NCBI GenBank assembly: GCA_030429865.1
Contig: JAUIFX010000001.1
Span: 2,190-66,189, forward strand
Direction of reading: 5' to 3'
From: Gammaproteobacteria bacterium
Lineage (GTDB): Bacteria > Pseudomonadota > Gammaproteobacteria > Ga0077536
Length of the DNA stretch: 64,000 nucleotides
Numbering within the stretch: position 1 is the stretch's first letter; each line of letters begins with the position of its first letter. Position numbers and translations under genes: made by a program. Under the pieces are notes generated by a model. It made no database searches, had not been told where the DNA came from, and saw nothing but the letters and a program-made list of their open reading frames with translations. Positions 1 through 64,000 of this stretch are shown here, in pieces.

Positions 1-1437
1 CTTGACCGCGGCGATGATCGCCGCCGCGTCGAGCGCCCCCCCCGGGCTGAGCACGACCACGGCCTTGATCGACTCGCCCCAACGCTCGTCCGGCACGCCG
101 ATCACGGCGCATTCCAGGACCCCGGGCAGGGCCAGGATCGGCGCCTCGACTTCGGTCGCGAAGACGTTGAAGCCGCCGGTGATGATCATGTCCTTCTTGC
201 GGTCGACGATGTAGAGATAGTCGTCTTCGTCGAGGTAGCCGATGTCACCGGTATGGTGCCAGCCGAACTTGCGTGCCTCGGCGGTCGCCTCGGGACGCTC
301 GAAGTAACCCCGGGTGACGAGCGGGCCACGGCAGCAGATCTCACCCCGCTCGCCGCGCGGCAGGGGACGGCCATCGTCGTCGAGGATCGCGACCTGCGTG
401 CACGAAGTGACCTTGCCGCAGCTCTGCAGGCGTTCGACATGCTCGCCGGCGGCGGCCCGCGCGACGACCTCGGGAGCGAGCATCGAGATCAGCATCGGCG
501 CCTCGGCCTGTCCGTAGCACTGGCAGATGACGGGGCCGAAGACTTCGACGCCGCGGCGGAACTTGTCGGGCGAGACCGGCGCGGCCGCGATGAGGACCTG
601 GCGCAGGCTGGAGGTGTCGTACTCGCCGGCGCGCGGATGATCGAGCAGCGCGTAGTAGGCGGTCGGCGGCAGGAAGATGTGCGTCACGCGATGTCGCTCG
701 ATCGCTTCGAGTACCGCACCGGCATCGAAGCCCTGGTGCACCACGGTGGTCCCGCCAACGCTGGCGAAGATGCCGATGATGACGCCCGCGGCGTGCGTGA
801 TCGGGGCGACCGCGAGGTGCACGATGTCGTCTTCGTGGCCGGCGACGTAGTGCGTGAGGCCGAGTTCGAACATCGCCACGATGTTGGCATTGGTCATCTC
901 CACGCCCTTGGACGGCCCGGTCGTACCACCGGTCGGCCAACGCGAGAAGACCACTTCCGGCGCCCCGAACGGGTCCGACCAGTCGGGCAGCGCGGTCGCG
1001 GTGCCGGCCGCACAGAATTCCTCCAGCGCCGGCACCCCGGCCACCTCGCCGCCGAAGCACACGGCACCCTTGAGTTCCGGCAAGGCGTTCATCACCTCGG
1101 CCACCTCGTCGGCGACGTCGGCATGGAAGAACAACCAGCGCGTCCGCACGTAGGCCATGTACTCGGCGTTGCCGGCCGCCGAGTTGCGCACGTTGACCGG
1201 CACCCAGGCACCACCGGCCCGCATTGCCGCGAACACGCAGATCACGGCGGTGGCATGGTTGGGCGAGTAGACGGCGATGGAATCGCCCTGCTCGAAGCCG
1301 GCGGCGTACAGGCCCTGGGCGACACTTTCGATGAGGACATCGGCGGCCGCGAAGTCGTAACTGACGTCCTCGCCGACCAGGAACGGGCGGTGCGGCGCGC
1401 GCCGCGCCCCGCGGTCGAAATAGTCGATCGGTCGCAT
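1..1437 (-). CDS. AMP-dependent synthetase/ligase (acyl-CoA synthetase family), partial; C-terminus runs off the window
   Basis: The minus-strand frame from ATG (complement of 1435-1437) reads MRPIDYFDRG... and contains the AMP-binding signature WPTGGTTGPSKG, YGQAEA, and GWHHTGDIGYLDEDDYLYIVDRKKDMIITGGFNV. A GAGGGGA Shine-Dalgarno-like sequence lies 6 nt upstream. No stop before position 1. Confidence 0.85.
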   Translation of the reverse strand, partial: MRPIDYFDRGARRAPHRPFLVGEDVSYDFAAADVLIESVAQGLYAAGFEQGDSIAVYSPNHATAVICVFAAMRAGGAWVPVNVRNSAAGNAEYMAYVRTRWLFFHADVADEVAEVMNALPELKGAVCFGGEVAGVPALEEFCAAGTATALPDWSDPFGAPEVVFSRWPTGGTTGPSKGVEMTNANIVAMFELGLTHYVAGHEDDIVHLAVAPITHAAGVIIGIFASVGGTTVVHQGFDAGAVLEAIERHRVTHIFLPPTAYYALLDHPRAGEYDTSSLRQVLIAAAPVSPDKFRRGVEVFGPVICQCYGQAEAPMLISMLAPEVVARAAAGEHVERLQSCGKVTSCTQVAILDDDGRPLPRGERGEICCRGPLVTRGYFERPEATAEARKFGWHHTGDIGYLDEDDYLYIVDRKKDMIITGGFNVFATEVEAPILALPGVLECAVIGVPDERWGESIKAVVVLSPGGALDAAAIIAAVK

Positions 1438-1448
1438 GGTGTTCCCCT

Positions 1449-1471
1449 CGTGTTGCGTGTTGCGTGTTGCG
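1449..1471. repeat. Tandem heptamer (TGTTGCG x3; CGCAACA on the coding strand) in the 5' leader of the acyl-CoA synthetase gene
   Basis: Direct reading: cgtgttgcgtgttgcgtgttgcgcgcg, immediately upstream of the SD/ATG of the minus-strand gene. Confidence 0.6.
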
Positions 1472-1593
1472 CGCGGCACGCGCGGCAGGGCTCATGCTCT
1501 ACGCTGCGGCAGGCCGGGGCAAGCATGCCGTCGATGACGGCGCGCCCGCGCTTGCATTACGCTTGTCATCTCGCGAAACATCGGGGAGATACC

Positions 1594-1986
1594 ATGGGAA
1601 CCGCAGAGAACAAGGCACTGGTCACGCGCTTCTGGGAGACCTTCTCGGCCGGGCGCTACGACGAGGCGGTCGCCATGCTGAGCGACGACGCCACCTGGTG
1701 GGTCGCCGGCAGTACCGACCTGTCCGGCACTTACAGCAAGAGCGAGTTCGCCGCCCTGCTCGGCCAGGTCACCGCGTCCGCACCGGGCGGCATCCGCGTC
1801 ACGCCGAAGCTGCTCACCGCCGAGGACGACCGGGTCTCGGTCGAGGCCGAATCGCATGCCGAGATCAGCAACGGCAAGACCTACCGGAACATCTACCATT
1901 TCATGATGATCGTGCGCGACGGCAAGATCGGCGCGGTGCGCGAGTACCTCGACACCGAGCATGTCACCGAGGTCTTCGGCAGCTGA
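1594..1986 (+). CDS. SnoaL-like / NTF2-fold protein (ketosteroid isomerase-like)
   Basis: 130 aa: MGTAENKALVTRFWETFSAGRYDEAVAMLSDDATWWVAGS...REYLDTEHVTEVFGS, typical SnoaL_2 pattern. Internal ATG within a longer track ORF (253..1986) whose upstream part is R/G-rich shadow sequence. Confidence 0.65.
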   Translation: MGTAENKALVTRFWETFSAGRYDEAVAMLSDDATWWVAGSTDLSGTYSKSEFAALLGQVTASAPGGIRVTPKLLTAEDDRVSVEAESHAEISNGKTYRNIYHFMMIVRDGKIGAVREYLDTEHVTEVFGS

Positions 1987-2096
1987 ATCGCCGGGGATGG
2001 GGCGGCCGGCAACGAGGTGGCGCGTTCGCTGCCCACGCCCGCATGGTTTGATCGAGGTCATACCAGTGGCCGTCCGCGTCCGCTAGCGTCTCGACG

Positions 2097-2564
2097 ATGC
2101 ACCACCGTCTCCGCCCCTCCGCCGGCATCACGCTCCTCGTCCTGCTTGCCTGTGCCGCGCTCGGCGCCTGCCGCGCGGCACCGCCCGGCCCGGGCCCCGA
2201 GGCGTCGACGCCGCTGCATTACAGCGAGCGTCTGCGCAGCCTCATGCAACGCATGAATGCGCTCCTCTACGAACGTAACCAGACCGAGCTCGAGGTCGAC
2301 AAGGAGCGCCTCGAGCGCGCGCGCGAACTCGCCACGGCGGCTGCGACGCTGGCGCGCGAGGTCGGCGGCGAGGGCCTCGCCGCGAGTACCGGCGAGCCCG
2401 CGCGCGAGGCGTTCGCGGGCCTCGCCCAGGAACTCGCCGCCGCGGCGGCGGAACTCGATGCGCTCGCTGCGGCGCGCCGCTATTCCGCACTCTCACCGCA
2501 GATGGAACGCGTCGCGCACGTCTGTGCCACCTGCCATCTGCGCTTTCGCGACCGCAGCCCGTGA
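2097..2564 (+). CDS. Class II c-type cytochrome (cytochrome c'-like), secreted or lipoprotein
   Basis: N-terminal signal with LLACAALGAC lipobox-like sequence, helical body, single C-terminal CXXCH heme motif (CATCH) as in cytochrome c'/c556. GTGA overlap with the downstream porin gene. Confidence 0.5.
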   Translation: MHHRLRPSAGITLLVLLACAALGACRAAPPGPGPEASTPLHYSERLRSLMQRMNALLYERNQTELEVDKERLERARELATAAATLAREVGGEGLAASTGEPAREAFAGLAQELAAAAAELDALAAARRYSALSPQMERVAHVCATCHLRFRDRSP

Positions 2565-3925
2565 AGGCGCTGCGCACGTGCGCGGCCGCCGTATGCAGCG
2601 TGGCGTTCGCGCCGGTAGTCGCCGCCCAGGCCGACGCCGCCGCCGAACTGGCCGCGCTGAAAGCCGAGATCGCGCGGCTGTCGGCGCGCGTGGCCGAGCT
2701 CGAGGAACGTATCGCCGCGCCGGTGGAAGCCGGCACGGCACCGGACGCGGTCGCGGTGGCCGCACCCGCCGCAGCCGGGCAGGGCGACGACCTCGCCGCG
2801 ACGGCGCCGCCAGCGGCCGCTCGCGCACCGGCCAGCGCCGACGTGGCGGCGCTGCCCCGTGGACCGCGCGTGAGCGTCGGCGGCCGGGTCAAGCTCGATG
2901 TCGTGTTCAGCGATACCAGCCGCGGCAGCGGCGCGATCGGCGACACCCTGCTCGCCCCCGGTGCCATTGCGCTCGATGCGACGGGTGAGAGCGACCAGCT
3001 CGACTGGTCCGCGCGCGCCTCGCGGCTGTGGTTGAAGAGCTGGCAGACCACGCCATGGGGCGATGCCGGCGCCTACCTCGAACTCGACCTGCTCGGCAGC
3101 GGCGGCGATCAGCGCGTGAGCAACGGCTACGGCGCACGTCTGCGCCATGGTTATGGCGAGCTCGGCGGGCTGCTGTTCGGCCAGACCTACAGTACCTTCG
3201 TCGATGTCGGGGCCCTGCCGGAACTCAACGACGACGGCATCAGCGCCGGCAGTCTGAACGTGCGCCAGCCCATGCTGCGCTACCAGCACGCGGTCGGCGG
3301 CGGCGCCATGCAACTCGCACTCGAGGCGCCGGAGACGACCCTGACCGCGGCCGACGGCAGGCGGCTGTCGCCGGACGACGACCGCGTGCCGGACGTGGTG
3401 GTGCGCTATCAGCGCGACAACGCTTTCGGCCAGTGGTCACTGGCGGCGATGGTGCGCGAACTGCGCATCGACGACGGCCCCGCCGGTGCCGGGGACAGCG
3501 CCGTCGGCGCCGCCGCCAGCCTGTCGGGGACGCTTCGCTTGGGCGTGCGCGACGGCCTGCGCTTTACCGGCGTCGGCGGCAACGCGGTGGGGCGCTATCT
3601 CGCCTTCAACGCGTTTGACGGCGGCCGCCTCGACGCCCGCGGCAACATCACCCTGACCCCGATGGCCGGCGGCATGCTGTCCTGGCAACACCTGTGGGAC
3701 GAACACTGGCGGTCGAATCTCACCACCGGCTACGCCTGGGCCGATGACGACGGCGCCCATGGCAGCAGCAACGAATCGCTCTACACCGTGCACGCGAACC
3801 TGCTGTGGAGCCCGGTGGCGCACACGACGCTCGGACTGGAATGGATCCATGCCTACCGGCGTCTTGTCGACGGCCGGACGGGCAGCCTGCAACGGCTGCA
3901 GTTCAGCGCGGTCCACAAATTCTAG
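2561..3925 (+). CDS. DcaP-like outer-membrane porin (N-terminal coiled coil plus beta-barrel)
   Basis: Signal peptide (AFAPVVAAQA), coiled-coil segment ELAALKAEIARLSARVAELEERIA, Gly/aromatic-rich barrel body, C-terminal ...LQFSAVHKF ending in Phe. Confidence 0.55.
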   Translation: MKALRTCAAAVCSVAFAPVVAAQADAAAELAALKAEIARLSARVAELEERIAAPVEAGTAPDAVAVAAPAAAGQGDDLAATAPPAAARAPASADVAALPRGPRVSVGGRVKLDVVFSDTSRGSGAIGDTLLAPGAIALDATGESDQLDWSARASRLWLKSWQTTPWGDAGAYLELDLLGSGGDQRVSNGYGARLRHGYGELGGLLFGQTYSTFVDVGALPELNDDGISAGSLNVRQPMLRYQHAVGGGAMQLALEAPETTLTAADGRRLSPDDDRVPDVVVRYQRDNAFGQWSLAAMVRELRIDDGPAGAGDSAVGAAASLSGTLRLGVRDGLRFTGVGGNAVGRYLAFNAFDGGRLDARGNITLTPMAGGMLSWQHLWDEHWRSNLTTGYAWADDDGAHGSSNESLYTVHANLLWSPVAHTTLGLEWIHAYRRLVDGRTGSLQRLQFSAVHKF

Positions 3926-3974
3926 GCGCCGTGCGGAGGCCGGCGGTGGCGCCGTGCGGCGCGCCGCGGCCGCC

Positions 3975-4310
3975 TCACCCGGCGAGCTGCAGGTAACCGC
4001 GCTGCAACGCGTGCTCGAGCGCGGCGAAGCCCTCCAACGCTTCGTTGTAGGCCTCGCGCAGGCGCTTGAGTTCGAGCGCGACCTCGGTCTCGATACAGGC
4101 GTCGGGGCAATCCGCACCCAGTTCCAGGACACGGTGCAGGTAGCGCGCCCGCAGGCAGGCGACCATGCGCGCGACCTCGATGAAGCGCGCCTTGGTCACG
4201 GCACCGGTGACGCTGCCGATCTGCTCACAGTTGATGGTCTTGATGGCGTGCTCGAGTTCGTAGTGGAGCCGTCTGTTGTCGTGTTCGTCGCGTACCGCGG
4301 ACATGCGCAA
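3975..4310 (-). CDS. Hypothetical protein (111 aa)
   Basis: Non-repetitive, balanced composition (MRMSAVRDEHDNRRLHYELEHAIKTINCEQIG...), unlike the R-rich shadow ORFs. No family recognised. Confidence 0.4.
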   Translation of the reverse strand: MRMSAVRDEHDNRRLHYELEHAIKTINCEQIGSVTGAVTKARFIEVARMVACLRARYLHRVLELGADCPDACIETEVALELKRLREAYNEALEGFAALEHALQRGYLQLAG

Positions 4311-4434
4311 CTCCAGGGACTGCGCCCGGTGGGATGGTCGTACCCGGGTTAGCGGCCATTCGCGGCAGATCTTAAGGCCGCGCGGCCACGGCGCAACCGT
4401 GGGCGCGAGTGGCGTTGCCGCGCCGCGGATCGGC

Positions 4435-5031
4435 TCAGTCGTTGGTGGCGCGCGCGGCGTCCACGGCGTCCGGACGTTCGAGTCTCAGCGCCGAGACGTC
4501 GAAGCCCTGGCCACGGGCAACGTCGAGCAACCGCTCGTAGGTTTCGCGCGGGATGCGCGGGGTCCGCGCGAGCACCCACAGGTAGTCGCGGTCCGGCGCG
4601 CCGACCAGCACGGCGCTGTAGTCGGGCTCGAGGGCGAGGATCCAGTAATCGCCCCACACGAAGGGCAGGAAACCGAGCCAGGCCGGCGCAAAGCGCACCT
4701 CGAGACGCGCCGGGTCGTCGTACTCGGCGTTGAGACGGGCGACGCCTTCGGCGCGCTGTAGCGTGCCGCCCTCGTCACGGCAGGCATTGACCACGCGCAC
4801 GCGGCCATCGGGCAGCGGCGAGTACGTTGCCGTGGTTTCGGCCTCGCACATCGCCTGGAAGCGATTGGGCAGCAGCGCGATCTGGTGCCAGCGGCCCATG
4901 TAACGATCGAGATCGACGTCTTCGACCGTTTCGAGCGCAGCTGCCGCACCGCCGGCCGCAGCCGTGACGACCGAGAACAGCGCCATGAGCAGGGCGCACA
5001 GCGGGACCGCCGTGCGCGCCATGTCGCTCAT
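4435..5031 (-). CDS. blc: Bacterial lipocalin (Blc-like) outer-membrane lipoprotein
   Basis: 198 aa from MSDMARTAVPLCALL... (lipoprotein-type signal) with lipocalin core DLDRYMGRWHQIALLPNRFQ...GDYWILALEPDYSAVLVG...YLWVLARTP. ATG overlaps the stop of the upstream AOR gene (ATGA). The upstream 460 aa of the 658-aa track ORF is R-rich shadow. Confidence 0.75.
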   Translation of the reverse strand: MSDMARTAVPLCALLMALFSVVTAAAGGAAAALETVEDVDLDRYMGRWHQIALLPNRFQAMCEAETTATYSPLPDGRVRVVNACRDEGGTLQRAEGVARLNAEYDDPARLEVRFAPAWLGFLPFVWGDYWILALEPDYSAVLVGAPDRDYLWVLARTPRIPRETYERLLDVARGQGFDVSALRLERPDAVDAARATND

Positions 5032-6749
5032 GCGACGTGCTGCTGCCACCAGCGCCGCACCGAAGCGTTGACCTCGGCGGCGTGGAAGCGGGCCACCTTG
5101 TTGCTCGGTTCGAGGGCTTCCTCGTAGAAGAACTCGGGCAGCTCGTCGTCGGCCTCGGTAAAGCCGGCGTCCGCGTTGAACTGCGCCTCGAAGCGCAAGG
5201 TCTCGCGGCCCAGCTCGTAGAAGAAGGATGGTTCGAGCGACGTGCCCAGCGCATCGTTGAGCAAACCGACGATCATCTCGATGTTGGTGTTGGTCACCGA
5301 GCGGCCGAACACGCACAAGCCCAGCGAGTCGGCGGTCGCGCACACGGTCTGCATTTCCATGCTGACATCGACCAGCTCGTCGATGTCCTTGCCACTGCAC
5401 TCGTACTTGGCCGCGTTGCCGGTCGTGTGGTCGGCGCCCTGCGCGGTCACCATCATCGAAATGCCGGTGACCTCGATCACCCGCGGGTCGTAGGCGCTGA
5501 TGCCCTGGCGCTTGATGACCGGGGTACGCTTGACGCCGTAGTGCTCGCCGACGTGTGCCGTGCCGCACGCCCACAGGCGCCCCTGCTCGGAGCCGGCACG
5601 GATTTCGTCCAGCACCCCGGTCAGGAAAGCCACGTCGCCGAACCCGGCGAGACCGGCATCGAGCAGCACCCCCATCATCGCCCCGGTCTCGATGGTATCG
5701 ATGCCGAGGTCGTTGGCGTGCCAGTTGAGGCGTGCCAGGTCGTCGGGGTCGGTGAGACCGCAGTTCGTGCCCATCAGTCCCAGCGTCTCGTACTCGACCG
5801 GCGAGGCGATCTCCTCGCCCTGCTCGTCGACGTAGACGTTGGAGCATTCGATCATGCAGCCCGGCATGCAGGCGTGCGACGTCGTACCGCCGCGCGACAG
5901 ATTGCGTTCGCGGATGTGCTCGCCGCCCATCTTGAGCACCGCGCCGGCACCGCGCACCTGGGCGCCGGACGTGAAGTTGTTCACCGGCAGGCCGCCGACG
6001 TGGTTGGTGTAATCGGCCATCATCGCCGTGCCGTAGTCGCGCAGCGCGCCTACGGCCTCGTCGGCGCGCAGCTTCGCGCCGTATTCCTTGATGCCCTTGA
6101 GCAGCTTCTTGCGATCGTGGAAGGTCGGCATACGGTCCAGATCGACCACCACCGCCTTGACCTTCTTCGCGCCCATCACGGCGCCCACGCCGCCGCGCGC
6201 GGCGAGGCGCGTCGGCCGCTTGTCGGTATCGCTCATCGAGATGCCGGCAAGCAGGCCGCCGTACTCGCCGACCGGTCCGCAAATCGCCAGGCTGACCTTC
6301 TGCCCGTACTTCTCGTGCAGCATCGCCGCGGTCTCGAACGTACCCTTGCCGAGGTACTCGCTGCCGCTGTCCCACTCGATGCGCCCATCCTTGCACAGGT
6401 GAATGACGCACCAGTCCTCGGCGGCGCCGTAGAGCGTGAAGCCGGCGATCTCGAGCTGGCCCAACGCGAGGCCGAAGGAACCGCCGGCATTGGATTCCTT
6501 GACGCCGCCGGTGAGCGGGCTCTTGCAGCCGACGCTGGTGCGGTTGGCGTTGGAGAAATTACTGCCGGCAAACGGGCCGGCCGAAAAAATCAGCGGGTTG
6601 TCGGGACCCAGCGGGTCGACCTTGGCCGCGCCCAGCTCGTTGAGCGTCTTGGCGATGAAGTAACGCCCGGCACGCGCGATCTGCTCGCCGGAAAAAGTTT
6701 CCTCGCGAACGCTGCGCTGGGCGAGATCGATGTGGAAATACTTGCGCAT
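5028..6749 (-). CDS. Aldehyde:ferredoxin oxidoreductase family (tungsten/molybdopterin enzyme)
   Basis: 573 aa: MRKYFHIDLAQRSVREETF..., AOR N-terminal and catalytic-domain features including an iron-sulfur Cys cluster region (CMPGCMIECSNVYVD). Confidence 0.85.
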   Translation of the reverse strand: MRKYFHIDLAQRSVREETFSGEQIARAGRYFIAKTLNELGAAKVDPLGPDNPLIFSAGPFAGSNFSNANRTSVGCKSPLTGGVKESNAGGSFGLALGQLEIAGFTLYGAAEDWCVIHLCKDGRIEWDSGSEYLGKGTFETAAMLHEKYGQKVSLAICGPVGEYGGLLAGISMSDTDKRPTRLAARGGVGAVMGAKKVKAVVVDLDRMPTFHDRKKLLKGIKEYGAKLRADEAVGALRDYGTAMMADYTNHVGGLPVNNFTSGAQVRGAGAVLKMGGEHIRERNLSRGGTTSHACMPGCMIECSNVYVDEQGEEIASPVEYETLGLMGTNCGLTDPDDLARLNWHANDLGIDTIETGAMMGVLLDAGLAGFGDVAFLTGVLDEIRAGSEQGRLWACGTAHVGEHYGVKRTPVIKRQGISAYDPRVIEVTGISMMVTAQGADHTTGNAAKYECSGKDIDELVDVSMEMQTVCATADSLGLCVFGRSVTNTNIEMIVGLLNDALGTSLEPSFFYELGRETLRFEAQFNADAGFTEADDELPEFFYEEALEPSNKVARFHAAEVNASVRRWWQQHVA

Positions 6750-6915
6750 GACGTGTCCTTCCTGCGGCTGTTTCGCATGGCTCAGATGACGCGATTATAC
6801 CGGCCGCGGGGCATGCCGAGGGCATTTCCACAACACATGCACGGGTAACGCGCGGCGCCCGGCACGATCGGGTAGCATCGGGTTCCCGCCCAGGGATCGA
6901 CGAGGCTCAAGCCCC

Positions 6916-7785
6916 ATGAACACGGCCCACCCGGCTCCGAGCGAGCTGCCGGCATGGCTCTATTGGCAGGAAGCGGCGCCGATAGACAGCGTCGAAGCGC
7001 CCACGCGCGAAGCCTTCGTCGAGCGCTGGGGCGCGCCCGGCCTGCCGGTCAAGCTCGGCGGCCTGACCGACGCGTGGCCCGCCCGTGAACGCTGGTCGGT
7101 GGCCTTCTTCCGTCGCGAGCACGGCGCCTGTGACGTCACCGTCGAGGCGCGCGCTGCCGCCGGCGGTACGCGCAGTGTACGCCTCGCCGATTACCTGGCG
7201 ACACTCGACGGGCCGACGGGAAACGAGGCCTGGTACCTGAAGGACTGGGTCTTCCGCGAGCAGGCGCCGGCCCTCGCCGACGACTACCGCGTACCCGCCC
7301 AATTCCCGGACTATTTCGCCGAACTCGAGCCGGCGCTGCGCCCCGGTTACAGCTGGATCTACATCGGCCCCCGGGACTCCGCATCCAACTTCCACCGCGA
7401 CGTCGCCGGCACCAGCGCGTGGAACGCGCTGATCCGCGGCCGCAAGCTGTGGCTGTTCTTTGCGCCCGACGAACACGCCGCGGCCTACGACAACTCGCTC
7501 GACGCGTTCGTACGCGACCGCAGCCCGGATCCACGCCTCGCTGCGCGACGACCGCTCTACTGCATCCAGGAACCGGGCGAGATCGTATTCACACCGTCGC
7601 TGTGGTGGCACCAGGTCTACAATCTCGAGACGTCGATCGCCGTGACCGAGAACTTTGCCGACGACTGCAATCTCAAGCACGTGCTGCGCGGCTTGCGCGA
7701 GCGTCCCGAGGGCCGCCATACGGCACTTGCGCTGGCGCTGCTGGTCGGCTGCCGCCGCCCGCGCCCGATTGGAGCGCGGCAGTGA
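6916..7785 (+). CDS. JmjC/cupin-4-like hydroxylase-fold protein
   Basis: 289 aa with ...SWIYIGPRDSASNFHRDVAGTSAWNALIRGRKLWLFF...FTPSLWWHQVYNLETSIAVTENF, characteristic of the JmjC/cupin fold. Confidence 0.6.
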   Translation: MNTAHPAPSELPAWLYWQEAAPIDSVEAPTREAFVERWGAPGLPVKLGGLTDAWPARERWSVAFFRREHGACDVTVEARAAAGGTRSVRLADYLATLDGPTGNEAWYLKDWVFREQAPALADDYRVPAQFPDYFAELEPALRPGYSWIYIGPRDSASNFHRDVAGTSAWNALIRGRKLWLFFAPDEHAAAYDNSLDAFVRDRSPDPRLAARRPLYCIQEPGEIVFTPSLWWHQVYNLETSIAVTENFADDCNLKHVLRGLRERPEGRHTALALALLVGCRRPRPIGARQ

Positions 7786-7838
7786 CCTGTGGCAGCATGA
7801 GCGCCGTGTCGCCTCCGGCACGCGACGAGTAACCGCCT

Positions 7839-8210
7839 GTGAGCAATTCCAACGACGATGACCGCACGGTCGTGGTGAACCCGGCCTCGCTGCCGCCGCG
7901 CGTGCCCGATGAGGATGACGACGCCACGCCGTCCGATCGCACCGTCATCATGAAACCGTCGCAGCGCGCGCGCGAGGCGGCCGCGGCGCTCAATGCCGAA
8001 CGCCGCCGGCAGGAAAAGGCGAGCGCGGCAGAAGCGGCGGGCGAGGCCGTCGACTTCGACGTCACCCAGGGCATCGTCGCCGAAACGCCGGACGACGCCG
8101 TCGCGCCGCCGCGGGCGGCGGGCGGCAAGGGCATGCCCTGGGTGTTCGGATTCGTCGTCGGCGCGGTCGTCATGATCGGCGTCATCGTCGCCGTGCTCGC
8201 ACTGCTCTGA
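7839..8210 (+). CDS. Hypothetical acidic protein with C-terminal transmembrane anchor
   Basis: GTG start; Asp/Glu-rich N-terminus; single C-terminal hydrophobic helix WVFGFVVGAVVMIGVIVAVLALL. Start codon uncertain. Confidence 0.35.
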   Translation: MSNSNDDDRTVVVNPASLPPRVPDEDDDATPSDRTVIMKPSQRAREAAAALNAERRRQEKASAAEAAGEAVDFDVTQGIVAETPDDAVAPPRAAGGKGMPWVFGFVVGAVVMIGVIVAVLALL

Positions 8211-8268
8211 ACACGCGCTCGCGACGACGGCCGGGCCACGCGGCATCCCGGGCGCACCTGCCGGTCCG

Positions 8269-9633
8269 ATGAGCGAGCGCCTGCGCCTGATTCCCAGTGC
8301 CGATGTCGCCACCCTGGGCGCACATTGCTACCTTTTCGATCGCGCCGCGCTGCACGAAAACGTGGTGTCGGTGCCGACCCAGCGCGTTTCGCAGCGCATG
8401 CGCGAGGTCGTGCGGCGCATCCGCGCCGCGTGGCCCGACCATGCGCCACACCCGTACGGCGCCTTCGAGGCCCTGTTCGACAGCGCGGCGGAACGCAACG
8501 TGCTGGCGCAGCTGGCGCGTGCCGGTTACCTCGAGGCGGTGCCGCCGGTGGCGCCGGCACCCGGCGGCACGGCGGCGCGGAGCGGACACGCGGAGACCGG
8601 CGAGGCCACCGATCCGGCGGCGCACTTCCGCGAACGTGTCCTGCGCCACTTCTTCAAGCGCCCCGCGTTCTTCCACCTGCCGGAACAGATCGATGACGAC
8701 GACTGTGACGTTGCGCTCGTCGGCGTGCCGATTTCCTCGACGCTGGTCTCGAGCGGCACCGTCGACGCGCCCGCACGCCTGCGCCGCGACAGCCAGCGCG
8801 CCGGCTTCTGGTTCGACTTCCATGCCGACGGCGTCTATACCGAGACCGGCTGCGACGACAGTCCGCCGCGCCTGATCTGCGCGGGGGTGCGCGCGAAGGA
8901 CTTTGGCGACATCGGCAGCGACTGCCGCACCGTCGGCGAACTGTTCGCCCACGCGCGGCAGCTCGTCGACACGCGGCTCGTCCCGCATGGCATCCGCCCG
9001 TTGTTCATCGGGGGCGATCACGCGGTGACGTTCCCGCTCGTCGATGCCTACCTCCATCACCACCCGGGACTCGTCCTGATCCATCTCGATGCGCACAACG
9101 ACCTCTTCTACACCGAGCGGGTCGAGTTCAACCATGCCGGCCCGGTGCACGGTTTGCTCGTCCACTCCGGGCTCGACAAAGTGCTCTCACTCGGACTGCG
9201 CACCATCGGGGATCCCCGCGTCGGCCCCTACAAGCGCCTGGCCGCGAGCGGTGCGCTGCGCGAACGCGCGCACCTCTACTCGCTGCGGGCACTGGAACGC
9301 TGGCTCGACCGGCCAAGCGAGTTCCAGGCCCACCTGCGCGAATGCATCGGCGTTGACCGGCCGTGTTACCTCACCATCGATCTCGACGTACTGTCGGCCG
9401 ACTGCATCGCCGGACAGCTGTCGACCCCGGCAGGTCCCGGGCTCGGCTGGCACCAGCTGCTCGAGATGGTCCGCCTGGTGACGGAGACCTTCGACGTCGT
9501 TGCCTGCGACGTCGTCGAATTCAACCCGGATCACAAGGATCGCCCGGTCGACGATGCGCGCGAGATGACCGTCCTGCTGCTCGAGCTGATCGACGGACTC
9601 GCGCGCTGCGCGCGGCGCATCGTGCCGCCCTGA
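8269..9633 (+). CDS. Arginase/agmatinase/formiminoglutamase (ureohydrolase) family protein with ~150-aa N-terminal extension; candidate peptide arginase
   Basis: Ureohydrolase metal-binding motifs GGDHAVTFPLV, HLDAHNDL, TIDLDVLSADCIAG. Sits directly upstream of the NHLP precursor. Peptide-arginase role is inferred from context (OspR-type enzymes). Confidence 0.8.
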   Translation: MSERLRLIPSADVATLGAHCYLFDRAALHENVVSVPTQRVSQRMREVVRRIRAAWPDHAPHPYGAFEALFDSAAERNVLAQLARAGYLEAVPPVAPAPGGTAARSGHAETGEATDPAAHFRERVLRHFFKRPAFFHLPEQIDDDDCDVALVGVPISSTLVSSGTVDAPARLRRDSQRAGFWFDFHADGVYTETGCDDSPPRLICAGVRAKDFGDIGSDCRTVGELFAHARQLVDTRLVPHGIRPLFIGGDHAVTFPLVDAYLHHHPGLVLIHLDAHNDLFYTERVEFNHAGPVHGLLVHSGLDKVLSLGLRTIGDPRVGPYKRLAASGALRERAHLYSLRALERWLDRPSEFQAHLRECIGVDRPCYLTIDLDVLSADCIAGQLSTPAGPGLGWHQLLEMVRLVTETFDVVACDVVEFNPDHKDRPVDDAREMTVLLLELIDGLARCARRIVPP

Positions 9634-9963
9634 CGCCTGCGCTGCCGTGCACCACGCCGGGGCCGCCGTGACACGCCGCCAGGGCGTAACGGGCGATGTC
9701 CGGCAATACCTCGCCACTCGCTTCATCCGTTGTTGACGTGCCACCGGGGCCGTGCTCTCCTAGCCGGGCATCGGCAGTCAGCCCTCGGCTCCAGCGCTTC
9801 GGCGTCGACCGGTAGCGGGCAGCGGATGGCAGGGATGGTGCGCGCCCGGGGCCGCTCGACACGGCCTTCGACGCGACGCGATTAACGGGGCAGGTGCGTG
9901 CACACGCGCATCCGCGACGTCAGCCTTACGACGAAGAAAACCTGATAACGAGGGAGATAACAA

Positions 9964-10338
9964 ATGGCTCAATCACTCCAGCAAGTAGCCGAGCGCATTC
10001 ACAAGGTGAAAGAGGAAGTGGCCGTCCAGGCAGTCCAGGACGACGACTTCCGCGAAGCCCTGATGAGCAACCCGACTGCCGCCCTGTGCGAAGAGTACGG
10101 CCTCGAGCCGAGCTTCTTCGAGAACATCTCGGTGCGCGTCGAGGTCGAGAACCCGAACGAAGTGGTCATCGTGATCCCGGCCGAGGCGGCCGAGGAAGAA
10201 CTCAGCGACGAGCAGCTCGAGGCAGTCGCCGGAGGCGCCGCCTTCATCGCCGGTGTTGCGGCCGGTGCCGCGGTCATCAGCGCTGCCGCCGCTGCGGGGA
10301 CCATCGTGCAGAACACCCGCGCGGGACGCCGCTGGTAA
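9964..10338 (+). CDS. NHLP (nitrile hydratase leader peptide) family RiPP precursor
   Basis: 124 aa. Leader ...NPTAALCEEYGLEPSFFENISVRVEVENPNEVVIVIPAEAAEEELSDEQLEAVAGG matches the NHLP consensus, including the LSDEELEAVAGG double-Gly cleavage motif. Core AAFIAGVAAGAAVISAAAAAGTIVQNTRAGRRW. Strong SD (GAGGGAG) 7 nt upstream. Confidence 0.85.
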   Translation: MAQSLQQVAERIHKVKEEVAVQAVQDDDFREALMSNPTAALCEEYGLEPSFFENISVRVEVENPNEVVIVIPAEAAEEELSDEQLEAVAGGAAFIAGVAAGAAVISAAAAAGTIVQNTRAGRRW

Positions 10339-10430
10339 GCAACCAGGGACGCGCCGCCGGTTCCTGCTCACCCCGTCTCTCCAGGCATGGCGTGACGCGG
10401 CGAGGCGCGCGGCGAACGGCGCTACCAAGC

Positions 10431-10461
10431 GCCGGCGGCGGGCAGGAGGCCCGCCGCCGGC
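10431..10461 (+). terminator. Perfect 12-bp GC stem-loop downstream of the precursor gene (putative attenuator/partial terminator)
   Basis: gccggcggcggg-caggagg-cccgccgccggc, perfect inverted repeat with 7-nt loop, followed by GGUGAUGAUUUCCU. Lies between the precursor stop (10338) and the next ORF. Confidence 0.4.
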
Positions 10462-10493
10462 GGTGATGATTTCCTGAGCACGAGGCGCCTCGG

Positions 10494-10688
10494 ATGAGCC
10501 TGCGACCCCATAAACGCAACCGGATCCTGGCGCTTGCCTTCCTCGCGCTCGGCCTCACGTTCGCGGCGCTTGCCCTGGCCGGAGGCGAAGCACGACTGAC
10601 CCTGGGTCTGGCGGCGCTGACCAACCTGCTCGCGGCATTCGTGTTCTACCAGCAGCAGCGCGGCCGGGACGACTCGGGGGCCGACTAG
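10494..10688 (+). CDS. Small membrane protein (64 aa, two predicted TM helices)
   Basis: MSLRPHKRNRILALAFLALGLTFAALALAGG...LAALTNLLAAFVFYQQQRGRDDSGAD. Hydrophobic; immunity or accessory role is speculative. Confidence 0.35.
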   Translation: MSLRPHKRNRILALAFLALGLTFAALALAGGEARLTLGLAALTNLLAAFVFYQQQRGRDDSGAD

Positions 10689-10983
10689 ACCGTCCGCGCG
10701 CGCCGCGCGCCGCTCCGCGAGACCCGACGATGACTGCTTTCGCGCCCGACGCCGGGGCCTGCCGCTGGTCGACGCGCTGGCGTTGCCGTGCGCCAGGGCC
10801 TGCACCGTCAGCCCGGCGCGGGCGGGCCGCGGTGCATCACGGAGACCGTATGCCGAAACCATCGGGCGCCAGCACCGGCGTCGCGCGCAGGATTCCCCGG
10901 GTGCGCGCCGTGCCGCCCGGCTGCCCGCCAGCGAGCCGCCGGCACGCTTCGGCCGCCGCGCGCGGCTGGACGACCCGGGCCGC

Positions 10984-12162
10984 ATGAGCGGCTTGGACTC
11001 CGGGCGCCGGACTGCCGTCGACGCGCGCAGTCCGCACGACTTCAGCGTGGCCGACTACCTGCGCCCCCTCGCACGCGACCTGCCGCCAGCGCTGGTCGCG
11101 GCCGCGGCGCGCGATGCGATCATCGACCTCGCCGCGCAGCTGCCGGGCGCGATCACGAGCTTCTGCGGCTTCGAATGTCCACTCGGCAGCGTCGAGGCCC
11201 GCGCCGACTTCCTGCTCTGCAGCACGCGCGAAGAAGGCCATGCCAGCGTGCTCGCGGGTACGCACGGCGAGAGCGCACTCGCGCCCGCGCTGCGCGCGCT
11301 GCCGGCCTGGCAGCGCGTCGCGGAATTCTCCCGCGCATGGCTCGGCGGGGATGGCCTGCTTGCCGACCACCTCATGAACACCTGGCTCGAGTTCGACATC
11401 GGCCGCGACGCCGAGGCGCTCGCCGCGCCGAGCATGTTCTTCGGCACCCACCCTCCGCCGCCCGGCGCCGCTTCGCGCGCCCAGCTCGATGTCCTGCTCG
11501 CGGCACTGGCCGTGCTCGATCCGCCGGCCGTGCTGGGTCACCGTCGGCGCGCACTGGAAGCCCTGCTGGGAGCACTGCCGCCGGGCTGTCACGTGTTCCA
11601 GGTCGGTGCGATGTGGTCACGCGGTCAAGCGGCGGTACGGCTGTGCCTGCGCGGCGTCGAGCGTTCGGCCGTACCGTCCCTGCTCGGCGCGCTCGACTGG
11701 CCGGGATGCCGTGAAGACGTCGCCGTCCTGCTCGACACCGTGGGCGCACACGCGAGCCGCGTCGACGTCGATCTCGATCTCGGTGACCAGGTCGGTCCCA
11801 AGCTCGGCCTCGAGTGTTACTTCGGTACGGATGCCGGCAACGCCGCACGCCTCGCCGCGCTGACCGCGGCGCTCGTGCGCCACGGCGCGTGCACGCCGGC
11901 CGAGGCCGCGGCGCTCGATGCCTACCAGGGACTGACCCTGCAGGATGCCGCCCCGGCCGACTGGCCGCCTCATCTCGCCGCGCTCGCGCGTGCCGGCGGC
12001 CGCGGGCTGAGCAGCGCGCTGTGCCGCTGGGTGCACCACGTCAAGCTCGTGCACGAACCCGGCGCGGCACTGAGCGCGAAAGCCTACCTCGCCGTCGAGC
12101 ATCACCTGCTGGACCGGCGCCAGCTGCGCGCGCACATCGACGCCATGCGCAGCGGCGCCTGA
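10984..12162 (+). CDS. Hypothetical protein (392 aa), first gene of the translationally coupled modification operon
   Basis: Internal ATG (MSGLDSGRRTAV...) chosen because the upstream part of the track ORF (from 10783) is R-rich. No family recognised. Stop lies 6 nt before the halogenase start. Confidence 0.5.
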   Translation: MSGLDSGRRTAVDARSPHDFSVADYLRPLARDLPPALVAAAARDAIIDLAAQLPGAITSFCGFECPLGSVEARADFLLCSTREEGHASVLAGTHGESALAPALRALPAWQRVAEFSRAWLGGDGLLADHLMNTWLEFDIGRDAEALAAPSMFFGTHPPPPGAASRAQLDVLLAALAVLDPPAVLGHRRRALEALLGALPPGCHVFQVGAMWSRGQAAVRLCLRGVERSAVPSLLGALDWPGCREDVAVLLDTVGAHASRVDVDLDLGDQVGPKLGLECYFGTDAGNAARLAALTAALVRHGACTPAEAAALDAYQGLTLQDAAPADWPPHLAALARAGGRGLSSALCRWVHHVKLVHEPGAALSAKAYLAVEHHLLDRRQLRAHIDAMRSGA

Positions 12163-12168
12163 TCCCCG

Positions 12169-14727
12169 ATGCACGGCCCTTCCCCCGAGTACGACCTGGT
12201 CGTCGCCGGCGGCGGCCCCGCCGGCACCACGCTCGCCACGCTGGTCGCACGTGGCGGCCATCGTGTCCTGCTGCTCGAAGCAAACCGCTTTCCCCGCTAC
12301 CAGATCGGCGAGTCCCTGCTGCCGGCGACCTTCAACGGCCTGTTCCCGCTGCTCGGTATCGACGCCGACCCCGGCCGGCTGGGCGCACCGGTGCTCAAGC
12401 GGGGAGCGACGTTTCACTGGGGGCGCGACGACGACCTGTGGACGATGAACTTCGGCGGCGCGCCGGACGACACCGAACCCGCGCCCGACTGGCCGACGGC
12501 GTTCAACGTGCGCCGCGAGGTCTTCGACGACGTGCTGCTGGGCGCCGCCCGCGCGGCCGGTGTCGAGGTCCGCGAGGGCGCCCGCGTCACCGCTATCGAC
12601 GCCGACGGGGAACGCGTGCGCGGCGTCGAGGTGGGCAGCGACGACGGCACCCGCTGGCACGCGCGCGGCCGCTTCGTCGCCGGCGCAACCGGCCAGGGCT
12701 GTCCACTCGCGGCGCACGTCGGCACGCGCCAACCCTCGGTGTTCTTCCGCAACGCCTCGGTCTTCGGCTACTTCCATGGCGGCGCACGCCTGCCGGGCGC
12801 GCTCGCCGGCAACGTGCTGCTGGAAGCCTTCGACCAAGGCTGGGCGTGGTACATCCCGCTCAACGACGAACTGACGAGCGTCGGCGTGGTGCTGCATCAC
12901 CCGCACACGCAGCGTCTCGGCGGCGACCGCGAGGCCGCGTTCCGCGACAGCCTCGCGCGCTGCACCTACATCGACGGCTACCTGCGCGGAGCGCGTCGTG
13001 CCACCACGCCGCCCTACGCCGGGCTGCGCGTGCGTTCGGAGTTCTCCTACACGCACGCGCGCTTCTGGCGCGCAGGTGCGCTGCTGGTCGGCGACAGCGC
13101 CTGCTTCGTCGACGTGATTCTCTCCTCGGGCGTACACCTGGCGACGTTCGGTGCACTGCAGGCGGCGCGCGCTCTCAACGCCGTGCTCGACGGCGAATTG
13201 CCCGAGCGCCTCGCGCTCAACGAGTTCGAGCTGCGCTACCGTCTCGAGTTCACCCGCTTCTACCAGGGGCTGCTCGGCCTGCACGACATGGCCCACGATG
13301 GCGCCACCTACCGCGAATGGCTGCGCGGGATGCTGCGGCGTACCCAGGGCGTCTACCTCGACGACGCGGCGGCGCCGCCGGCGCAGCGCCGCCGCACCTG
13401 GCAGGCGCTGGCATGGCTGCGCAAGCAGAACGCGCAGCTGGTGGCGTCGACCGCGCCGCCCGCAATGGATGCCGCGGCCGCGCTGCCCGCGATCGCCGGT
13501 GAGCTGCTCGTGCATGCCGATGGACTGCGCTTCGCGCGCGCCGCCGAACAGACCGATGCCGGCGACGCGCCCGATCCGCGGGTCGACACGCCGCTCTACG
13601 ATTACGGCAAGCTGCACGCCAGCGCCGCTCCCTACCTGCAGGCCTGTCCCGACGGCGTCGACGGTGCGCTCGCGCTGGTCACGGCCGCGCGCAGCCGTGG
13701 CATCCACCTGCGCGTACGCGGCAGCGGGCACACCTTCAGCGGCGCGAGCCTGCCGCGCGAAGGCGAGGTGCTGGTGCGTACCAACGGCCTCGATCACTAT
13801 CACTTCCACGCGCCTGGCCGGCTCGTCGCCGGCGCCGGCGCCATGGTCTGGGACATCCGCGATCTCGCCCGCGACCACGGCTTCGACCTGCCCGTCTATA
13901 ACGGCGGTTGGGCCGGACCGACCCTCGGTGGCTACATCTGCGCCGGCGGGTTCGGCAAGAGCGGCCTGTCGGAGGATGCCGGCGGGCTGTGGGAGAACAT
14001 CTATGCCGTGCGTCTCGTCGACGGGCATGGGACGCTGCGCACGATCACGCGCGACGACGACGCCTTCCCGTGGCTGTTCGGCAGCTCCGGCCAGCTCGGC
14101 CTGCTGGTCGATGCCGAGCTGCGCCTGGTGCCGTACGCCGATGCCACGGGCGCGCCGCGCTACCCGGTCGATGAACGTGGCCGCGTACCGCGCCGCCAGG
14201 TCGATGACCCGCGCCTCAACGACGTCGCGCCACGGCCCGACGACGACAAGCGGCTGTTCTGGTTCACCTTGCTGGTGTCACCGGCGGAGGAAGCCGACGC
14301 CTGGGCCGGCCTCGAGCAGCTCGTCCTCGATCACCGCGACGTGCTCGTGCCGGATGGCGGCTGGGCCGGCCCGCAACTCGACGGTGCGCCGATCGGCTAC
14401 CGCTACGTGATCCGTTTCCACGAGTTCAACCCGCCGCTGGTCTACCCGCGCGCCGAGACGTTCCTGTGCATCGGCGTGATGAGCCTGCTCGCCAGTGGCG
14501 ATGCCGGGAGCGATGCGCGGCTGCGTGCGATCGAGCGCGATTTCGTCGCACTCGCGCGGACGCGCCGGCTGCGCCTGTACCTGCAGGCGGAAAACATCAC
14601 CGGGCAGGTAGACCAGCGCCGTTATTACGGGCGTGCGACCTGGGAACGCTTTCTCGAACTCAAACGCGACTTCGACCCCGCGGCGCTGTTCAATCGCGAC
14701 GTCGTCTTCCCTCCCGATGCGCTATGA
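12169..14727 (+). CDS. Fusion protein: flavin-dependent (tryptophan-type) halogenase N-terminal domain plus FAD-linked oxidase (PCMH-type FAD-binding) C-terminal domain
   Basis: N-terminus DLVVAGGGPAGTTLA (GxGxxG), GESLLP, and the halogenase signature WxWxIP (FDQGWAWYIPL). C-terminal half has RVRGSGHTFSGASL FAD-binding motif and oxidase-like body. Single uninterrupted 852-aa ORF. Confidence 0.8.
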   Translation: MHGPSPEYDLVVAGGGPAGTTLATLVARGGHRVLLLEANRFPRYQIGESLLPATFNGLFPLLGIDADPGRLGAPVLKRGATFHWGRDDDLWTMNFGGAPDDTEPAPDWPTAFNVRREVFDDVLLGAARAAGVEVREGARVTAIDADGERVRGVEVGSDDGTRWHARGRFVAGATGQGCPLAAHVGTRQPSVFFRNASVFGYFHGGARLPGALAGNVLLEAFDQGWAWYIPLNDELTSVGVVLHHPHTQRLGGDREAAFRDSLARCTYIDGYLRGARRATTPPYAGLRVRSEFSYTHARFWRAGALLVGDSACFVDVILSSGVHLATFGALQAARALNAVLDGELPERLALNEFELRYRLEFTRFYQGLLGLHDMAHDGATYREWLRGMLRRTQGVYLDDAAAPPAQRRRTWQALAWLRKQNAQLVASTAPPAMDAAAALPAIAGELLVHADGLRFARAAEQTDAGDAPDPRVDTPLYDYGKLHASAAPYLQACPDGVDGALALVTAARSRGIHLRVRGSGHTFSGASLPREGEVLVRTNGLDHYHFHAPGRLVAGAGAMVWDIRDLARDHGFDLPVYNGGWAGPTLGGYICAGGFGKSGLSEDAGGLWENIYAVRLVDGHGTLRTITRDDDAFPWLFGSSGQLGLLVDAELRLVPYADATGAPRYPVDERGRVPRRQVDDPRLNDVAPRPDDDKRLFWFTLLVSPAEEADAWAGLEQLVLDHRDVLVPDGGWAGPQLDGAPIGYRYVIRFHEFNPPLVYPRAETFLCIGVMSLLASGDAGSDARLRAIERDFVALARTRRLRLYLQAENITGQVDQRRYYGRATWERFLELKRDFDPAALFNRDVVFPPDAL

Positions 14728-16195
14728 CCCGAACCTGCCGCGGGCCGTGTTTCTGGGCCCCTCTTTCGCGCCCGCCGCGGCGGCCAGGCTGCTGCCCGCG
14801 AACTACTATCCACCGGTGCGCATGGGTGACGTCTATCGCCTGCTCGCCAGCGGCGTCGAGACCATCGTCATCATCGACGGCGTGTTCCACCAGAGCACGC
14901 CGGTATGGCAGCGCGAGATCCTCGCCGCGCTGGAAGCCGGTATCCGCGTCGTCGGCGGTGCCAGCATGGGCGCGCTGCGCGCCGCCGAACTCGCGCCCTA
15001 CGGCATGGAAGGCATCGGTACGATCTACGGCTGGTACCGCGATGGCGTGATCGATGGCGACGACGAGGTCGCGCTGGTCCACGCCGACGCCGAGCTCGAG
15101 TACCAGGCGCTGTCGGAGCCGCTCGTCAACATGCGCTACAATCTGGCGCGCGCGCGCGCGAACGCCGTCATCGACGCCGCCGCGCACGACGCGTTGTTGG
15201 CCGCGGCGCAACAGCGCTGCTTCACCGAGCGCAGCTGGCGCCGCCTCGAAGCGGCGCCCGCCTGGCAGGCTCTGGCGCCTGCGCGCCGCGCGGCGCTTGC
15301 CGCCTTCCTTGCGAACGATTATGTCGATCTCAAGCACGCCGACGCGCGAGCCGTGCTCGAACACGTGCGCCGCAGCACCGCAGACAGCCGTTCCGCGCTA
15401 CGCCCGCGCAGCCGGTGGTCGTATCCCGGCAGCGCCCGCGTACGTCTGCAGGCCGCGCTGGCGCCGGACGGCAGCCTGGTCGACGGCGCCACCGTGCTCA
15501 CCAGGGCACTCGCGGCCGACGACGCCTGGGTCGCTCCCTGTCTGCGCGAGGCGCACGCGCGCTGCTACCTCGAGGACTGGCTCGAGCGCTGCGCCGCGAT
15601 GCCGCCGGCGGAGACGCTGGCGCCGTTCCTGGCCAGGGTGACGCCTGCGCAGGCAAGCGGTGACGCAGCCGCGTTCGCGCGCGCCAACGGCCTGACCCGC
15701 GACGAACTCGACGCCGCGCTCGCGGCGCGTGCACGCCATGCCTGGCTGCTGGCCGGGGAAAGCGCCATGCCCGGGACGGACGACGCCGCGCACGACGCCC
15801 TCCTCGCCGCCCTCGGCGAGACGGCGGCGAGCGCGCGCGCGGCGGCACGCCGCGACGCCTGCCTCGCCGCCTGGGCGCGCCGGCGCGGCATCAGCTGCCC
15901 CGCAGCCGAGCACGACCGGCGCGCGCCGCACTGGTGTGCCGCGCACGGACTGTCCGCGGCGGCAGTCGACGCCGATGCGCGTCTCGCGCGCGCCCTCGCC
16001 GAACGGGTCCTTGCCGCCTGGCTGCTCGACCAGGAACCGGCACACTTCGGTTTCGAACGTTTCTCTGCCGACGCCGAGCTGCTGCTCGCGCTCAAGCTCG
16101 ATGGCCGCCACGCGGCGCTCGTCGCCGACCTGACCGGCGTGCGTGCCGCACCGGCACCACCGCACAAGGACAGCAGCGCCGCGGGGGCCGCATGA
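14717..16195 (+). CDS. tfuA: TfuA-like protein (YcaO partner for thioamidation) with long Ala-rich C-terminal extension
   Basis: N-terminal ~230 aa match the TfuA core (VFLGPSFA...GDVYRLL...IVIIDGVFHQSTPVWQREILAALEAGIRVVGGASMGALRAAEL...GIGTIYGWYRDGVIDGDDEVALVH). Overlaps the halogenase stop by 11 nt and the ycaO start by 4 nt (ATGA). Confidence 0.75.
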   Translation: MRYDPNLPRAVFLGPSFAPAAAARLLPANYYPPVRMGDVYRLLASGVETIVIIDGVFHQSTPVWQREILAALEAGIRVVGGASMGALRAAELAPYGMEGIGTIYGWYRDGVIDGDDEVALVHADAELEYQALSEPLVNMRYNLARARANAVIDAAAHDALLAAAQQRCFTERSWRRLEAAPAWQALAPARRAALAAFLANDYVDLKHADARAVLEHVRRSTADSRSALRPRSRWSYPGSARVRLQAALAPDGSLVDGATVLTRALAADDAWVAPCLREAHARCYLEDWLERCAAMPPAETLAPFLARVTPAQASGDAAAFARANGLTRDELDAALAARARHAWLLAGESAMPGTDDAAHDALLAALGETAASARAAARRDACLAAWARRRGISCPAAEHDRRAPHWCAAHGLSAAAVDADARLARALAERVLAAWLLDQEPAHFGFERFSADAELLLALKLDGRHAALVADLTGVRAAPAPPHKDSSAAGAA

Positions 16196-17358
16196 ACCAC
16201 GCCTTCGCCTACACGCGCGGCACCTACCGTATTGCGACCCCGCAGGCCACGCTGGCGCGCATCGCGCCGCTGCTGCCGGCATGCGGCATCACGCGCGTCA
16301 CCGCGGTCACCCACCTCGATCGCCTCGGCGTGCCGGTTTACTGCGCGATCCGCCCGAACGGCGTCGTCCTGCAGGTCTCCAACGGCAAGGGTCTGAGCGC
16401 CGACTGCGCGCGCGTCTCGGCGCTGATGGAAGCGATCGAGCTGCACCACGCCGAGAACCCGCCGCCAGGCGCGCTGCGCGAAGCCACCCAGGCCGAACTC
16501 GAAGCCGCCGGCGAACGCGTGCTCGCGCCGCCGGCCCTGCCCGGCTACAACGGGGCCTACTTCGCGCGGGACTTCCGCCTGGAATGGATCCGAGGAACGG
16601 CGCTGGATGACGGCGCCGCCGCCTGGGCCCCGGCCAGCCTGGCCTGCTTCGCGCGCTCGCCGGCACCGCTCGTCACCGACACCAACGGCCTGGCCTCCGG
16701 CAATCACCTGCTCGAAGCGAGCCTGCACGCGCTCTACGAGCTGCTCGAGCGCGACGCCCTGGCCGGTCTCGGGCAGGATGGCCGGCTCGCCATCCGCGAA
16801 CGCTGCCGCGTCGTCGACACCGCTTCGATCACCGATACCGATCTGCACGCGCTGATCGCCGCCATCGCCGCGCGCGAGAGCCACGTCGTGCTGCTGTGGG
16901 TGCCGAGCCGCGTCCCGGTGCACACGTTCTGGGCGGTACTGCTCAACCGCCGCAGCGGCGCGGCACCGGTATCGACGCTCAACCTGGGCGCCGGCTGCCA
17001 CCACGACCCGAAGGTCGCCGCGGCGCGTGCCGTGACCGAGGCGGCACAGTCGCGCCTGAGCTTCATCCATGGCGCGCGCGAGGATCGCGTTGCCAAGCCC
17101 GTCGACCGCGCGCGCGCGGTTTCGGAAAGCCCCGCCTATCGCTATTTCGATGGCCTCGAGGCCGACACCGCGTGGCACGAGCTGCTGCCTGCCGCGCATT
17201 TGCCCGGCGATCTCGAGCAGGCGCACGACTGGCTGGTCACGGCTTTGTCGGGCACCGGCATCCGCGCGTGGCGCTTCGACCTCACCCGCGCCGAACTCGG
17301 TATCCCGGTAGTCAAAGTCGTCGCGCCCGGCCTCGCCTTCAATGGACGCCTGCTGTGA
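16192..17358 (+). CDS. ycaO: YcaO domain protein (ATP-dependent backbone amide activation; thioamide or azoline forming)
   Basis: MNHAFAYTRGTYR...; YcaO ATP-binding motifs SALMEAIELHHAE and LHALYELLERDAL (ExxERD), GLASGN. Internal ATG coupled to the tfuA stop. Confidence 0.85.
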   Translation: MNHAFAYTRGTYRIATPQATLARIAPLLPACGITRVTAVTHLDRLGVPVYCAIRPNGVVLQVSNGKGLSADCARVSALMEAIELHHAENPPPGALREATQAELEAAGERVLAPPALPGYNGAYFARDFRLEWIRGTALDDGAAAWAPASLACFARSPAPLVTDTNGLASGNHLLEASLHALYELLERDALAGLGQDGRLAIRERCRVVDTASITDTDLHALIAAIAARESHVVLLWVPSRVPVHTFWAVLLNRRSGAAPVSTLNLGAGCHHDPKVAAARAVTEAAQSRLSFIHGAREDRVAKPVDRARAVSESPAYRYFDGLEADTAWHELLPAAHLPGDLEQAHDWLVTALSGTGIRAWRFDLTRAELGIPVVKVVAPGLAFNGRLL

Positions 17359-18133
17359 ACGCGGCGCACGCAAGACCGTCGTGACGGCGACACCCGCGAA
17401 CGCCCTGGTCAGCCGCGCCGCGGTGCTCGACGAGGCTGCCTGCGCGGCCATCGCCCAACGCGTGCACGCCCTGCGCGCGCACTGGGTCGCGCGCGACGCG
17501 GCCGCCTTCCACACGCTCGGCGCCGCGCTCTACCTCGACCGTCCGACGGCCGCGACGCGTGAACGCTTCGGTCTCGCCGATGCCGACCCGGCGCGCTACG
17601 GCACGCTCGCCCGCGCGACGAACACCCTGCTCGAAGCCGGCTTCGCCGAGCTCTACGCCGCCTTCGCCGACGCGCTCGCCGGCCTGCTCGATGCCGACGT
17701 ACGCTACGCGGCCGACCGCGCCCGCCCCGGCTTCCACGTCTTCGAGCACCACCCTTCCTACGCCCGGCAGTCCGCGCACGTGCCCCATTTCGACCGGCAG
17801 TACGAGTGCATCGACTGGCCGCAGGCGGCAACCATCGACTTCACGGCGGCGATCTCGATCACGCTGCCGATCCGTTTGCCGGCGCGTGGTGGCGGGCTGC
17901 GCGTGTGGGAGCTGAACCTGTTCGACGTACAGGCGCTGGGTCCCGCCGCGGCGCGCGAACGCGCGCGCCGGGCGCCCTCGCGCGTACATCGCTACGTGCC
18001 GGGTGAACTGGTCTGCCACCGCGGCCACCTCCTGCACCAGATCCAGCCCTGGCCCTCGCGGCCCGGCGACGAGCGCATCACGCTGCAGGCGCACGGCCTG
18101 TTCTACGACGGTGCCTGGCAACTCTACTGGTAG
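17342..18133 (+). CDS. Putative Fe(II)/2-oxoglutarate-dependent oxygenase-like protein
   Basis: Candidate HxD...H facial triad (HVPHFD ... CHRGHLLH). Overlaps the ycaO stop by 17 nt, so last gene of the coupled operon. Family assignment weak. Confidence 0.4.
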   Translation: MDACCERGARKTVVTATPANALVSRAAVLDEAACAAIAQRVHALRAHWVARDAAAFHTLGAALYLDRPTAATRERFGLADADPARYGTLARATNTLLEAGFAELYAAFADALAGLLDADVRYAADRARPGFHVFEHHPSYARQSAHVPHFDRQYECIDWPQAATIDFTAAISITLPIRLPARGGGLRVWELNLFDVQALGPAAARERARRAPSRVHRYVPGELVCHRGHLLHQIQPWPSRPGDERITLQAHGLFYDGAWQLYW

Positions 18134-18169
18134 GGCCGCGTCCCGCGCCGGTCGAGCGATCAACGGACC

Positions 18170-20185
18170 CTAGCGCAGCCCGGCGAAGAACGCGGGTGGG
18201 GGCACATCGCCGGCCAGCCTCAGCAGAAGCCGCTCGCCCGCCGCGCGCGTATCGAGTTCGAGTTCACCACGGCGCCCGTCGCCGTCGGCACGCACGCGCA
18301 GGCTGACGTGGCGCCCCGCGTCGTGCAGCGCGGTGACCACGGTCCAATCCGCCGGGGCCGGGGGCGGCGGCGCCTCCGGATCGCAGGACTCGCGCACCAG
18401 CGAGAGCGCCGTGATACCTGCGGCGAGACGGTCGAGCAGCGCCTGGTCGGTGCCCGGCAGGGCGACCCGGGTGACCGTCGCCGAGAGGGCCTGGCCGAGT
18501 TCCGGGGCGGTCAGCTCGACGCGCTCGGCGCGTGCGTGGCGCAGCGCGAGCAGGCGCACGAGACCGTTGACGAAAGCCGAGGCGCGCAGCGTCATGGGCA
18601 GCCCCGCATGCCGATCGAGGCTCTCGATGGCCGCGCTCAGCGCGTGCTCGACACTGAGCAGGCGGCGCGCCGTCGGCCCGAAGGCGTGCGCACGAGTCAG
18701 CTCGCGAAAGCGCGCGAGGTCGAAACCAAGCGATGCCAGGGGCGCTGCAGCGTCGTTGAGCCGCGCCAGCGCGGCGCCTTCGCCGAGGGCCCCCGCCGTG
18801 TAGTCATCCATCACGTCGCAGGCCGCGGTCAGCACCGGCAGCACCGTCTCCTCGCCGGCGATGCACGCACCCGCGGCCAGCGCCTCCTGCGCCGCTGCCC
18901 AGGCGCCGGCGTCGTCGCGCTCGAGCGCGGCCAGCGAGGGCACCACCTGGGCCAGGCTGAGCTGCTCGACCAGGCTCCACGCGGCCAGCCACCAGTCGGT
19001 CAGGGCAGCGCTGCGGAAGCCGCCGTAGCTGCCGTGCACGAGGTGGTCGTGGACCTGGACCAGGCTGTGCTGCAGGCGCGCGACCGGCGCGAAGCGCGCG
19101 GTCGAGAAATCGCCGGCAGCCCGCGCCTCGAGCAGGCAGCCGGCGAGCAGGTGCAGACTCTGGAACGTGTTGAGCAGGCCACGCGAGTAGAGCGCATCGA
19201 CGTTGCCGGCCGGCGCGCCGAGCAGGCACACGCGCTCACCGACGACCCCCGCCGGCACGGTTCTGGCCCCGCGACTGCTCATCCACGGCCGCACCGGCGC
19301 GGCCTTGCCGAACTGCGCGGCCAGCGCCGGGTAACGCGCCAGCAGCGCGGACCACTCTTCGCCCGGCGACGCATCCCCCGGCGGGTGCACGCGGTTGTCG
19401 AAATTGACGCCGACGCTGACCAGGCGGTTGCGCGAGCGCGGGTGGTTGCCGAACGGGATCACCCACATCCAGGCGCCGTCGAGGATGTGATGCAGGGTGC
19501 CGTGGTGCCAGGGCAAGGCCGGCGGCGGCGCGGCGGCGCAGTCGTCGAAGGGCCGCACGCCGGTGAGGTGGGTGAAGATCACGCGCGAATCGGTCCGCAG
19601 CGGCGCCGTGCCCAGCGCCGCGACCCGCGGCAGCGTGGCGCCGTGACCGACGCAGTCGACGAGGTAACGGCCGTGCACGCGCCCGGCGCTGGTCGCGAGG
19701 CAGACGCCATCGTCCGCCACCGCTTCCTCGCCGCGGATTTCCGCCGTCAGCAGGGTGCAGCCGGCCTCGACGGCGCGCGCGCACAGCCAGGCATCGATGT
19801 CCTGGCGATACAAGTGCGCCTCGAGCACGTCCTCGGCGTAATTGACGGCGATATTGGCCCACCACTGCGCCTCGGTACGGGCGCTGCCGGCGGCATGGCG
19901 CACGAAGCCGAAGGACTTCTTAACCCCGGAGCTGGGCCCGATCTCGTCGTGGATGCGGTTCAGGTTGGCGATCGCGGCCAGTTCCTCCGCGCCGTAGCGC
20001 TCGGCCAGCACGCGCATCCACAGCACGGTCGGCTTGAGCAGGGATTCGCCGAGCGCGAAGCGCGGGTGCGGCGCCCGCTCGACGATCACGGTCGAGACCC
20101 CCTGGCGCGCAAGCACCAGTCCGAGCGCGCAACCGGTGATGCCGGCACCAAGAATGATGACCTCGCAGGACGCCGCTTCCATCAT
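18170..20185 (-). CDS. Flavin-dependent halogenase (second copy) with ~250-aa C-terminal extension
   Basis: MMEAASCEVIILGAGITGCALG (GxGxxG), GESLLKPT, and WxWxIP signature (GAWMWVIPF). ATG at 20185 chosen over the upstream GTG at 20224. Confidence 0.8.
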   Translation of the reverse strand: MMEAASCEVIILGAGITGCALGLVLARQGVSTVIVERAPHPRFALGESLLKPTVLWMRVLAERYGAEELAAIANLNRIHDEIGPSSGVKKSFGFVRHAAGSARTEAQWWANIAVNYAEDVLEAHLYRQDIDAWLCARAVEAGCTLLTAEIRGEEAVADDGVCLATSAGRVHGRYLVDCVGHGATLPRVAALGTAPLRTDSRVIFTHLTGVRPFDDCAAAPPPALPWHHGTLHHILDGAWMWVIPFGNHPRSRNRLVSVGVNFDNRVHPPGDASPGEEWSALLARYPALAAQFGKAAPVRPWMSSRGARTVPAGVVGERVCLLGAPAGNVDALYSRGLLNTFQSLHLLAGCLLEARAAGDFSTARFAPVARLQHSLVQVHDHLVHGSYGGFRSAALTDWWLAAWSLVEQLSLAQVVPSLAALERDDAGAWAAAQEALAAGACIAGEETVLPVLTAACDVMDDYTAGALGEGAALARLNDAAAPLASLGFDLARFRELTRAHAFGPTARRLLSVEHALSAAIESLDRHAGLPMTLRASAFVNGLVRLLALRHARAERVELTAPELGQALSATVTRVALPGTDQALLDRLAAGITALSLVRESCDPEAPPPPAPADWTVVTALHDAGRHVSLRVRADGDGRRGELELDTRAAGERLLLRLAGDVPPPAFFAGLR

Positions 20186-20264
20186 GTTTCCGAGAGTATT
20201 GCCGCGCGCCAGTATCCGGGGCACCGTGCGCGAATGCCAGTGCCGTGAGCAGACCCGATCGAGA

Positions 20265-20310
20265 TTGCCGGATATTCCTATAATGCAGTTTAAGTAATTT
20301 TCGAAACTGC
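20265..20310. promoter_or_regulatory. AT-rich divergent promoter island with consensus TATAAT and a 7-bp inverted repeat
   Basis: Local AT-rich patch ~20270-20345 in a ~70% GC background. TATAAT at 20279-20284 (+). Inverted repeat GCAGTTT(20285-91)/AAACTGC(20304-10). Lies between the divergent halogenase and cNMP-binding/export genes. Confidence 0.35.
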
Positions 20311-20416
20311 TTGTTTTATTTGATACATCGCGTATCGTAAATCATCCTGCGCGAGCCTCGTGAAGGCGCACCACGCGCGCTGTGCGGCCACTGCCAACGA
20401 CAACCGGGGAGCGTCC

Positions 20417-20953
20417 ATGCGCAAGGTATTGTTCATTTTCGGTGAACTCACCGACGCCGACACCGAGTGGATGTGCGATGCCGGCCAGGCCCTCACCCTG
20501 GCGACCGGCGACCGTTTGATCGAGGCCGGCCACCCGGTGCACGAGCTCTCGCTGGTACTGCGCGGTGAACTCGGCGTGTACGCCGGCGAGCGCGAAATCG
20601 CGCTGCTCGGCGAAGGCGAGATCGTCGGCGAGCTGTCGTTTCTCGATGCGCGCCCGCCTTATGCGTCGGTCGTTGCCACCGAACCCTCGATCGTTTTGCG
20701 CGTACCGCACGAAGCGGTGCACGCGCGTTTCGCCCGCGACCCCGGCTTCGCCGGCCGTTTCTATCGAAGTCTCGGCATTTTCATGGCCAGCCGCTTGCGC
20801 CAGACGGTCGGGCAGCTCGGCGTGCTCGGCGATGACGACGAACTCGCCGAGGACGCGACCAGCGTCGACGAAATCGACCCCGACGTGCTCGATCGCTCGG
20901 CCATCGCCGGGCGCCGCTTCGAGCGTCTGCGCACCCGCCTCGGAGTCGAATGA
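20417..20953 (+). CDS. Cyclic nucleotide-binding domain protein (bacteriocin-export-associated type)
   Basis: cNMP-binding beta-roll motif GEIVGELSFLD...PYASVVATEP. SD GGGGAG 7 nt upstream. ATGA overlap with the downstream HlyD gene. Confidence 0.7.
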   Translation: MRKVLFIFGELTDADTEWMCDAGQALTLATGDRLIEAGHPVHELSLVLRGELGVYAGEREIALLGEGEIVGELSFLDARPPYASVVATEPSIVLRVPHEAVHARFARDPGFAGRFYRSLGIFMASRLRQTVGQLGVLGDDDELAEDATSVDEIDPDVLDRSAIAGRRFERLRTRLGVE

Positions 20954-22392
20954 GCGTGGCCGACGACAAAGACATCTTCCGTAAGGAAGCCCTCGACCAG
21001 CTGAGCTCGCCCGAACAGCTCGAGCAACTGCTCGAGGTGACCACCCGCAAGGCCTGGGTCAGCCTCTACACCATTGCCGGTGCGCTCGTCGCGATTCTCC
21101 TGTGGAGCGTGTTCGGCCAGATTCCGATCACGGTCGACGGCTCCGGCATCTTCGTCTACCCGAGACGGGTCGTGTCGTTCCAGTCGCCGGCGCCGGGACA
21201 GGTCGTGAGCATCGACGTCAACGTCGGTGATTTCGTCGACAAGGGCGACATCATCGGCACCCTCAACCAGCCCGACCTCGCGCAGGAACTCGAACAGGAA
21301 CGCGTGCGCCTGGCCGAAGCACGCGCCCAGGTACTGCTCAAGGGCGATGCCCTCGAACAGCGCCTGGCGCTCGAACGCGAATCGATCGTGCGCAAGCGCG
21401 AGCTGCTCGCGCAGCGCATCGAGTCGCTGCAGCGGATCTCCGAGGCGCAGAAGAAGCGCAATGCGGGCTACCTCGCGCAGCAGAGCAAGAACCTCGCCGA
21501 GGCGCGCAGCACCCAGCAGAAGCTCGGCCGCGCGCTGGAGGAACGTTTCGAGAGCTACGAGCGCCTGCGCGCCGAAGGGCTCTCCTCCGACGACAGCGTG
21601 CTCGCCGCACGCCAGCGCTACATGGACAACCAGGTGCAGCGCTCCGAGCTCGACCTGCGCGCCCAGGAACTCGAACTGCGCCGACTGGAGAACGAGCAGG
21701 CCTACCAGCAATCGCTAGACCGCATCGAGGAGTTCCGCACCCAGCTGCAGGATCTCGAGATCCGCGAGCGCGAGCTGGACCAGCAGGCGCTGGAGACCAG
21801 CGCCAGCGCGAAGCAGCGTATCCAGGAGATCGAACGCAACATCGCGCGCCTCGAAAGCCAGCTCGCGACGCGCAGCCAGATCGTCAGCGAACATGCCGGC
21901 CGCATCCTCGAGATCACGACCGGTCCCGGCCAGATCGTCAATGCCGGCCAGCGCATCGGCTCGATCGAGACCGAGGATGCCGCGGGTGAGCTGATGGGCG
22001 TGGCCTTCTTCGCCGTCGGCGACGGCAAGAAACTGGCCGCCGACGGCGTGCTGCGCCTCACCCCGACGACGGTGGAACGCGAACGCTACGGCAGCATCGT
22101 CGCCACCATCACGAGCGTCTCGGCCTTCCCGGTCACGGCGGATGCCATCAGCTCGATGATCGGCAACGCCGAGGTCGCCCAGGAAATCAGCCAGGGCCGC
22201 AGCGTCATCCAGGTCGTCGCCCGCCTGCACGAGGACGCGGACGCCCATACCGGCTACGAATGGACCTCCGGCAAGGGTCCGCCCGGACCGCTCACCGCCG
22301 GCACCACGGCCAGCGCGCGCGCGACGGTCGAATACCGCCGCCCGATCACGTTCGTCATCCCGATCCTGCGCAGGTGGACCGGCGTTGGCTGA
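20950..22392 (+). CDS. HlyD-family secretion (membrane fusion) protein, NHLM-bacteriocin-system type
   Basis: N-terminal TM (VSLYTIAGALVAILLWSVF), long coiled-coil (LAQELEQERVRLAEARAQ...), C-terminal beta domain. Coupled to flanking genes. Confidence 0.8.
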   Translation: MSVADDKDIFRKEALDQLSSPEQLEQLLEVTTRKAWVSLYTIAGALVAILLWSVFGQIPITVDGSGIFVYPRRVVSFQSPAPGQVVSIDVNVGDFVDKGDIIGTLNQPDLAQELEQERVRLAEARAQVLLKGDALEQRLALERESIVRKRELLAQRIESLQRISEAQKKRNAGYLAQQSKNLAEARSTQQKLGRALEERFESYERLRAEGLSSDDSVLAARQRYMDNQVQRSELDLRAQELELRRLENEQAYQQSLDRIEEFRTQLQDLEIRERELDQQALETSASAKQRIQEIERNIARLESQLATRSQIVSEHAGRILEITTGPGQIVNAGQRIGSIETEDAAGELMGVAFFAVGDGKKLAADGVLRLTPTTVERERYGSIVATITSVSAFPVTADAISSMIGNAEVAQEISQGRSVIQVVARLHEDADAHTGYEWTSGKGPPGPLTAGTTASARATVEYRRPITFVIPILRRWTGVG

Positions 22393-24637
22393 GCAAGCAG
22401 CGCCTCCGGCCAAGAAGGCCCCGCCCGAGATCAAGCACCCGCGCGTGCGCACGCCGTCGGTGCTGCAGCTCGAGGCGGTCGAGTGCGGCGCCGCGGCGCT
22501 GGCGATGATCCTCGGCTATTACAAGCGCGTCGTGCCGCTGACCCAGCTGCGCCGCGAGTGCGGCGTCTCGCGCGACGGCAGCAAGGCCTCCAACGTGGTC
22601 CGCGCGGCGCGCCGCTACGGCATGGAGGCGAAGGGCTTCACGAAGTCGATCAAGAAGCTCTACGACATCAAGCCGCCGTTCATCGTGTTCTGGAACTTCA
22701 ATCACTTCGTGGTGTGCGAAGGCTTCGGCAAGGATCGTGTCTACCTCAACGACCCCGCCGTCGGTCATCGCAGCGTGACGCACAAGGAGTTCAACCGCGG
22801 CTTCACCGGGGTCGTCCTGGTGATGAAGCCGGGACCCGAGTTCACGCCGGGCGGGCGGCTGCCCAGCGTGGTCGGCAGCATCCGCTCGCGCCTTGCCGGA
22901 TCCGGCCGCGCGCTCGGCTTCTGCTTCCTCACCGGGCTGCTGCTGGTGATTCCGGGGCTAGCCGTGCCGGCCTTCAACCAGGTCTACATCGATGCGGTGA
23001 TCCTGCAACAGCGTACCGACTGGCTGCGACCGCTGCTGCTTGCGATGGGCGTGTCCGGGGTACTCACCGCGGCGCTGCATTTCATGCAGTTCCGCTTCCT
23101 GCGCCGGCTCAAGATCAAGCTTTCGATCAAGTTCTCGAGCAAGTACCTGTGGCACCTGCTGCACCTGCCGGCCAGCTTCTACGCGCAACGTTTCGCCGGC
23201 GAGATCGCCAACCGCAGCCAGATCAACACGAAGCTCGCCGACCTGCTCTCGGGACGCCTCGCGACGACCGCGATCGACGTCACGATGATGGGCTTCTATG
23301 CCGCACTGATGTTCTACTACGACGTCATTCTGACCCTCATCGGCATCGGCTTCGCGATCATCAACGCCTTCGTGCTCAAGGTCATTTCGCAAAAGCGCGT
23401 CGAGACCAACATGCGCGTGCTGACCGAGTACGGCAAGGCCCAGGGCACCGGCATGGCCGGCCTGCAGAGCATCGAGACGATCAAGGCCGGCGGCCTGGAA
23501 TCGGGCTTCTTCGGCGTCTGGGCGGGCTATTACGCCAAGGCCGCCGTGGCACGCCAGGATCTCGAGATGTCCAACCAGTGGCTGGACATCACGCCGACCC
23601 TGCTGACCGCGCTGACCAGCGCCGCGATCCTGTGTTTCGGTGGCCTGCGCGTGATGCACGGCGAGATCTCGATCGGCATGCTGGTCGCCTTCCAGAGCCT
23701 GATGGCGAGCTTCCTCGCGCCGATCAACGAACTGCTCAGCCTCGGCGGCACGTTCCAGGACATGCGCGGCGACCTCGAGCGCGTCGACGACGTGCTCGAC
23801 AACGACACCATGCCGACGCCCGAGGTCGAGGAACTCGTCGACGAGAACGGCGATAGGGTCACGCGCCTGAAGGGCTACCTCGAGCTGCGCGACGTGACCT
23901 TCGGCTACAGCCCGCTGGACAAGCCACTGTTCGAGAACTTCAATCTCAGCGTCGCACCGGGCCAGCGCGTCGCGCTGGTCGGTGGCAGCGGCTCGGGCAA
24001 GTCGACGCTCGCGCGCATGATCTGCGGCGAGTACGAACCGTGGTCCGGCCAGGTCCTGCTCGACGGCCTGCCGCGCAGCCAGATCCCGGCCGACGTCCTG
24101 CGCAACTCCTTCGCCGTGGTCGACCAGGACATCAGCCTGTTCGAGGGCAGCGTGCGCGACAACCTCACGCTGTGGGACGACACGGTGCCGGAGATCAACC
24201 TGCGTCATGCGCTGCAGGACGCGGCCGCCCACGAATTCGTCATGGCCATGGCCGGCGGTCTCGACGCCAAGCTCGCCGAGGGTGGCATCAACCTGTCCGG
24301 CGGCCAGCGCCAGCGCCTGGAAATCGCGCGCTCGCTGGTACTCAACCCGGCCGTCCTGGTCTTCGACGAAGCGACCAGCGCCCTCGACGCCGATACCGAG
24401 GGCGTGGTGATGGAGCGGCTGCGCATGCGCGGCTGCAGCGCGGTACTGGTCGCACATCGCCTGAGCACCGTGCGCGACAGCGACCTCATCCTCGTGCTCA
24501 AGTCCGGCCAGGTCGTCGAACAGGGCACACACGAGGAGCTGTGGGTGCTCGATGGCGAGTACGCCCGCCTGATGCGCGCCGACCAGGAACCCATCGTCAC
24601 CATCAGCGAAGAAGCAGACGACGACGGCGATGACTGA
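22385..24637 (+). CDS. ABC transporter with N-terminal C39 peptidase domain (leader-peptide-cleaving exporter)
   Basis: C39 active-site region LQLEAVECGAAALAMILGYY; six-TM permease; Walker A GGSGSGKST; ABC signature LSGGQRQR; Walker B VLVFDEATSALD. TTG start overlapping the HlyD stop. Confidence 0.9.
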   Translation: MAEQAAPPAKKAPPEIKHPRVRTPSVLQLEAVECGAAALAMILGYYKRVVPLTQLRRECGVSRDGSKASNVVRAARRYGMEAKGFTKSIKKLYDIKPPFIVFWNFNHFVVCEGFGKDRVYLNDPAVGHRSVTHKEFNRGFTGVVLVMKPGPEFTPGGRLPSVVGSIRSRLAGSGRALGFCFLTGLLLVIPGLAVPAFNQVYIDAVILQQRTDWLRPLLLAMGVSGVLTAALHFMQFRFLRRLKIKLSIKFSSKYLWHLLHLPASFYAQRFAGEIANRSQINTKLADLLSGRLATTAIDVTMMGFYAALMFYYDVILTLIGIGFAIINAFVLKVISQKRVETNMRVLTEYGKAQGTGMAGLQSIETIKAGGLESGFFGVWAGYYAKAAVARQDLEMSNQWLDITPTLLTALTSAAILCFGGLRVMHGEISIGMLVAFQSLMASFLAPINELLSLGGTFQDMRGDLERVDDVLDNDTMPTPEVEELVDENGDRVTRLKGYLELRDVTFGYSPLDKPLFENFNLSVAPGQRVALVGGSGSGKSTLARMICGEYEPWSGQVLLDGLPRSQIPADVLRNSFAVVDQDISLFEGSVRDNLTLWDDTVPEINLRHALQDAAAHEFVMAMAGGLDAKLAEGGINLSGGQRQRLEIARSLVLNPAVLVFDEATSALDADTEGVVMERLRMRGCSAVLVAHRLSTVRDSDLILVLKSGQVVEQGTHEELWVLDGEYARLMRADQEPIVTISEEADDDGDD

Positions 24638-27551
24638 CGCGCGCACGATCACCATTCCGCGCGCGGAGCTGCGCCGCCTCGGTGCGCGCAAGATCCGCAT
24701 TCTCGGACATCACCCGCTGGTCCTCGACGATCCGTCGCGCATGTGGATCATCGCCGCAGGCGAGGTTTCGGTGATGACTTCCCACGTCGATCGCGGCCTG
24801 CCGGTCGGCCTGCGCCAGCTGGTCTTCGAGGCCGGTGTCGGCACGCCGCTGTTCCCCGTCTCCGACGGACGCAGCGAGGATGCCGAACGGCTCATCGTGA
24901 CCTCCACTGCCGAGGTCACCTTCTACGAAGCGCCGCTGCGCGCGGCGCGCGAGCTGCTCGCACTGATCGGGCTGTCGCTGCGCGAGGCGATCGACGACTG
25001 GACCAACAAGTTGTCGCGTTTCGCCGCCCGCGAGGAAGTGTTTGCCGGCGCCGACCGCTTTCCGCACGAGGGCAAGTTCGGACTCGCTGACGGCATGCTG
25101 GTCTCGGTCAGCCCGAACCAGGTCGCCTGGCTGCAGATCGAGAGCGGCGACCTGAACGCGTTCGGCGATCCGGAACTCGCCGTCGGCACGCTGCCGTTCT
25201 ACATGCCGGTGGGCGGCGAGATCTGGTTCCAGGCCGCCGACGAAACGCGCGTGCGCGTCAGCGACGAACTCGCGAATGCCTCCGACCTCGACCTCGTGCG
25301 TGGCCTGGCGCTGTTCAATTCGCTCCTGCAACGCCGCCTGCGCCAGTTCGAGCGCGCCGCCCAGGAAGCCGAGCGCGAACGGCTCGAACGCTCGGCACAA
25401 GTCGAATCACGCATCTTCGACGGCACGCTCGAGAAACTCGCCGGCGTGCTCAACCGGCGCGAAACCGTGCCGCAGCGCGAAAGCCTGCTCCTGACCGCCG
25501 CGACCATCGTCGGCAACGACCTTGGTGTTGCGATCGCGCCGCCCGCGCGCTCGGAGGATCCGCGGCGCATGAAGGATCCCGTCGAAGCCATCGCCCGCGC
25601 TTCGCGCCTGCGCCACCGTACCGTGATCCTGGCCGGCCGCTGGTGGGAGAACGACAACGGGCCGCTGCTCGCCTACCTCGAGGACGACGACATCCCGGTC
25701 GCGCTGGTGCGCGACCAGTGGCACGGCTACCAGATGACCGATCCGCGACACGGCGTGGCCGTGCCGGTGACACCCGACATCGCCCTCTCCCTCAAGCCCA
25801 AGGCGGTCATGTTCTACCCGCGCCTGCCCGAGAGCGTGCGTACCGCCTGGGCCGTGCCGCGCTTCGCCATGCGCGGCCGCATGTGGGACATGATCTTCGT
25901 CGCCCTGCTGTCGCTGACCATCACCGGCATCGGCATGCTGGTGCCGCAGGCGACCGCGCTGATCATGGACAACGCGATCCCCGATGCCAATCGCCGCCTG
26001 CTCGCCGAGCTCGGCGCCGGACTGGCCATGGCGGCCTTCGGCGCCGCCCTGTTCGGCATCGCCCAGGGGATCCTCAGTATCCGGCTCGGCATCCTCTCCG
26101 ACAGCGTCAGCCAGTCGGCCGTGTGGGATCGCCTGCTCAGCCTGCGCCTGCCGGTGTTCCGGCGCTTCTCCAGCGGCGACCTGCTCGACCGCGCGATGTC
26201 GGTCAGCGCGGTCAACCAGGAGATCAACGGCCAGGCGATGCGCACCATCCTGACCAGCGGTACCGCCCTGCTCAACCTCGGCCTGCTCTACTACTACAGC
26301 AGCAAGCTCGCCTGGATGGTCGCCGGCATCGGCATCACGATAGTCATCTTCACGCTCGCGGCCGGCTATCTGGCGCGACGCCACTACCGCCGCCTGATGG
26401 AACTGCAGGGGCCGTTCTTCGGTTTCGTCGTCGAGCTCGTCAACGCGGTCAGCAAGATCCGCATCGCCGGCGCGCAGCGGCGCGCTTTCGCGCGCTGGGC
26501 CGATCGCTACGTCGAGCAGCTGCACCTGATTCTCAAGGCGCAGAGCATCGAGGACTACGTGTCGGTGTTCAACCTGCTGATCCCCCTGGTCAGCGCCATG
26601 TTCCTGTTCTGGATGGGCGTGGAGATGCTCAACGCCGAGGGCGAGCAGCGCCTCAGCGTGGGCGTCTTCCTCGCCTTCAACACGGCCATGGGCACGTTCC
26701 TCGGCGGCGCCACGACGCTGTCCATCATGGGACTCGAATTCCTCGACACCATGGCCAAGGCGGCGCGCGTCAAACCGCTGCTGGTGGCACAGAGCGAGAT
26801 CTCCGACGATCTCCGCGACCCCGGCCGCCTGAGCGGTCAGATCGAGTTCAAGGACGTCCATTTCCGCTACGGCGAGGACGGCCCGCCGGTGCTCCGGGGC
26901 GTCAGCTTCCGCGTCATGCCCGAACAGTTCGTCGCCTTCGTCGGCCCCTCGGGCAGCGGCAAGTCGACGATCATCCGGCTCCTGCTCGGCTTCGAGGAGG
27001 CCGAGGCCGGGGTCGTCGCCTACGACGACCAGGACCTGACCGGGCTCGACATCACCGCCGTCCGGCGCCAGCTCGGCGTCGTGCTGCAGACCGCGCGTAT
27101 CAACTCGGCCTCGATCTTCGACAACATCGGCGGCGGCGCCGAGATCACGCTAGACGAAGCCTGGGAGGCGGCCGAGGACGCGGGCTTTGCCGACGATGTG
27201 CGCGAGATGCCGATGGAAATGCACACCGTGATCAGCGAGGGCGGCACCAACCTCTCCGGCGGCCAGCGTCAGCGCCTGCTGATCGCCCGCGCGCTGGTGC
27301 GCAACCCACGCATCCTCGTTTTCGACGAGGCCACCAGCGCGCTCGACAACAAGACCCAGGCGACCGTCACCGAAGCGCTCGACCGACGCAAGGTCACGCG
27401 CCTGGTCATCGCCCACCGCCTGAGCACGATCCGCAACGCCGACCGCATCTTCGTGCTGGCCCAGGGACGCATCGCCGAATCCGGCACCTTCGACGAACTC
27501 GTCGCCAACGGCGGCATCTTCGCCTCCATGATGGCGCGCCAGATCGTGTAA
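24630..27551 (+). CDS. Second ABC transporter (permease plus ATPase) with N-terminal cNMP-binding-like regulatory domain (NHPM-type)
   Basis: 973 aa; Walker A GPSGSGKST, LSGGQRQR, ILVFDEATSALD; ~350-aa N-terminal non-transporter domain. ATGA-type overlap with the upstream ABC gene. Confidence 0.85.
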   Translation: MTDARTITIPRAELRRLGARKIRILGHHPLVLDDPSRMWIIAAGEVSVMTSHVDRGLPVGLRQLVFEAGVGTPLFPVSDGRSEDAERLIVTSTAEVTFYEAPLRAARELLALIGLSLREAIDDWTNKLSRFAAREEVFAGADRFPHEGKFGLADGMLVSVSPNQVAWLQIESGDLNAFGDPELAVGTLPFYMPVGGEIWFQAADETRVRVSDELANASDLDLVRGLALFNSLLQRRLRQFERAAQEAERERLERSAQVESRIFDGTLEKLAGVLNRRETVPQRESLLLTAATIVGNDLGVAIAPPARSEDPRRMKDPVEAIARASRLRHRTVILAGRWWENDNGPLLAYLEDDDIPVALVRDQWHGYQMTDPRHGVAVPVTPDIALSLKPKAVMFYPRLPESVRTAWAVPRFAMRGRMWDMIFVALLSLTITGIGMLVPQATALIMDNAIPDANRRLLAELGAGLAMAAFGAALFGIAQGILSIRLGILSDSVSQSAVWDRLLSLRLPVFRRFSSGDLLDRAMSVSAVNQEINGQAMRTILTSGTALLNLGLLYYYSSKLAWMVAGIGITIVIFTLAAGYLARRHYRRLMELQGPFFGFVVELVNAVSKIRIAGAQRRAFARWADRYVEQLHLILKAQSIEDYVSVFNLLIPLVSAMFLFWMGVEMLNAEGEQRLSVGVFLAFNTAMGTFLGGATTLSIMGLEFLDTMAKAARVKPLLVAQSEISDDLRDPGRLSGQIEFKDVHFRYGEDGPPVLRGVSFRVMPEQFVAFVGPSGSGKSTIIRLLLGFEEAEAGVVAYDDQDLTGLDITAVRRQLGVVLQTARINSASIFDNIGGGAEITLDEAWEAAEDAGFADDVREMPMEMHTVISEGGTNLSGGQRQRLLIARALVRNPRILVFDEATSALDNKTQATVTEALDRRKVTRLVIAHRLSTIRNADRIFVLAQGRIAESGTFDELVANGGIFASMMARQIV

Positions 27552-27716
27552 GTGATGACGTCGCCGGCCGGCCCCACCGGCCGCGCATTGCACCACGGGC
27601 TGCCGCCCACCGCCTGTCCCCGGATCCTCGATAATCAGTATCGATATACTAAAATTAGATAGTTATATCGCTTTTCTCGTGTAAACTCTTACCTGATTCA
27701 GGCACGACGACATCCC

Positions 27717-30053
27717 ATGCAGCAGCCGCGGCCATTCCGTCCCCGAGCCCCGCGCCACGCCGCCGGCGCGCGCCTGCTGGCGCTCGCCGGCAGCACCCTG
27801 CTGCTCGCCGCCTGCAGCACCCGCGTGCCGCACCCGCTGCTCGACGAGGCGACCGAACGGCAGGCGACGACCATCGAGCTGTCACAGCCGCCGGCCGTCG
27901 ACGGCGCACGGGGCACGCGCGCGTCGGCCGTGACGCCGGCCGCGGACGACCCGGTCGCGGCCCCCAACGGGAGCTCGGCGAACCAGCAGCCCGCGGACAC
28001 ACCGGCCGGCACCGACACGGTTGCCGAAAGCCCCCGTCCTGCGCCGGCCGGCGCAGCGCAATCCGCCGTGGACGCACCGGTGCCGGAAGCCGCCGCCGGC
28101 GCCGCGAGCCCGCCGCCGCAGCTGCCCATCGGCATTGCCGACGTGCGCAGCCAGGCCATCGGCAACAATCTCGAGATCAAGACCGAGCTCGTCCGCCCCG
28201 CACTGCTGCGCGAGGATCGCCGCGAGGCCGAGGCACGCTTTCTGCCGACCGCGTTCGCCCGCTACACCTATTCCGCGTTCGACGAGCCGGGCGTCGCACC
28301 GACGCGTAATCCCAACGGGTCGACCACCGACGACGCCGAGCTCGGCATCGTCGTGCCGCTGCAGACCGGCGGCAGCGCGCGCGTCAGCGTACCGATCACA
28401 CGCACCGACTTCGGCGTCCCCGGCATCGAGAACGTGCACGACGCGGCGACCACTTTCTCGCTCAGCCAGCCGCTGCTGCGCGATGCCGGCCGTCACGTGA
28501 ATATCGCACCGATCACCGTCGCGCGGCTGCGCGAGCGCCAGCAGGACGCACAAACCAAGCTCGCCATTCTCAACGTCCTGGCGGGGGCGGATCGCTTCTA
28601 CTGGAATCTCTATGCCGCCTCGCGTGCGGTCGAGGTCCGCCTGCAGCAGTACGAACGCGCCAAGGAACAGGAGCGCCAGGCCGTGCGCCTCGCCGAGGAA
28701 GGCGTGGTGCCGGCGATCGAAGTGGTCCGCGCGCGCTCGGGCGTCGCGCGGCGCGTCGAAGACATCATCCGCGCCGAGAACACCCGCCGCCAGGTCGAGC
28801 GCGAGATCAAGCGCGCCATGAACCGGCCCGACCTGCCGGTCACCGGTGCCACCGCGCTACTCGTGACCACGCCTCCCGACCCGGTCGAGATCGTGATCGA
28901 CCGGCCCGCGGCGCTGGCCAGCGCGCTGGACAACCGCATGGAGCTGCTCAACCTCGAACTGCAGCTCGCCGTCGATGCGCTCTCGGTCGACGTGGCGCGC
29001 AACCAGAAGCTGCCCAGCCTCGCGCTCGACTACAGCTTCCGCTACCTCGGTGCGAGCAACGAGCTGGCCGAGGCCTTCGAGCAGATCGGCCGCACCGATT
29101 TCGCCAACCAGAGCATCGGGCTGACGCTGGAAGTGCCGCTCGGCAACCAGGCGCGCGTGGCGCGCTACAACCGCGCCGTACTGCAGCGAGCGCTGACCGC
29201 CGCGAACCGTGCCCAGCAGGCCCAGATCATCGAGCGCCAGGTGCTCGATACGGTCGACCAGCTCGACGAGGCGTGGCAACGCATCCTCGCAGCACGCGAG
29301 GAGACGCTGCTGGCCGCGCGCAACTTCCAGGCCGAACAGCGCCAGTTCCGCGCCGGCGTGCGCACCAGCACCGACGTCCTCATCGCCGCCGACTTTCTCG
29401 CCGATGCCCAGATCAAGGAACTCAATGCGCTCGCCGCCTACGAGATTGCCAAGATCGACCTCGCCTTCGTTACCGGCACCCTGCTCGGCAGCGGCAACGT
29501 CCAGCTTGCCTCGTTCGACGAAACCCACGACATCGACGAAGTCTCCGCCGCCGACATCGACAGCCTCGCCCCGATGCCGCCGAGTCCGCCGGTGTCGACC
29601 CAGGAGTCGATTGCACGCAAGCTCGAACGCCTCGACGTCAAGGCGCCTTCGGCGGCGTCGGTGCCGGGGATGCCCGACCTGCCGGCGCGTCCCGACGCGA
29701 TCCGGCCCGGTCTCAACCCGTCGGCCGTGCTGCCGGCGCGGCCCGCGCCATTGGCACCCGGCACCAGCAGCGACGCGGCCGGCGGCAATGTCGCGAGCGC
29801 CGGCGGCGACGCAGCCGGCGCCGTGGGGACAGCAGGCACCCCGGCCACCATCACCGTCGCCGCCGACGACACGCTGTGGTCACTCGCGCGCCGCTACCGC
29901 CCCGACGACAGCGTCAGCGTGCCGCACATGCTTGCCGCCATCATCGCGGCGAATCCGCGACAGTTCGGCGATGCCAACCCCGACCGGCTGGTGACCGGAA
30001 CCGTCCTGCGCGTCCCCGGCGAGGCGGACCTCGCGGCGACGGCACGCCCCTGA
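27717..30053 (+). CDS. TolC-like outer-membrane efflux lipoprotein with Pro-rich linker and C-terminal LysM-like domain
   Basis: Lipobox LLAAC-S; two outer-membrane-efflux-protein repeats; Pro/Ala-rich linker; C-terminal TITVAADDTLWSLARRYRPDD...LVTGTVLRVP resembling a LysM peptidoglycan-binding motif. Confidence 0.7.
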   Translation: MQQPRPFRPRAPRHAAGARLLALAGSTLLLAACSTRVPHPLLDEATERQATTIELSQPPAVDGARGTRASAVTPAADDPVAAPNGSSANQQPADTPAGTDTVAESPRPAPAGAAQSAVDAPVPEAAAGAASPPPQLPIGIADVRSQAIGNNLEIKTELVRPALLREDRREAEARFLPTAFARYTYSAFDEPGVAPTRNPNGSTTDDAELGIVVPLQTGGSARVSVPITRTDFGVPGIENVHDAATTFSLSQPLLRDAGRHVNIAPITVARLRERQQDAQTKLAILNVLAGADRFYWNLYAASRAVEVRLQQYERAKEQERQAVRLAEEGVVPAIEVVRARSGVARRVEDIIRAENTRRQVEREIKRAMNRPDLPVTGATALLVTTPPDPVEIVIDRPAALASALDNRMELLNLELQLAVDALSVDVARNQKLPSLALDYSFRYLGASNELAEAFEQIGRTDFANQSIGLTLEVPLGNQARVARYNRAVLQRALTAANRAQQAQIIERQVLDTVDQLDEAWQRILAAREETLLAARNFQAEQRQFRAGVRTSTDVLIAADFLADAQIKELNALAAYEIAKIDLAFVTGTLLGSGNVQLASFDETHDIDEVSAADIDSLAPMPPSPPVSTQESIARKLERLDVKAPSAASVPGMPDLPARPDAIRPGLNPSAVLPARPAPLAPGTSSDAAGGNVASAGGDAAGAVGTAGTPATITVAADDTLWSLARRYRPDDSVSVPHMLAAIIAANPRQFGDANPDRLVTGTVLRVPGEADLAATARP

Positions 30054-30269
30054 GGCCGGCGTGCCCCGACCCGGCGCGCTCCGGGGTCGTTGCAGGGCCG
30101 GCGCGCGGCCAGGTCGCCGCCCGGCGACCAGCGTCACCTCGGCAAGGAAACCCCCGTATACTCGCCAGCGTTCCCGTTGCCGCCCGCGGGGAAACGACAC
30201 CCGGCGTGGCGACCTGCGGCACGGCGCGGCGCGGCTGCGTGCGCCGTGCACCCGGGCGTTGACCTCGTC

Positions 30270-31610
30270 ATGAAAACCACCCACGCCTCGTCACGATCGA
30301 ACGGCGCCGCCTGGCTGCGCCCTTTCCGCAATGCCGGCATCCTGGCGCTGGGACGCGGCATGCAGGGCGTGCTGTCCCTAGCCTACGTCGCACTCGCTTC
30401 GCGCGCGCTGGGACCGGGTGCCTTCGGTGTCCTCGTGCTGGTGCACAGTACGGTGCTGGTGGCGGCGCAACTGGTGCGCTTCCAGTCCTGGCAGGCCGTG
30501 CTCAAGTACGGCGCCCCCGCGCTGCTGGCCGCCGATCACGCGGCACTGCATCGCGTTCTGCTCTTCGCGCTCGGGCTCGACGTCGTCAGCGGCGCCCTGG
30601 CCGGCGTGGTGCTGGTCCACGCCATGCCCACCCTCGCCGCCTTCGTCGGGATCCCGGATGCGGTCGTGCCGCTGGCGACGCTCTACGCGATGAGCGTCGC
30701 GTTCGTCATTCTCGGTGCCGCGCCGCTGGGCGTGCTGCGGCTGCTCGACCGCCACGATCTCATTTCCTGGCAAACCATCGTCGAGCCCGTCGTGCGCTGT
30801 GCGGGCGCGCTGTTCCTGTTCGCCAGCGATGGCCTGCTGGCCGGGTTCCTGATGGTGTGGTTCGTGGCAACGGCACTTGGCAAGGGCGCGCTGTTCGTCG
30901 CCGCTTCGAAGGCGCTCGCGGCGCGCGGACTCAGCCTGCGCCACGCCGCGCTCGACCGCCGCTGTCTCGCGCCGGCACCCGGCATCTGGCGATTCAGCGC
31001 AGGCACCAACCTGAGTTCGATGCTCAACCTCAACGACACGCAGATCGGGCCGCTGCTCGCCGGCAACCTGCTCGGCGCCGCGGACGCCGGCCTCTACCGC
31101 ATCGCGCAGCAGGTCGCCAACGTGGTTTCGAAGCCGGTGCACAAACTGCTGGTGCCGGCAATCTATACCGACATGTCACAGCTCACCGCCGCCGGCGACC
31201 GCCGTACACGCCGCGAGGTCGTCGCCCGCTCCGGGCTGGTGGCAGGGCTCGCCGGCATCGCCATTTTCGCCCTGCTGGCCGCGTTCGGCGCCGATCTGCT
31301 GACCCTGGTCTTCGGCGAGGCCTACCGCGCAGCAACCGGACCGATGCTGTGGCTGTCGTTCGCGGGCGTCCTCGCCACGTTCGCTTTCCCCCTCGCGCCC
31401 CTGCTGATGTCAGGCGGCAAGGTCCGCCACGTCGTGATCATCCGCCTCGCCGCGCTGGTCGCGTACCTCATCGCGTTCTACCTGCTGGTTCCGGTCCACG
31501 CGCTGCTCGGCGCAGGCCTCGCGGTCAACCTGCATGCCCTGTTGACGGTTGCGGGCATGGCCTGGTGCGCGCGCGAGTTGCTGGGTCGCGATGACGTGCA
31601 GCAGCGGTGA
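30270..31610 (+). CDS. Polysaccharide biosynthesis protein / Wzx-MurJ-like flippase (MOP superfamily)
   Basis: ~447 aa polytopic membrane protein with typical flippase topology. Internal ATG chosen because the upstream part of the track ORF is R-rich. Confidence 0.6.
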   Translation: MKTTHASSRSNGAAWLRPFRNAGILALGRGMQGVLSLAYVALASRALGPGAFGVLVLVHSTVLVAAQLVRFQSWQAVLKYGAPALLAADHAALHRVLLFALGLDVVSGALAGVVLVHAMPTLAAFVGIPDAVVPLATLYAMSVAFVILGAAPLGVLRLLDRHDLISWQTIVEPVVRCAGALFLFASDGLLAGFLMVWFVATALGKGALFVAASKALAARGLSLRHAALDRRCLAPAPGIWRFSAGTNLSSMLNLNDTQIGPLLAGNLLGAADAGLYRIAQQVANVVSKPVHKLLVPAIYTDMSQLTAAGDRRTRREVVARSGLVAGLAGIAIFALLAAFGADLLTLVFGEAYRAATGPMLWLSFAGVLATFAFPLAPLLMSGGKVRHVVIIRLAALVAYLIAFYLLVPVHALLGAGLAVNLHALLTVAGMAWCARELLGRDDVQQR

Positions 31611-31613
31611 TGC

Positions 31614-31637
31614 CCGTGGACACCGCTTGGTCCACGG
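31614..31637 (+). terminator. Perfect 8-bp inverted repeat hairpin immediately after the flippase stop
   Basis: ccgtggac-accgcttg-gtccacgg, 4 nt after TGA (31608-10). No U-tract, so could equally be a protein-binding palindrome. Confidence 0.3.
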
Positions 31638-31769
31638 CACTACACTCGATGCCCGGTAAGGAACCAGTCTGCCCCGTTCGCGGTCAGAGGGGCTTTCGGC
31701 AGCCGGACGCCGCGCGGGACGACCGTCCCACGTATCCCCGCCGGCCAGGTGCGCGGGCAATCATGTGAC

Positions 31770-34286
31770 ATGAAACGATTTTTCTCGCATCGCCGCCGCC
31801 GCGCCGGCAGCGGCACGTCCGAAGACGATCCACGCCGGTTCCTCGATACCATCGTATTCCCGCCCACCCCCGGGGCGGCCCCATCGCCGCTGCCGCCGGT
31901 CCGGATTTTTCTCGGCACGGAAGCCGCGCACTACCGGGCCGAACGCGTGTTCCTGTGGTCGATCCTCGAACATCGCAACCCCGCACGGCGTTACGAAATC
32001 ATCCTGATGAAGGATCTGCCCGGTTTCGACCGCACGGCCTGGACGACCGGTTTCAGCAACTACCGCTTCGCCATCCCCTACCTCGCGGGCGGCGCGGGCC
32101 GCGCGATCTACAACGACGTCGACCAGATCTATCTCGCCGATCCCGGCGTGCTGTTCGACCACGACCTCGGCGACCACGGCTTTCTCGCCCTGTCGGGCGA
32201 GGACACCTCGGTGATGCTCATCGATTGCGCGCGCATGGACGACGCATGGCCGCTCGCGCGTGCGCGCAGCGCGCCGAAGCGGGAACTGCTGGCCCACGCC
32301 GCCGCCCTTCGCGGCGACTTGCCGGCCGAGTGGAACGCTCGCGACGAGGAGTTCCGCGCGGGAAACAGCAAGCTGCTGCATTTCACGGCGCTGCACCTGC
32401 AACCCTGGACCCCGGAGCCCGATCGCTTCGCCTACCGTGCGCATCCGCACGGCGAACGCTGGTACGCGCTCGAGCGGGCCGCGGACGCGGCGGGCTTCAC
32501 GGTATTCGACCGCGCGCACCCGAGCCGGCGTTACCGCGAGCTGATCGCGTGCTGCAGCGATCTCCACGCCCATGGCAGCGGCACGCCCGGGCAGAGCGCC
32601 GGGCAGACGTTCCCCGGACAGGTCCTCCCACGCCATGTCGGCAGCGTCGCCCGCCTGGTCGAAGCAGCCAATGCGCGGACCGTCCTCGACTACGGCGCCG
32701 GCAAGGCCGGCGCCTACCAGTCACTGCCCGGAGAGCCGCCGGAATCGCCGGTCAAGGCCATGCCGGCATGGGGCGCGGACCTGCGCGTGACCGTCTACGA
32801 CCCGGCCTATCCGCCTTACAGTGAGCTGCCCGAGGGCCGCTTCGACGGCGTCATCTGTACCGACGTCCTCGAGCACATCGCCGAGGAAGACATCCCGTGG
32901 ATCCTGCAGGAACTGTTCTCCCATGCCACGGCGTTCGTCTATGCCTCGGTCGCCTGCTACCCGGCGAAGAAGGTCCTGCCCAACGGCGAGAATGCGCACG
33001 TCTGCCAGAAGCCGCCGGCCTGGTGGGATGCGCAGTTCCGTGCCGCCGCGCGCGCACACCCGCACGTGCATTGGGAACTGTCGATCCGCAAGAAGAACTG
33101 GCGCGGCAAGAAAGTCCGGCTGAGCCGCGTCGGCGGTCACTGGCTGGACCGCCCGCGCGTCTGGGTGCTCGGCGATGACAAGCCCGGGAATACCAACCAG
33201 GCCATCGCCCTCGCCGCGGCGCTGGGCTATGACTACGACCTGCGCGTGCTCGAGTACGGTCCGCTCGCGCACCTGCACAATCGCCTGCTCGGGGCGAGCC
33301 TGGCGGGCCTGACGCAGCGCTGCGCGGCGAGCCTCGCACCGCCGTGGCCGGAACTCGTCGTCGCTTGCGGCCGCCGCACCGCGCCCGTGGCACGCTGGAT
33401 TGCGAAGCGCTCCCGCGGCGCTACCCGCGTGGTCCAACTCGGCCGCAAGGGCGGTGACACGGCACGTCCGTTCGATGTCGTCGTGACACCGGCCCACTGC
33501 CACCTTGCCGGCGACCCTCGACGCATCGAGACCCTGTTGCCGCTGACGCCGCTGGCCATTGCCAAGGGCGCCACCACGCCTGCAGGGGGCGCGAGCCCCC
33601 GCACCGTGGTGCTGCTCGGCGGCGCCACCCGCCGCTACCGTTTCGACGCCGATGTGATCGACGACCTGGCACGCCGACTACGCGCCGATCATGCCGCACA
33701 CGGCGGCGAGCTGTGGGTCCTGACCAGTGCGCGGACCGGCGCCAAGGCGCTCGCGCAACTCTCCGCCGCACTCGATGACGACACCCGCATCTTCGACCCG
33801 GATACGCTCGGCAGCCGCTACTGGGAGACCCTCGTCGCGGCTGACCGCATCATCGTCAGCGGCGAGAGCGAGTCCTTGCTCGCCGATGCGGTCGCGACGG
33901 GACACCCGGTGTTCATCCACGCACTGCCGCCGCGACCCCAGTCCTTGCTGCTGCGGGCCGGTGCGCAGCTCGACCGCTGGGCGCGCCGGCGCCCGACCAA
34001 CCGGCGCGCCACCACGCGCCCGCAGCGCGGGCTCGAATATCTCTGCGCACGGCTGATCGAAACGGGCCTGGCACGGCCGCCGCGCAACCTCGAAGAGTTG
34101 CACCAGGCCTTGTACGCGCGCGGCGTCGCACAACCGTTCGGCGCCGCGCCGACGCCCCTGGACGCAGCCCATCCGCTGCGGTTCAGCGCGACAGAGGAAA
34201 CAATAGAAGTCGCCCGGCGTGTGCGCGAGGCGCTCGGCTTCGGCGTCTGGACCTCGCCCGCGGAGCCGCCCGGTCAGGACGTCTGA
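31770..34286 (+). CDS. Three-domain fusion: GT8-like glycosyltransferase (DxD) plus class I SAM-dependent methyltransferase plus ELM1/DUF1022-like C-terminal domain
   Basis: N-terminal IYNDVDQIYLADP (GT8 DxD). Middle VLDYGAGKAG...FDGVICTDVLEHI (SAM methyltransferase motifs I and post-I). C-terminal VWVLGDDKPGNTNQAIALAAALGY resembling the ELM1 family. Single 838-aa ORF. Confidence 0.55.
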   Translation: MKRFFSHRRRRAGSGTSEDDPRRFLDTIVFPPTPGAAPSPLPPVRIFLGTEAAHYRAERVFLWSILEHRNPARRYEIILMKDLPGFDRTAWTTGFSNYRFAIPYLAGGAGRAIYNDVDQIYLADPGVLFDHDLGDHGFLALSGEDTSVMLIDCARMDDAWPLARARSAPKRELLAHAAALRGDLPAEWNARDEEFRAGNSKLLHFTALHLQPWTPEPDRFAYRAHPHGERWYALERAADAAGFTVFDRAHPSRRYRELIACCSDLHAHGSGTPGQSAGQTFPGQVLPRHVGSVARLVEAANARTVLDYGAGKAGAYQSLPGEPPESPVKAMPAWGADLRVTVYDPAYPPYSELPEGRFDGVICTDVLEHIAEEDIPWILQELFSHATAFVYASVACYPAKKVLPNGENAHVCQKPPAWWDAQFRAAARAHPHVHWELSIRKKNWRGKKVRLSRVGGHWLDRPRVWVLGDDKPGNTNQAIALAAALGYDYDLRVLEYGPLAHLHNRLLGASLAGLTQRCAASLAPPWPELVVACGRRTAPVARWIAKRSRGATRVVQLGRKGGDTARPFDVVVTPAHCHLAGDPRRIETLLPLTPLAIAKGATTPAGGASPRTVVLLGGATRRYRFDADVIDDLARRLRADHAAHGGELWVLTSARTGAKALAQLSAALDDDTRIFDPDTLGSRYWETLVAADRIIVSGESESLLADAVATGHPVFIHALPPRPQSLLLRAGAQLDRWARRRPTNRRATTRPQRGLEYLCARLIETGLARPPRNLEELHQALYARGVAQPFGAAPTPLDAAHPLRFSATEETIEVARRVREALGFGVWTSPAEPPGQDV

Positions 34287-34302
34287 GGCCCGTTCCAGGT
34301 TC

Positions 34303-35913
34303 TCAAGGTGCGGCGCCGCCTTTGCGCGCCAGCAGGTGGTCGCCGAGTCGGTGGGCGAGCGCGACTATCGTCAGCGTGGGATTCGCCCAGCTCGCGGTCG
34401 GGAATACCGAGGAGCCGGCGACGAAGAGGTTCGCGTAGCCGTGCACGCGGCAGTCGCGATCGACCACGCCCTGCTCTGGCGCCGCGCTCATGCGCGTCGT
34501 GCCCATGTGGTGGTAACCGCCGATCGCATGGTTGCCGACGGTCGCATCGACCGGCCACGCCGTGCCCGCTTCGCGCAGCCACGCCGCGGGTTCGAGATGG
34601 CCGACGCCACGCGCCGCGAGGCGTGCAGCGAGACGCTCGACCATGATCGCGACGGTACGCTTGTCGAGCTCGCACAGGCGCCATTCGAGCGCCGCGCGCG
34701 GCATGCCCAGCGCATCCCGCTCGCTGGCGAGACGCACCCGGCTGGATGGATTGGGTGCCTGCTCGGCACGCACCATCACGTTGACACGCCGCATGCCGCG
34801 CGCGAAACGCACGCGCTCGACCCGGCGCCGCAAGCGGTGCTGGATGAATCGCCGCAGGTCGCGGTAGCGGTGCCACAAGGCCCGGTTGGCCCGGGTCGGC
34901 GCGAGCTGGTGCTTGAGGTCGTTGTACAGCCGCTTGTGCAGCGCCACGCCGCGCGCGCTGTCGCGCTGCAGCTTGAACGTGAACGCGGTATTGAGGATGC
35001 CGGCCTCGCGCTGCAACGCGGGGGCCGGTAACAGTACCGACGCGATCTCGTTGCCATCGGCGCCGTGACGGCGCTGGAACGCCGCCCACAGCGCGAAGCC
35101 GGCGCGCGGCTCGAGCCGCCCGGCGCGCGCGTGCGGATGCTCCATGAAACAACGCCCGACCTGGTCATGACGGTTACCGACGCCGGCCGTCTCGACGTCG
35201 TCGGAGGCGAGCAGCAGGCGCGGGTTCTCGATACCGCCGGCGGCGAGCACGTAGTGCCGCGCGACGAGACGCGCGCGGCGTCCCTCCAGCGACGCCAACT
35301 CGAGGGCCTCGACCCGGTTCGCCGCGGCGCTGACGCGGATTCGGGTCACGTTCGCATGCAGCACGATGCGCACGTCGCCGGCGCCGAACAAGTCGTCCAT
35401 GCGCGCGGCATTGAATCGCTCGCGCTCGTTGTCGAAATGCCAGCAGCGCGTGACGAAATCGCCGTCGAGGCCGTTCTGTGCGGCGTTGTCGTCCCGCCAC
35501 CCGGATGCCGCGGCGGCGCTCTCCGGCAGTGCGAAATCGCGTGCTGCCTGCGCGTACCAGGGGTCGAGTTCGTCCAAGCTCAGCGGCCAGCCGCTCAGCG
35601 GGACCCAGGATCGGGGCTCGAGGTCGATGGCCTCGAAACGCGCGCAGCGCCCACCCCAGATGTTCGTCGTACCGCCGAGAAAACGCAGGCGGGCATCGAC
35701 CAGCGCGTAGTAGGGATCGCCGCAGTCCGGGCCGGCGGCGAGATCCTGCGTGGCCGCCTCGAAGTCGCGGCCGCCGCTCTCGACGACGCATACCTCGATG
35801 CCGTGCCCGGCCAGGTGCCGGGCGAGCGTGATACCGGCTGCGCCGCCGCCGACGATGGCGATGTCGCAGGCCAGCTCGGCGTTCTCGGGATAGTCGTTCA
35901 GATCGTGCAGCAT
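34303..35913 (-). CDS. GMC-family FAD-dependent oxidoreductase (choline dehydrogenase-like)
   Basis: DIAIVGGGAAGITLA (GxGxxG); C-terminal GMC signature ...HHMGTTRMSAAPEQGVVD...GYANLFVAGSSVFP. Confidence 0.8.
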   Translation of the reverse strand: MLHDLNDYPENAELACDIAIVGGGAAGITLARHLAGHGIEVCVVESGGRDFEAATQDLAAGPDCGDPYYALVDARLRFLGGTTNIWGGRCARFEAIDLEPRSWVPLSGWPLSLDELDPWYAQAARDFALPESAAAASGWRDDNAAQNGLDGDFVTRCWHFDNERERFNAARMDDLFGAGDVRIVLHANVTRIRVSAAANRVEALELASLEGRRARLVARHYVLAAGGIENPRLLLASDDVETAGVGNRHDQVGRCFMEHPHARAGRLEPRAGFALWAAFQRRHGADGNEIASVLLPAPALQREAGILNTAFTFKLQRDSARGVALHKRLYNDLKHQLAPTRANRALWHRYRDLRRFIQHRLRRRVERVRFARGMRRVNVMVRAEQAPNPSSRVRLASERDALGMPRAALEWRLCELDKRTVAIMVERLAARLAARGVGHLEPAAWLREAGTAWPVDATVGNHAIGGYHHMGTTRMSAAPEQGVVDRDCRVHGYANLFVAGSSVFPTASWANPTLTIVALAHRLGDHLLARKGGAAP

Positions 35914-36068
35914 GGTGTTCGACGGCGCAGCGCCTCGCGCGGGCGCCGCGATCATAGGGTGCGCGCGCGCCTGCGGCCAGTCGTTTCGCGGCGCTGGCAC
36001 CGGCCGGCGCCATACGCGATCATGCGGCGACGCACAGACGCCACACGCAGCGCGGGAGTTCAGCCACG

Positions 36069-36917
36069 ATGTCGAGCACGACGAGCAACACGGGAACCGA
36101 CCAGGCAACGTTCTGGAACGAGGAAGGCGGCCGCCGCTGGGTCGCGCACATCGACCAGCTCGAACGCATGCTGGCGGGCCTCAGCACGGTGCTGGTCGAT
36201 GCCGTCGGCGCGCAACCCGGCGAGCGCGTGCTCGACGTCGGCTGCGGCGGCGGCCCGACCAGCAACGCCTACGCGCGCGCCGTCGGCGATGCGGGCCGCG
36301 TGCTCGGCGTCGACATCTCGGCGGTGATTCTCGAAGTCGCGCGGCAACGTGCCCGGCACATCCCGAACCTCGAATTCGCGACTGCCGATGCCGCCACGCA
36401 CGCCTTCGAGCCGGCCAGCTTCGATGTCGTGACGTCACGCTTCGGTGTCATGTTCTTTCCCGATCCCCACGGCGCGTTCGGCAATATCCGCCGAGCCGTG
36501 CGCGCTGGCGGTCGCCTGTGCTTCATGTGCTGGCGCGGCATCGACGAAAACCCCTGGATGGGCGCCCCGGCGAAGGCCGCGTTCAGCGTCATTCCGCCGC
36601 CCGAGAAGCTACCGCCGGGCAGCCCGGGACCGTTCGCGTTCGCGGACCCGGCGCACGTGCGCGACATCCTCGCGAGCGCCGGTTTCGTCGACATCGAGCT
36701 GAGTCCCCACGAGCACCGCATCACGCTCGGCACGGTCGACGAGGCACTCGAATGGCTGACCAACATGGGACCGGCGGCAACACCGCTGGCCGAAGCCGGG
36801 CCGGACGCCCGCGCCGCCGCACGCGAGGCGATGCGCGAGCTGCTGGTCCGCCACGATACGCCGCAGGGCGTGACCCTGGACGGCGCAACCTGGCTGGTCC
36901 GCGCGCGGGTACCCTGA
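36069..36917 (+). CDS. Class I SAM-dependent methyltransferase
   Basis: VLDVGCGGGPTS (motif I), DVVTSRFGVMFF, GGRLCFMCW. Confidence 0.75.
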   Translation: MSSTTSNTGTDQATFWNEEGGRRWVAHIDQLERMLAGLSTVLVDAVGAQPGERVLDVGCGGGPTSNAYARAVGDAGRVLGVDISAVILEVARQRARHIPNLEFATADAATHAFEPASFDVVTSRFGVMFFPDPHGAFGNIRRAVRAGGRLCFMCWRGIDENPWMGAPAKAAFSVIPPPEKLPPGSPGPFAFADPAHVRDILASAGFVDIELSPHEHRITLGTVDEALEWLTNMGPAATPLAEAGPDARAAAREAMRELLVRHDTPQGVTLDGATWLVRARVP

Positions 36918-37051
36918 ACGCGCGGCAACGAGCCCGCCGGCGAGCGGCTACACTGGAACGGACAGGCCGCCTGGCACGGCCCGAGCGCGGTCACGCGGTC
37001 GGGCCGCGCCCCGGCGCGGCGTGCAAGACCAACCGCGGGGAGACGACCGAC

Positions 37052-37642
37052 ATGGGTAAAGCCGAGATTCCGAGCGGGACGCTGGCGTTCTGCGACCTCG
37101 ATTTGAAGGAGCGCGACAACCTCGACAGCGAGATGGCGGCCATGGTCGCCGGCATCGAGAAGAAGTACGGCTTCGTGCCGAACTTCGTCAAGCTGTTCGC
37201 CACCGACAACCAGCGCCTGCGCGCGTTCATGACGCCCTACATGGAGCTCATGCGCCGGGATTCCGGGCTCGACATGCTGGAGCACGAGATGATCGCGCTG
37301 GTCTGCGCGGCGACCAATGGCTGCGTCTACTGCTGCGCCCACCACGGCGCGCAGCTGCGTGGCGAGAGCGGCGACGCCCTGCTCGCCGAGTATCTCGGGC
37401 GCAATTACCGCCTCGCCGAGCTGTCGCCGCGCCACCGCGCAATGCTCGATTTCGTGGTCAAGGTCTCGACCGATGCCGAGGCCATCGATGCGCGGGACCA
37501 CGACGCCTTGCGCGAAGTCGGTTTCGACGACGAGGCGATCTGGTCGATCGCCTCGACCGCCGCGTTCTACGCCGGCGCCAATCGCCTCGCCCAGGCAGCC
37601 GGGCTTCGCGTGACACCCGAATACCTCGCGATGCACCGCTGA
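37052..37642 (+). CDS. Carboxymuconolactone decarboxylase / AhpD-like peroxidase-related protein
   Basis: 196 aa with CVYCCAHH motif typical of AhpD-fold proteins. SD GGGGAG upstream. Confidence 0.7.
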   Translation: MGKAEIPSGTLAFCDLDLKERDNLDSEMAAMVAGIEKKYGFVPNFVKLFATDNQRLRAFMTPYMELMRRDSGLDMLEHEMIALVCAATNGCVYCCAHHGAQLRGESGDALLAEYLGRNYRLAELSPRHRAMLDFVVKVSTDAEAIDARDHDALREVGFDDEAIWSIASTAAFYAGANRLAQAAGLRVTPEYLAMHR

Positions 37643-37673
37643 CGGCGCGCGCGGGCGCCGCCCGGCCGCGCGC

Positions 37674-38129
37674 TCAGCGTGGGCGGACAGGCGCGAGCGC
37701 CTCGCCCAGGTGCGCGCCGAGCGCCGGCGCCTCGACGTGGGCGAGATCCTTGGCGACGCTCGCGACCACGCAGGCGGCGGTCCGCGTATCGAGCGCCTCG
37801 CGCAACTGACCAAGAAAGCGTGGCTCGGCGACGAGCACGAGTTCATCCATCTCGCCGGCGCCGCGGGCCCTGTCGAGACGCGCGCCGATCTCGCGCGCGA
37901 AGTCCGCGGCGATGCGCTCGTGCGGACTCTCGGCGCGGCTCATCGCGTGGCGTCCCTCGCCGCCGCTGTCGAACGCGCGCCCCGGCCGGTCGGCATCGAT
38001 CGCGCCGTCCTTGAGGCGGCCGCGCGGATTGTCGAACGTTTCGCGCAACTCGAGCGTCTTGCCGCCGTCCCGGACTGCCATGATGCGTGCGCCGACGCGA
38101 TCGGCGACGACTAACCACTTCTCGTGCAT
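37674..38129 (-). CDS. Host-attachment-protein family (PF10116-like) protein
   Basis: MHEKWLVVADRVGARIMAVRDG... resembles the conserved N-terminus of host attachment proteins. 151 aa. Confidence 0.45.
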   Translation of the reverse strand: MHEKWLVVADRVGARIMAVRDGGKTLELRETFDNPRGRLKDGAIDADRPGRAFDSGGEGRHAMSRAESPHERIAADFAREIGARLDRARGAGEMDELVLVAEPRFLGQLREALDTRTAACVVASVAKDLAHVEAPALGAHLGEALAPVRPR

Positions 38130-38301
38130 GCCTTGTCTCCTCGTGCTGTAGGCGGACGCTGCCGCCGCTGTGACGGCGTCGCACCGAGCCTACGTCGCTG
38201 CGCGCGGCGCTACCTGACCGCGATCAGGATGACGCGCCGTGGCACCTCGCCCGGCAGGTCCGCAGCGTGTCCCGCGCGGCGTGGCATCGCACGGCGAAAC
38301 G

Positions 38302-39297
38302 CTAGCGAATCGCCACCGGGTTGATGATCATCTGCACCGTGCCTTTGAGGCGCGCCTGGCCGAGCACGAAGAGGAACTCCCAGGCGCGATCGGCGACCAG
38401 CTCGGCGGTGACGACGTTCTCGAGGATGTAGATGCCGCGCTTGGTGAGAAACTCCTGGTGCACCGGCAGGTAGACGCCGTCGACCTCACCCGGCTGGATC
38501 TCGAGGCTGAAGGTGTCGCCGCCGACTGCGACGGGCTCGCGCTCGGCAAGGTAGAGGGCACCGGCCTTGCCGAGCCCCGGCTGGCTGGCCATGTAGCGCT
38601 CGGCATCGAGACGGCTGAGCGGCATGTAGCCCGTGTGCAGCAGGACGACGTCGCCACGCGCGAGCGCGACGCCCTGGCGGGTCAGCGCGGCCTCGATCTC
38701 GGGCTCGTTGACGGCGACCTCGGGGCGCAGCATGACGTGTCCGTCGACCGTCATCAGGCGTTCCGGCTGCGTCTCGGCGAATAGGCCGACGATGTCGAGA
38801 ACGACACCGCGCGCGACGATCGGCGGGATGTCGGAGGTCGAGAACTTCTTCAGGCCGCTCTGGTGAAAGAACTCGTGGATGTCGGTCCCGTTGTAATAGG
38901 TGTGGTCGATGCCGACGTGACCGAGCCCGTCGATCTGCGTGCCGACACCGAAGAAGACCAGGCCCCAGTCGTCGTTGCCGGTCACCTTGCCCTCGCCGAT
39001 GGGCTCACCCGCGTTGTTGAAGATCGCGCCGTTGGACACCACGAACGTCTCCACGGTGCGCGAACCGAACGCCGGGGTCTCGCGCGAGACCTCCATGCCG
39101 AGCGCGTAGCGCTTGCCACTGCGTACCAGGCGCGCCGCGGCGGCGACGCTGTCGTCGGTGATGAGATTCACCGCACCCAGGGTGTCGTCCTTGCCCCAGC
39201 GCGACGGATACCAGTCCGCCGCCGTCGCCGATCCCGTGACCGTCAGCGCCAGCAGCGCCGCCACGAGCCCGTATCCCACTTCATACCGCATCGTCAT
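38302..39297 (-). CDS. Cyclase-family protein (kynurenine formamidase-like metal hydrolase), secreted
   Basis: Signal peptide MTMRYEVGYGLVAALLALTVTGSATA; cyclase-family motifs GTQIDGLGHVGIDH, GDVVLLHTGY. Confidence 0.7.
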   Translation of the reverse strand: MTMRYEVGYGLVAALLALTVTGSATAADWYPSRWGKDDTLGAVNLITDDSVAAAARLVRSGKRYALGMEVSRETPAFGSRTVETFVVSNGAIFNNAGEPIGEGKVTGNDDWGLVFFGVGTQIDGLGHVGIDHTYYNGTDIHEFFHQSGLKKFSTSDIPPIVARGVVLDIVGLFAETQPERLMTVDGHVMLRPEVAVNEPEIEAALTRQGVALARGDVVLLHTGYMPLSRLDAERYMASQPGLGKAGALYLAEREPVAVGGDTFSLEIQPGEVDGVYLPVHQEFLTKRGIYILENVVTAELVADRAWEFLFVLGQARLKGTVQMIINPVAIR

Positions 39298-39326
39298 CTC
39301 CCCTCCCCACCTGACCAAAATTTAAG

Positions 39327-39347
39327 CAAAAGTGTCAGACACTTTTG
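39327..39347. promoter_or_regulatory. 21-bp perfect palindrome CAAAAGTGTCAGACACTTTTG (operator-like site, copy 1)
   Basis: Direct reading. Located 9-30 nt upstream of the cyclase-family gene start (minus strand). Confidence 0.6.
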
Positions 39348-39374
39348 CCCTGCCGCAGCCTTCACGTATCACCC

Positions 39375-39395
39375 CAAAAGTGTCTGACACTTTTG
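39375..39395. promoter_or_regulatory. 21-bp perfect palindrome CAAAAGTGTCTGACACTTTTG (operator-like site, copy 2)
   Basis: Near-identical second copy, 48 bp centre-to-centre from copy 1, same intergenic region. Confidence 0.6.
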
Positions 39396-39437
39396 CGTGC
39401 GTGCTGCCGGGCTCGTCAGCGCCGCGGCGGCGCGCAA

Positions 39438-41144
39438 TCAGCCGGCCGCGCGGGCCAGCGGACCGCGTACCAGCCGCCCCGGCGTCGCGCCGGTGGCGCG
39501 CTCGCCCTCGAGCAGCACCTCGCCGTTGACGACCGTCCAGGCGATGCCGCGCGAGGTCTGCTTGAGGCGTTGCGCGCCGGCGGGCAGGTCGTTGACGAGT
39601 TCTGGCATGTTCGGCGCCACGGTATCGGGGTCGAACACCACGATGTCGGCGTTGAGACCCTCGCGCAGCAGGCCGCGATCGTGCAGCCCCCAGGCGCTGG
39701 CGGTGTCATAGGTGATGAGGCGGACGGCCTCCTCGAGCGTGAATTCCTGCTTCTCGCGTACCCAGTGACTGAGCAGATGGGTCTGCAGCGAGGAATCCAT
39801 GATCTGCGCGACGTGCGCGCCGGAGTCCGAGAAGGTCACGACGCTGCGCGGGTGCTTCATCATTTTCAGCACCGCGTCCTGGTCCTCGTTGGCCAGCGGC
39901 TGGCGGAAGAAGACATCGAAGTCGCGCTCCAGCGCGATATCGATCATCGCCTCTACCGGGTGCACGCCGCGCTTCGCCGCGACCTCGGTCATGAGCACCT
40001 CGTCGCCGATGCCGTTGAACAGGTACACCCAGTCCCACTCCGGCGGGCGCGCCTCGGCGCCGACCACTTCCGGGCCCTCGTAGGGGCGGGTCGCGATTTC
40101 GACCAGGCGGCGCTTCATGTCCGGGTCGGCGAACAGCGCTTTCTGCTCGTCGAGCGGCTTGGTGCGAACGTCCTTCCATACCTCCCAGGCGTCGAACGGG
40201 GTATGCGACTTGAACGACAGCATGGTCGAGATGGAGCGGCTGTGCGCCTGCACGAACAGGCGCCCGCCGGCGGCCGCGACTTCGTCGCCGAGGTCGTAAT
40301 AGGCCGGCCACAGGTCGGGCGCGATGCGGATGCTCGGCATGCCGTAAGTCACCGGGCAGCCGGACTCGACTGCGAGCTGCTTGAGGCGGCCGAAGTATTC
40401 GGCCTGGCGCCGTGGACTCCGCCCCGGTGCTTCGCTCGCGAGTTCGAAGATGCCAGCGCCGAGCTCGCCCATGGCGTTGACGATCGCGCGCACCTCGTCC
40501 CAGTCGGCGACGCGGCTCGCGACGGGGCGATCGTCGGAAGTGAGGTGGTTGTAGGTTCGCGAGGTCGAGAAGCCGATGGCCCCGGCACGGATCGCATCCT
40601 GGACCTGGCGGCACATGCGCGCGAGTTCGTCCGGCGTGGCCTGCTCGCTGAAGGCGCGCTCGCCCATCGCCCAGGTGCGCAGCGCGGAGTGCCCGATGTA
40701 GCCACCGTAGTTGATGCCCTTGGGCAGCCGATCGATGACGTCGAGATACTCCGGAAAGGTCTCCCAGCGCCAGTCGATGCCGGCCTTCATGGCATCGCGC
40801 GACAGGTCCTCGGCGCGCTCGAGGTTGCGGAAGACGAAATCGGCATCGTCGGCGGCACAGGGCGCGAGCGTGAAACCGCAGTTGCCCATGATGACCGTGG
40901 TGACACCGTGGTAGCAGGAACACGAACCGAGCGGGTCCCAGAAGACCTGCGCATCCATGTGCGTGTGACCATCGACGAAGCCCGGCGCGACCACCTGCCC
41001 GTCCGCATCGAGGGTGCGCGCGGCGCGCTCGTTGATGCGCCCGATGCGCACGATGCGGCCGCCGCTGACAGCCACGTCCGCCGGGTAGCGCGGGCCGCCG
41101 GAACCATCGACAACGAAGCCGTTCTTGATCACCAGGTCGTACAT
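39438..41144 (-). CDS. N-acyl-D-amino-acid deacylase (D-aminoacylase) family amidohydrolase
   Basis: MYDLVIKNGFVVDGSG...APGFVDGHTHMD (metal-binding HxH), full-length D-aminoacylase architecture, 568 aa. Confidence 0.8.
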   Translation of the reverse strand: MYDLVIKNGFVVDGSGGPRYPADVAVSGGRIVRIGRINERAARTLDADGQVVAPGFVDGHTHMDAQVFWDPLGSCSCYHGVTTVIMGNCGFTLAPCAADDADFVFRNLERAEDLSRDAMKAGIDWRWETFPEYLDVIDRLPKGINYGGYIGHSALRTWAMGERAFSEQATPDELARMCRQVQDAIRAGAIGFSTSRTYNHLTSDDRPVASRVADWDEVRAIVNAMGELGAGIFELASEAPGRSPRRQAEYFGRLKQLAVESGCPVTYGMPSIRIAPDLWPAYYDLGDEVAAAGGRLFVQAHSRSISTMLSFKSHTPFDAWEVWKDVRTKPLDEQKALFADPDMKRRLVEIATRPYEGPEVVGAEARPPEWDWVYLFNGIGDEVLMTEVAAKRGVHPVEAMIDIALERDFDVFFRQPLANEDQDAVLKMMKHPRSVVTFSDSGAHVAQIMDSSLQTHLLSHWVREKQEFTLEEAVRLITYDTASAWGLHDRGLLREGLNADIVVFDPDTVAPNMPELVNDLPAGAQRLKQTSRGIAWTVVNGEVLLEGERATGATPGRLVRGPLARAAG

Positions 41145-41248
41145 AGCTCCTCCCCTGTCGCGCTCGGACCCGCTTCGAGATTAGCATTAACAGGCTGCCG
41201 CTTCAGTCGCGCGGCGGCAGGGACAGGCGGCGCCGGGGAGGGCCAGGC

Positions 41249-42406
41249 ATGACCGAGTACAGCATCATCGACGTCGACACCCACGTCAGCGAAGCGGCCG
41301 ACCTGTGGACCAGCCGCGTACCGGCACGGTGGCGCGACGCCGTGCCGCGTGTCGGCACCGACAAGCGCGGCATCGCGTACTGGTACCTCGGCGAACGGCC
41401 GCTGGCCAAGGTCGGCCTCGCCGCAACGGCCGGCGTCGGCTCGATGAAATCGCCGCCGCGCGGCTACGATGACATGCACCCGGGCGCATGGGACCCCGCT
41501 GCGCGCCTCGCCTACATGGACGAAATGGGCATCTGGGCGATGGTGCTCTATCCGAATGTCGGCGGCTTCGGCAACCAGGCCTTCCTGCAGCTCGGCGACC
41601 CGGAGCTCATGCTCACCTGCGTCCAGGTCTATAACGACTGGCAGACGGAGTGGGCATCGGCCGACCCGCGCCGGCTGCTACCGGTCACCTCGCTGCCGTT
41701 CTGGGACGTGGCCGCCGCCGTCGGCGAGGTGCGCCGCTGCGCCGCCCTCGGGCACAAGGGCATCCTGTTCACCGGCGAGCCGCATGCCTTCGGCCAGCCG
41801 GTGCTCGGCGATCCGCACTGGAACCCGCTGTGGGAAGTGGCCTGCGAACTCGATCTGCCGATCAGTTTCCACATCGGGTCGGGCAACATGGAGGGTGGCC
41901 TGAACCGCGACAAGCTGCGCCTGTACGGCAAGATGGCCACGTTCACCGAGCTCTCGGTCGAGTTCTTCATGCGTAACGGCATCCAGCTCACCGACCTGCT
42001 GATGAGCGGCGTACTGGCGCGCTACCCGACCATCAAGTTCGTCTCCGTCGAGTCCGGCATCGGCTGGATCCCGTTCCTGCTCGAGGCCCTCGACTACCAG
42101 TTCGAAGGCAACCAAGTACGCAGCGAACGCGCCGACCTCGACCGCCTGCCGTCCGAGTATTTCGCGCGCAACGTCTACGGCTGCTACTGGTTCGAGCAGG
42201 TCGCACCGCGCCGCCTGATCGACAAGGTCGGCGTCGACAACATCCTGTTCGAGACCGACTTCCCCCATCCGACCTCGCTGTTCGGCGACCAAGTGCATGC
42301 GCGCATCGCGAACGGCCTCGGCGAGTGCGACGCCGACACGCGGCGCAAGATCCTGTGGGACAACGCCGCCCGCCTGTACAAGGTCGAGCTGCCGCCCGCG
42401 GCCTGA
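41249..42406 (+). CDS. Amidohydrolase-2 family protein (ACMSD-like metal-dependent hydrolase/decarboxylase)
   Basis: IIDVDTHVSE (N-terminal HxH-type), FETDFPHP near C-terminus; 385 aa. Confidence 0.75.
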   Translation: MTEYSIIDVDTHVSEAADLWTSRVPARWRDAVPRVGTDKRGIAYWYLGERPLAKVGLAATAGVGSMKSPPRGYDDMHPGAWDPAARLAYMDEMGIWAMVLYPNVGGFGNQAFLQLGDPELMLTCVQVYNDWQTEWASADPRRLLPVTSLPFWDVAAAVGEVRRCAALGHKGILFTGEPHAFGQPVLGDPHWNPLWEVACELDLPISFHIGSGNMEGGLNRDKLRLYGKMATFTELSVEFFMRNGIQLTDLLMSGVLARYPTIKFVSVESGIGWIPFLLEALDYQFEGNQVRSERADLDRLPSEYFARNVYGCYWFEQVAPRRLIDKVGVDNILFETDFPHPTSLFGDQVHARIANGLGECDADTRRKILWDNAARLYKVELPPAA

Positions 42407-42409
42407 ATC

Positions 42410-42727
42410 ATGGCGCGTATCAGCACGGCCTTCGTCGAGTTCCGCGAACTGCTCGCGCGCCACGTGCGCGAACTCGAACAGGCTTACCCCGAACGCTACT
42501 CCACGACCTGGTTCTTCCTGCGCTACCTCAAGCGCGTGCAGCGCCAGGCCGAGGGCCCGACGCCGCGCGCCTGCGAGCGCGCCATGCGCGGCCTGGTGCG
42601 TTTCTATTGCGACATGGCGGACAGCGAGCAAGGCCTCGCCGAACGCTTCGACGAGGTCTACTTCGCACACCGCAACGCCGTGCTGCTCGAACAGCGGGCC
42701 GAGCGCCGCGCTTCGCGCCGCGGGTGA
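42410..42727 (+). CDS. Hypothetical protein (105 aa)
   Basis: Starts 4 nt after the amidohydrolase stop; balanced composition; no family recognised. Confidence 0.4.
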   Translation: MARISTAFVEFRELLARHVRELEQAYPERYSTTWFFLRYLKRVQRQAEGPTPRACERAMRGLVRFYCDMADSEQGLAERFDEVYFAHRNAVLLEQRAERRASRRG

Positions 42728-42810
42728 AAACACCTGTGACGAAACCGCCTATACGGTAGCGTATGGCGTGGCGTAGAATCGCGCCCGGACCCATCACGAG
42801 GTGCAAGGTG

Positions 42811-43035
42811 ATGCCCCGCTACCAGAAACAGTTCAATCTCGATATCGCCGACATCGACCTCATCGAGCACGCCCTGCGCGGCGAGATCGCGCGCCACTCG
42901 GTGCGCGGCAATGGCGCCCTCGCCGGGCCGGAACACCGTGCGCAGATGCGCGCGATCAATGCGCTGCTCGGCAAGATTCACAATCAGAAGATTTTCTACG
43001 CCCAGGTCAAGGCGCCTGGCGTGCCGGCCGGCTGA
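42811..43035 (+). CDS. Hypothetical small protein (~74 aa)
   Basis: MPRYQKQFNLDIADIDLIEHALRGEIARHS...; internal ATG of the 42763 ORF. Weak. Confidence 0.3.
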   Translation: MPRYQKQFNLDIADIDLIEHALRGEIARHSVRGNGALAGPEHRAQMRAINALLGKIHNQKIFYAQVKAPGVPAG

Positions 43036-43241
43036 AACGGGCGCCCGGCACCCTGCGCGCGCCGGCTGCGAACAGCCCCGGCACGGCGCGGACCCGGCTC
43101 CCGGCAAGCTCTTCCGCGAGGGCGCGGCAAGCGAGGCCGCCGCCCGCCGGACACCTTGCCCGGCGCAAGCGCACGCCGCGGCGCCTGCGCGCCGCCCCGT
43201 TGAGGCACAATAGCGCGCTCGATCAGGGTTGAGGCGAAGGC

Positions 43242-44084
43242 ATGAGCTGGTGGGGCAAGGTCGTCGGGGGCGCGTTCGGGTTCATGCTCGGCGGGCCGCT
43301 CGGCGCGCTGTTCGGCGCGGCGGTCGGACACCATTTCGACCGCGGCCTGAATCGTCTCGAGGAGGTCGAACAGCCGTTCGGTAACGGCCCCGGGCAGGAA
43401 CGGATCCAGATGGCCTTCTTCACCGCGACATTCGCGGTGATGGGCCACGTCGCCAAGGCCGACGGGCGCATCAGCGCCGACGAGATCGCGCACGCCCGCG
43501 CGGTGATGCGCGAAATGAATCTCAACCCGGAGCAGACGCGCGTCGCACAGTCGCTGTTCCGCGAGGGTAAGGCAGCGGGTTTCGACCTCGAGGGCGTGCT
43601 GCGCCAGTTCCTGCGCGAGTGCCGCCGGCGTCAGACCCTGCTGCAGATGTTTCTCGAGATCCAACTGCAGGCTGCCTACGCCGACGGCACGCTGCACGAT
43701 GCCGAGGCCGCCTTGCTGCGACGCATCGCCGGCCGCCTCGGCTTCAACAGCGCACAGTTCGAACAGCTCGACGCGCTGATTCGCGCCGCGCGCGAACGCG
43801 GCACGCACGGGCCAGGCGGTGCCTCAGGGGGGCAACGCGGCAATCGCCGTGGAGCGTCCGGCCCGGCCGCCATGAGCGCAGACGAAGCGCGGGCCATCCT
43901 CGGCGTCGCGGCCGGGGCCGGCGAGGCCGATATCAAGAAAGCCTACCGCCGTCTCATGAATCAGCATCATCCGGACAAGCTGATCGCACGCGGTATGCCG
44001 GAGGAAATGGTCAAGGTCGCGACGACGCGCACCCAGGAGATCCGCACCGCTTACGAGACATTGCGCCGCACCGCGCGCGCCTGA
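43242..44084 (+). CDS. djlA: Co-chaperone DjlA (TerB-like domain plus C-terminal J domain)
   Basis: N-terminal TM (VVGGAFGFMLGGPLGALFGAAVG), TerB-like middle, C-terminal J-domain with HPD motif (KKAYRRLMNQHHPDKL). Confidence 0.8.
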   Translation: MSWWGKVVGGAFGFMLGGPLGALFGAAVGHHFDRGLNRLEEVEQPFGNGPGQERIQMAFFTATFAVMGHVAKADGRISADEIAHARAVMREMNLNPEQTRVAQSLFREGKAAGFDLEGVLRQFLRECRRRQTLLQMFLEIQLQAAYADGTLHDAEAALLRRIAGRLGFNSAQFEQLDALIRAARERGTHGPGGASGGQRGNRRGASGPAAMSADEARAILGVAAGAGEADIKKAYRRLMNQHHPDKLIARGMPEEMVKVATTRTQEIRTAYETLRRTARA

Positions 44085-44245
44085 CCGGCGCGATTGGCAA
44101 GCAGAACCGGATCTGGTCCAATGAGCCGCCTCGTGACGGCGGGCACGGCCCGGCCTGCGCCGCGGCCGGCGAGAGACGCAGGCCGGCACGGACGCAACAA
44201 CAAGAACAAGAACACGTGACTCCGCCGAGACAGATTGCCAACGCC

Positions 44246-46699
44246 ATGGACGCGGCCAGCGCAGACCCGTACGCGGAACGTCTCATCGACGACGCGCCGT
44301 TTCTTCTCTGGGTAACCGACGCCGCCGCCGCGGTCGTCTATGCCAATGCCGCGTGGCACGCATTCACCGGTTGCGGTCCGACCGGCTACGCGGGCGCCGC
44401 CTGGCTCGACGACGTTCACCCGGATGACCGTGCCCGCTGCCACGCTGCCCTGAACCCGGACGGTGACGAGCTCGAGCTGCGGCTGCGCCGCCACGACGGC
44501 GCATTTCGCTGGCTGCACGCCCGCGTGCGCGCCCACTACGACGACGACGGCGAGGTACTCGGCTACGCCGTTTACGGCGTCGACGTGAGCGCCCTGCACG
44601 AGGCGCGCGAGGCCGAGTACAACGCCCGCCTGCGCCTCGAGCTCGCCATCAGCGGGGCCAATGAGGGTATCTGGGACCGGCCGGACTACGACTGCGAGGA
44701 CGAGTACTGGTCGCCGCGCATCTACGAGTTGCTCGGCTACGAGGACCGCGCCTTCGCCGGCGGCTACGCGGCGCTGCTGGAACGCGTTCACCCCGACGAT
44801 CGCGATCTCATCGTCGCCAGCCTGGACAAGGCCATCGACCGCCGCGCGACCTACAACCAGGAATACCGCCTGCGCACGCGCCGCGGCGAGTACCGCTGGT
44901 TTCATTCGCGCGCCGTGATCGTGCGGGACGCCAACGGCAAACCGGTTCGCATGACCGGCTCGCTCGCCGATATCCACGCGCGCAAGACCGCCGAGTTCGC
45001 CCTGCGCGACGAGAAGGAAAAGGCCGAGGTGACTCTCGCCTCCCTCGCCGAGGGCGTGATCACCATCGACGACAACGGCGTGGTCGAATACATGAACGGT
45101 GCTGCCGAGCGCCTCAGCGGTGCGGCGCCGGACGGCTGGCGCGGCCGGCCGCTCGACGACCTGCTGCCCGTGGTCGACGAGGACGGCGAAGCGATCGGCC
45201 TGCAGGCGGTATGCCGCGGGGTCGGGCAGGACGAGCGCCGCACGCTGGAAGGCTACCTCGCGCTGCGCCCCGGCAAGCGTACCGTCCTCGAGATCACGGT
45301 CGCTCCGCTCGGCGGCGGGCGCGGTCATCACACCGGCGACATCGTGGTCCTGCGCGACGTGACCGAGGCGCGGCGCATGGCGCGGCGCATGGCCCACCAG
45401 GCGACCCACGATCCGCTCACCAACCTCGTCAACCGGCGCGAGTTCGAGCGCCGCCTCGAACGCATCCTGCGCAGCGCGCGGGACGATGCCACGCGCCACG
45501 CGTTGTGCTACATCGACCTCGACCAGTTCAAGATCATCAACGACTCCTGCGGTCACGGCGCCGGCGACGAACTGCTCAAGCAGATCGCGCGCCTGCTGCG
45601 GGGTGCCGTGCGCAAGCGCGACACGGTCTGCCGCCTCGGTGGCGACGAGTTCGGCGTTCTCATGGAACACTGCGACCTCGAACACGCCGTGCGCAGCGCC
45701 GATCTCATCCGCGAACGCACCGCCGCCTACCGCTTCACCTGGGAGGGGCGCGGCTTCGCCATCGGCACCAGCATCGGCGTGGTTGCCATCACCACCGACA
45801 GCGACGACCTGGCCGGCGTGCTGCGCCGCGCCGACGCCGCCTGCTACGCGGCCAAGGAGCAGGGCCGCAACCGCGTGCACGTCTACCACGACGACGACGC
45901 CGAAATGGCGCGCATGCACAGCGAGATGCGCTGGGTCGCGCGCATCAACCACGCGCTCGAGGCCGATGCCTTCGAACTGTACTACCAGGCCGTGCACGCG
46001 GCGGGTACGCAGCGATCCGGCGCGCCCTACTACGAGTTCCTGCTGCGCATGCGTGAAGGCGAGAGCCTCGTCGCGCCGGGGAACTTCCTCCCCGCGGCGG
46101 AACGCTACGGACTCGCTACGCGCGTCGACCGCTGGGTCGTCGAACATGCGCTGATGCTGCTTGCCGGCGCCACCCTGCCCGGCGGCGACGACGCCGTGTG
46201 GGCCATCAACCTGTCGGGCGCCTCGCTTGGTGACGAGCATTTCACTGCGTGGGTCGTCGAGCAACTCGAAACGAGCGGCGTCGACGGCGCGCGGGTCTGC
46301 TTCGAACTCACCGAAACCGCGGCCATCACCAATCACACGAGCGCCATCGTCTTTCTCGAGACGCTGCGCGAGCGCGGCGTGCGCTTTGCCCTCGACGACT
46401 TCGGCTCCGGGCTGTCTTCGTTCGCCTACCTCAAGAGCCTGCCCGTCGACTTCCTCAAGATCGACGGCGTGTTCGTCCGCGACCTCGCCAGCGATCGTAT
46501 CGCGCACGGCATCGTCAAGGCCATCGTCGACATCGGCCACCTGATCGGATCGACCACCATCGCCGAGTTCGTCGAGGACGCGGCGACCGCGCGGGAACTC
46601 GAACGCCTCGGCGCCGACTACCTGCAGGGCTATCACTTCGCGCGGCCGCGACCGGCGCTTGCGCAAGACTGCGGCGGCAACCGCGCCACGACCGCCTGA
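44246..46699 (+). CDS. PAS/PAC sensor-containing diguanylate cyclase/phosphodiesterase (PAS x3, GGDEF, EAL)
   Basis: Three PAS-like segments; GGDEF motif (RLGGDEFGVLM); EAL domain with EFLLRMREGE. Start uncertain (ATG 44246 or in-frame GTG 44216). Confidence 0.85.
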   Translation: MDAASADPYAERLIDDAPFLLWVTDAAAAVVYANAAWHAFTGCGPTGYAGAAWLDDVHPDDRARCHAALNPDGDELELRLRRHDGAFRWLHARVRAHYDDDGEVLGYAVYGVDVSALHEAREAEYNARLRLELAISGANEGIWDRPDYDCEDEYWSPRIYELLGYEDRAFAGGYAALLERVHPDDRDLIVASLDKAIDRRATYNQEYRLRTRRGEYRWFHSRAVIVRDANGKPVRMTGSLADIHARKTAEFALRDEKEKAEVTLASLAEGVITIDDNGVVEYMNGAAERLSGAAPDGWRGRPLDDLLPVVDEDGEAIGLQAVCRGVGQDERRTLEGYLALRPGKRTVLEITVAPLGGGRGHHTGDIVVLRDVTEARRMARRMAHQATHDPLTNLVNRREFERRLERILRSARDDATRHALCYIDLDQFKIINDSCGHGAGDELLKQIARLLRGAVRKRDTVCRLGGDEFGVLMEHCDLEHAVRSADLIRERTAAYRFTWEGRGFAIGTSIGVVAITTDSDDLAGVLRRADAACYAAKEQGRNRVHVYHDDDAEMARMHSEMRWVARINHALEADAFELYYQAVHAAGTQRSGAPYYEFLLRMREGESLVAPGNFLPAAERYGLATRVDRWVVEHALMLLAGATLPGGDDAVWAINLSGASLGDEHFTAWVVEQLETSGVDGARVCFELTETAAITNHTSAIVFLETLRERGVRFALDDFGSGLSSFAYLKSLPVDFLKIDGVFVRDLASDRIAHGIVKAIVDIGHLIGSTTIAEFVEDAATARELERLGADYLQGYHFARPRPALAQDCGGNRATTA

Positions 46700-46958
46700 A
46701 GCGCCGCTCGCCGGCGGACTCGCGTCGCGGCGATTGACAACGCCGAGAGGCTTCGTCGATGCTCTCCCGGCGGCGCCGGTGCCGTTTCGCCGCAGGGACG
46801 AACCCGGGCCGGTGAGTCCGGTTCGCCCGCGGTGCTTCGATCGATCGCTGCGCAGGCAGGCCGATTGCGGCCTTCGAGCGTGCCGGCCGCGGCGCGCCGC
46901 GCGGCGATCTCCGCCCCTCGCGGCCATCGCGATCCCAGCGACCACGGAATCAACGACC

Positions 46959-47429
46959 ATGGAGAACGCCTTGTACATCCTGGTAGTCGCAAGCCTGGTC
47001 GGCGCGGGCGTCGTCACCGGACTGTTGTTCGCCTTCTCGAACTTCGTCCTGGCCGCGCTCGCCGAGCTGCCGCACGAGCACGCCCTGTTCGCAATGCAAC
47101 GCGTCAACGAACGGATCATCAACCCGCTCTTTCTGCTGCTGTTCCTGGGAACGCCTCTCGCCTGCCTGGGCATCATCGCCACGAGTGGCTCGGGGGGCGC
47201 CGCACAGTTGCCCCTGGTGATCGGCGCGCTGCTCTACCTCGCGGGGCCGCTGGGTGTGACGGTGCTGCGCAACGTGCCCCTCAACAACCGCCTTGCCGGC
47301 GCGACGGCCGAGGACGCGGCGACGGCCTGGCCCGACTACGTGAGACGCTGGCAGTTCTGGAACCACGTCCGCAGCTACATGGGTATTGCCGCGCTGGCTT
47401 TGCTCGGCTGCGGAGCGGTGGCCTTGTGA
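46959..47429 (+). CDS. DUF1772 (anthrone-oxygenase-like) membrane protein
   Basis: 156 aa, four hydrophobic helices; internal ATG of a longer R-rich track ORF. Confidence 0.5.
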   Translation: MENALYILVVASLVGAGVVTGLLFAFSNFVLAALAELPHEHALFAMQRVNERIINPLFLLLFLGTPLACLGIIATSGSGGAAQLPLVIGALLYLAGPLGVTVLRNVPLNNRLAGATAEDAATAWPDYVRRWQFWNHVRSYMGIAALALLGCGAVAL

Positions 47430-47451
47430 CCACGCCCGCGCGAGTGCCGCG

Positions 47452-47649
47452 ATGAAGTACGTCGTCCTTCTCGCCGCGGGCACGCTCGCGATTGGCGCCC
47501 TGCTCACGATCGCGCTGTATTACCTCGCCGGGTCGGACGTGGCGTACTTCTTCGCCAGGTTCCTTGCCGGGCCCGTGGGCTTCATCGCCTCGTTCGTGCT
47601 GTTCATTGCCTATGACACGGTCCGGCCGCGGCAGGGTCGCGGCGAATAG
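47452..47649 (+). CDS. Hypothetical small membrane protein (65 aa, two TM)
   Basis: MKYVVLLAAGTLAIGALLTIALYYLAG...FIASFVLFIAYDTV; 22 nt after the upstream gene. Confidence 0.3.
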   Translation: MKYVVLLAAGTLAIGALLTIALYYLAGSDVAYFFARFLAGPVGFIASFVLFIAYDTVRPRQGRGE

Positions 47650-47851
47650 CCCCGGCAGGCGCGGGCCGGAGACGATTGCCGTCGCCGCGCTCCCGGCGCC
47701 ATTCAGCCCGTCGCGCGCGTCGACTACACTGCGAACCATGTCAGCCGGCCGCGCAGTTCAACCGTGATGACGCCGCGTCCATGCTCACGCGAGCTGGTAT
47801 GCAGCGCGCGCGGCGCTCGAACCGTCCCCTGCGGGACGCGGTGACCGGCCG

Positions 47852-48940
47852 ATGATCGCTCGATCTCCCGGGCGCGCGCAGCAAGTCTGCTTCGTCGCCG
47901 CGTCGGTCCATGCCGCCCTGGTCGTGCCCCTGTCCCTGGCGGCCGGCAGCAGCCTGCCGTTCGCCCTGGAGGCCTATGCTCCACCGGTCGGCCACGCACG
48001 CGAACTGCTCGGCGGATTCGTCCTCGCGGTCGTCACGGGCTACCTGCTCGGCCGGCCTTCGCGCGGGCTGTTCGGCGTACTCTGCGCGCCCTGGCTGGCG
48101 GCGCGCTTCGGCTGGCTGCTCGACGCCGGTGGCCCGTGGGCACTGGCCAGCCAGGGCGCATTCGCGCTCGCATTCACCGCGAGCCTGGCGCCGAAGTTCA
48201 TCGGCAGCGGTCGCCGCTGGCGCAATCTCGCCATCGCGCCGCTGCTCGCCCTGCTCGCCGCCGCCTCCGTCGCGCTCGACGGCATCACGGGCAACCTCGC
48301 GCTCGTGCACCAGGTCATGCTCCTGCTGCTGGCCATCCTGCTCGCCTTCATGGGCGGGCGGGTGCTCGCGCCCGCGGTGACGACGCAGCGCGAGCGTGAC
48401 GGCCACTCACCCGCGGTACGTATGCAACCGCGCCTCGAGGGCACGATCATGGCGCTCCTCGCGGCGGCGGCCACGGCGCTCGCCGCCGGGCTCGCGTCGA
48501 TCGCCGGCGCCGCCACGCTCGCGGCCGGCGCCGTCAGCGCGATCCGGCTGTGGCGCTGGCGCATCTGGACCTGCCGCGCCCGTACCGACCTGTGGTGCCT
48601 CGGCGCCGGCCACCTGTGGTTGTCACTCGGGCTGCTGGCGTTCGGCCTCGACCTCGCGCGCGGCAGCGGTACCAGTGCGGCGCTTCACCTGCTGACCGTC
48701 GGCGCACTCGGCACGTTCACGTTCAACATCATGCTGCGAGCGCGGCTGCAGCGTACGCAGGGCGAGCCGGCGCGGGAGTCGCTGCTGCCGGCCGGCACCG
48801 TGCTGCTTGCCGTGGCAACACTCGCGCGCTATGCCGCGACGCCGTCCGGCATGGGGCATGCGCCGATCCTGATCGGCGCGGCGGCAGCGGCGTGGACCGT
48901 GGCCTACGTCGCACTCGCGCGGCGCCTCCTGCGCGCGTAG
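47852..48940 (+). CDS. nnrS: NnrS-family membrane protein (NO-response associated)
   Basis: Polytopic membrane protein with conserved N-terminal His region (HARELLGGFVLAVVTGYLL) as in NnrS. Confidence 0.55.
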   Translation: MIARSPGRAQQVCFVAASVHAALVVPLSLAAGSSLPFALEAYAPPVGHARELLGGFVLAVVTGYLLGRPSRGLFGVLCAPWLAARFGWLLDAGGPWALASQGAFALAFTASLAPKFIGSGRRWRNLAIAPLLALLAAASVALDGITGNLALVHQVMLLLLAILLAFMGGRVLAPAVTTQRERDGHSPAVRMQPRLEGTIMALLAAAATALAAGLASIAGAATLAAGAVSAIRLWRWRIWTCRARTDLWCLGAGHLWLSLGLLAFGLDLARGSGTSAALHLLTVGALGTFTFNIMLRARLQRTQGEPARESLLPAGTVLLAVATLARYAATPSGMGHAPILIGAAAAAWTVAYVALARRLLRA

Positions 48941-49085
48941 GGTAGCGACATCGACAGGTGCACTCCATGCTCATCGGCGACGTCTTCAGCCCGGCACGCG
49001 TGACCACGCGCGATGCCGGCAACAACCTCGTACGCGGGGGCCGCGCGGTAGCCGCCGCGCCGCCCACCGGCGCCGGGTACTCGCC

Positions 49086-49709
49086 ATGACCGGATCGGCG
49101 GCTTTCTGGGACCGCATCGCCGCGCGGTACGCACGCAAGCCCGTCGCCGACGAAGCGGCGTACCAGCGGAAACTCGCTGTCAGCCGAGACTACTTCACGC
49201 GCGATTCGGAACTACTCGAGATCGGCTGCGGTACGGGTTCGACCGCACTCGCGCACGCGCCCTACGTGAAGCACATCCGTGCCATCGATTTTTCGTCCAG
49301 CATGATCGCCATCGCCGAGAAGAAGCGCGTCGACCAGCGCATCGACAACGTCACCTTCGAGTGCCGCGGCGTCGGCGAACTTGCCGATGACGGCCGCTGC
49401 TACGACGGCATCCTCGCGCTCAGCGTGCTCCACCTGCTCGATGACTGGCGCGGCGCGATCGGCCTCGTACACGACCTGCTGGTGCCCGGCGGCGTGTTCA
49501 TCAGCAGCACCGCGTGCATACGCGACATGCTGCCCGGCTTCCGCTTCATCGCGCCGCTCGGCCGCACGCTCGGTCTGCTGCCGGAGCTGAGCTGCTTCAC
49601 GGCCGCGAGCCTGCGCCGGGCGCTCGACGACGCCGGCTTCACGATCGCCTTCGAATGGCAACCGGGCAAGCGCCAGGCGCTGTTCCTGGTCGCCCGCAAA
49701 CCGCGTTGA
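49086..49709 (+). CDS. Class I SAM-dependent methyltransferase (UbiE/COQ5-like)
   Basis: LLEIGCGTGSTAL (motif I), DGILALSVLHLLDDW, GGVFISST. Confidence 0.7.
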   Translation: MTGSAAFWDRIAARYARKPVADEAAYQRKLAVSRDYFTRDSELLEIGCGTGSTALAHAPYVKHIRAIDFSSSMIAIAEKKRVDQRIDNVTFECRGVGELADDGRCYDGILALSVLHLLDDWRGAIGLVHDLLVPGGVFISSTACIRDMLPGFRFIAPLGRTLGLLPELSCFTAASLRRALDDAGFTIAFEWQPGKRQALFLVARKPR

Positions 49710-49720
49710 AGGCTGCGTGC

Positions 49721-50458
49721 ATGCATCCGACACCCGCCGTCGCCGACGCACTCGCCGGGCTCGCCCGCGCCTTCGATGCATTGCACGAAGCGGACGTCCG
49801 CGCGAATCCCGGCGGCCTGCTGGCGCAGGATCGGCCGCGCGCCGTCGCCGACATCGACGCCGCGCTCGATGCCACGCTGTCGGCCTTTCACACCCTGTGC
49901 CTCGCAACCGACGCGCAATGGCCCGACGTGCCGGTTGACTGGTACGCCAACGCGGACCTTGCCCTGGTACTCGCCCTGCACGCGGCCCGCGCGCAAGGCG
50001 ACGCGCGCCGCCCACGCACCGTTTACGCCGCCCACGCACAGGGCGCGCCGCGCCCGACGGCGCTGGAACACTACGTGCTGGTCGATTTCGATTACGCGGT
50101 GGAACGCGCTGATGCATTCGACGTGTTCCTTTCGTGGACGGACTTCGAGGCATACCTCGCGCAAGACGGCGCCGCTCACCAACGCCGCGCCGCGACCGTC
50201 GCATGCATTCGCCACTATCTCGGCGCCGACGACTTCCCGCACTACGCGGCCCACCACGCACTGCCCCTCGAACGCGTGTTTTTCAACGTCGTGCCACTGT
50301 TCGTCAACGCCGGCGCGACCGTCGCCACCCTGATCGCCCCGGTCGTCGAAGCCGACGCACAGGCGCGCGCACTGCTCGGCCACCGCTTCGCAGCGAACGT
50401 ACGCGCCGACACCCGCCGCCCGCTGGTGTCGTGCGGACCCTTCCTGCTACCGGCCTGA
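49721..50458 (+). CDS. Hypothetical protein (245 aa)
   Basis: ATG 11 nt after the methyltransferase stop; no family recognised. Confidence 0.4.
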   Translation: MHPTPAVADALAGLARAFDALHEADVRANPGGLLAQDRPRAVADIDAALDATLSAFHTLCLATDAQWPDVPVDWYANADLALVLALHAARAQGDARRPRTVYAAHAQGAPRPTALEHYVLVDFDYAVERADAFDVFLSWTDFEAYLAQDGAAHQRRAATVACIRHYLGADDFPHYAAHHALPLERVFFNVVPLFVNAGATVATLIAPVVEADAQARALLGHRFAANVRADTRRPLVSCGPFLLPA

Positions 50459-50486
50459 GCGGCGCCGGCCGGCACCGTGCCGTGCG

Positions 50487-53375
50487 TCAGGCATCCTCCG
50501 CCCAGGCTTCCGGCGGCGGACAGCTGCACACGAGGTGACGATCGCCGTGCACGTTGTCGATGCGCGCGACCGGCGGCCAGTACTTGTCGGCAATGTCCGC
50601 GCCCGCCGGAAAAAACGCCTGCATCTTGTCGTAGGGCCGCTCCCAGCGCTCGGCGATGAGCAGGCGGTGAGTGTGCGGCGCATGCTTGAGGGGATTGTCC
50701 TCGGCATCGGATTCGCCGCGCTCGACGGCCGCGATCTCCTCGCGAATGGCGATCATCGCTGCGCAGAAGCGGTCGAGTTCGCGCTTGTTCTCGCTTTCTG
50801 TCGGCTCGATCATGAGCGTGTCGGCGACGGGGAAGGACATCGTCGGGGCGTGGAAGCCGAAGTCGGCGAGGCGCTTGGCGACGTCGTCGACGGTGATGCC
50901 CGTGGCGTGCTTGATCGGGCGCAGGTCGATGATGCACTCGTGGGCAACGCAGCCGTTCTTTCCCGTGTACAGCACCGGGTAGTGCTCGCGAAGGCGATGC
51001 GCCACGTAGTTGGCCGCGAGGATCGCAACCAGCGTCGCGCGGCGCAGTCCCTGTGCGCCCATCATCGCGATGTAGGCCCAGGAGATCGGCAGAATGCTCG
51101 GCGAGCCCCACGGTGCCGCGGAGACGGTGCCGATGGTACCGGCCGGGCCGGCAGCCGGATTCACGCCGCCGATGACCGGATGATCCGGCAGGTAGGGCGC
51201 GAGGTGCGCCATGACGCCGATCGGCCCCATGCCCGGACCGCCGCCACCGTGGGGGATGGCGAAGGTCTTGTGCAGGTTGACGTGCATGACGTCGGCGCCG
51301 ATCTCCCCCGGCCGGCAGATGCCGACCAGGGCGTTGAGGTTCGCCCCGTCCATGTAGACCTGCCCGCCGTGCTCGTGCACCACGTGGCAGATTTCGCGGA
51401 TAGCGGCCTCGAACACGCCGTGCGTCGACGGGTAGGTGATCATCAGCGCAGCGAGGCTGTCGGCGTGCTCGGCGGCCTTGGCGCGCAGGTCGGCGACGTC
51501 GACGTTGCCGCTGTCGTCGCAGGCGACAAGCACGATACGCAGGCCTGCCATCACCGCGCTGGCGGGATTCGTGCCGTGGGCCGAAGCCGGCACGAGGCAG
51601 ACGTCGCGGGCGCCTTCGCCGCGCACCTCGTGGTACTTGCGAATCGTCAGCAGGCCGGCGTACTCGCCTTGTGAACCCGCGTTCGGCTGCAGCGAGAACG
51701 CGGCGAAACCGGTCAGGTCGCAGAGCATGCTCTCGAGCTCCGAGAACAGCTGCTGGTAACCCTGCGCCTGGTCGAGCGGCGCGAACGGGTGCAGGTCGGC
51801 GAACTCGCGCCACGACAAGGCCTGCAGCTCGGCGGCCGCGTTGAGCTTCATGGTGCACGAGCCGAGCGGGATCATGGCGCGGTCGAGGGCGATGTCGCGG
51901 CGCGCGAGGCGGCGCATGTAGCGCATCATCTCGGTTTCCGAATGATAGCGCTCGAACACCGGGTGAGTGAGTATCGGGTCGCGGCGCAGCAGTTCGCCGG
52001 GCAGGTTCTCGCCGATCTCGCGATCGAGCGCGGCGATGTCGAGTTCGTCGTCATCGCGCGCGAACACGCGCCACAGCGCGCGCAGGACGCCACGCGTCAC
52101 GGTCTCGTCGAAGGCGATACCGAGATGATCGGCATCGACCACGCGCAGGTTGATGCCGGCCTCGCGCGCGCGCGCCGCGAGGTGACGCGCCCGGTGCGGT
52201 ACCCGTACCGTGAGAGTGTCGAAGAACTGCGCGTGCACGACTTCGTAGCCGAGCCGTTGCAGCGCCAGCGCGAGAATCTGCGCGAGCCGGTGTACGCGCC
52301 CCGCGATCTGCGCGAGGCCGTGCGGGCCGTGGTAGATGGCGTAGAAACCGGCGATGATCGCGAGCAGGACCTGCGCGGTGCAGATGTTCGACGTCGCCTT
52401 GTCGCGGCGGATGTGCTGTTCGCGGGTCTGCAGCGCCATGCGCAGCGCGGGGTGTCCGTCACGGTCCACCGACACGCCGATGATGCGCCCGGGCGTCGCA
52501 CGCACGAAGGCCTCGCGGGTCGCGAAGTACGCCGCGTGCGGCCCGCCGTAGCCCATCGAGACGCCGAAACGCTGCGCGCTGCCGACAACGATATCCGCCC
52601 CCAGCGCACCCGGCGCCGTCAGCATGACCAGCGCGAGCGGATCGGCGGCGACCGCCGCGATCGCCTGCCGGGCATGTGCGGCCTCGATCACTGCGCGGAA
52701 ATCGCGTACCGCGCCGCTCGAGCCCGGGTACTGCAGCAGGATGCCGAAATAATCCTCCTCGGTACCCCAGGTCCCGGGGTCGCCGACGACGACATCGAAG
52801 CCGAAGTAACGCGCGCGCGTCTCGACGACGGCGATCGTCTGCGGGTGGCAGTCGGCATCGACGAGAAAGCGCCGGCCCTGGTTCTTGGCCACGCGCCGCG
52901 CCATCGCCATGGCCTCGGCCGCGGCGGTGGCCTCGTCGAGCAGTGATGCGTTCGCCACCGGCAGGCCGGTGAGATCGATGATCATCTGCTGGAAATTGAG
53001 CAGCGCTTCGAGGCGCCCCTGGCTGATCTCGGCCTGGTAGGGCGTGTAGGCGGTATACCAGCCGGGATTCTCGAGCACGTTGCGCTTGATGACCTCCGGC
53101 ATCACCGTGCCGTGATAACCCATGCCGATCATCGACACGTTGACGCGGTTGCGCGCGCACATCTTGCGCAGGTAGGCGAGCACCGCCTGCTCGGAGATGG
53201 TCTCGGTCAGCGCCAGCGGCGCGTCGGAGACGATGTCATCGGGGACCGCGCGGGTGACGATGTCGTCCAGCGAATCCAGCCCGAGCTCGGCCAGCATCTC
53301 GGCGACCTGGGCCGCGTCCGGCCCGATGTGGCGGCGGACAAAGTCGCCGCGCTGCTCGAAATCACGCAGCCGCAT
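50487..53375 (-). CDS. gcvP: Glycine dehydrogenase (decarboxylating), glycine cleavage system P protein
   Basis: 962 aa, full-length GcvP ([19 protein letters not shown]...). ATG at 53375 preceded by GGAGGG SD. Confidence 0.95.
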
Positions 53376-53398
53376 GCTGCCCTCCTCGCGGTACGCGC

Positions 53399-53776
53399 TC
53401 ACAGGCCGGCAACGTAGTCCTGGTAGGCCGCCTCGTCCATGAAGGCATCCAGATCCGCGGCATCGTCGGCCTCGATGCGCAGCAGCCAGCCGTCGCCGAG
53501 CGGCGCGCCGTTGACGAGTTCGGGGGCATCGGCGAGACGGTCGTTGACGGCGACGATGCGCCCGGCCACTGGCATGTTGATCTCGCCGACCGCCTTGACC
53601 GATTCGATCACCACCACCTGGGTGCCCGCGGCGACGGCGGCATCGGCCTCGGGCAGTTCGACGTAGACGATGTCGCCGAGTTGTTCCTGCGCGTAATCGG
53701 TGATGCCGACAGTGATGCTGCCGTCGTCCTCACGGCGCAGCCATTCGTGATCCTGGGTGAACTTGAGCGTGCTCAT
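53399..53776 (-). CDS. gcvH: Glycine cleavage system H protein (lipoyl carrier)
   Basis: 125 aa, [42 protein letters not shown]...[15 protein letters not shown] (lipoyl-lysine motif ESVKA). Only the C-terminal part of the 367-aa track ORF. Confidence 0.9.
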
Positions 53777-53790
53777 GGGCGGGGGTTTCC

Positions 53791-54903
53791 TCAGCCTCTG
53801 TAGTAACGGTGGGGGACGAAAGGCAGCGCATGGATTTCGACCTCGTGGCGCCGTTCGCGGATCGCGACCTCGAGCCGGGTACCCGGCCGCGCGCAGGCGC
53901 GCTCGACGTATCCCATGGCGACCGGATGACCGACGCTGGCGCCGAAACTGCCGGACGTCACCGTGCCGACGACGCGGCCGGCAGTGTCGACGAGTTCGGT
54001 ACCGGCACGCAACGGCACGCGGCCGCTGGGTGCCAGGCCGACGCGCACCCGCGGCGTGCCGTGGGTGAGTTGGTCGAGAACCACCTCGGCGCCCGGAAAG
54101 CGCGCCGCGGCGCTGCCGTCGCGGTACTTGCGCGCGACCGTCCAGGCGAGGTCGGCCGCGATCGGCGTGGTGGTGGCGTCGATATCGGTGCCGGACAGGC
54201 ACAGCCCGGCTTCGAGACGCAGCGAATCGCGCGCGCCGAGACCGACCGGCGCGACGCGCTCGTCGGCCAGCAGGCGCCGCGCGAGGCCTTCGGCATCGGC
54301 AGCGTCGAGGGCGATCTCGAAGCCGTCCTCGCCGGTGTAACCGCAGCGGTTGACCAGGCAGGTGCGGCCGGCCAGCCGGCACTCGCGCGCCGACATGAAC
54401 GGCAGCGTCGCGACTTCCGGCTCGAGCGCGCCGAGCACCGCCGCCGCGGCCGGCCCCTGCAAGGCGAGCAGCGCGCGGTCCTCGGCCAGGCTGACGCGGC
54501 ACGCCGCACCGAGCCCGGCTACCAGGTGCGCCAGGTCGTCATGCTTGAACGCGGCATTGGCCACGACGAACAGGCGCCCTGGCAGGCGCGTGATCATCAG
54601 GTCGTCGCGAATGCCGCCGTCGGCGTTGGTCAGCAGGCTGTAGCGTTGGCGCCACAGCCCAAGTCCCGCGATGTCGCCCGGCACCAGGGTCTCGAGCGCG
54701 TCGAGATCGCCCTCGATGGTGATCTGCCCCATGTGCGAGACGTCGAACAGGCCCGCGGCGCGCCGCGTGTGCAAATGCTCCTGGCGGATGCCGCCGTCGT
54801 ACTGCAACGGCATCGCGTAGCCGGCGAACGGCACCAGCCGGGCACCAAGCTCGCGGTGGAGTGCCTCCAGCGCCGTCGATCGGCCCGCAACCGCGTCATT
54901 CAT
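53791..54903 (-). CDS. gcvT: Aminomethyltransferase, glycine cleavage system T protein
   Basis: 370 aa, typical GcvT (ALHRELGARLVPFAGYAMPLQY...FDVSHMGQI...). Confidence 0.9.
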   Translation of the reverse strand: MNDAVAGRSTALEALHRELGARLVPFAGYAMPLQYDGGIRQEHLHTRRAAGLFDVSHMGQITIEGDLDALETLVPGDIAGLGLWRQRYSLLTNADGGIRDDLMITRLPGRLFVVANAAFKHDDLAHLVAGLGAACRVSLAEDRALLALQGPAAAAVLGALEPEVATLPFMSARECRLAGRTCLVNRCGYTGEDGFEIALDAADAEGLARRLLADERVAPVGLGARDSLRLEAGLCLSGTDIDATTTPIAADLAWTVARKYRDGSAAARFPGAEVVLDQLTHGTPRVRVGLAPSGRVPLRAGTELVDTAGRVVGTVTSGSFGASVGHPVAMGYVERACARPGTRLEVAIRERRHEVEIHALPFVPHRYYRG

Positions 54904-55080
54904 CGGCCATTGTCTCCACGCACGCGCTGCATCGTGCCCTGGTGTCTCCGAACCCTGTGCTGCCGCCGGCCTGTCATTCGCGCTGCCGGTGGAGGCATCA
55001 CCATATCATCCCGACCCGGGGCGGCGACCAGTCCGCTCGCCGCCCCGCGATCAAGTTTCGTCGCTGCCGTCCGCTACCCG

Positions 55081-56109
55081 ATGAGCGACCGTAACGCGCT
55101 GCGCGCGTTCCCCCACCATCGCCTTATGCTGCCTGCCCTGTCCCTCTACATGCTCCGCCTGAGCGCAGCGCGCGATGGCCATGCGCTCGCGCGCGCTTAC
55201 CTGGACGCGGCCCGCGAGCTGCTCGGCGGCGCCGAGACCACGCTGCTCGAAGTCCACATGCCGCTGGACGCCGTCAGCGGCACGCGCACGCTGCGCCCGG
55301 GAGAGACCATCGTGCGGCGCTTCGACGCCCGCGCCGGTGCCGCGGGCGGGCGCCGCCCCGTGGACCTGCGCGGCGTCCACGCGAGCATCGCGCAGCGCCG
55401 CGCGCTCGAACTGCCTGCCGCGGACGCGCATCCGGCGCGCCTGCTGCTGCCCATCGCGGGCGAGGGTAATCCGCGCCGCGTGCTCACCATCGACGAGCCG
55501 GCGGATTCGCCGGAGGCGCGCGTCGCGCTGTTGCAGCTGAGCGAGATATTCGCCAACCAGAGCGCACTCATCGACCAGCGCGAGCGCGACGCGCTGACGG
55601 GCCTGCTCAATCGCCAGGCCCTCGCGCAGCGCTACATGCAGATGCTCGGCACCCAGGCCGCCGGCCCGGACCGCGCGACGCAGCAACTGTGGCTGGCGGT
55701 CCTCGATCTCGACCACTTCAAGCGTGTCAACGACCGCTACGGGCACCTGATCGGCGACGAAGTGCTGCTGCACCTGGCGCGCCTGATGGAAAGCACGTTC
55801 CGCTACTCCGATGCCCTGTTCCGCTTCGGCGGCGAGGAGTTCGTCATCCTCATGCATGGCGACGCGGGGGCCGCGGCACGGGTATTCGAGCGTTTCCGGC
55901 AAACCGTCGCTGCGCATGCCTTTCCGCGCGCCGGCAACGTGACGGTGAGCATCGGCTACACGGGCGTCGCGGCCGATATGCCGCCGCCGGTGGCCCTGGA
56001 CATTGCCGATCGGGCGCTCTACGCGGCCAAGGCCGCTGGACGCGACCGCGTCGTGCGCGGCCGCAGTACCGGCGGGCCCCGGCGTGTCGGCGAAGTGGAG
56101 ATGTTCTGA
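55081..56109 (+). CDS. GGDEF-domain diguanylate cyclase with N-terminal sensory domain
   Basis: GGDEF variant GGEEF (RFGGEEFVILM), upstream DHFKRVND; divergent from gcvT. Confidence 0.8.
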   Translation: MSDRNALRAFPHHRLMLPALSLYMLRLSAARDGHALARAYLDAARELLGGAETTLLEVHMPLDAVSGTRTLRPGETIVRRFDARAGAAGGRRPVDLRGVHASIAQRRALELPAADAHPARLLLPIAGEGNPRRVLTIDEPADSPEARVALLQLSEIFANQSALIDQRERDALTGLLNRQALAQRYMQMLGTQAAGPDRATQQLWLAVLDLDHFKRVNDRYGHLIGDEVLLHLARLMESTFRYSDALFRFGGEEFVILMHGDAGAAARVFERFRQTVAAHAFPRAGNVTVSIGYTGVAADMPPPVALDIADRALYAAKAAGRDRVVRGRSTGGPRRVGEVEMF

Positions 56110-56168
56110 CGCGCCGCGGATTTCAAGAATCCCTATAATCGGGGACAGTCCACCAGGGGAGGAGACGG

Positions 56169-57989
56169 GTGCGATACCTGGCCGCATGGGGCGTCGCGCT
56201 GCTGCTGAGCGCAGCGGCTCACGCCGGAAAAGACGAGGCGCATGCCGCGCTCGCGCCGATCGCGGACGCGGACTGGAGCCGTGCGCACGCCGCGCACCTG
56301 CTCGAGCGCGCCGGCTTCGGCGGTACACCGCGCGAGGTCGACCGTCTCGCCGCGCTGGGCCCGCGCGCGGCGGTGCGGCACCTCGTGCATTTCGCGGGCA
56401 CGGCGGCCGACACCCTGCCGCCGTTCGAGCATTCGGGCATCTTCGACGAAGGCCTCGACCCCTTCCCGCCCAGCCGGCCGGCCACCACCAAGCTCGCCAC
56501 CGAGACCGGCGAGGCGCTCGGCATCAAGGTCCGCAGCGGCGGCAACCGTCCGCTGCAGCCCATCGTCAACAAGTTCTTCTACTGGCTGCGCGCCAGCCGC
56601 CTCGAGACCGACCGGGTCGCCCAGTGGTGGGCCGAACGCATGCTGCGTTCGCCACGGCCGCTCGAGGAGAAGATGGCGCTGTTCTGGCACGGACATTTCG
56701 CGACCAGCGAGGACAAGGTGCGCGACTATCGCAAGATGCTGCAACAGCTCGAACTGTTCCAGCGCGCCGGTCTCGGCAACTTCCGCACCCTGCTCGTGGC
56801 CGTGGCGCAGGACCCCGCAATGCTCGCCTATCTCGATGCCGGCGTGAACGTGAAGGGTTCGCCGAACGAGAACTTCGCGCGCGAGATCATGGAGCTGTTC
56901 ACGATGGGCGTGGGCAACTACAGCGAGCACGACATCCGCGAAGCGGCGCGCGCGTTCACGGGCTGGAACTTCGTCGGCACCGAGTTCCACGTCGATCCGG
57001 CCAGGCACGACGACGGACCGAAGACCTTCCTCGGCGAGACCGGCAACTTCGACGGTGTCGAGATCATCGACCGCATCCTCGCCCACCCTGCGACGCCCGC
57101 ATTCATCGCCGCCAAGCTGTATCGTTTCTTCGTCCGCGAAGATCTCGATCCAGCGCTCGAAGAAGCCCTCGCCGACAGACTCGTCGCGCTCGATTACGAG
57201 CTCGCGCCGTTCCTCGAGACACTGTTCCTCTCGCGCGACTTCTATGCCGACGCCTCACGCGGCACGCGCATCAAGAGCCCGGTCGAATTCGTCATCTCGA
57301 CCTACCGCAAGCTCGGTCTCACCGACCTGCCGGGCGCGCCCGACTTCAACCTCGTCACCGGCGCGCTCGGTCAGCGCCTGATGCATCCGCCGACGGTCGC
57401 CGGCTGGAGCTACGGGCGCAGCTGGATTACGCCCAGCCTGCTCATCGAGCGCGGCAATTTCGCCCTCGACCTGGCGTTCCCGGACATCGAGTTCATCCCC
57501 GAAGATCGCTACCCGGTCTACCCCACGGGGGAGGAGATCCGCGCCGTGCACCGGCGTCTCCGTGCCGGCGCCGACATGACCACGGCGACGCGCCCGGTCG
57601 AAGCCGGCATGAGCGAGGACGGTGACATGATGACGGCGATGTCCAACCAGGTCGATCGCGAGGAAGCCTTCAATACGCGCTACGGCAGCTATCGCGGCTG
57701 GCAGATGGCGATCGAACGGGTCAAGCCGATCGAGCGCGATCTCGCACCGCTCGACCTCACGCACATGGTACTCGCCGCCGAACTCGCCACGCCGCTCGCC
57801 GTCGTCGACCATTTTGCCCACCGTTTTCTTTCCGTGCCGCTCACCGAAGACACGCGCCGGCTGCTCGCCGACGCCTTCGAGCGCGAACTCGGCAGCGCCG
57901 ACGTGCTGGCCAACGCCACCTCGCTCGAAGAACCACTGCGCGTGCTGCTGCACCTCGTGCTGAGCCGGCCCGAGTACCAGCTGGGGTGA
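56169..57989 (+). CDS. DUF1800 family protein (secreted)
   Basis: Signal peptide; conserved DUF1800 features (FWHGHFATS, ELFTMGVGNYSE...). Followed 4 nt later by its usual DUF1501 partner. Confidence 0.7.
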   Translation: MRYLAAWGVALLLSAAAHAGKDEAHAALAPIADADWSRAHAAHLLERAGFGGTPREVDRLAALGPRAAVRHLVHFAGTAADTLPPFEHSGIFDEGLDPFPPSRPATTKLATETGEALGIKVRSGGNRPLQPIVNKFFYWLRASRLETDRVAQWWAERMLRSPRPLEEKMALFWHGHFATSEDKVRDYRKMLQQLELFQRAGLGNFRTLLVAVAQDPAMLAYLDAGVNVKGSPNENFAREIMELFTMGVGNYSEHDIREAARAFTGWNFVGTEFHVDPARHDDGPKTFLGETGNFDGVEIIDRILAHPATPAFIAAKLYRFFVREDLDPALEEALADRLVALDYELAPFLETLFLSRDFYADASRGTRIKSPVEFVISTYRKLGLTDLPGAPDFNLVTGALGQRLMHPPTVAGWSYGRSWITPSLLIERGNFALDLAFPDIEFIPEDRYPVYPTGEEIRAVHRRLRAGADMTTATRPVEAGMSEDGDMMTAMSNQVDREEAFNTRYGSYRGWQMAIERVKPIERDLAPLDLTHMVLAAELATPLAVVDHFAHRFLSVPLTEDTRRLLADAFERELGSADVLANATSLEEPLRVLLHLVLSRPEYQLG

Positions 57990-57993
57990 TGCC

Positions 57994-59178
57994 ATGACCA
58001 CGCGACGCCAATTCATCCAGGGCAGTGCCGCGGTCGGCGCCGCCGCGCTGACGTCCGCGTTCGCACCGCGGCTGCGCGCGGCGGGCGACGAGCGCATCCT
58101 GGTCGTGTTCGAACTCTCGGGCGGTAACGACGGGCTCAACACCATCGTGCCCTACGCGGACGATACCTATTACCGGCTGCGGCCGAAGATCGGCCTGCGG
58201 CGCGACGAACTGCTCGTGCTCGACGAGCACTACGGCATGAACCCGGGCCTGGCCGGCATGCACCGGCTATGGCAGAACGGTAATCTCGCCATCGTGCACG
58301 GCTGCGGTTACGCGCACCCCTCCTACTCGCACTTCACGTCGATGGCCTACTGGCACACCGCGTCACCCAACTCGGGCGATGCCTACGGCTGGGTGGGCCG
58401 CCTCGCCGACGCGCTGGAACCCGAGCCGCGGACGAATTTCCTGATCAACATCGATAGCGCGCAGTCGCTCGCCGTGAACAGCCGCGTGCACACGCCGGTC
58501 GTATTCGACGAGCCCGAGCGATTCCAGCGCCTGGCGCTCGCCCGCGAGCGGGAGGTGTTGGAGCGTGTCGCACCGGGCGGCTCGGGCAACCCGGCGCGCG
58601 ACTATCTCAACATGGTGGCCGCCAGCGCGAACGAAGCCTCGACCCGGGTGCGCGAAGCCTGGCGCAACTACGAATCGCCGGTCGATTACGGCCTGCTGCC
58701 GGCGCAGCTCGACAAGGTCGCCGCCTGCATCAGCGCCGGCCTGCCGGCGCGGCTCTACTACCTCGCCTTCCGCAACAACGCGTTCGATACCCACGTGCAG
58801 CAGCGCGACCTGCACCAGCGCCTGCTGACGTATGCGTCCGATGCCGTGGCCGGCTTTCTCGCCGACCTCGAGCGCCTCGGCGCGGCTGACCGCGTGGTCG
58901 TGCTGATGTTCTCCGAGTTCGGCCGCCGTGCCGGCGAGAACACCAACCTGGGCACCGATCACGGCACGGCCAACGTGATGTTTCTTGCCGGCAAGCCCGT
59001 ACGCGGCGGCCATTACGGCGCGCCGCCCGACCTCACCGAGCTCGACGACACGGACAACCTGCGCCACACGACCGACTTCCGCCGCGTCTACGCCAGCGCA
59101 ATCGACGGCTGGATGCGGCCGGGCGCGAGCGAGGCCGTGCTCAAGGGGCGCTTCGAGCCCTTCCCGGTGTTCGGCTGA
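57994..59178 (+). CDS. DUF1501 family protein with twin-arginine (Tat) signal
   Basis: Tat motif TRRQFIQGSAAVGAAALT; sulfatase/phosphatase-like fold features (SGGNDGLNT, GTDHGTANVMFLAG). Confidence 0.75.
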   Translation: MTTRRQFIQGSAAVGAAALTSAFAPRLRAAGDERILVVFELSGGNDGLNTIVPYADDTYYRLRPKIGLRRDELLVLDEHYGMNPGLAGMHRLWQNGNLAIVHGCGYAHPSYSHFTSMAYWHTASPNSGDAYGWVGRLADALEPEPRTNFLINIDSAQSLAVNSRVHTPVVFDEPERFQRLALAREREVLERVAPGGSGNPARDYLNMVAASANEASTRVREAWRNYESPVDYGLLPAQLDKVAACISAGLPARLYYLAFRNNAFDTHVQQRDLHQRLLTYASDAVAGFLADLERLGAADRVVVLMFSEFGRRAGENTNLGTDHGTANVMFLAGKPVRGGHYGAPPDLTELDDTDNLRHTTDFRRVYASAIDGWMRPGASEAVLKGRFEPFPVFG

Positions 59179-59253
59179 CGCCGGCAATGCGCGGGCGGTA
59201 ACGGTCCGTGTCAGGCAGCACGGGCCACCACCCGGGGCACGCCGCGGTGACGC

Positions 59254-60642
59254 TCAGAAGTAGAACGTGATGTCGGCATAGCCGTAGGCAGTGTCACCCT
59301 CACCGGTCGCGTTAGGCGCGGTGTCGAGGAAGCTGCCGTTGAGGAACAGCGCGCCGCCGGCTTCCAGGCGCACGCTCTGCGGCAGCAACCAGTAGCGTCC
59401 GCGCAACTCGATCTGGTGACCGGCGAAACTGCTGCTCGCACCGCTCGCATCGCGCACACCGCTCAGTCCCAGGCTGTCGCGGTCGGAGTCCAGCCACACG
59501 GCGCGCCAGGTCATCATGGCATCGGCGCGCGAGGTCGGCGCGACCTCGATGCGCAGCCCCGGCGAATTCAGGTTCGAACGGATGAGGTGGGTAAAGATCG
59601 AGGTTGGCCCGAGATCACCGCGCACCGGGCCGTAGAGACCGTCGAAGCGGCCGAAATCGCCGTCGTTCGGATCGTCGTCGCCCGAGGCGTAATCATATTG
59701 CAGCGACAGGCGCGGCGACCACGGCAGCGCGAACAGGCGGCCGAGCTCCGCGTGCGCGTAGCCGGCGAAGACATCGAGATCGCGGCGATCCAATGGCGAG
59801 GCGGTCGCACGCGCCTCGCCCGTCTGTACGCCACCCTCGAGGTCGAAATCGAGCTGCCCGCTGGCGCGCGGGCGGAACAGGCGCGCCCCGAACGTGACGA
59901 TCCGGCGGTTCTGCGTCTGGTGCTGCCAGTCGCCGTCGCGCTCGTGCAGGCCGAGCACGAAGCCCTCGATGGCGGTATCGCGCGCCGCCGGGTAGCGGTA
60001 GTGCACGCCCCATAGCTGCGTGTCGAAACTTTCGCGGTCGAACGCGACCTCGTTGTCCAGCACGCTGGCGCGGTCGAGCGGCAGGCGGCTGTGCGGCAAC
60101 AGGTACATGAGGGTCAGGAGCTCGTCGTGCCGCCCGCCGAGTTCCAGCTTGGCGCCGGTGAAGGCGTTCGGCATGTTGCGAAACAGGTTGCGCCCGATGA
60201 GCCGGCCCGCGCCGAGGTCGAACATCATGCGGCCGAGCATGAGATCGACGTTCTCGACCGGGCCGTCGAGGCCCTCGAAGTGCGCGCCCAGGTAGGCCTG
60301 CGCGAGTTCGGCCGTGTCGACCAGGTTGCTGTCCGCCGCGCCTCCGCGGTCGGTCAGGTAGGCGCGCGCGTCGAGCAATTCGCCGACCACGCGCCAGCGC
60401 TCGCCGTGCGCGGCGAGGCGCACGCTGGTGTACAGGCTGAGTGCCTGGTCGCCCCCCTCGCGCCCGGCGCGGAACTGGTCGTCGAGCGTTTCGTAGCGCG
60501 TGCGGTGCACGAGATCGAGACGCAGCCAGGCGGGCAGGCCGAGCGCGGACTGCAGCTGCCGCGGCGCGGCCGCCGCGGAGGCACCGCAAAGGCAGGCGCC
60601 GAGCAGCGCGATCGAAGGCAACAGTAACTTGAATCGGGTCAT
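59254..60642 (-). CDS. Alginate-export (AlgE-like) family outer-membrane beta-barrel protein
   Basis: Signal peptide, alternating beta-strand pattern, C-terminal ...YADITFYF ending in Phe. Confidence 0.55.
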   Translation of the reverse strand: MTRFKLLLPSIALLGACLCGASAAAAPRQLQSALGLPAWLRLDLVHRTRYETLDDQFRAGREGGDQALSLYTSVRLAAHGERWRVVGELLDARAYLTDRGGAADSNLVDTAELAQAYLGAHFEGLDGPVENVDLMLGRMMFDLGAGRLIGRNLFRNMPNAFTGAKLELGGRHDELLTLMYLLPHSRLPLDRASVLDNEVAFDRESFDTQLWGVHYRYPAARDTAIEGFVLGLHERDGDWQHQTQNRRIVTFGARLFRPRASGQLDFDLEGGVQTGEARATASPLDRRDLDVFAGYAHAELGRLFALPWSPRLSLQYDYASGDDDPNDGDFGRFDGLYGPVRGDLGPTSIFTHLIRSNLNSPGLRIEVAPTSRADAMMTWRAVWLDSDRDSLGLSGVRDASGASSSFAGHQIELRGRYWLLPQSVRLEAGGALFLNGSFLDTAPNATGEGDTAYGYADITFYF

Positions 60643-60723
60643 GAAGATGGGTGTCCTCGTGGTATCGGGTGGCGTCGTCCGCGCGCGGCCGCCTGCCGCG
60701 TGCGGCGCCCGCGGGGTACAGGA

Positions 60724-61986
60724 TCAACCAGGCAGCAGCCCGAAGGCAAAAGCGAAGGCGGAAACCATGAGACCGAAGGTGACTGCGAGTTCGCGCGGCC
60801 GCAGGTCGCTCGGTTGCGCACGCCCTGCGGCGCCCTGGAAGAGATAGAGATACATTTTCATCATGGTCATCGCGTTCAGCGCACCGCTGACCACGACCAG
60901 CGTGGTCGGCACCGCGGCGCCGGCGAAAGCGCCGCGCAGCACGAGATCGGAGGCGACGTAGCCGAGGGTGAGCGGCAGACCCGCGCTGACCAGGCCGAGC
61001 ACGAGAAAGGCGTTGGCGAGGCGCGGCCAGGACGCGTAACAACCGTGCGGGCGCACGAGGCTCAGCGCCGCACCCAGGCGCGCTTCGAGCGCACCGAGCA
61101 ACAGCACGAAGCCCGTGCTCGCGGTCACCACCGTGAGCAGGACGAACGTCCCTCCGACGACCGCCGCCTCGCCAGTGCTGAACTCCGCGAAGCCGGCAAC
61201 CGCGAGCTGGCTTGCCACGATGCAGGCGCAAGCACGACGCGCGTCGCGCTGGGCGAGCGCGAGCAAGGCATTGCCGAGCGCGGCGAACGCGAGCAGCCAG
61301 GAGAGCGGCTTCCGGGCCGGTTCCGGCACCACCGCGACTGCCGATTCGAGAACCGAGGCCTGCAGGATGACGATGCCCGCGAAGAGATTCAGCGGCAGCA
61401 CCTGTGCGAGGCGCAGGTACCAGGCGTGCAGCGGGGGCGCGGCGAGCAGTGCGAGCAACCAGCCCCCTGCGGCCAGCCCGCTCGCCGTGCCGAACCCCAG
61501 CGCCGCACCCGCGAGCACGCCGAGCAGGCCGGGCAGGATCAGCAGCAGCACCGCTGCTTCGCGCCCACCCGGTGCGGCCGCGAGGCTCGCCGTCGCGGCC
61601 GCGAAACCGACCAGCGGCAACACGCACACCAGCCACGGCGCGGCGGCGAACGGCACCGCGGCGGCGGTCGCAACCAGCACGCAAAGTACGGCGAGGTCGT
61701 AGCGCGACATACGCAGCGCGGGCGACAGCGCCAGCGCAACCACGCCGCTGCCGAGCGCCGCGAACGCGATCACGCGCGCGGAGAGCCATGGCAGTTCCGG
61801 TGGCAGGGCGAGCATCGATCGCTCGGGCAGGTGCAACAGCAGCCCCACGCCCACCGCGAGCGTCGCGGCGGCGAGCGCAGCGGTCGCGGCACGGCGTGCC
61901 ATGACGCGGTCGGGAGCGAGCACCGAGAGCAAGGCGCCAACCATGGCGCAGGTAATGCCGACCGTCAGCATGAGATCAGGATACAT
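60724..61986 (-). CDS. Polytopic membrane protein (possibly proton-conducting transporter subunit, NuoN/MrpD-like)
   Basis: 420 aa, >10 hydrophobic helices. ATG at 61986 with AGGAGAAGG SD, overlapping the upstream NuoL-like gene by 11 nt. Confidence 0.45.
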   Translation of the reverse strand: MYPDLMLTVGITCAMVGALLSVLAPDRVMARRAATAALAAATLAVGVGLLLHLPERSMLALPPELPWLSARVIAFAALGSGVVALALSPALRMSRYDLAVLCVLVATAAAVPFAAAPWLVCVLPLVGFAAATASLAAAPGGREAAVLLLILPGLLGVLAGAALGFGTASGLAAGGWLLALLAAPPLHAWYLRLAQVLPLNLFAGIVILQASVLESAVAVVPEPARKPLSWLLAFAALGNALLALAQRDARRACACIVASQLAVAGFAEFSTGEAAVVGGTFVLLTVVTASTGFVLLLGALEARLGAALSLVRPHGCYASWPRLANAFLVLGLVSAGLPLTLGYVASDLVLRGAFAGAAVPTTLVVVSGALNAMTMMKMYLYLFQGAAGRAQPSDLRPRELAVTFGLMVSAFAFAFGLLPG

Positions 61987-63373
61987 GGGCCTTCTCCTCG
62001 TTACGCCCGGCCCGGCGACCGCGCGGCAGCGCGGCGAGCACGGCGCGCGCCAGGCGGCCGGACCAGCGCTGCTCGGCAGCATCCAGGCCGCGCAGGGCAT
62101 CGAGCAGCACGCCGATCACGCGGTCTGTGAGCAGGGCATCCAGGCCGCCGCGTTCGAGCGCATGGCGGTAGACACGCGGCAGGGTCAGCCAGCGGTTGCT
62201 GCCGCTATCCAGGTCGATCGCGTGCGAAACGTGGTGCCCGAGCATCTGCTCGAGATGGTGACGATCGTGCAGCAGGCTCGGCGCGCGCAGGATCTGGAGC
62301 GTACGGTAGCCGGCATGGCCGATGATGTGCAGCAGCGCGACCAGGTGCAGGCCCAGGCCGATCTCGGCCATGATCAGACCGACCTGGGTCACCGAACCGT
62401 AGGCCAGCATGCTCTTGATGTCGGTCTGCACGCGCCCGACCAACGCGCCGTGCAGCGCGGTCGCCAAGCCGACCCCGATCAATGCGCCGCCAATCAGGGG
62501 TGACGCGTGGACCTGCTCGTGGCAACGCAGCAGCAGGAAGGGCCCGAGGTGTACGGACAACGCGCCGTAGAAAATCGCGCTGGACGGAGTCGGCCCTTCC
62601 ATTGCCCGCGGCAGCCAGCCCGAGAACGGCACCTGCGCCGACTTGCCCATCGCCGCGAACATCAGCGAGAAGCCAATGAGCAGGGACAGGGCGCCGGCGG
62701 CGCGTTGCGGCATGCCGAGCCAGGCGGCATTGCCGGGGCGAACGAAATCCGCGTCGCCGAAGTTCACGTGCAGGCAGACGATCGCGATGACGAGACCCAC
62801 GTCGCAGGCGCGGTAGGTCACGAACGCGCGCAGCGCATTGCGTACCGGTCCCGGGCGCTGGTTGAAGAACGCGATGAGCAGCGTCGAACTGATACCGACC
62901 AGTTCCCAGCCGATCAGCAGCATGTCCAGGCTGCCGGCGAGCGAGACCAGGGCGAGACCGGCGGCGAACAGCATGAGCAGCGCGTAGAAGCGATGGAAAC
63001 CCTGCTCGCGGTGCAGGTAGCGCCGCGAGAACGCGGCGACCAGCGCGACCATCAGCAGGCTGAAGCCGCCATAGGCGAGACCCAGCGCGTCGAGGCCGAA
63101 ACGCACTTCGAAGGCGTCATGGCCGACCGCGAACCAGCGCCCCGCACCGACGACGCTGGGTGCGCCGAGACCGGCCAGCAACACCGCTGCGAGGAGGCCC
63201 ATGAAAAGGCTCGCCCCGAGTACCCCGGTGGCAACGACGCCGTAGGTGTAGGCCTCACTGGTCGCGCGGCCGAACAGGCGCGGCAACAGCACGGCGGCGA
63301 AGGCCAGCACCGGCAACGCCGGCACCAGCAGCACGACATGCGCGCTCGTCGCGCGCAGTAGTTCAGGCAGCAT
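61976..63373 (-). CDS. NuoL/MrpA-family (complex I subunit 5-like) proton-translocating membrane protein; DabB-like
   Basis: 465 aa; conserved NuoL-family segment LLIGWELVGISSTLLIAFFNQRPG; ATG 63373 with GGAGGTGG SD; 7 nt downstream of a large soluble upstream ORF. Confidence 0.65.
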   Translation of the reverse strand: MLPELLRATSAHVVLLVPALPVLAFAAVLLPRLFGRATSEAYTYGVVATGVLGASLFMGLLAAVLLAGLGAPSVVGAGRWFAVGHDAFEVRFGLDALGLAYGGFSLLMVALVAAFSRRYLHREQGFHRFYALLMLFAAGLALVSLAGSLDMLLIGWELVGISSTLLIAFFNQRPGPVRNALRAFVTYRACDVGLVIAIVCLHVNFGDADFVRPGNAAWLGMPQRAAGALSLLIGFSLMFAAMGKSAQVPFSGWLPRAMEGPTPSSAIFYGALSVHLGPFLLLRCHEQVHASPLIGGALIGVGLATALHGALVGRVQTDIKSMLAYGSVTQVGLIMAEIGLGLHLVALLHIIGHAGYRTLQILRAPSLLHDRHHLEQMLGHHVSHAIDLDSGSNRWLTLPRVYRHALERGGLDALLTDRVIGVLLDALRGLDAAEQRWSGRLARAVLAALPRGRRAGRNEEKAHVS

Positions 63374-64000
63374 GTTCCACCTCCGCACGGACGCGTGCGC
63401 AGGACAGGTGCCCACGCCGGCCGGTGTAATGATCCATCGACGATTCGACGAGCGGCAGATCGCGCGAATGCGGCACGTACGGTACGAAACGCCCTTCCTC
63501 GAAGACCTGTACCGCGCCGCTCTCAGGGTCGACCGCGGCAAGCTGGATCCAGCGGTTGAGCACCAGCGCCGCGACGCCGGGGCGGGTCGCGACGATGTGT
63601 TCGAGTACCGCGGTGGTCGCCTCGACCACGGTGAGCAGGCGCATCGGCTCGTGGATCTCGACCATCTGCCAGGGCAGTCCGGTGCGCAGGTCGGAAGCGT
63701 GACCGTCGACGACGCCGACAAGACCCGTGATGTTGTGCGGCAACTTGGTCCCGCAGCCGTAGCCGCGCGGGTCGACATAGCTGAAGTAGTACTCGAGACT
63801 GATGCCGGCTCCGACCGGGGCGGCAGCCGCGAGCAGCGCGCCGAGCTTGGCGCCGTCCGCGTCATCACGCGGATCGTAGGAGATGAGGAACGCGCGACGG
63901 TCGAGAAACAGGCCGCGCGTGCTGCGCCGCCGGCCGATTACGCACACCGCGTTGGTGGCGTGTCCATACTCGGGCCGCGGCTGGCCGAGGTCCGTCGCGT
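63363..64000 (-). CDS. C-terminal part of a large soluble protein running off the window edge (possible DabA/DUF2309)
   Basis: Frame stays open from 63947 to the window edge (no stop in 64000..63948). Soluble C-terminus ...YGCGTKLPHNITGLVGVVDGHASDLRTGLPWQMV.... Sits immediately upstream of a NuoL-like gene, the DabA-DabB arrangement. Family assignment rests on context only. Confidence 0.35.
   Translation of the reverse strand, partial: ATDLGQPRPEYGHATNAVCVIGRRRSTRGLFLDRRAFLISYDPRDDADGAKLGALLAAAAPVGAGISLEYYFSYVDPRGYGCGTKLPHNITGLVGVVDGHASDLRTGLPWQMVEIHEPMRLLTVVEATTAVLEHIVATRPGVAALVLNRWIQLAAVDPESGAVQVFEEGRFVPYVPHSRDLPLVESSMDHYTGRRGHLSCARVRAEVEHAA

Follow-up and report, generated by a model that had tools for sequence, protein, structure and literature searches.

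The 64,000-nucleotide stretch of DNA analysed here (the window) probably carries the downstream portion of an operon encoding a DAB-type complex of a third architecture, an ion-gradient-driven, CO2-hydrating "vectorial carbonic anhydrase". The locus is supported as DAB-type but neither DAB1 nor DAB2, and by sequence comparison the module is a member of a common but unstudied third DAB class, in which dabA is followed by a short dabB and a gene for a NuoM-like third subunit. The first-pass annotation had proposed a DAB-type module with the hallmark arrangement of such complexes. The module was indeed of DAB type; the arrangement, however, departs from both characterised DAB types in features to which the 2026 structures assign importance.

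All three genes lie on the reverse strand. The 3' end of dabA (63363..64000) comprises the last 212 codons, terminates in a TGA stop (63365-63363) and is open to the edge of the window, where the gene runs off, as had been described for a large soluble ORF. It is followed by the short form of dabB (61976..63373, 465 aa) and by the third gene (60724..61986, 420 aa), whose product we refer to as a "long DabC". The NuoL-like gene had been placed 7 nt downstream of the soluble ORF. In fact, the dabB ATG (63373-63371) lies within the end of dabA, giving an 11-nt overlap (ATGCTGCCTGA), and 7 nt is the distance to this ATG from a GGAGG Shine-Dalgarno sequence read inside the dabA end (63381..63385, reverse strand). 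The dabB stop and the third-gene ATG likewise overlap by 11 nt (ATGTATCCTGA), and a GAGGAG ribosome-binding site was read 7 nt before the latter (61994..61999, reverse strand). Overlaps of 11 nt recur in the gene calls of the related loci L001 and L004, and the one between dabA and dabB suggests that translation of the two genes may be coupled. Against the 91%-identical relative L004, synonymous and non-synonymous codon differences numbered 113:37 in the third gene, 124:56 in dabB and 53:17 in the dabA fragment. This synonymous excess marks all three as genuine genes that purifying selection maintains.

No other complex I or Mrp subunit was encoded in the 64 kb, and NuoA/H/J/K-type or MrpB/C/E/F/G genes were absent from both the window and the 10-kb flanks of the relatives. 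This gene content excluded a nuo or mrp operon as the setting of the module and agreed with the first-pass annotation, which had noted a NuoL-family membrane protein lacking the other subunits. Genes for a porin, DUF1501/DUF1800 proteins, a GGDEF protein and gcvTHP lie downstream, and sulP lies upstream in syntenic relatives. A PF10070 gene adjoining a co-oriented PF00361 gene outside nuo or mrp operons, which defines the broad DAB family (Desmarais et al. 2018/2019), is what the window contains.

The suspected relation of the edge ORF to DUF2309 was borne out, since its product matched the C-terminal 156 positions of Pfam DabA/PF10070 (DUF2309) with an E value of 2.8e-69 (234.8 bits). It also matched DabA2 of PDB entry 9rd0_A (E 1.7e-26), with a His aligned to Leu658. 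The window motif is DLGQPRPEYGH, and the DAB1 and DAB2 equivalent is DW(xxx)RPEWGL; Nitrobacter hamburgensis DabA1 has Leu at this position in DWAQVRPEWGL. His replaced the conserved Leu (Hn L658, Ta L825) in 6/6 clade loci and 80/80 metagenome loci. Leu658 was reported to be strictly conserved in 150 homologues (Lo et al., Nat Commun 2026). In DAB1 and DAB2, this Leu stands where beta-carbonic anhydrases carry the canonical Gln or His, and a DAB2 L658Q mutant gained no free carbonic anhydrase activity. Full-length DabA proteins of the relatives are 984-998 aa long, and the window fragment is 92% identical to the C-termini of those from L004 and L008. The Zn-site residues Cys, Asp, Arg, His and Cys (Hn C351/D353/R355/H524/C539) were present in all six full or near-full class DabAs checked, namely those of L001, L004, L006, L008, L014 and Haliangium ochraceum; the corresponding region of the window protein lies beyond base 64000. 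The class DabA shares with DAB2 the beta-carbonic-anhydrase core, the lid motif (GxxGFFG), the NNPH...DCG motif and a hydrophobic finger/elbow segment, and Pro aligns, in a weakly aligned region, with the finger-motif Glu444.

The dabB product matched PF00361 (E 2.5e-41, covering only positions 1-232 of 294), NuoL as the best NCBIfam model and the solved DabB2 (9rd0_B, E 3.7e-28). It consists of NuoL-like TM1-11 and about 95 aa of conserved cytosolic helices without TM12-15, and no hydrophobic segment was detected beyond approximately residue 362. An AF2 model (pLDDT 83.8) gave E. coli NuoL as the best Foldseek match over about 364 columns. In the tail, Y402, R403, R408 and D412 were invariant in a 41-sequence alignment and less strictly kept in 75 metagenome homologues. 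Equivalents of NuoL E144, R175, D178, K229, K305, H334 and H338 were retained in the window and in 64-74 of these 75 homologues; in the window DabB, the proton-path residues K244, K320, H349 and H353 are kept. The equivalent of NuoL H254 is Y269 (Tyr in 74/75) and that of K342 is R357 (Arg in 70/75); the His at the former position (H260 in HnDabB2) is essential in DAB1 and DAB2 according to the 2026 structures. The NuoL K399/D400 region is missing from the class. In DAB2, TM12-15 of DabB and the DabA finger motif form the periplasmic half-channel, TM12-13 being paired with the finger and its Glu444. The class keeps the TM5 Glu, which in complex I faces NuoM; DabB2 has Ile and N. hamburgensis DabB1 has Phe at this position.

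The third protein is a very divergent second member of PF00361 (33.9 bits against a cut-off of 21.5) and matched NuoM-type NCBIfam models. Its predicted fold is that of a full 14-helix NuoM/MrpD-like antiporter from which most proton-path charges have been lost. The top Foldseek match was NdhD3 (6tjv_D), with scores not clearly above those of ordinary NuoM, and MrpA and MrpD matched nearly as well as NuoL and NuoM in the fold searches. When family profiles were compared, residues 182-408 proved homologous to DabC of DAB1 over the whole length of DabC (hhalign P 1.5e-6); one DabC sequence alone gave no significant match to the third-protein profile (Prob 1.6%), the clear result coming from the family profile only. 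Direct comparison of DabC with NuoM barely detected a relation (P 0.04), and the third protein supplies the sequence link between them. DabC is essential in DAB1, occupies the NuoM position and lacks proton-path residues (Phillips et al. 2026, doi 10.64898/2026.05.01.722082). Profile comparison of the first 180 residues of the third protein gave no match, whether to the NuoM N-terminus or to the DabB1 C-terminus. For the idea that this segment represents the "missing" TM12-15 of DabB there is no support at the sequence level, and the fold match to full-length NuoM speaks against it. Among 55 third-protein homologues, 50 have an acidic residue at the NuoM E407 position or beside it. The K234 position is Arg in most of the class and Leu in the window's own subclade, whereas the equivalents of E144, K265 and H348 are hydrophobic or deleted and that of H322 is Gln throughout the family. 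R250, E301, R303, R398 and E399 are strongly conserved.

The first-pass annotation located this gene correctly at 60724-61986 but regarded it as an unusual addition. It is a fixed subunit of the class: the order dabA, short dabB, third gene was found in all 44 metagenome loci that had 3 kb or more of downstream sequence, as well as in Gammaproteobacteria MAGs, a Polyangiales MAG, Haliangium ochraceum and a Planctomycetota MAG. This fixed presence also ruled out an unrelated, MpsC-like extra gene. The class occurs in Gammaproteobacteria, Myxococcota (including the cultured H. ochraceum) and Planctomycetota. An initial word-indexed search returned only 17 homologues of the third protein, which was an artefact of the word prefilter, and a narrow pattern scan of genome contigs with the third-protein alignment yielded three loci, all from MAGs. 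That the class is far from rare was shown by the profile search and the metagenome scan, with more than 569 metagenome matches and, for the third subunit, 206 protein clusters at E below 1e-30. Exact-sequence look-ups of the window DabB, the third protein and the 100%-identical P0018 matched no contig. In the literature found, no class member was reported as functionally tested; the class was noted in passing as the "Clade C" YbcC-NuoL neighbourhood by Klimchuk et al. 2017 (COGNAT, PMC5700660).

A gene for an alginate-export-family outer-membrane beta-barrel, or porin (59254..60642, reverse strand, 462 aa; PF13372, E 1.8e-45), begins 81 nt downstream of the third gene and encodes a signal-peptide-like N-terminus. 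No terminator-like site was found between the two genes, and a promoter and terminator scan of 58900-61100 was empty. The related MAG loci L001, L004 and L008 likewise have a porin gene at this place, and in the Planctomycetota MAG locus L014 it overlaps the third gene by 4 nt. The porin is therefore probably the last gene of the transcription unit in the window's lineage; its absence from all 80 metagenome loci indicates that the link is lineage-specific rather than class-wide. On the other side of the module, sulP lies directly upstream of dabA in L001, L004, L008 and L014, the equivalent position in the window being beyond its edge, and SulP is adjacent in 14/80 metagenome loci. In locus L037, a gene for an SbtA-type bicarbonate transporter (PF05982, E 8e-93) directly follows the third gene. 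Such neighbours support a role in inorganic-carbon uptake. No RuBisCO or carboxysome genes were found in the 64 kb.

E. coli lacking carbonic anhydrase is rescued by both characterised DAB types, which accumulate inorganic carbon. DAB1 has been characterised in Thermocrinis albus (by cryo-EM) and is also represented by Hneap_0907-0909 of Halothiobacillus neapolitanus; our sequence comparison used locus L096 on plasmid 1 of N. hamburgensis. Like DAB1, the class has three subunits (a PF10070 DabA of about 1000 aa, a PF00361 DabB and a NuoM-related third protein), and NuoM proton-path charges are lost from the third subunit of both. Unlike DAB1, in which DabC has about 250 aa and no Pfam match, the third protein of the window is 420 aa long, scores above the PF00361 cut-off and contains all 14 helices. 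The gene orders also differ, DAB1 being dabB-dabC-dabA(-PII) beside carboxysome genes and the window class (sulP-)dabA-dabB-third gene(-porin). DabB1 has 565 aa with F/H/K at NuoL positions 144/254/342, whereas the window DabB has 465 aa with E/Y/R. The DAB2 complex of H. neapolitanus (PDB 9rd0) resembles the class in the NuoL-like TM1-11 of DabB with equivalents of K229, K305, H334 and H338, but it consists of two subunits only, whereas the third gene is constant in the window class. DabB2 has 15 TM helices and Ile at NuoL E144, whereas the window DabB ends after TM11 and keeps the Glu; in DabA2, finger Glu444 replaces NuoL K399/D400, and in the class Pro aligns there.

More distant systems share parts of this plan. 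The COGNAT "clade C" also has ybcC/dabA upstream of a nuoL homologue with COG1008 (NuoM) and COG0659 (SulP) neighbours; however, PMC5700660 recorded the neighbourhood only, before the DAB function was known, and proposed an unknown exergonic enzyme. The residue states, the truncation of DabB, the DabC link and the porin are new relative to that study. In cyanobacterial NDH-1MS/MS' (NdhF3/NdhD3/CupA), a NuoL-like and NuoM-like pair likewise carries a soluble CO2-hydrating protein, but CupA is unrelated to DabA and the module belongs to a full redox-driven NDH-1 complex. The membrane-protein folds are those of NuoL/NuoM in complex I and MrpA/MrpD in Mrp, and DabB keeps the TM5 Glu, TM7 Lys and TM11 His-His; unlike those systems, the locus has no other nuo or mrp genes, DabB stops after TM11, and the third protein lacks the TM5 Glu, the TM8 Lys and, in the window subclade, the TM7 charge. 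The MpsAB(C) system of Staphylococcus aureus also uses a DabB/DabA homologue pair for supplying inorganic carbon in a heterotroph. Its MpsC is not required, is restricted to staphylococci and does not accompany the pair elsewhere, in contrast to the conserved third subunit described here.

Judging from relatives of about 92% identity, the complete operon would read sulP, dabA (approximately 986 aa), short dabB, NuoM-like subunit and porin. The sequences show the domain identities, the residue states, the conserved order of the genes and the homology of the third protein to DabC and NuoM; from these we infer how the subunits assemble and are placed, what the substrate is, and in which direction and with what energy coupling the complex would work. 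CO2 diffusing into the cell would be hydrated at a buried, beta-carbonic-anhydrase-type zinc site of cytoplasmic DabA, and proton flow through the NuoL-like TM4-11 channel of DabB would make hydration one-way. The extended TM11 of DabB and its conserved cytosolic tail may form the contact with DabA. By analogy with NuoM on NuoL and with the small DabC in DAB1, the third protein would sit against the TM5/TM7 face of DabB and serve chiefly as a structural or electrostatic partner, not as a second pump. SulP, plus the porin in the window's lineage, may provide bicarbonate in parallel, and the likely purpose in an apparently heterotrophic host would be bicarbonate supply at low CO2. Because H254 is replaced by Tyr, K342 by Arg, Leu by His and, on a weak alignment, Glu444 by Pro, and TM12-15 are absent, gating and the proton route may differ from those of known DABs.

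The missing helices raise the alternative of a two-channel pump, in which the cytoplasmic half-channel would come from TM4-11 of the short DabB, and the periplasmic half, or else a second site of coupling, from the NuoM-like subunit. The conserved acidic residue in TM12 of that subunit and, in most of the class, its TM7 Arg would then stand in for DabB TM12-15 and DabA Glu444. The loss of TM12-15 and the K399/D400 region, the NuoM-facing TM5 Glu not seen in DabB2 or N. hamburgensis DabB1, the acidic residue near E407 in 50/55 homologues, the Arg at K234 in most of the class and the five strongly conserved charged residues of the third protein (R250 to E399) all fit such a pump. Yet the TM7 Arg is Leu in the window subclade, the E144, K265, H348 and H322 equivalents are lost across the family, and the homologous DAB1 DabC has neither a water chain nor a polar path (doi 10.64898/2026.05.01.722082). 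In addition, complex I geometry puts a NuoM-like partner on the TM5 side of NuoL and the gap on the TM12 side. We therefore consider this arrangement unlikely.

A cation/bicarbonate transporter or Mrp-like antiporter is less probable again. The NuoL/NuoM-like pair would then move Na+/H+ and DabA would be a regulatory or bicarbonate-binding cap, as in the Na+/HCO3- symport model of MpsAB. An MrpA-like and MrpD-like pair is the core of Mrp antiporters, the fold matches to MrpA/MrpD nearly equal those to NuoL/NuoM, S. aureus MpsAB was proposed to be a Na+/bicarbonate transporter, and bound bicarbonate could be stabilised by the His that replaces Leu658. The absence of MrpB, C, E, F and G genes, the full catalytic beta-carbonic-anhydrase site in DabA of the relatives and the loss of most transport residues from the third subunit argue against it, as do the failure of DAB2 to complement a Na+ transporter mutant and its function without Na+. 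Even more improbable is operation in reverse, with SulP-imported bicarbonate dehydrated by the canonical-His DabA and driving ion export through the membrane subunits. Klimchuk et al. 2017 (PMC5700660) proposed exergonic chemistry coupled to ion export in YbcC-NuoL operons, more membrane subunits meaning more ions, and the canonical His lacking in DAB1 and DAB2 as well as the tight SulP linkage would suit that direction. At normal cytoplasmic pH and CO2, however, thermodynamics gives no reason for it; all tested relatives run in the uptake direction, L658Q conferred no free carbonic anhydrase activity on DAB2, and the third subunit has degenerated.

Chemoautotrophs take up CO2 mainly through DAB pumps, which are also widespread among heterotrophs and pathogens and are candidate components for engineered carbon-concentrating mechanisms. 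Models of how these pumps are coupled date only from 2026 and draw on a single structure each of DAB1 and DAB2. For the window itself the outcome is one of annotation, a correctly spotted member of a common unstudied class that has one cultured host, H. ochraceum. For the family, the class offers natural "mutants" of the 2026 models, with no TM12-15, no finger Glu, Tyr for an essential His, the interface Glu kept and His for a "strictly conserved" Leu. The third protein links the orphan DabC to NuoM, and an origin of DABs from a NuoL/NuoM-type pair thereby becomes testable. We tentatively raise, as a minority reading, that the class preserves the ancestral DAB state, a complex I/Mrp-type NuoL-NuoM pair capped by a canonical-His DabA with a proton route shared by the truncated DabB and the NuoM-like subunit, and that the half-size DabC of DAB1 and the self-sufficient 15-helix DabB of DAB2 are later simplifications. 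If this were true, the features of the DAB1 and DAB2 coupling models (finger Glu, TM12-13 half-channel and Leu for His) would be derived solutions and not the core mechanism.

The final 3.3 kb of the window held three close-packed genes on the minus strand. The 3' part of a dabA gene (212 codons, ending at 63363 and open to the window edge) matched the C-terminal quarter of PF10070 (E 2.8e-69) and the DabA2 structure from Halothiobacillus neapolitanus (9rd0_A, E 1.7e-26). The dabB gene (465 aa; PF00361 and NuoL models) started with an ATG at 63373, within the last dabA codons, giving an 11-nt overlap with GGAGG 7 nt upstream. The start of the third gene (61986..60724, 420 aa) lay 11 nt ahead of the dabB stop and was preceded by GAGGAG; its product matched PF00361 (33.9 bits) and NuoM-type models and is a very divergent member of that family. 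An alginate-export-family outer-membrane barrel was encoded 81 bases further on (59254..60642, minus strand; PF13372, E 1.8e-45). In each of the four genes, synonymous changes exceeded non-synonymous ones by approximately 2-3 to 1 when compared with a 91%-identical relative. The first-pass annotation had described the three genes correctly, except that dabB was placed 7 nt downstream of dabA, which it overlaps. Its reading of the locus as DAB-type was supported by the PF10070 match, and the NuoL-like protein indeed stood without other complex I or Mrp subunits: no complex I, Mrp, RuBisCO or carboxysome genes were found elsewhere in the 64-kb window.

The two junctions (63363-63373 and 61976-61986) had an identical overlap layout, ATGnnnCCTGA (11 nt), each with a Shine-Dalgarno sequence 7 nt upstream. 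Overlaps of 11 nt also appeared in the gene calls of two related loci (L001 and L004), and those of the Polyangiales and Planctomycetota loci were 4 nt or 1 nt. The AT skew was +0.22 to +0.24 in 60001-64000, which holds two minus-strand membrane-protein genes, and about -0.18 to +0.14 elsewhere. An export gene set resembling a bacteriocin/RiPP-type secretion system was located at 22160-30053 on the plus strand, comprising an ABC transporter that has a C39 peptidase domain at its N-terminus (22160-24637), an unusually long second ABC protein (992-aa ORF, 24573-27551) and, in a 796-aa ORF (27663-30053), a TolC/OEP-like outer-membrane protein. An unusual fusion of a tryptophan-halogenase-like flavin domain with FAD_binding_4 was encoded by an 854-aa ORF (12163-14727, plus strand), and further FAD proteins were encoded nearby (18170-20341). 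A tungsten-type aldehyde:ferredoxin oxidoreductase (AFOR_N and AFOR_C; 5028-6794, minus strand) was present in this apparently aerobic-type genome of 70% G+C, and the C-terminal part of an 891-aa ORF (31611-34286, plus strand) matched the ELM1 (mitochondrial fission) family.

The arrangement was examined in relatives drawn from public assemblies. The order sulP, dabA, short dabB, second PF00361 gene and porin, with overlapping genes, was shared by three related MAG loci (L001, L004 and L008; two carry the label Gammaproteobacteria, one Pseudomonadota) and by L014, a Planctomycetota MAG; dabA encoded 984-998 aa, the short dabB 443-466 aa and the second PF00361 gene 419-462 aa. The three core genes also occurred in this order in a Polyangiales MAG (L006) and, among cultured organisms, in reads of the myxobacterium Haliangium ochraceum (L012). 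When metagenomes were scanned with the DabA C-terminus, more than 569 relatives were found and confirmed. The best 80 were examined, and in all 44 of these that had 3 kb or more of sequence downstream, dabA, short dabB and the third gene followed one another in that order. The median length of end-to-end DabB in these 80 loci was 454 aa. The best 120 matches to the short DabB were all 292-472 aa long (116 of them 424-472 aa), and the third-protein profile matched 206 cluster representatives at E <1e-30 and 820 at E <1e-10 among 1.84 billion. The three-gene arrangement is a conserved unit and not a chance neighbourhood.

The flanking genes were also surveyed in the 80 metagenome loci. A SulP gene was present in 14 and an ArsR-like regulator gene recurred in 9; one locus (L037) carried an SbtA-type bicarbonate transporter gene after the third gene (8811-10223; PF05982, E 8e-93). 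No porin gene was found in any of the 80, implying that the porin is a lineage-specific addition. In five loci (L038, L039, L070, L085 and L087) the SulP-type gene lay downstream of the third gene rather than upstream of dabA. A DUF1800/DUF1501 pair (56169-59178, plus strand) adjoins the porin gene in the window and occupied the same place in L001 and L004, followed by a GGDEF gene and gcvT/H/P, with no evident link to the DAB unit.

DABs are pairs of PF10070 and PF00361 proteins acting as energy-coupled CO2 hydratases (Desmarais et al.); DAB2 has two subunits, and DAB1 adds a small third membrane protein, DabC. Structures were reported in two 2026 studies. DabA2 carries Leu658 in place of the Gln/His of beta-carbonic anhydrases, strictly conserved in 150 homologues (Lo et al.). 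At this position, His was found in 6 of 6 clade loci and 80 of 80 metagenome loci. The window DabA reads DLGQPRPEYGH, in contrast to DWSQVRPEWGL in DAB2 and DWAQVRPEWGL in a DAB1 example encoded beside the carboxysome operon on a Nitrobacter hamburgensis plasmid. In full-length DabA relatives, two of them 92% identical to the window fragment, the lid and NNPH...DCG motifs were intact, as were the zinc ligands and the Asp-Arg dyad. The finger/elbow was marked by one hydrophobic segment, and Glu444 was aligned to Pro, in a stretch that aligns poorly.

DabB2 has 15 TM helices, of which TM1-11 superpose on NuoL, and its TM12-13, together with a DabA2 "finger" bearing Glu444, form a proposed periplasmic half-channel (Lo et al.). 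No hydrophobic segment was found past about residue 362 of the window DabB. Its AlphaFold model (pLDDT 83.8) could be superposed on TM1-11 of E. coli NuoL (about 364 columns) and continued as cytosolic helices with conserved positions. Y402, R403, R408 and D412 of this tail were invariant in a 41-sequence alignment; among 75 metagenome homologues, only 43 have Arg at position 403. Equivalents of NuoL E144, R175, D178, K229, K305, H334 and H338 were retained, whereas H254 was replaced by Tyr (Y269) and K342 by Arg (R357), and these states held in 64-74 of 75 homologues. NuoL E144 is Ile in DabB2 (Lo et al.), and the 2026 structure work identified an essential DabB His (H229 in Thermocrinis albus, H260 in H. 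neapolitanus). K229 and K235 are offset by +6, from which we infer that H260 corresponds to NuoL H254. NuoL positions 144, 254 and 342 are occupied by Phe, His and Lys in DabB1 of N. hamburgensis, whose chain runs on through TM12.

The AlphaFold model of the third protein (pLDDT 85.8, pTM 0.88) had 14 helices, with TM7 and TM12 broken. Equivalents of NuoM E144, K265 and H348 were hydrophobic or missing, and H322 was Gln. The K234 position was Arg across most of the class and Leu in the window's subclade, and an acidic residue at or beside E407 was retained (D347 in the window; D or E in 50 of 55). The family was compared by profile with that of DabC, gathered from the 253-aa protein of the N. 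hamburgensis DAB1 operon, which has no Pfam match. The two families matched (probability 90%, P 1.5e-6) collinearly over 221 columns, third protein 182-408 and DabC 12-239, with the match opening at the Pro-x-His motif of TM7. Reversed alignments and SulP, used as controls, gave P 0.26-0.44. Direct comparison of DabC with E. coli NuoM gave only P 0.04, whereas the third-protein family matched NuoM at 3.4e-9. By these matches, the third protein is a full-length DabC homologue, bridging DabC to NuoM at the sequence level. No sequence match was found for its N-terminal 180 residues. DabC-family proteins go under the name "NADH:ubiquinone oxidoreductase subunit M/N" in some sources, and for one of them (P0337) a PF00361 match had been precomputed. 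On N. hamburgensis X14 plasmid 1 (265748-283385), the carboxysome/RuBisCO operon is immediately preceded by genes of DAB1 type. These are a complete dabB-dabC-dabA-PII operon and, ahead of it, another DUF2309 (dabA) gene that has an identical PII gene of its own.

For the complex, we infer the following function, assembly and direction. By homology with the tested DAB1 and DAB2, cytoplasmic CO2 would be hydrated at the DabA zinc site, and proton flow via DabB TM4-11 would be coupled to hydration, making the reaction one-way. The third subunit would most likely sit on the DabB TM5/TM7 face, as NuoM does on NuoL and DabC on DabB1. This docking fits the TM5 Glu, which in complex I points towards the adjacent subunit and is kept in this class alone, and the acidic TM12 residue retained by the partner. 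Because most other path residues are lost, and in the window's subclade the TM7 charge too, we consider the third subunit more likely to act structurally or electrostatically than as a second pump. A proton path shared between DabB and the third subunit is improbable; we keep it as a rival mainly because something would have to take the place of DabB TM12-15 and Glu444. The SulP or SbtA neighbors, and here also the porin, suggest parallel entry of bicarbonate. Since autotrophy genes are absent from the window, the module probably supplies bicarbonate for carboxylations at low CO2, as does MpsAB of S. aureus.

Klimchuk et al. (2017, PMC5700660) had recorded a "clade C" neighborhood, with ybcC (DUF2309) upstream of a nuoL homologue and SulP and NuoM genes nearby, before the function of DABs was known; in the literature, we found no paper tying clade C to DAB1, DAB2 or DabC, or giving its residues. 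The evidence makes the locus a broad-sense member of the DAB family, one that lacks the defining features of both DAB1 and DAB2. We file it as a third architectural class of DAB, previously seen once, as a gene neighborhood. At the level of the window, the result is a sound annotation. More widely, the coupling models proposed in 2026 can usefully be tested against this natural class, which also hints at the origin of DabC and of DABs.
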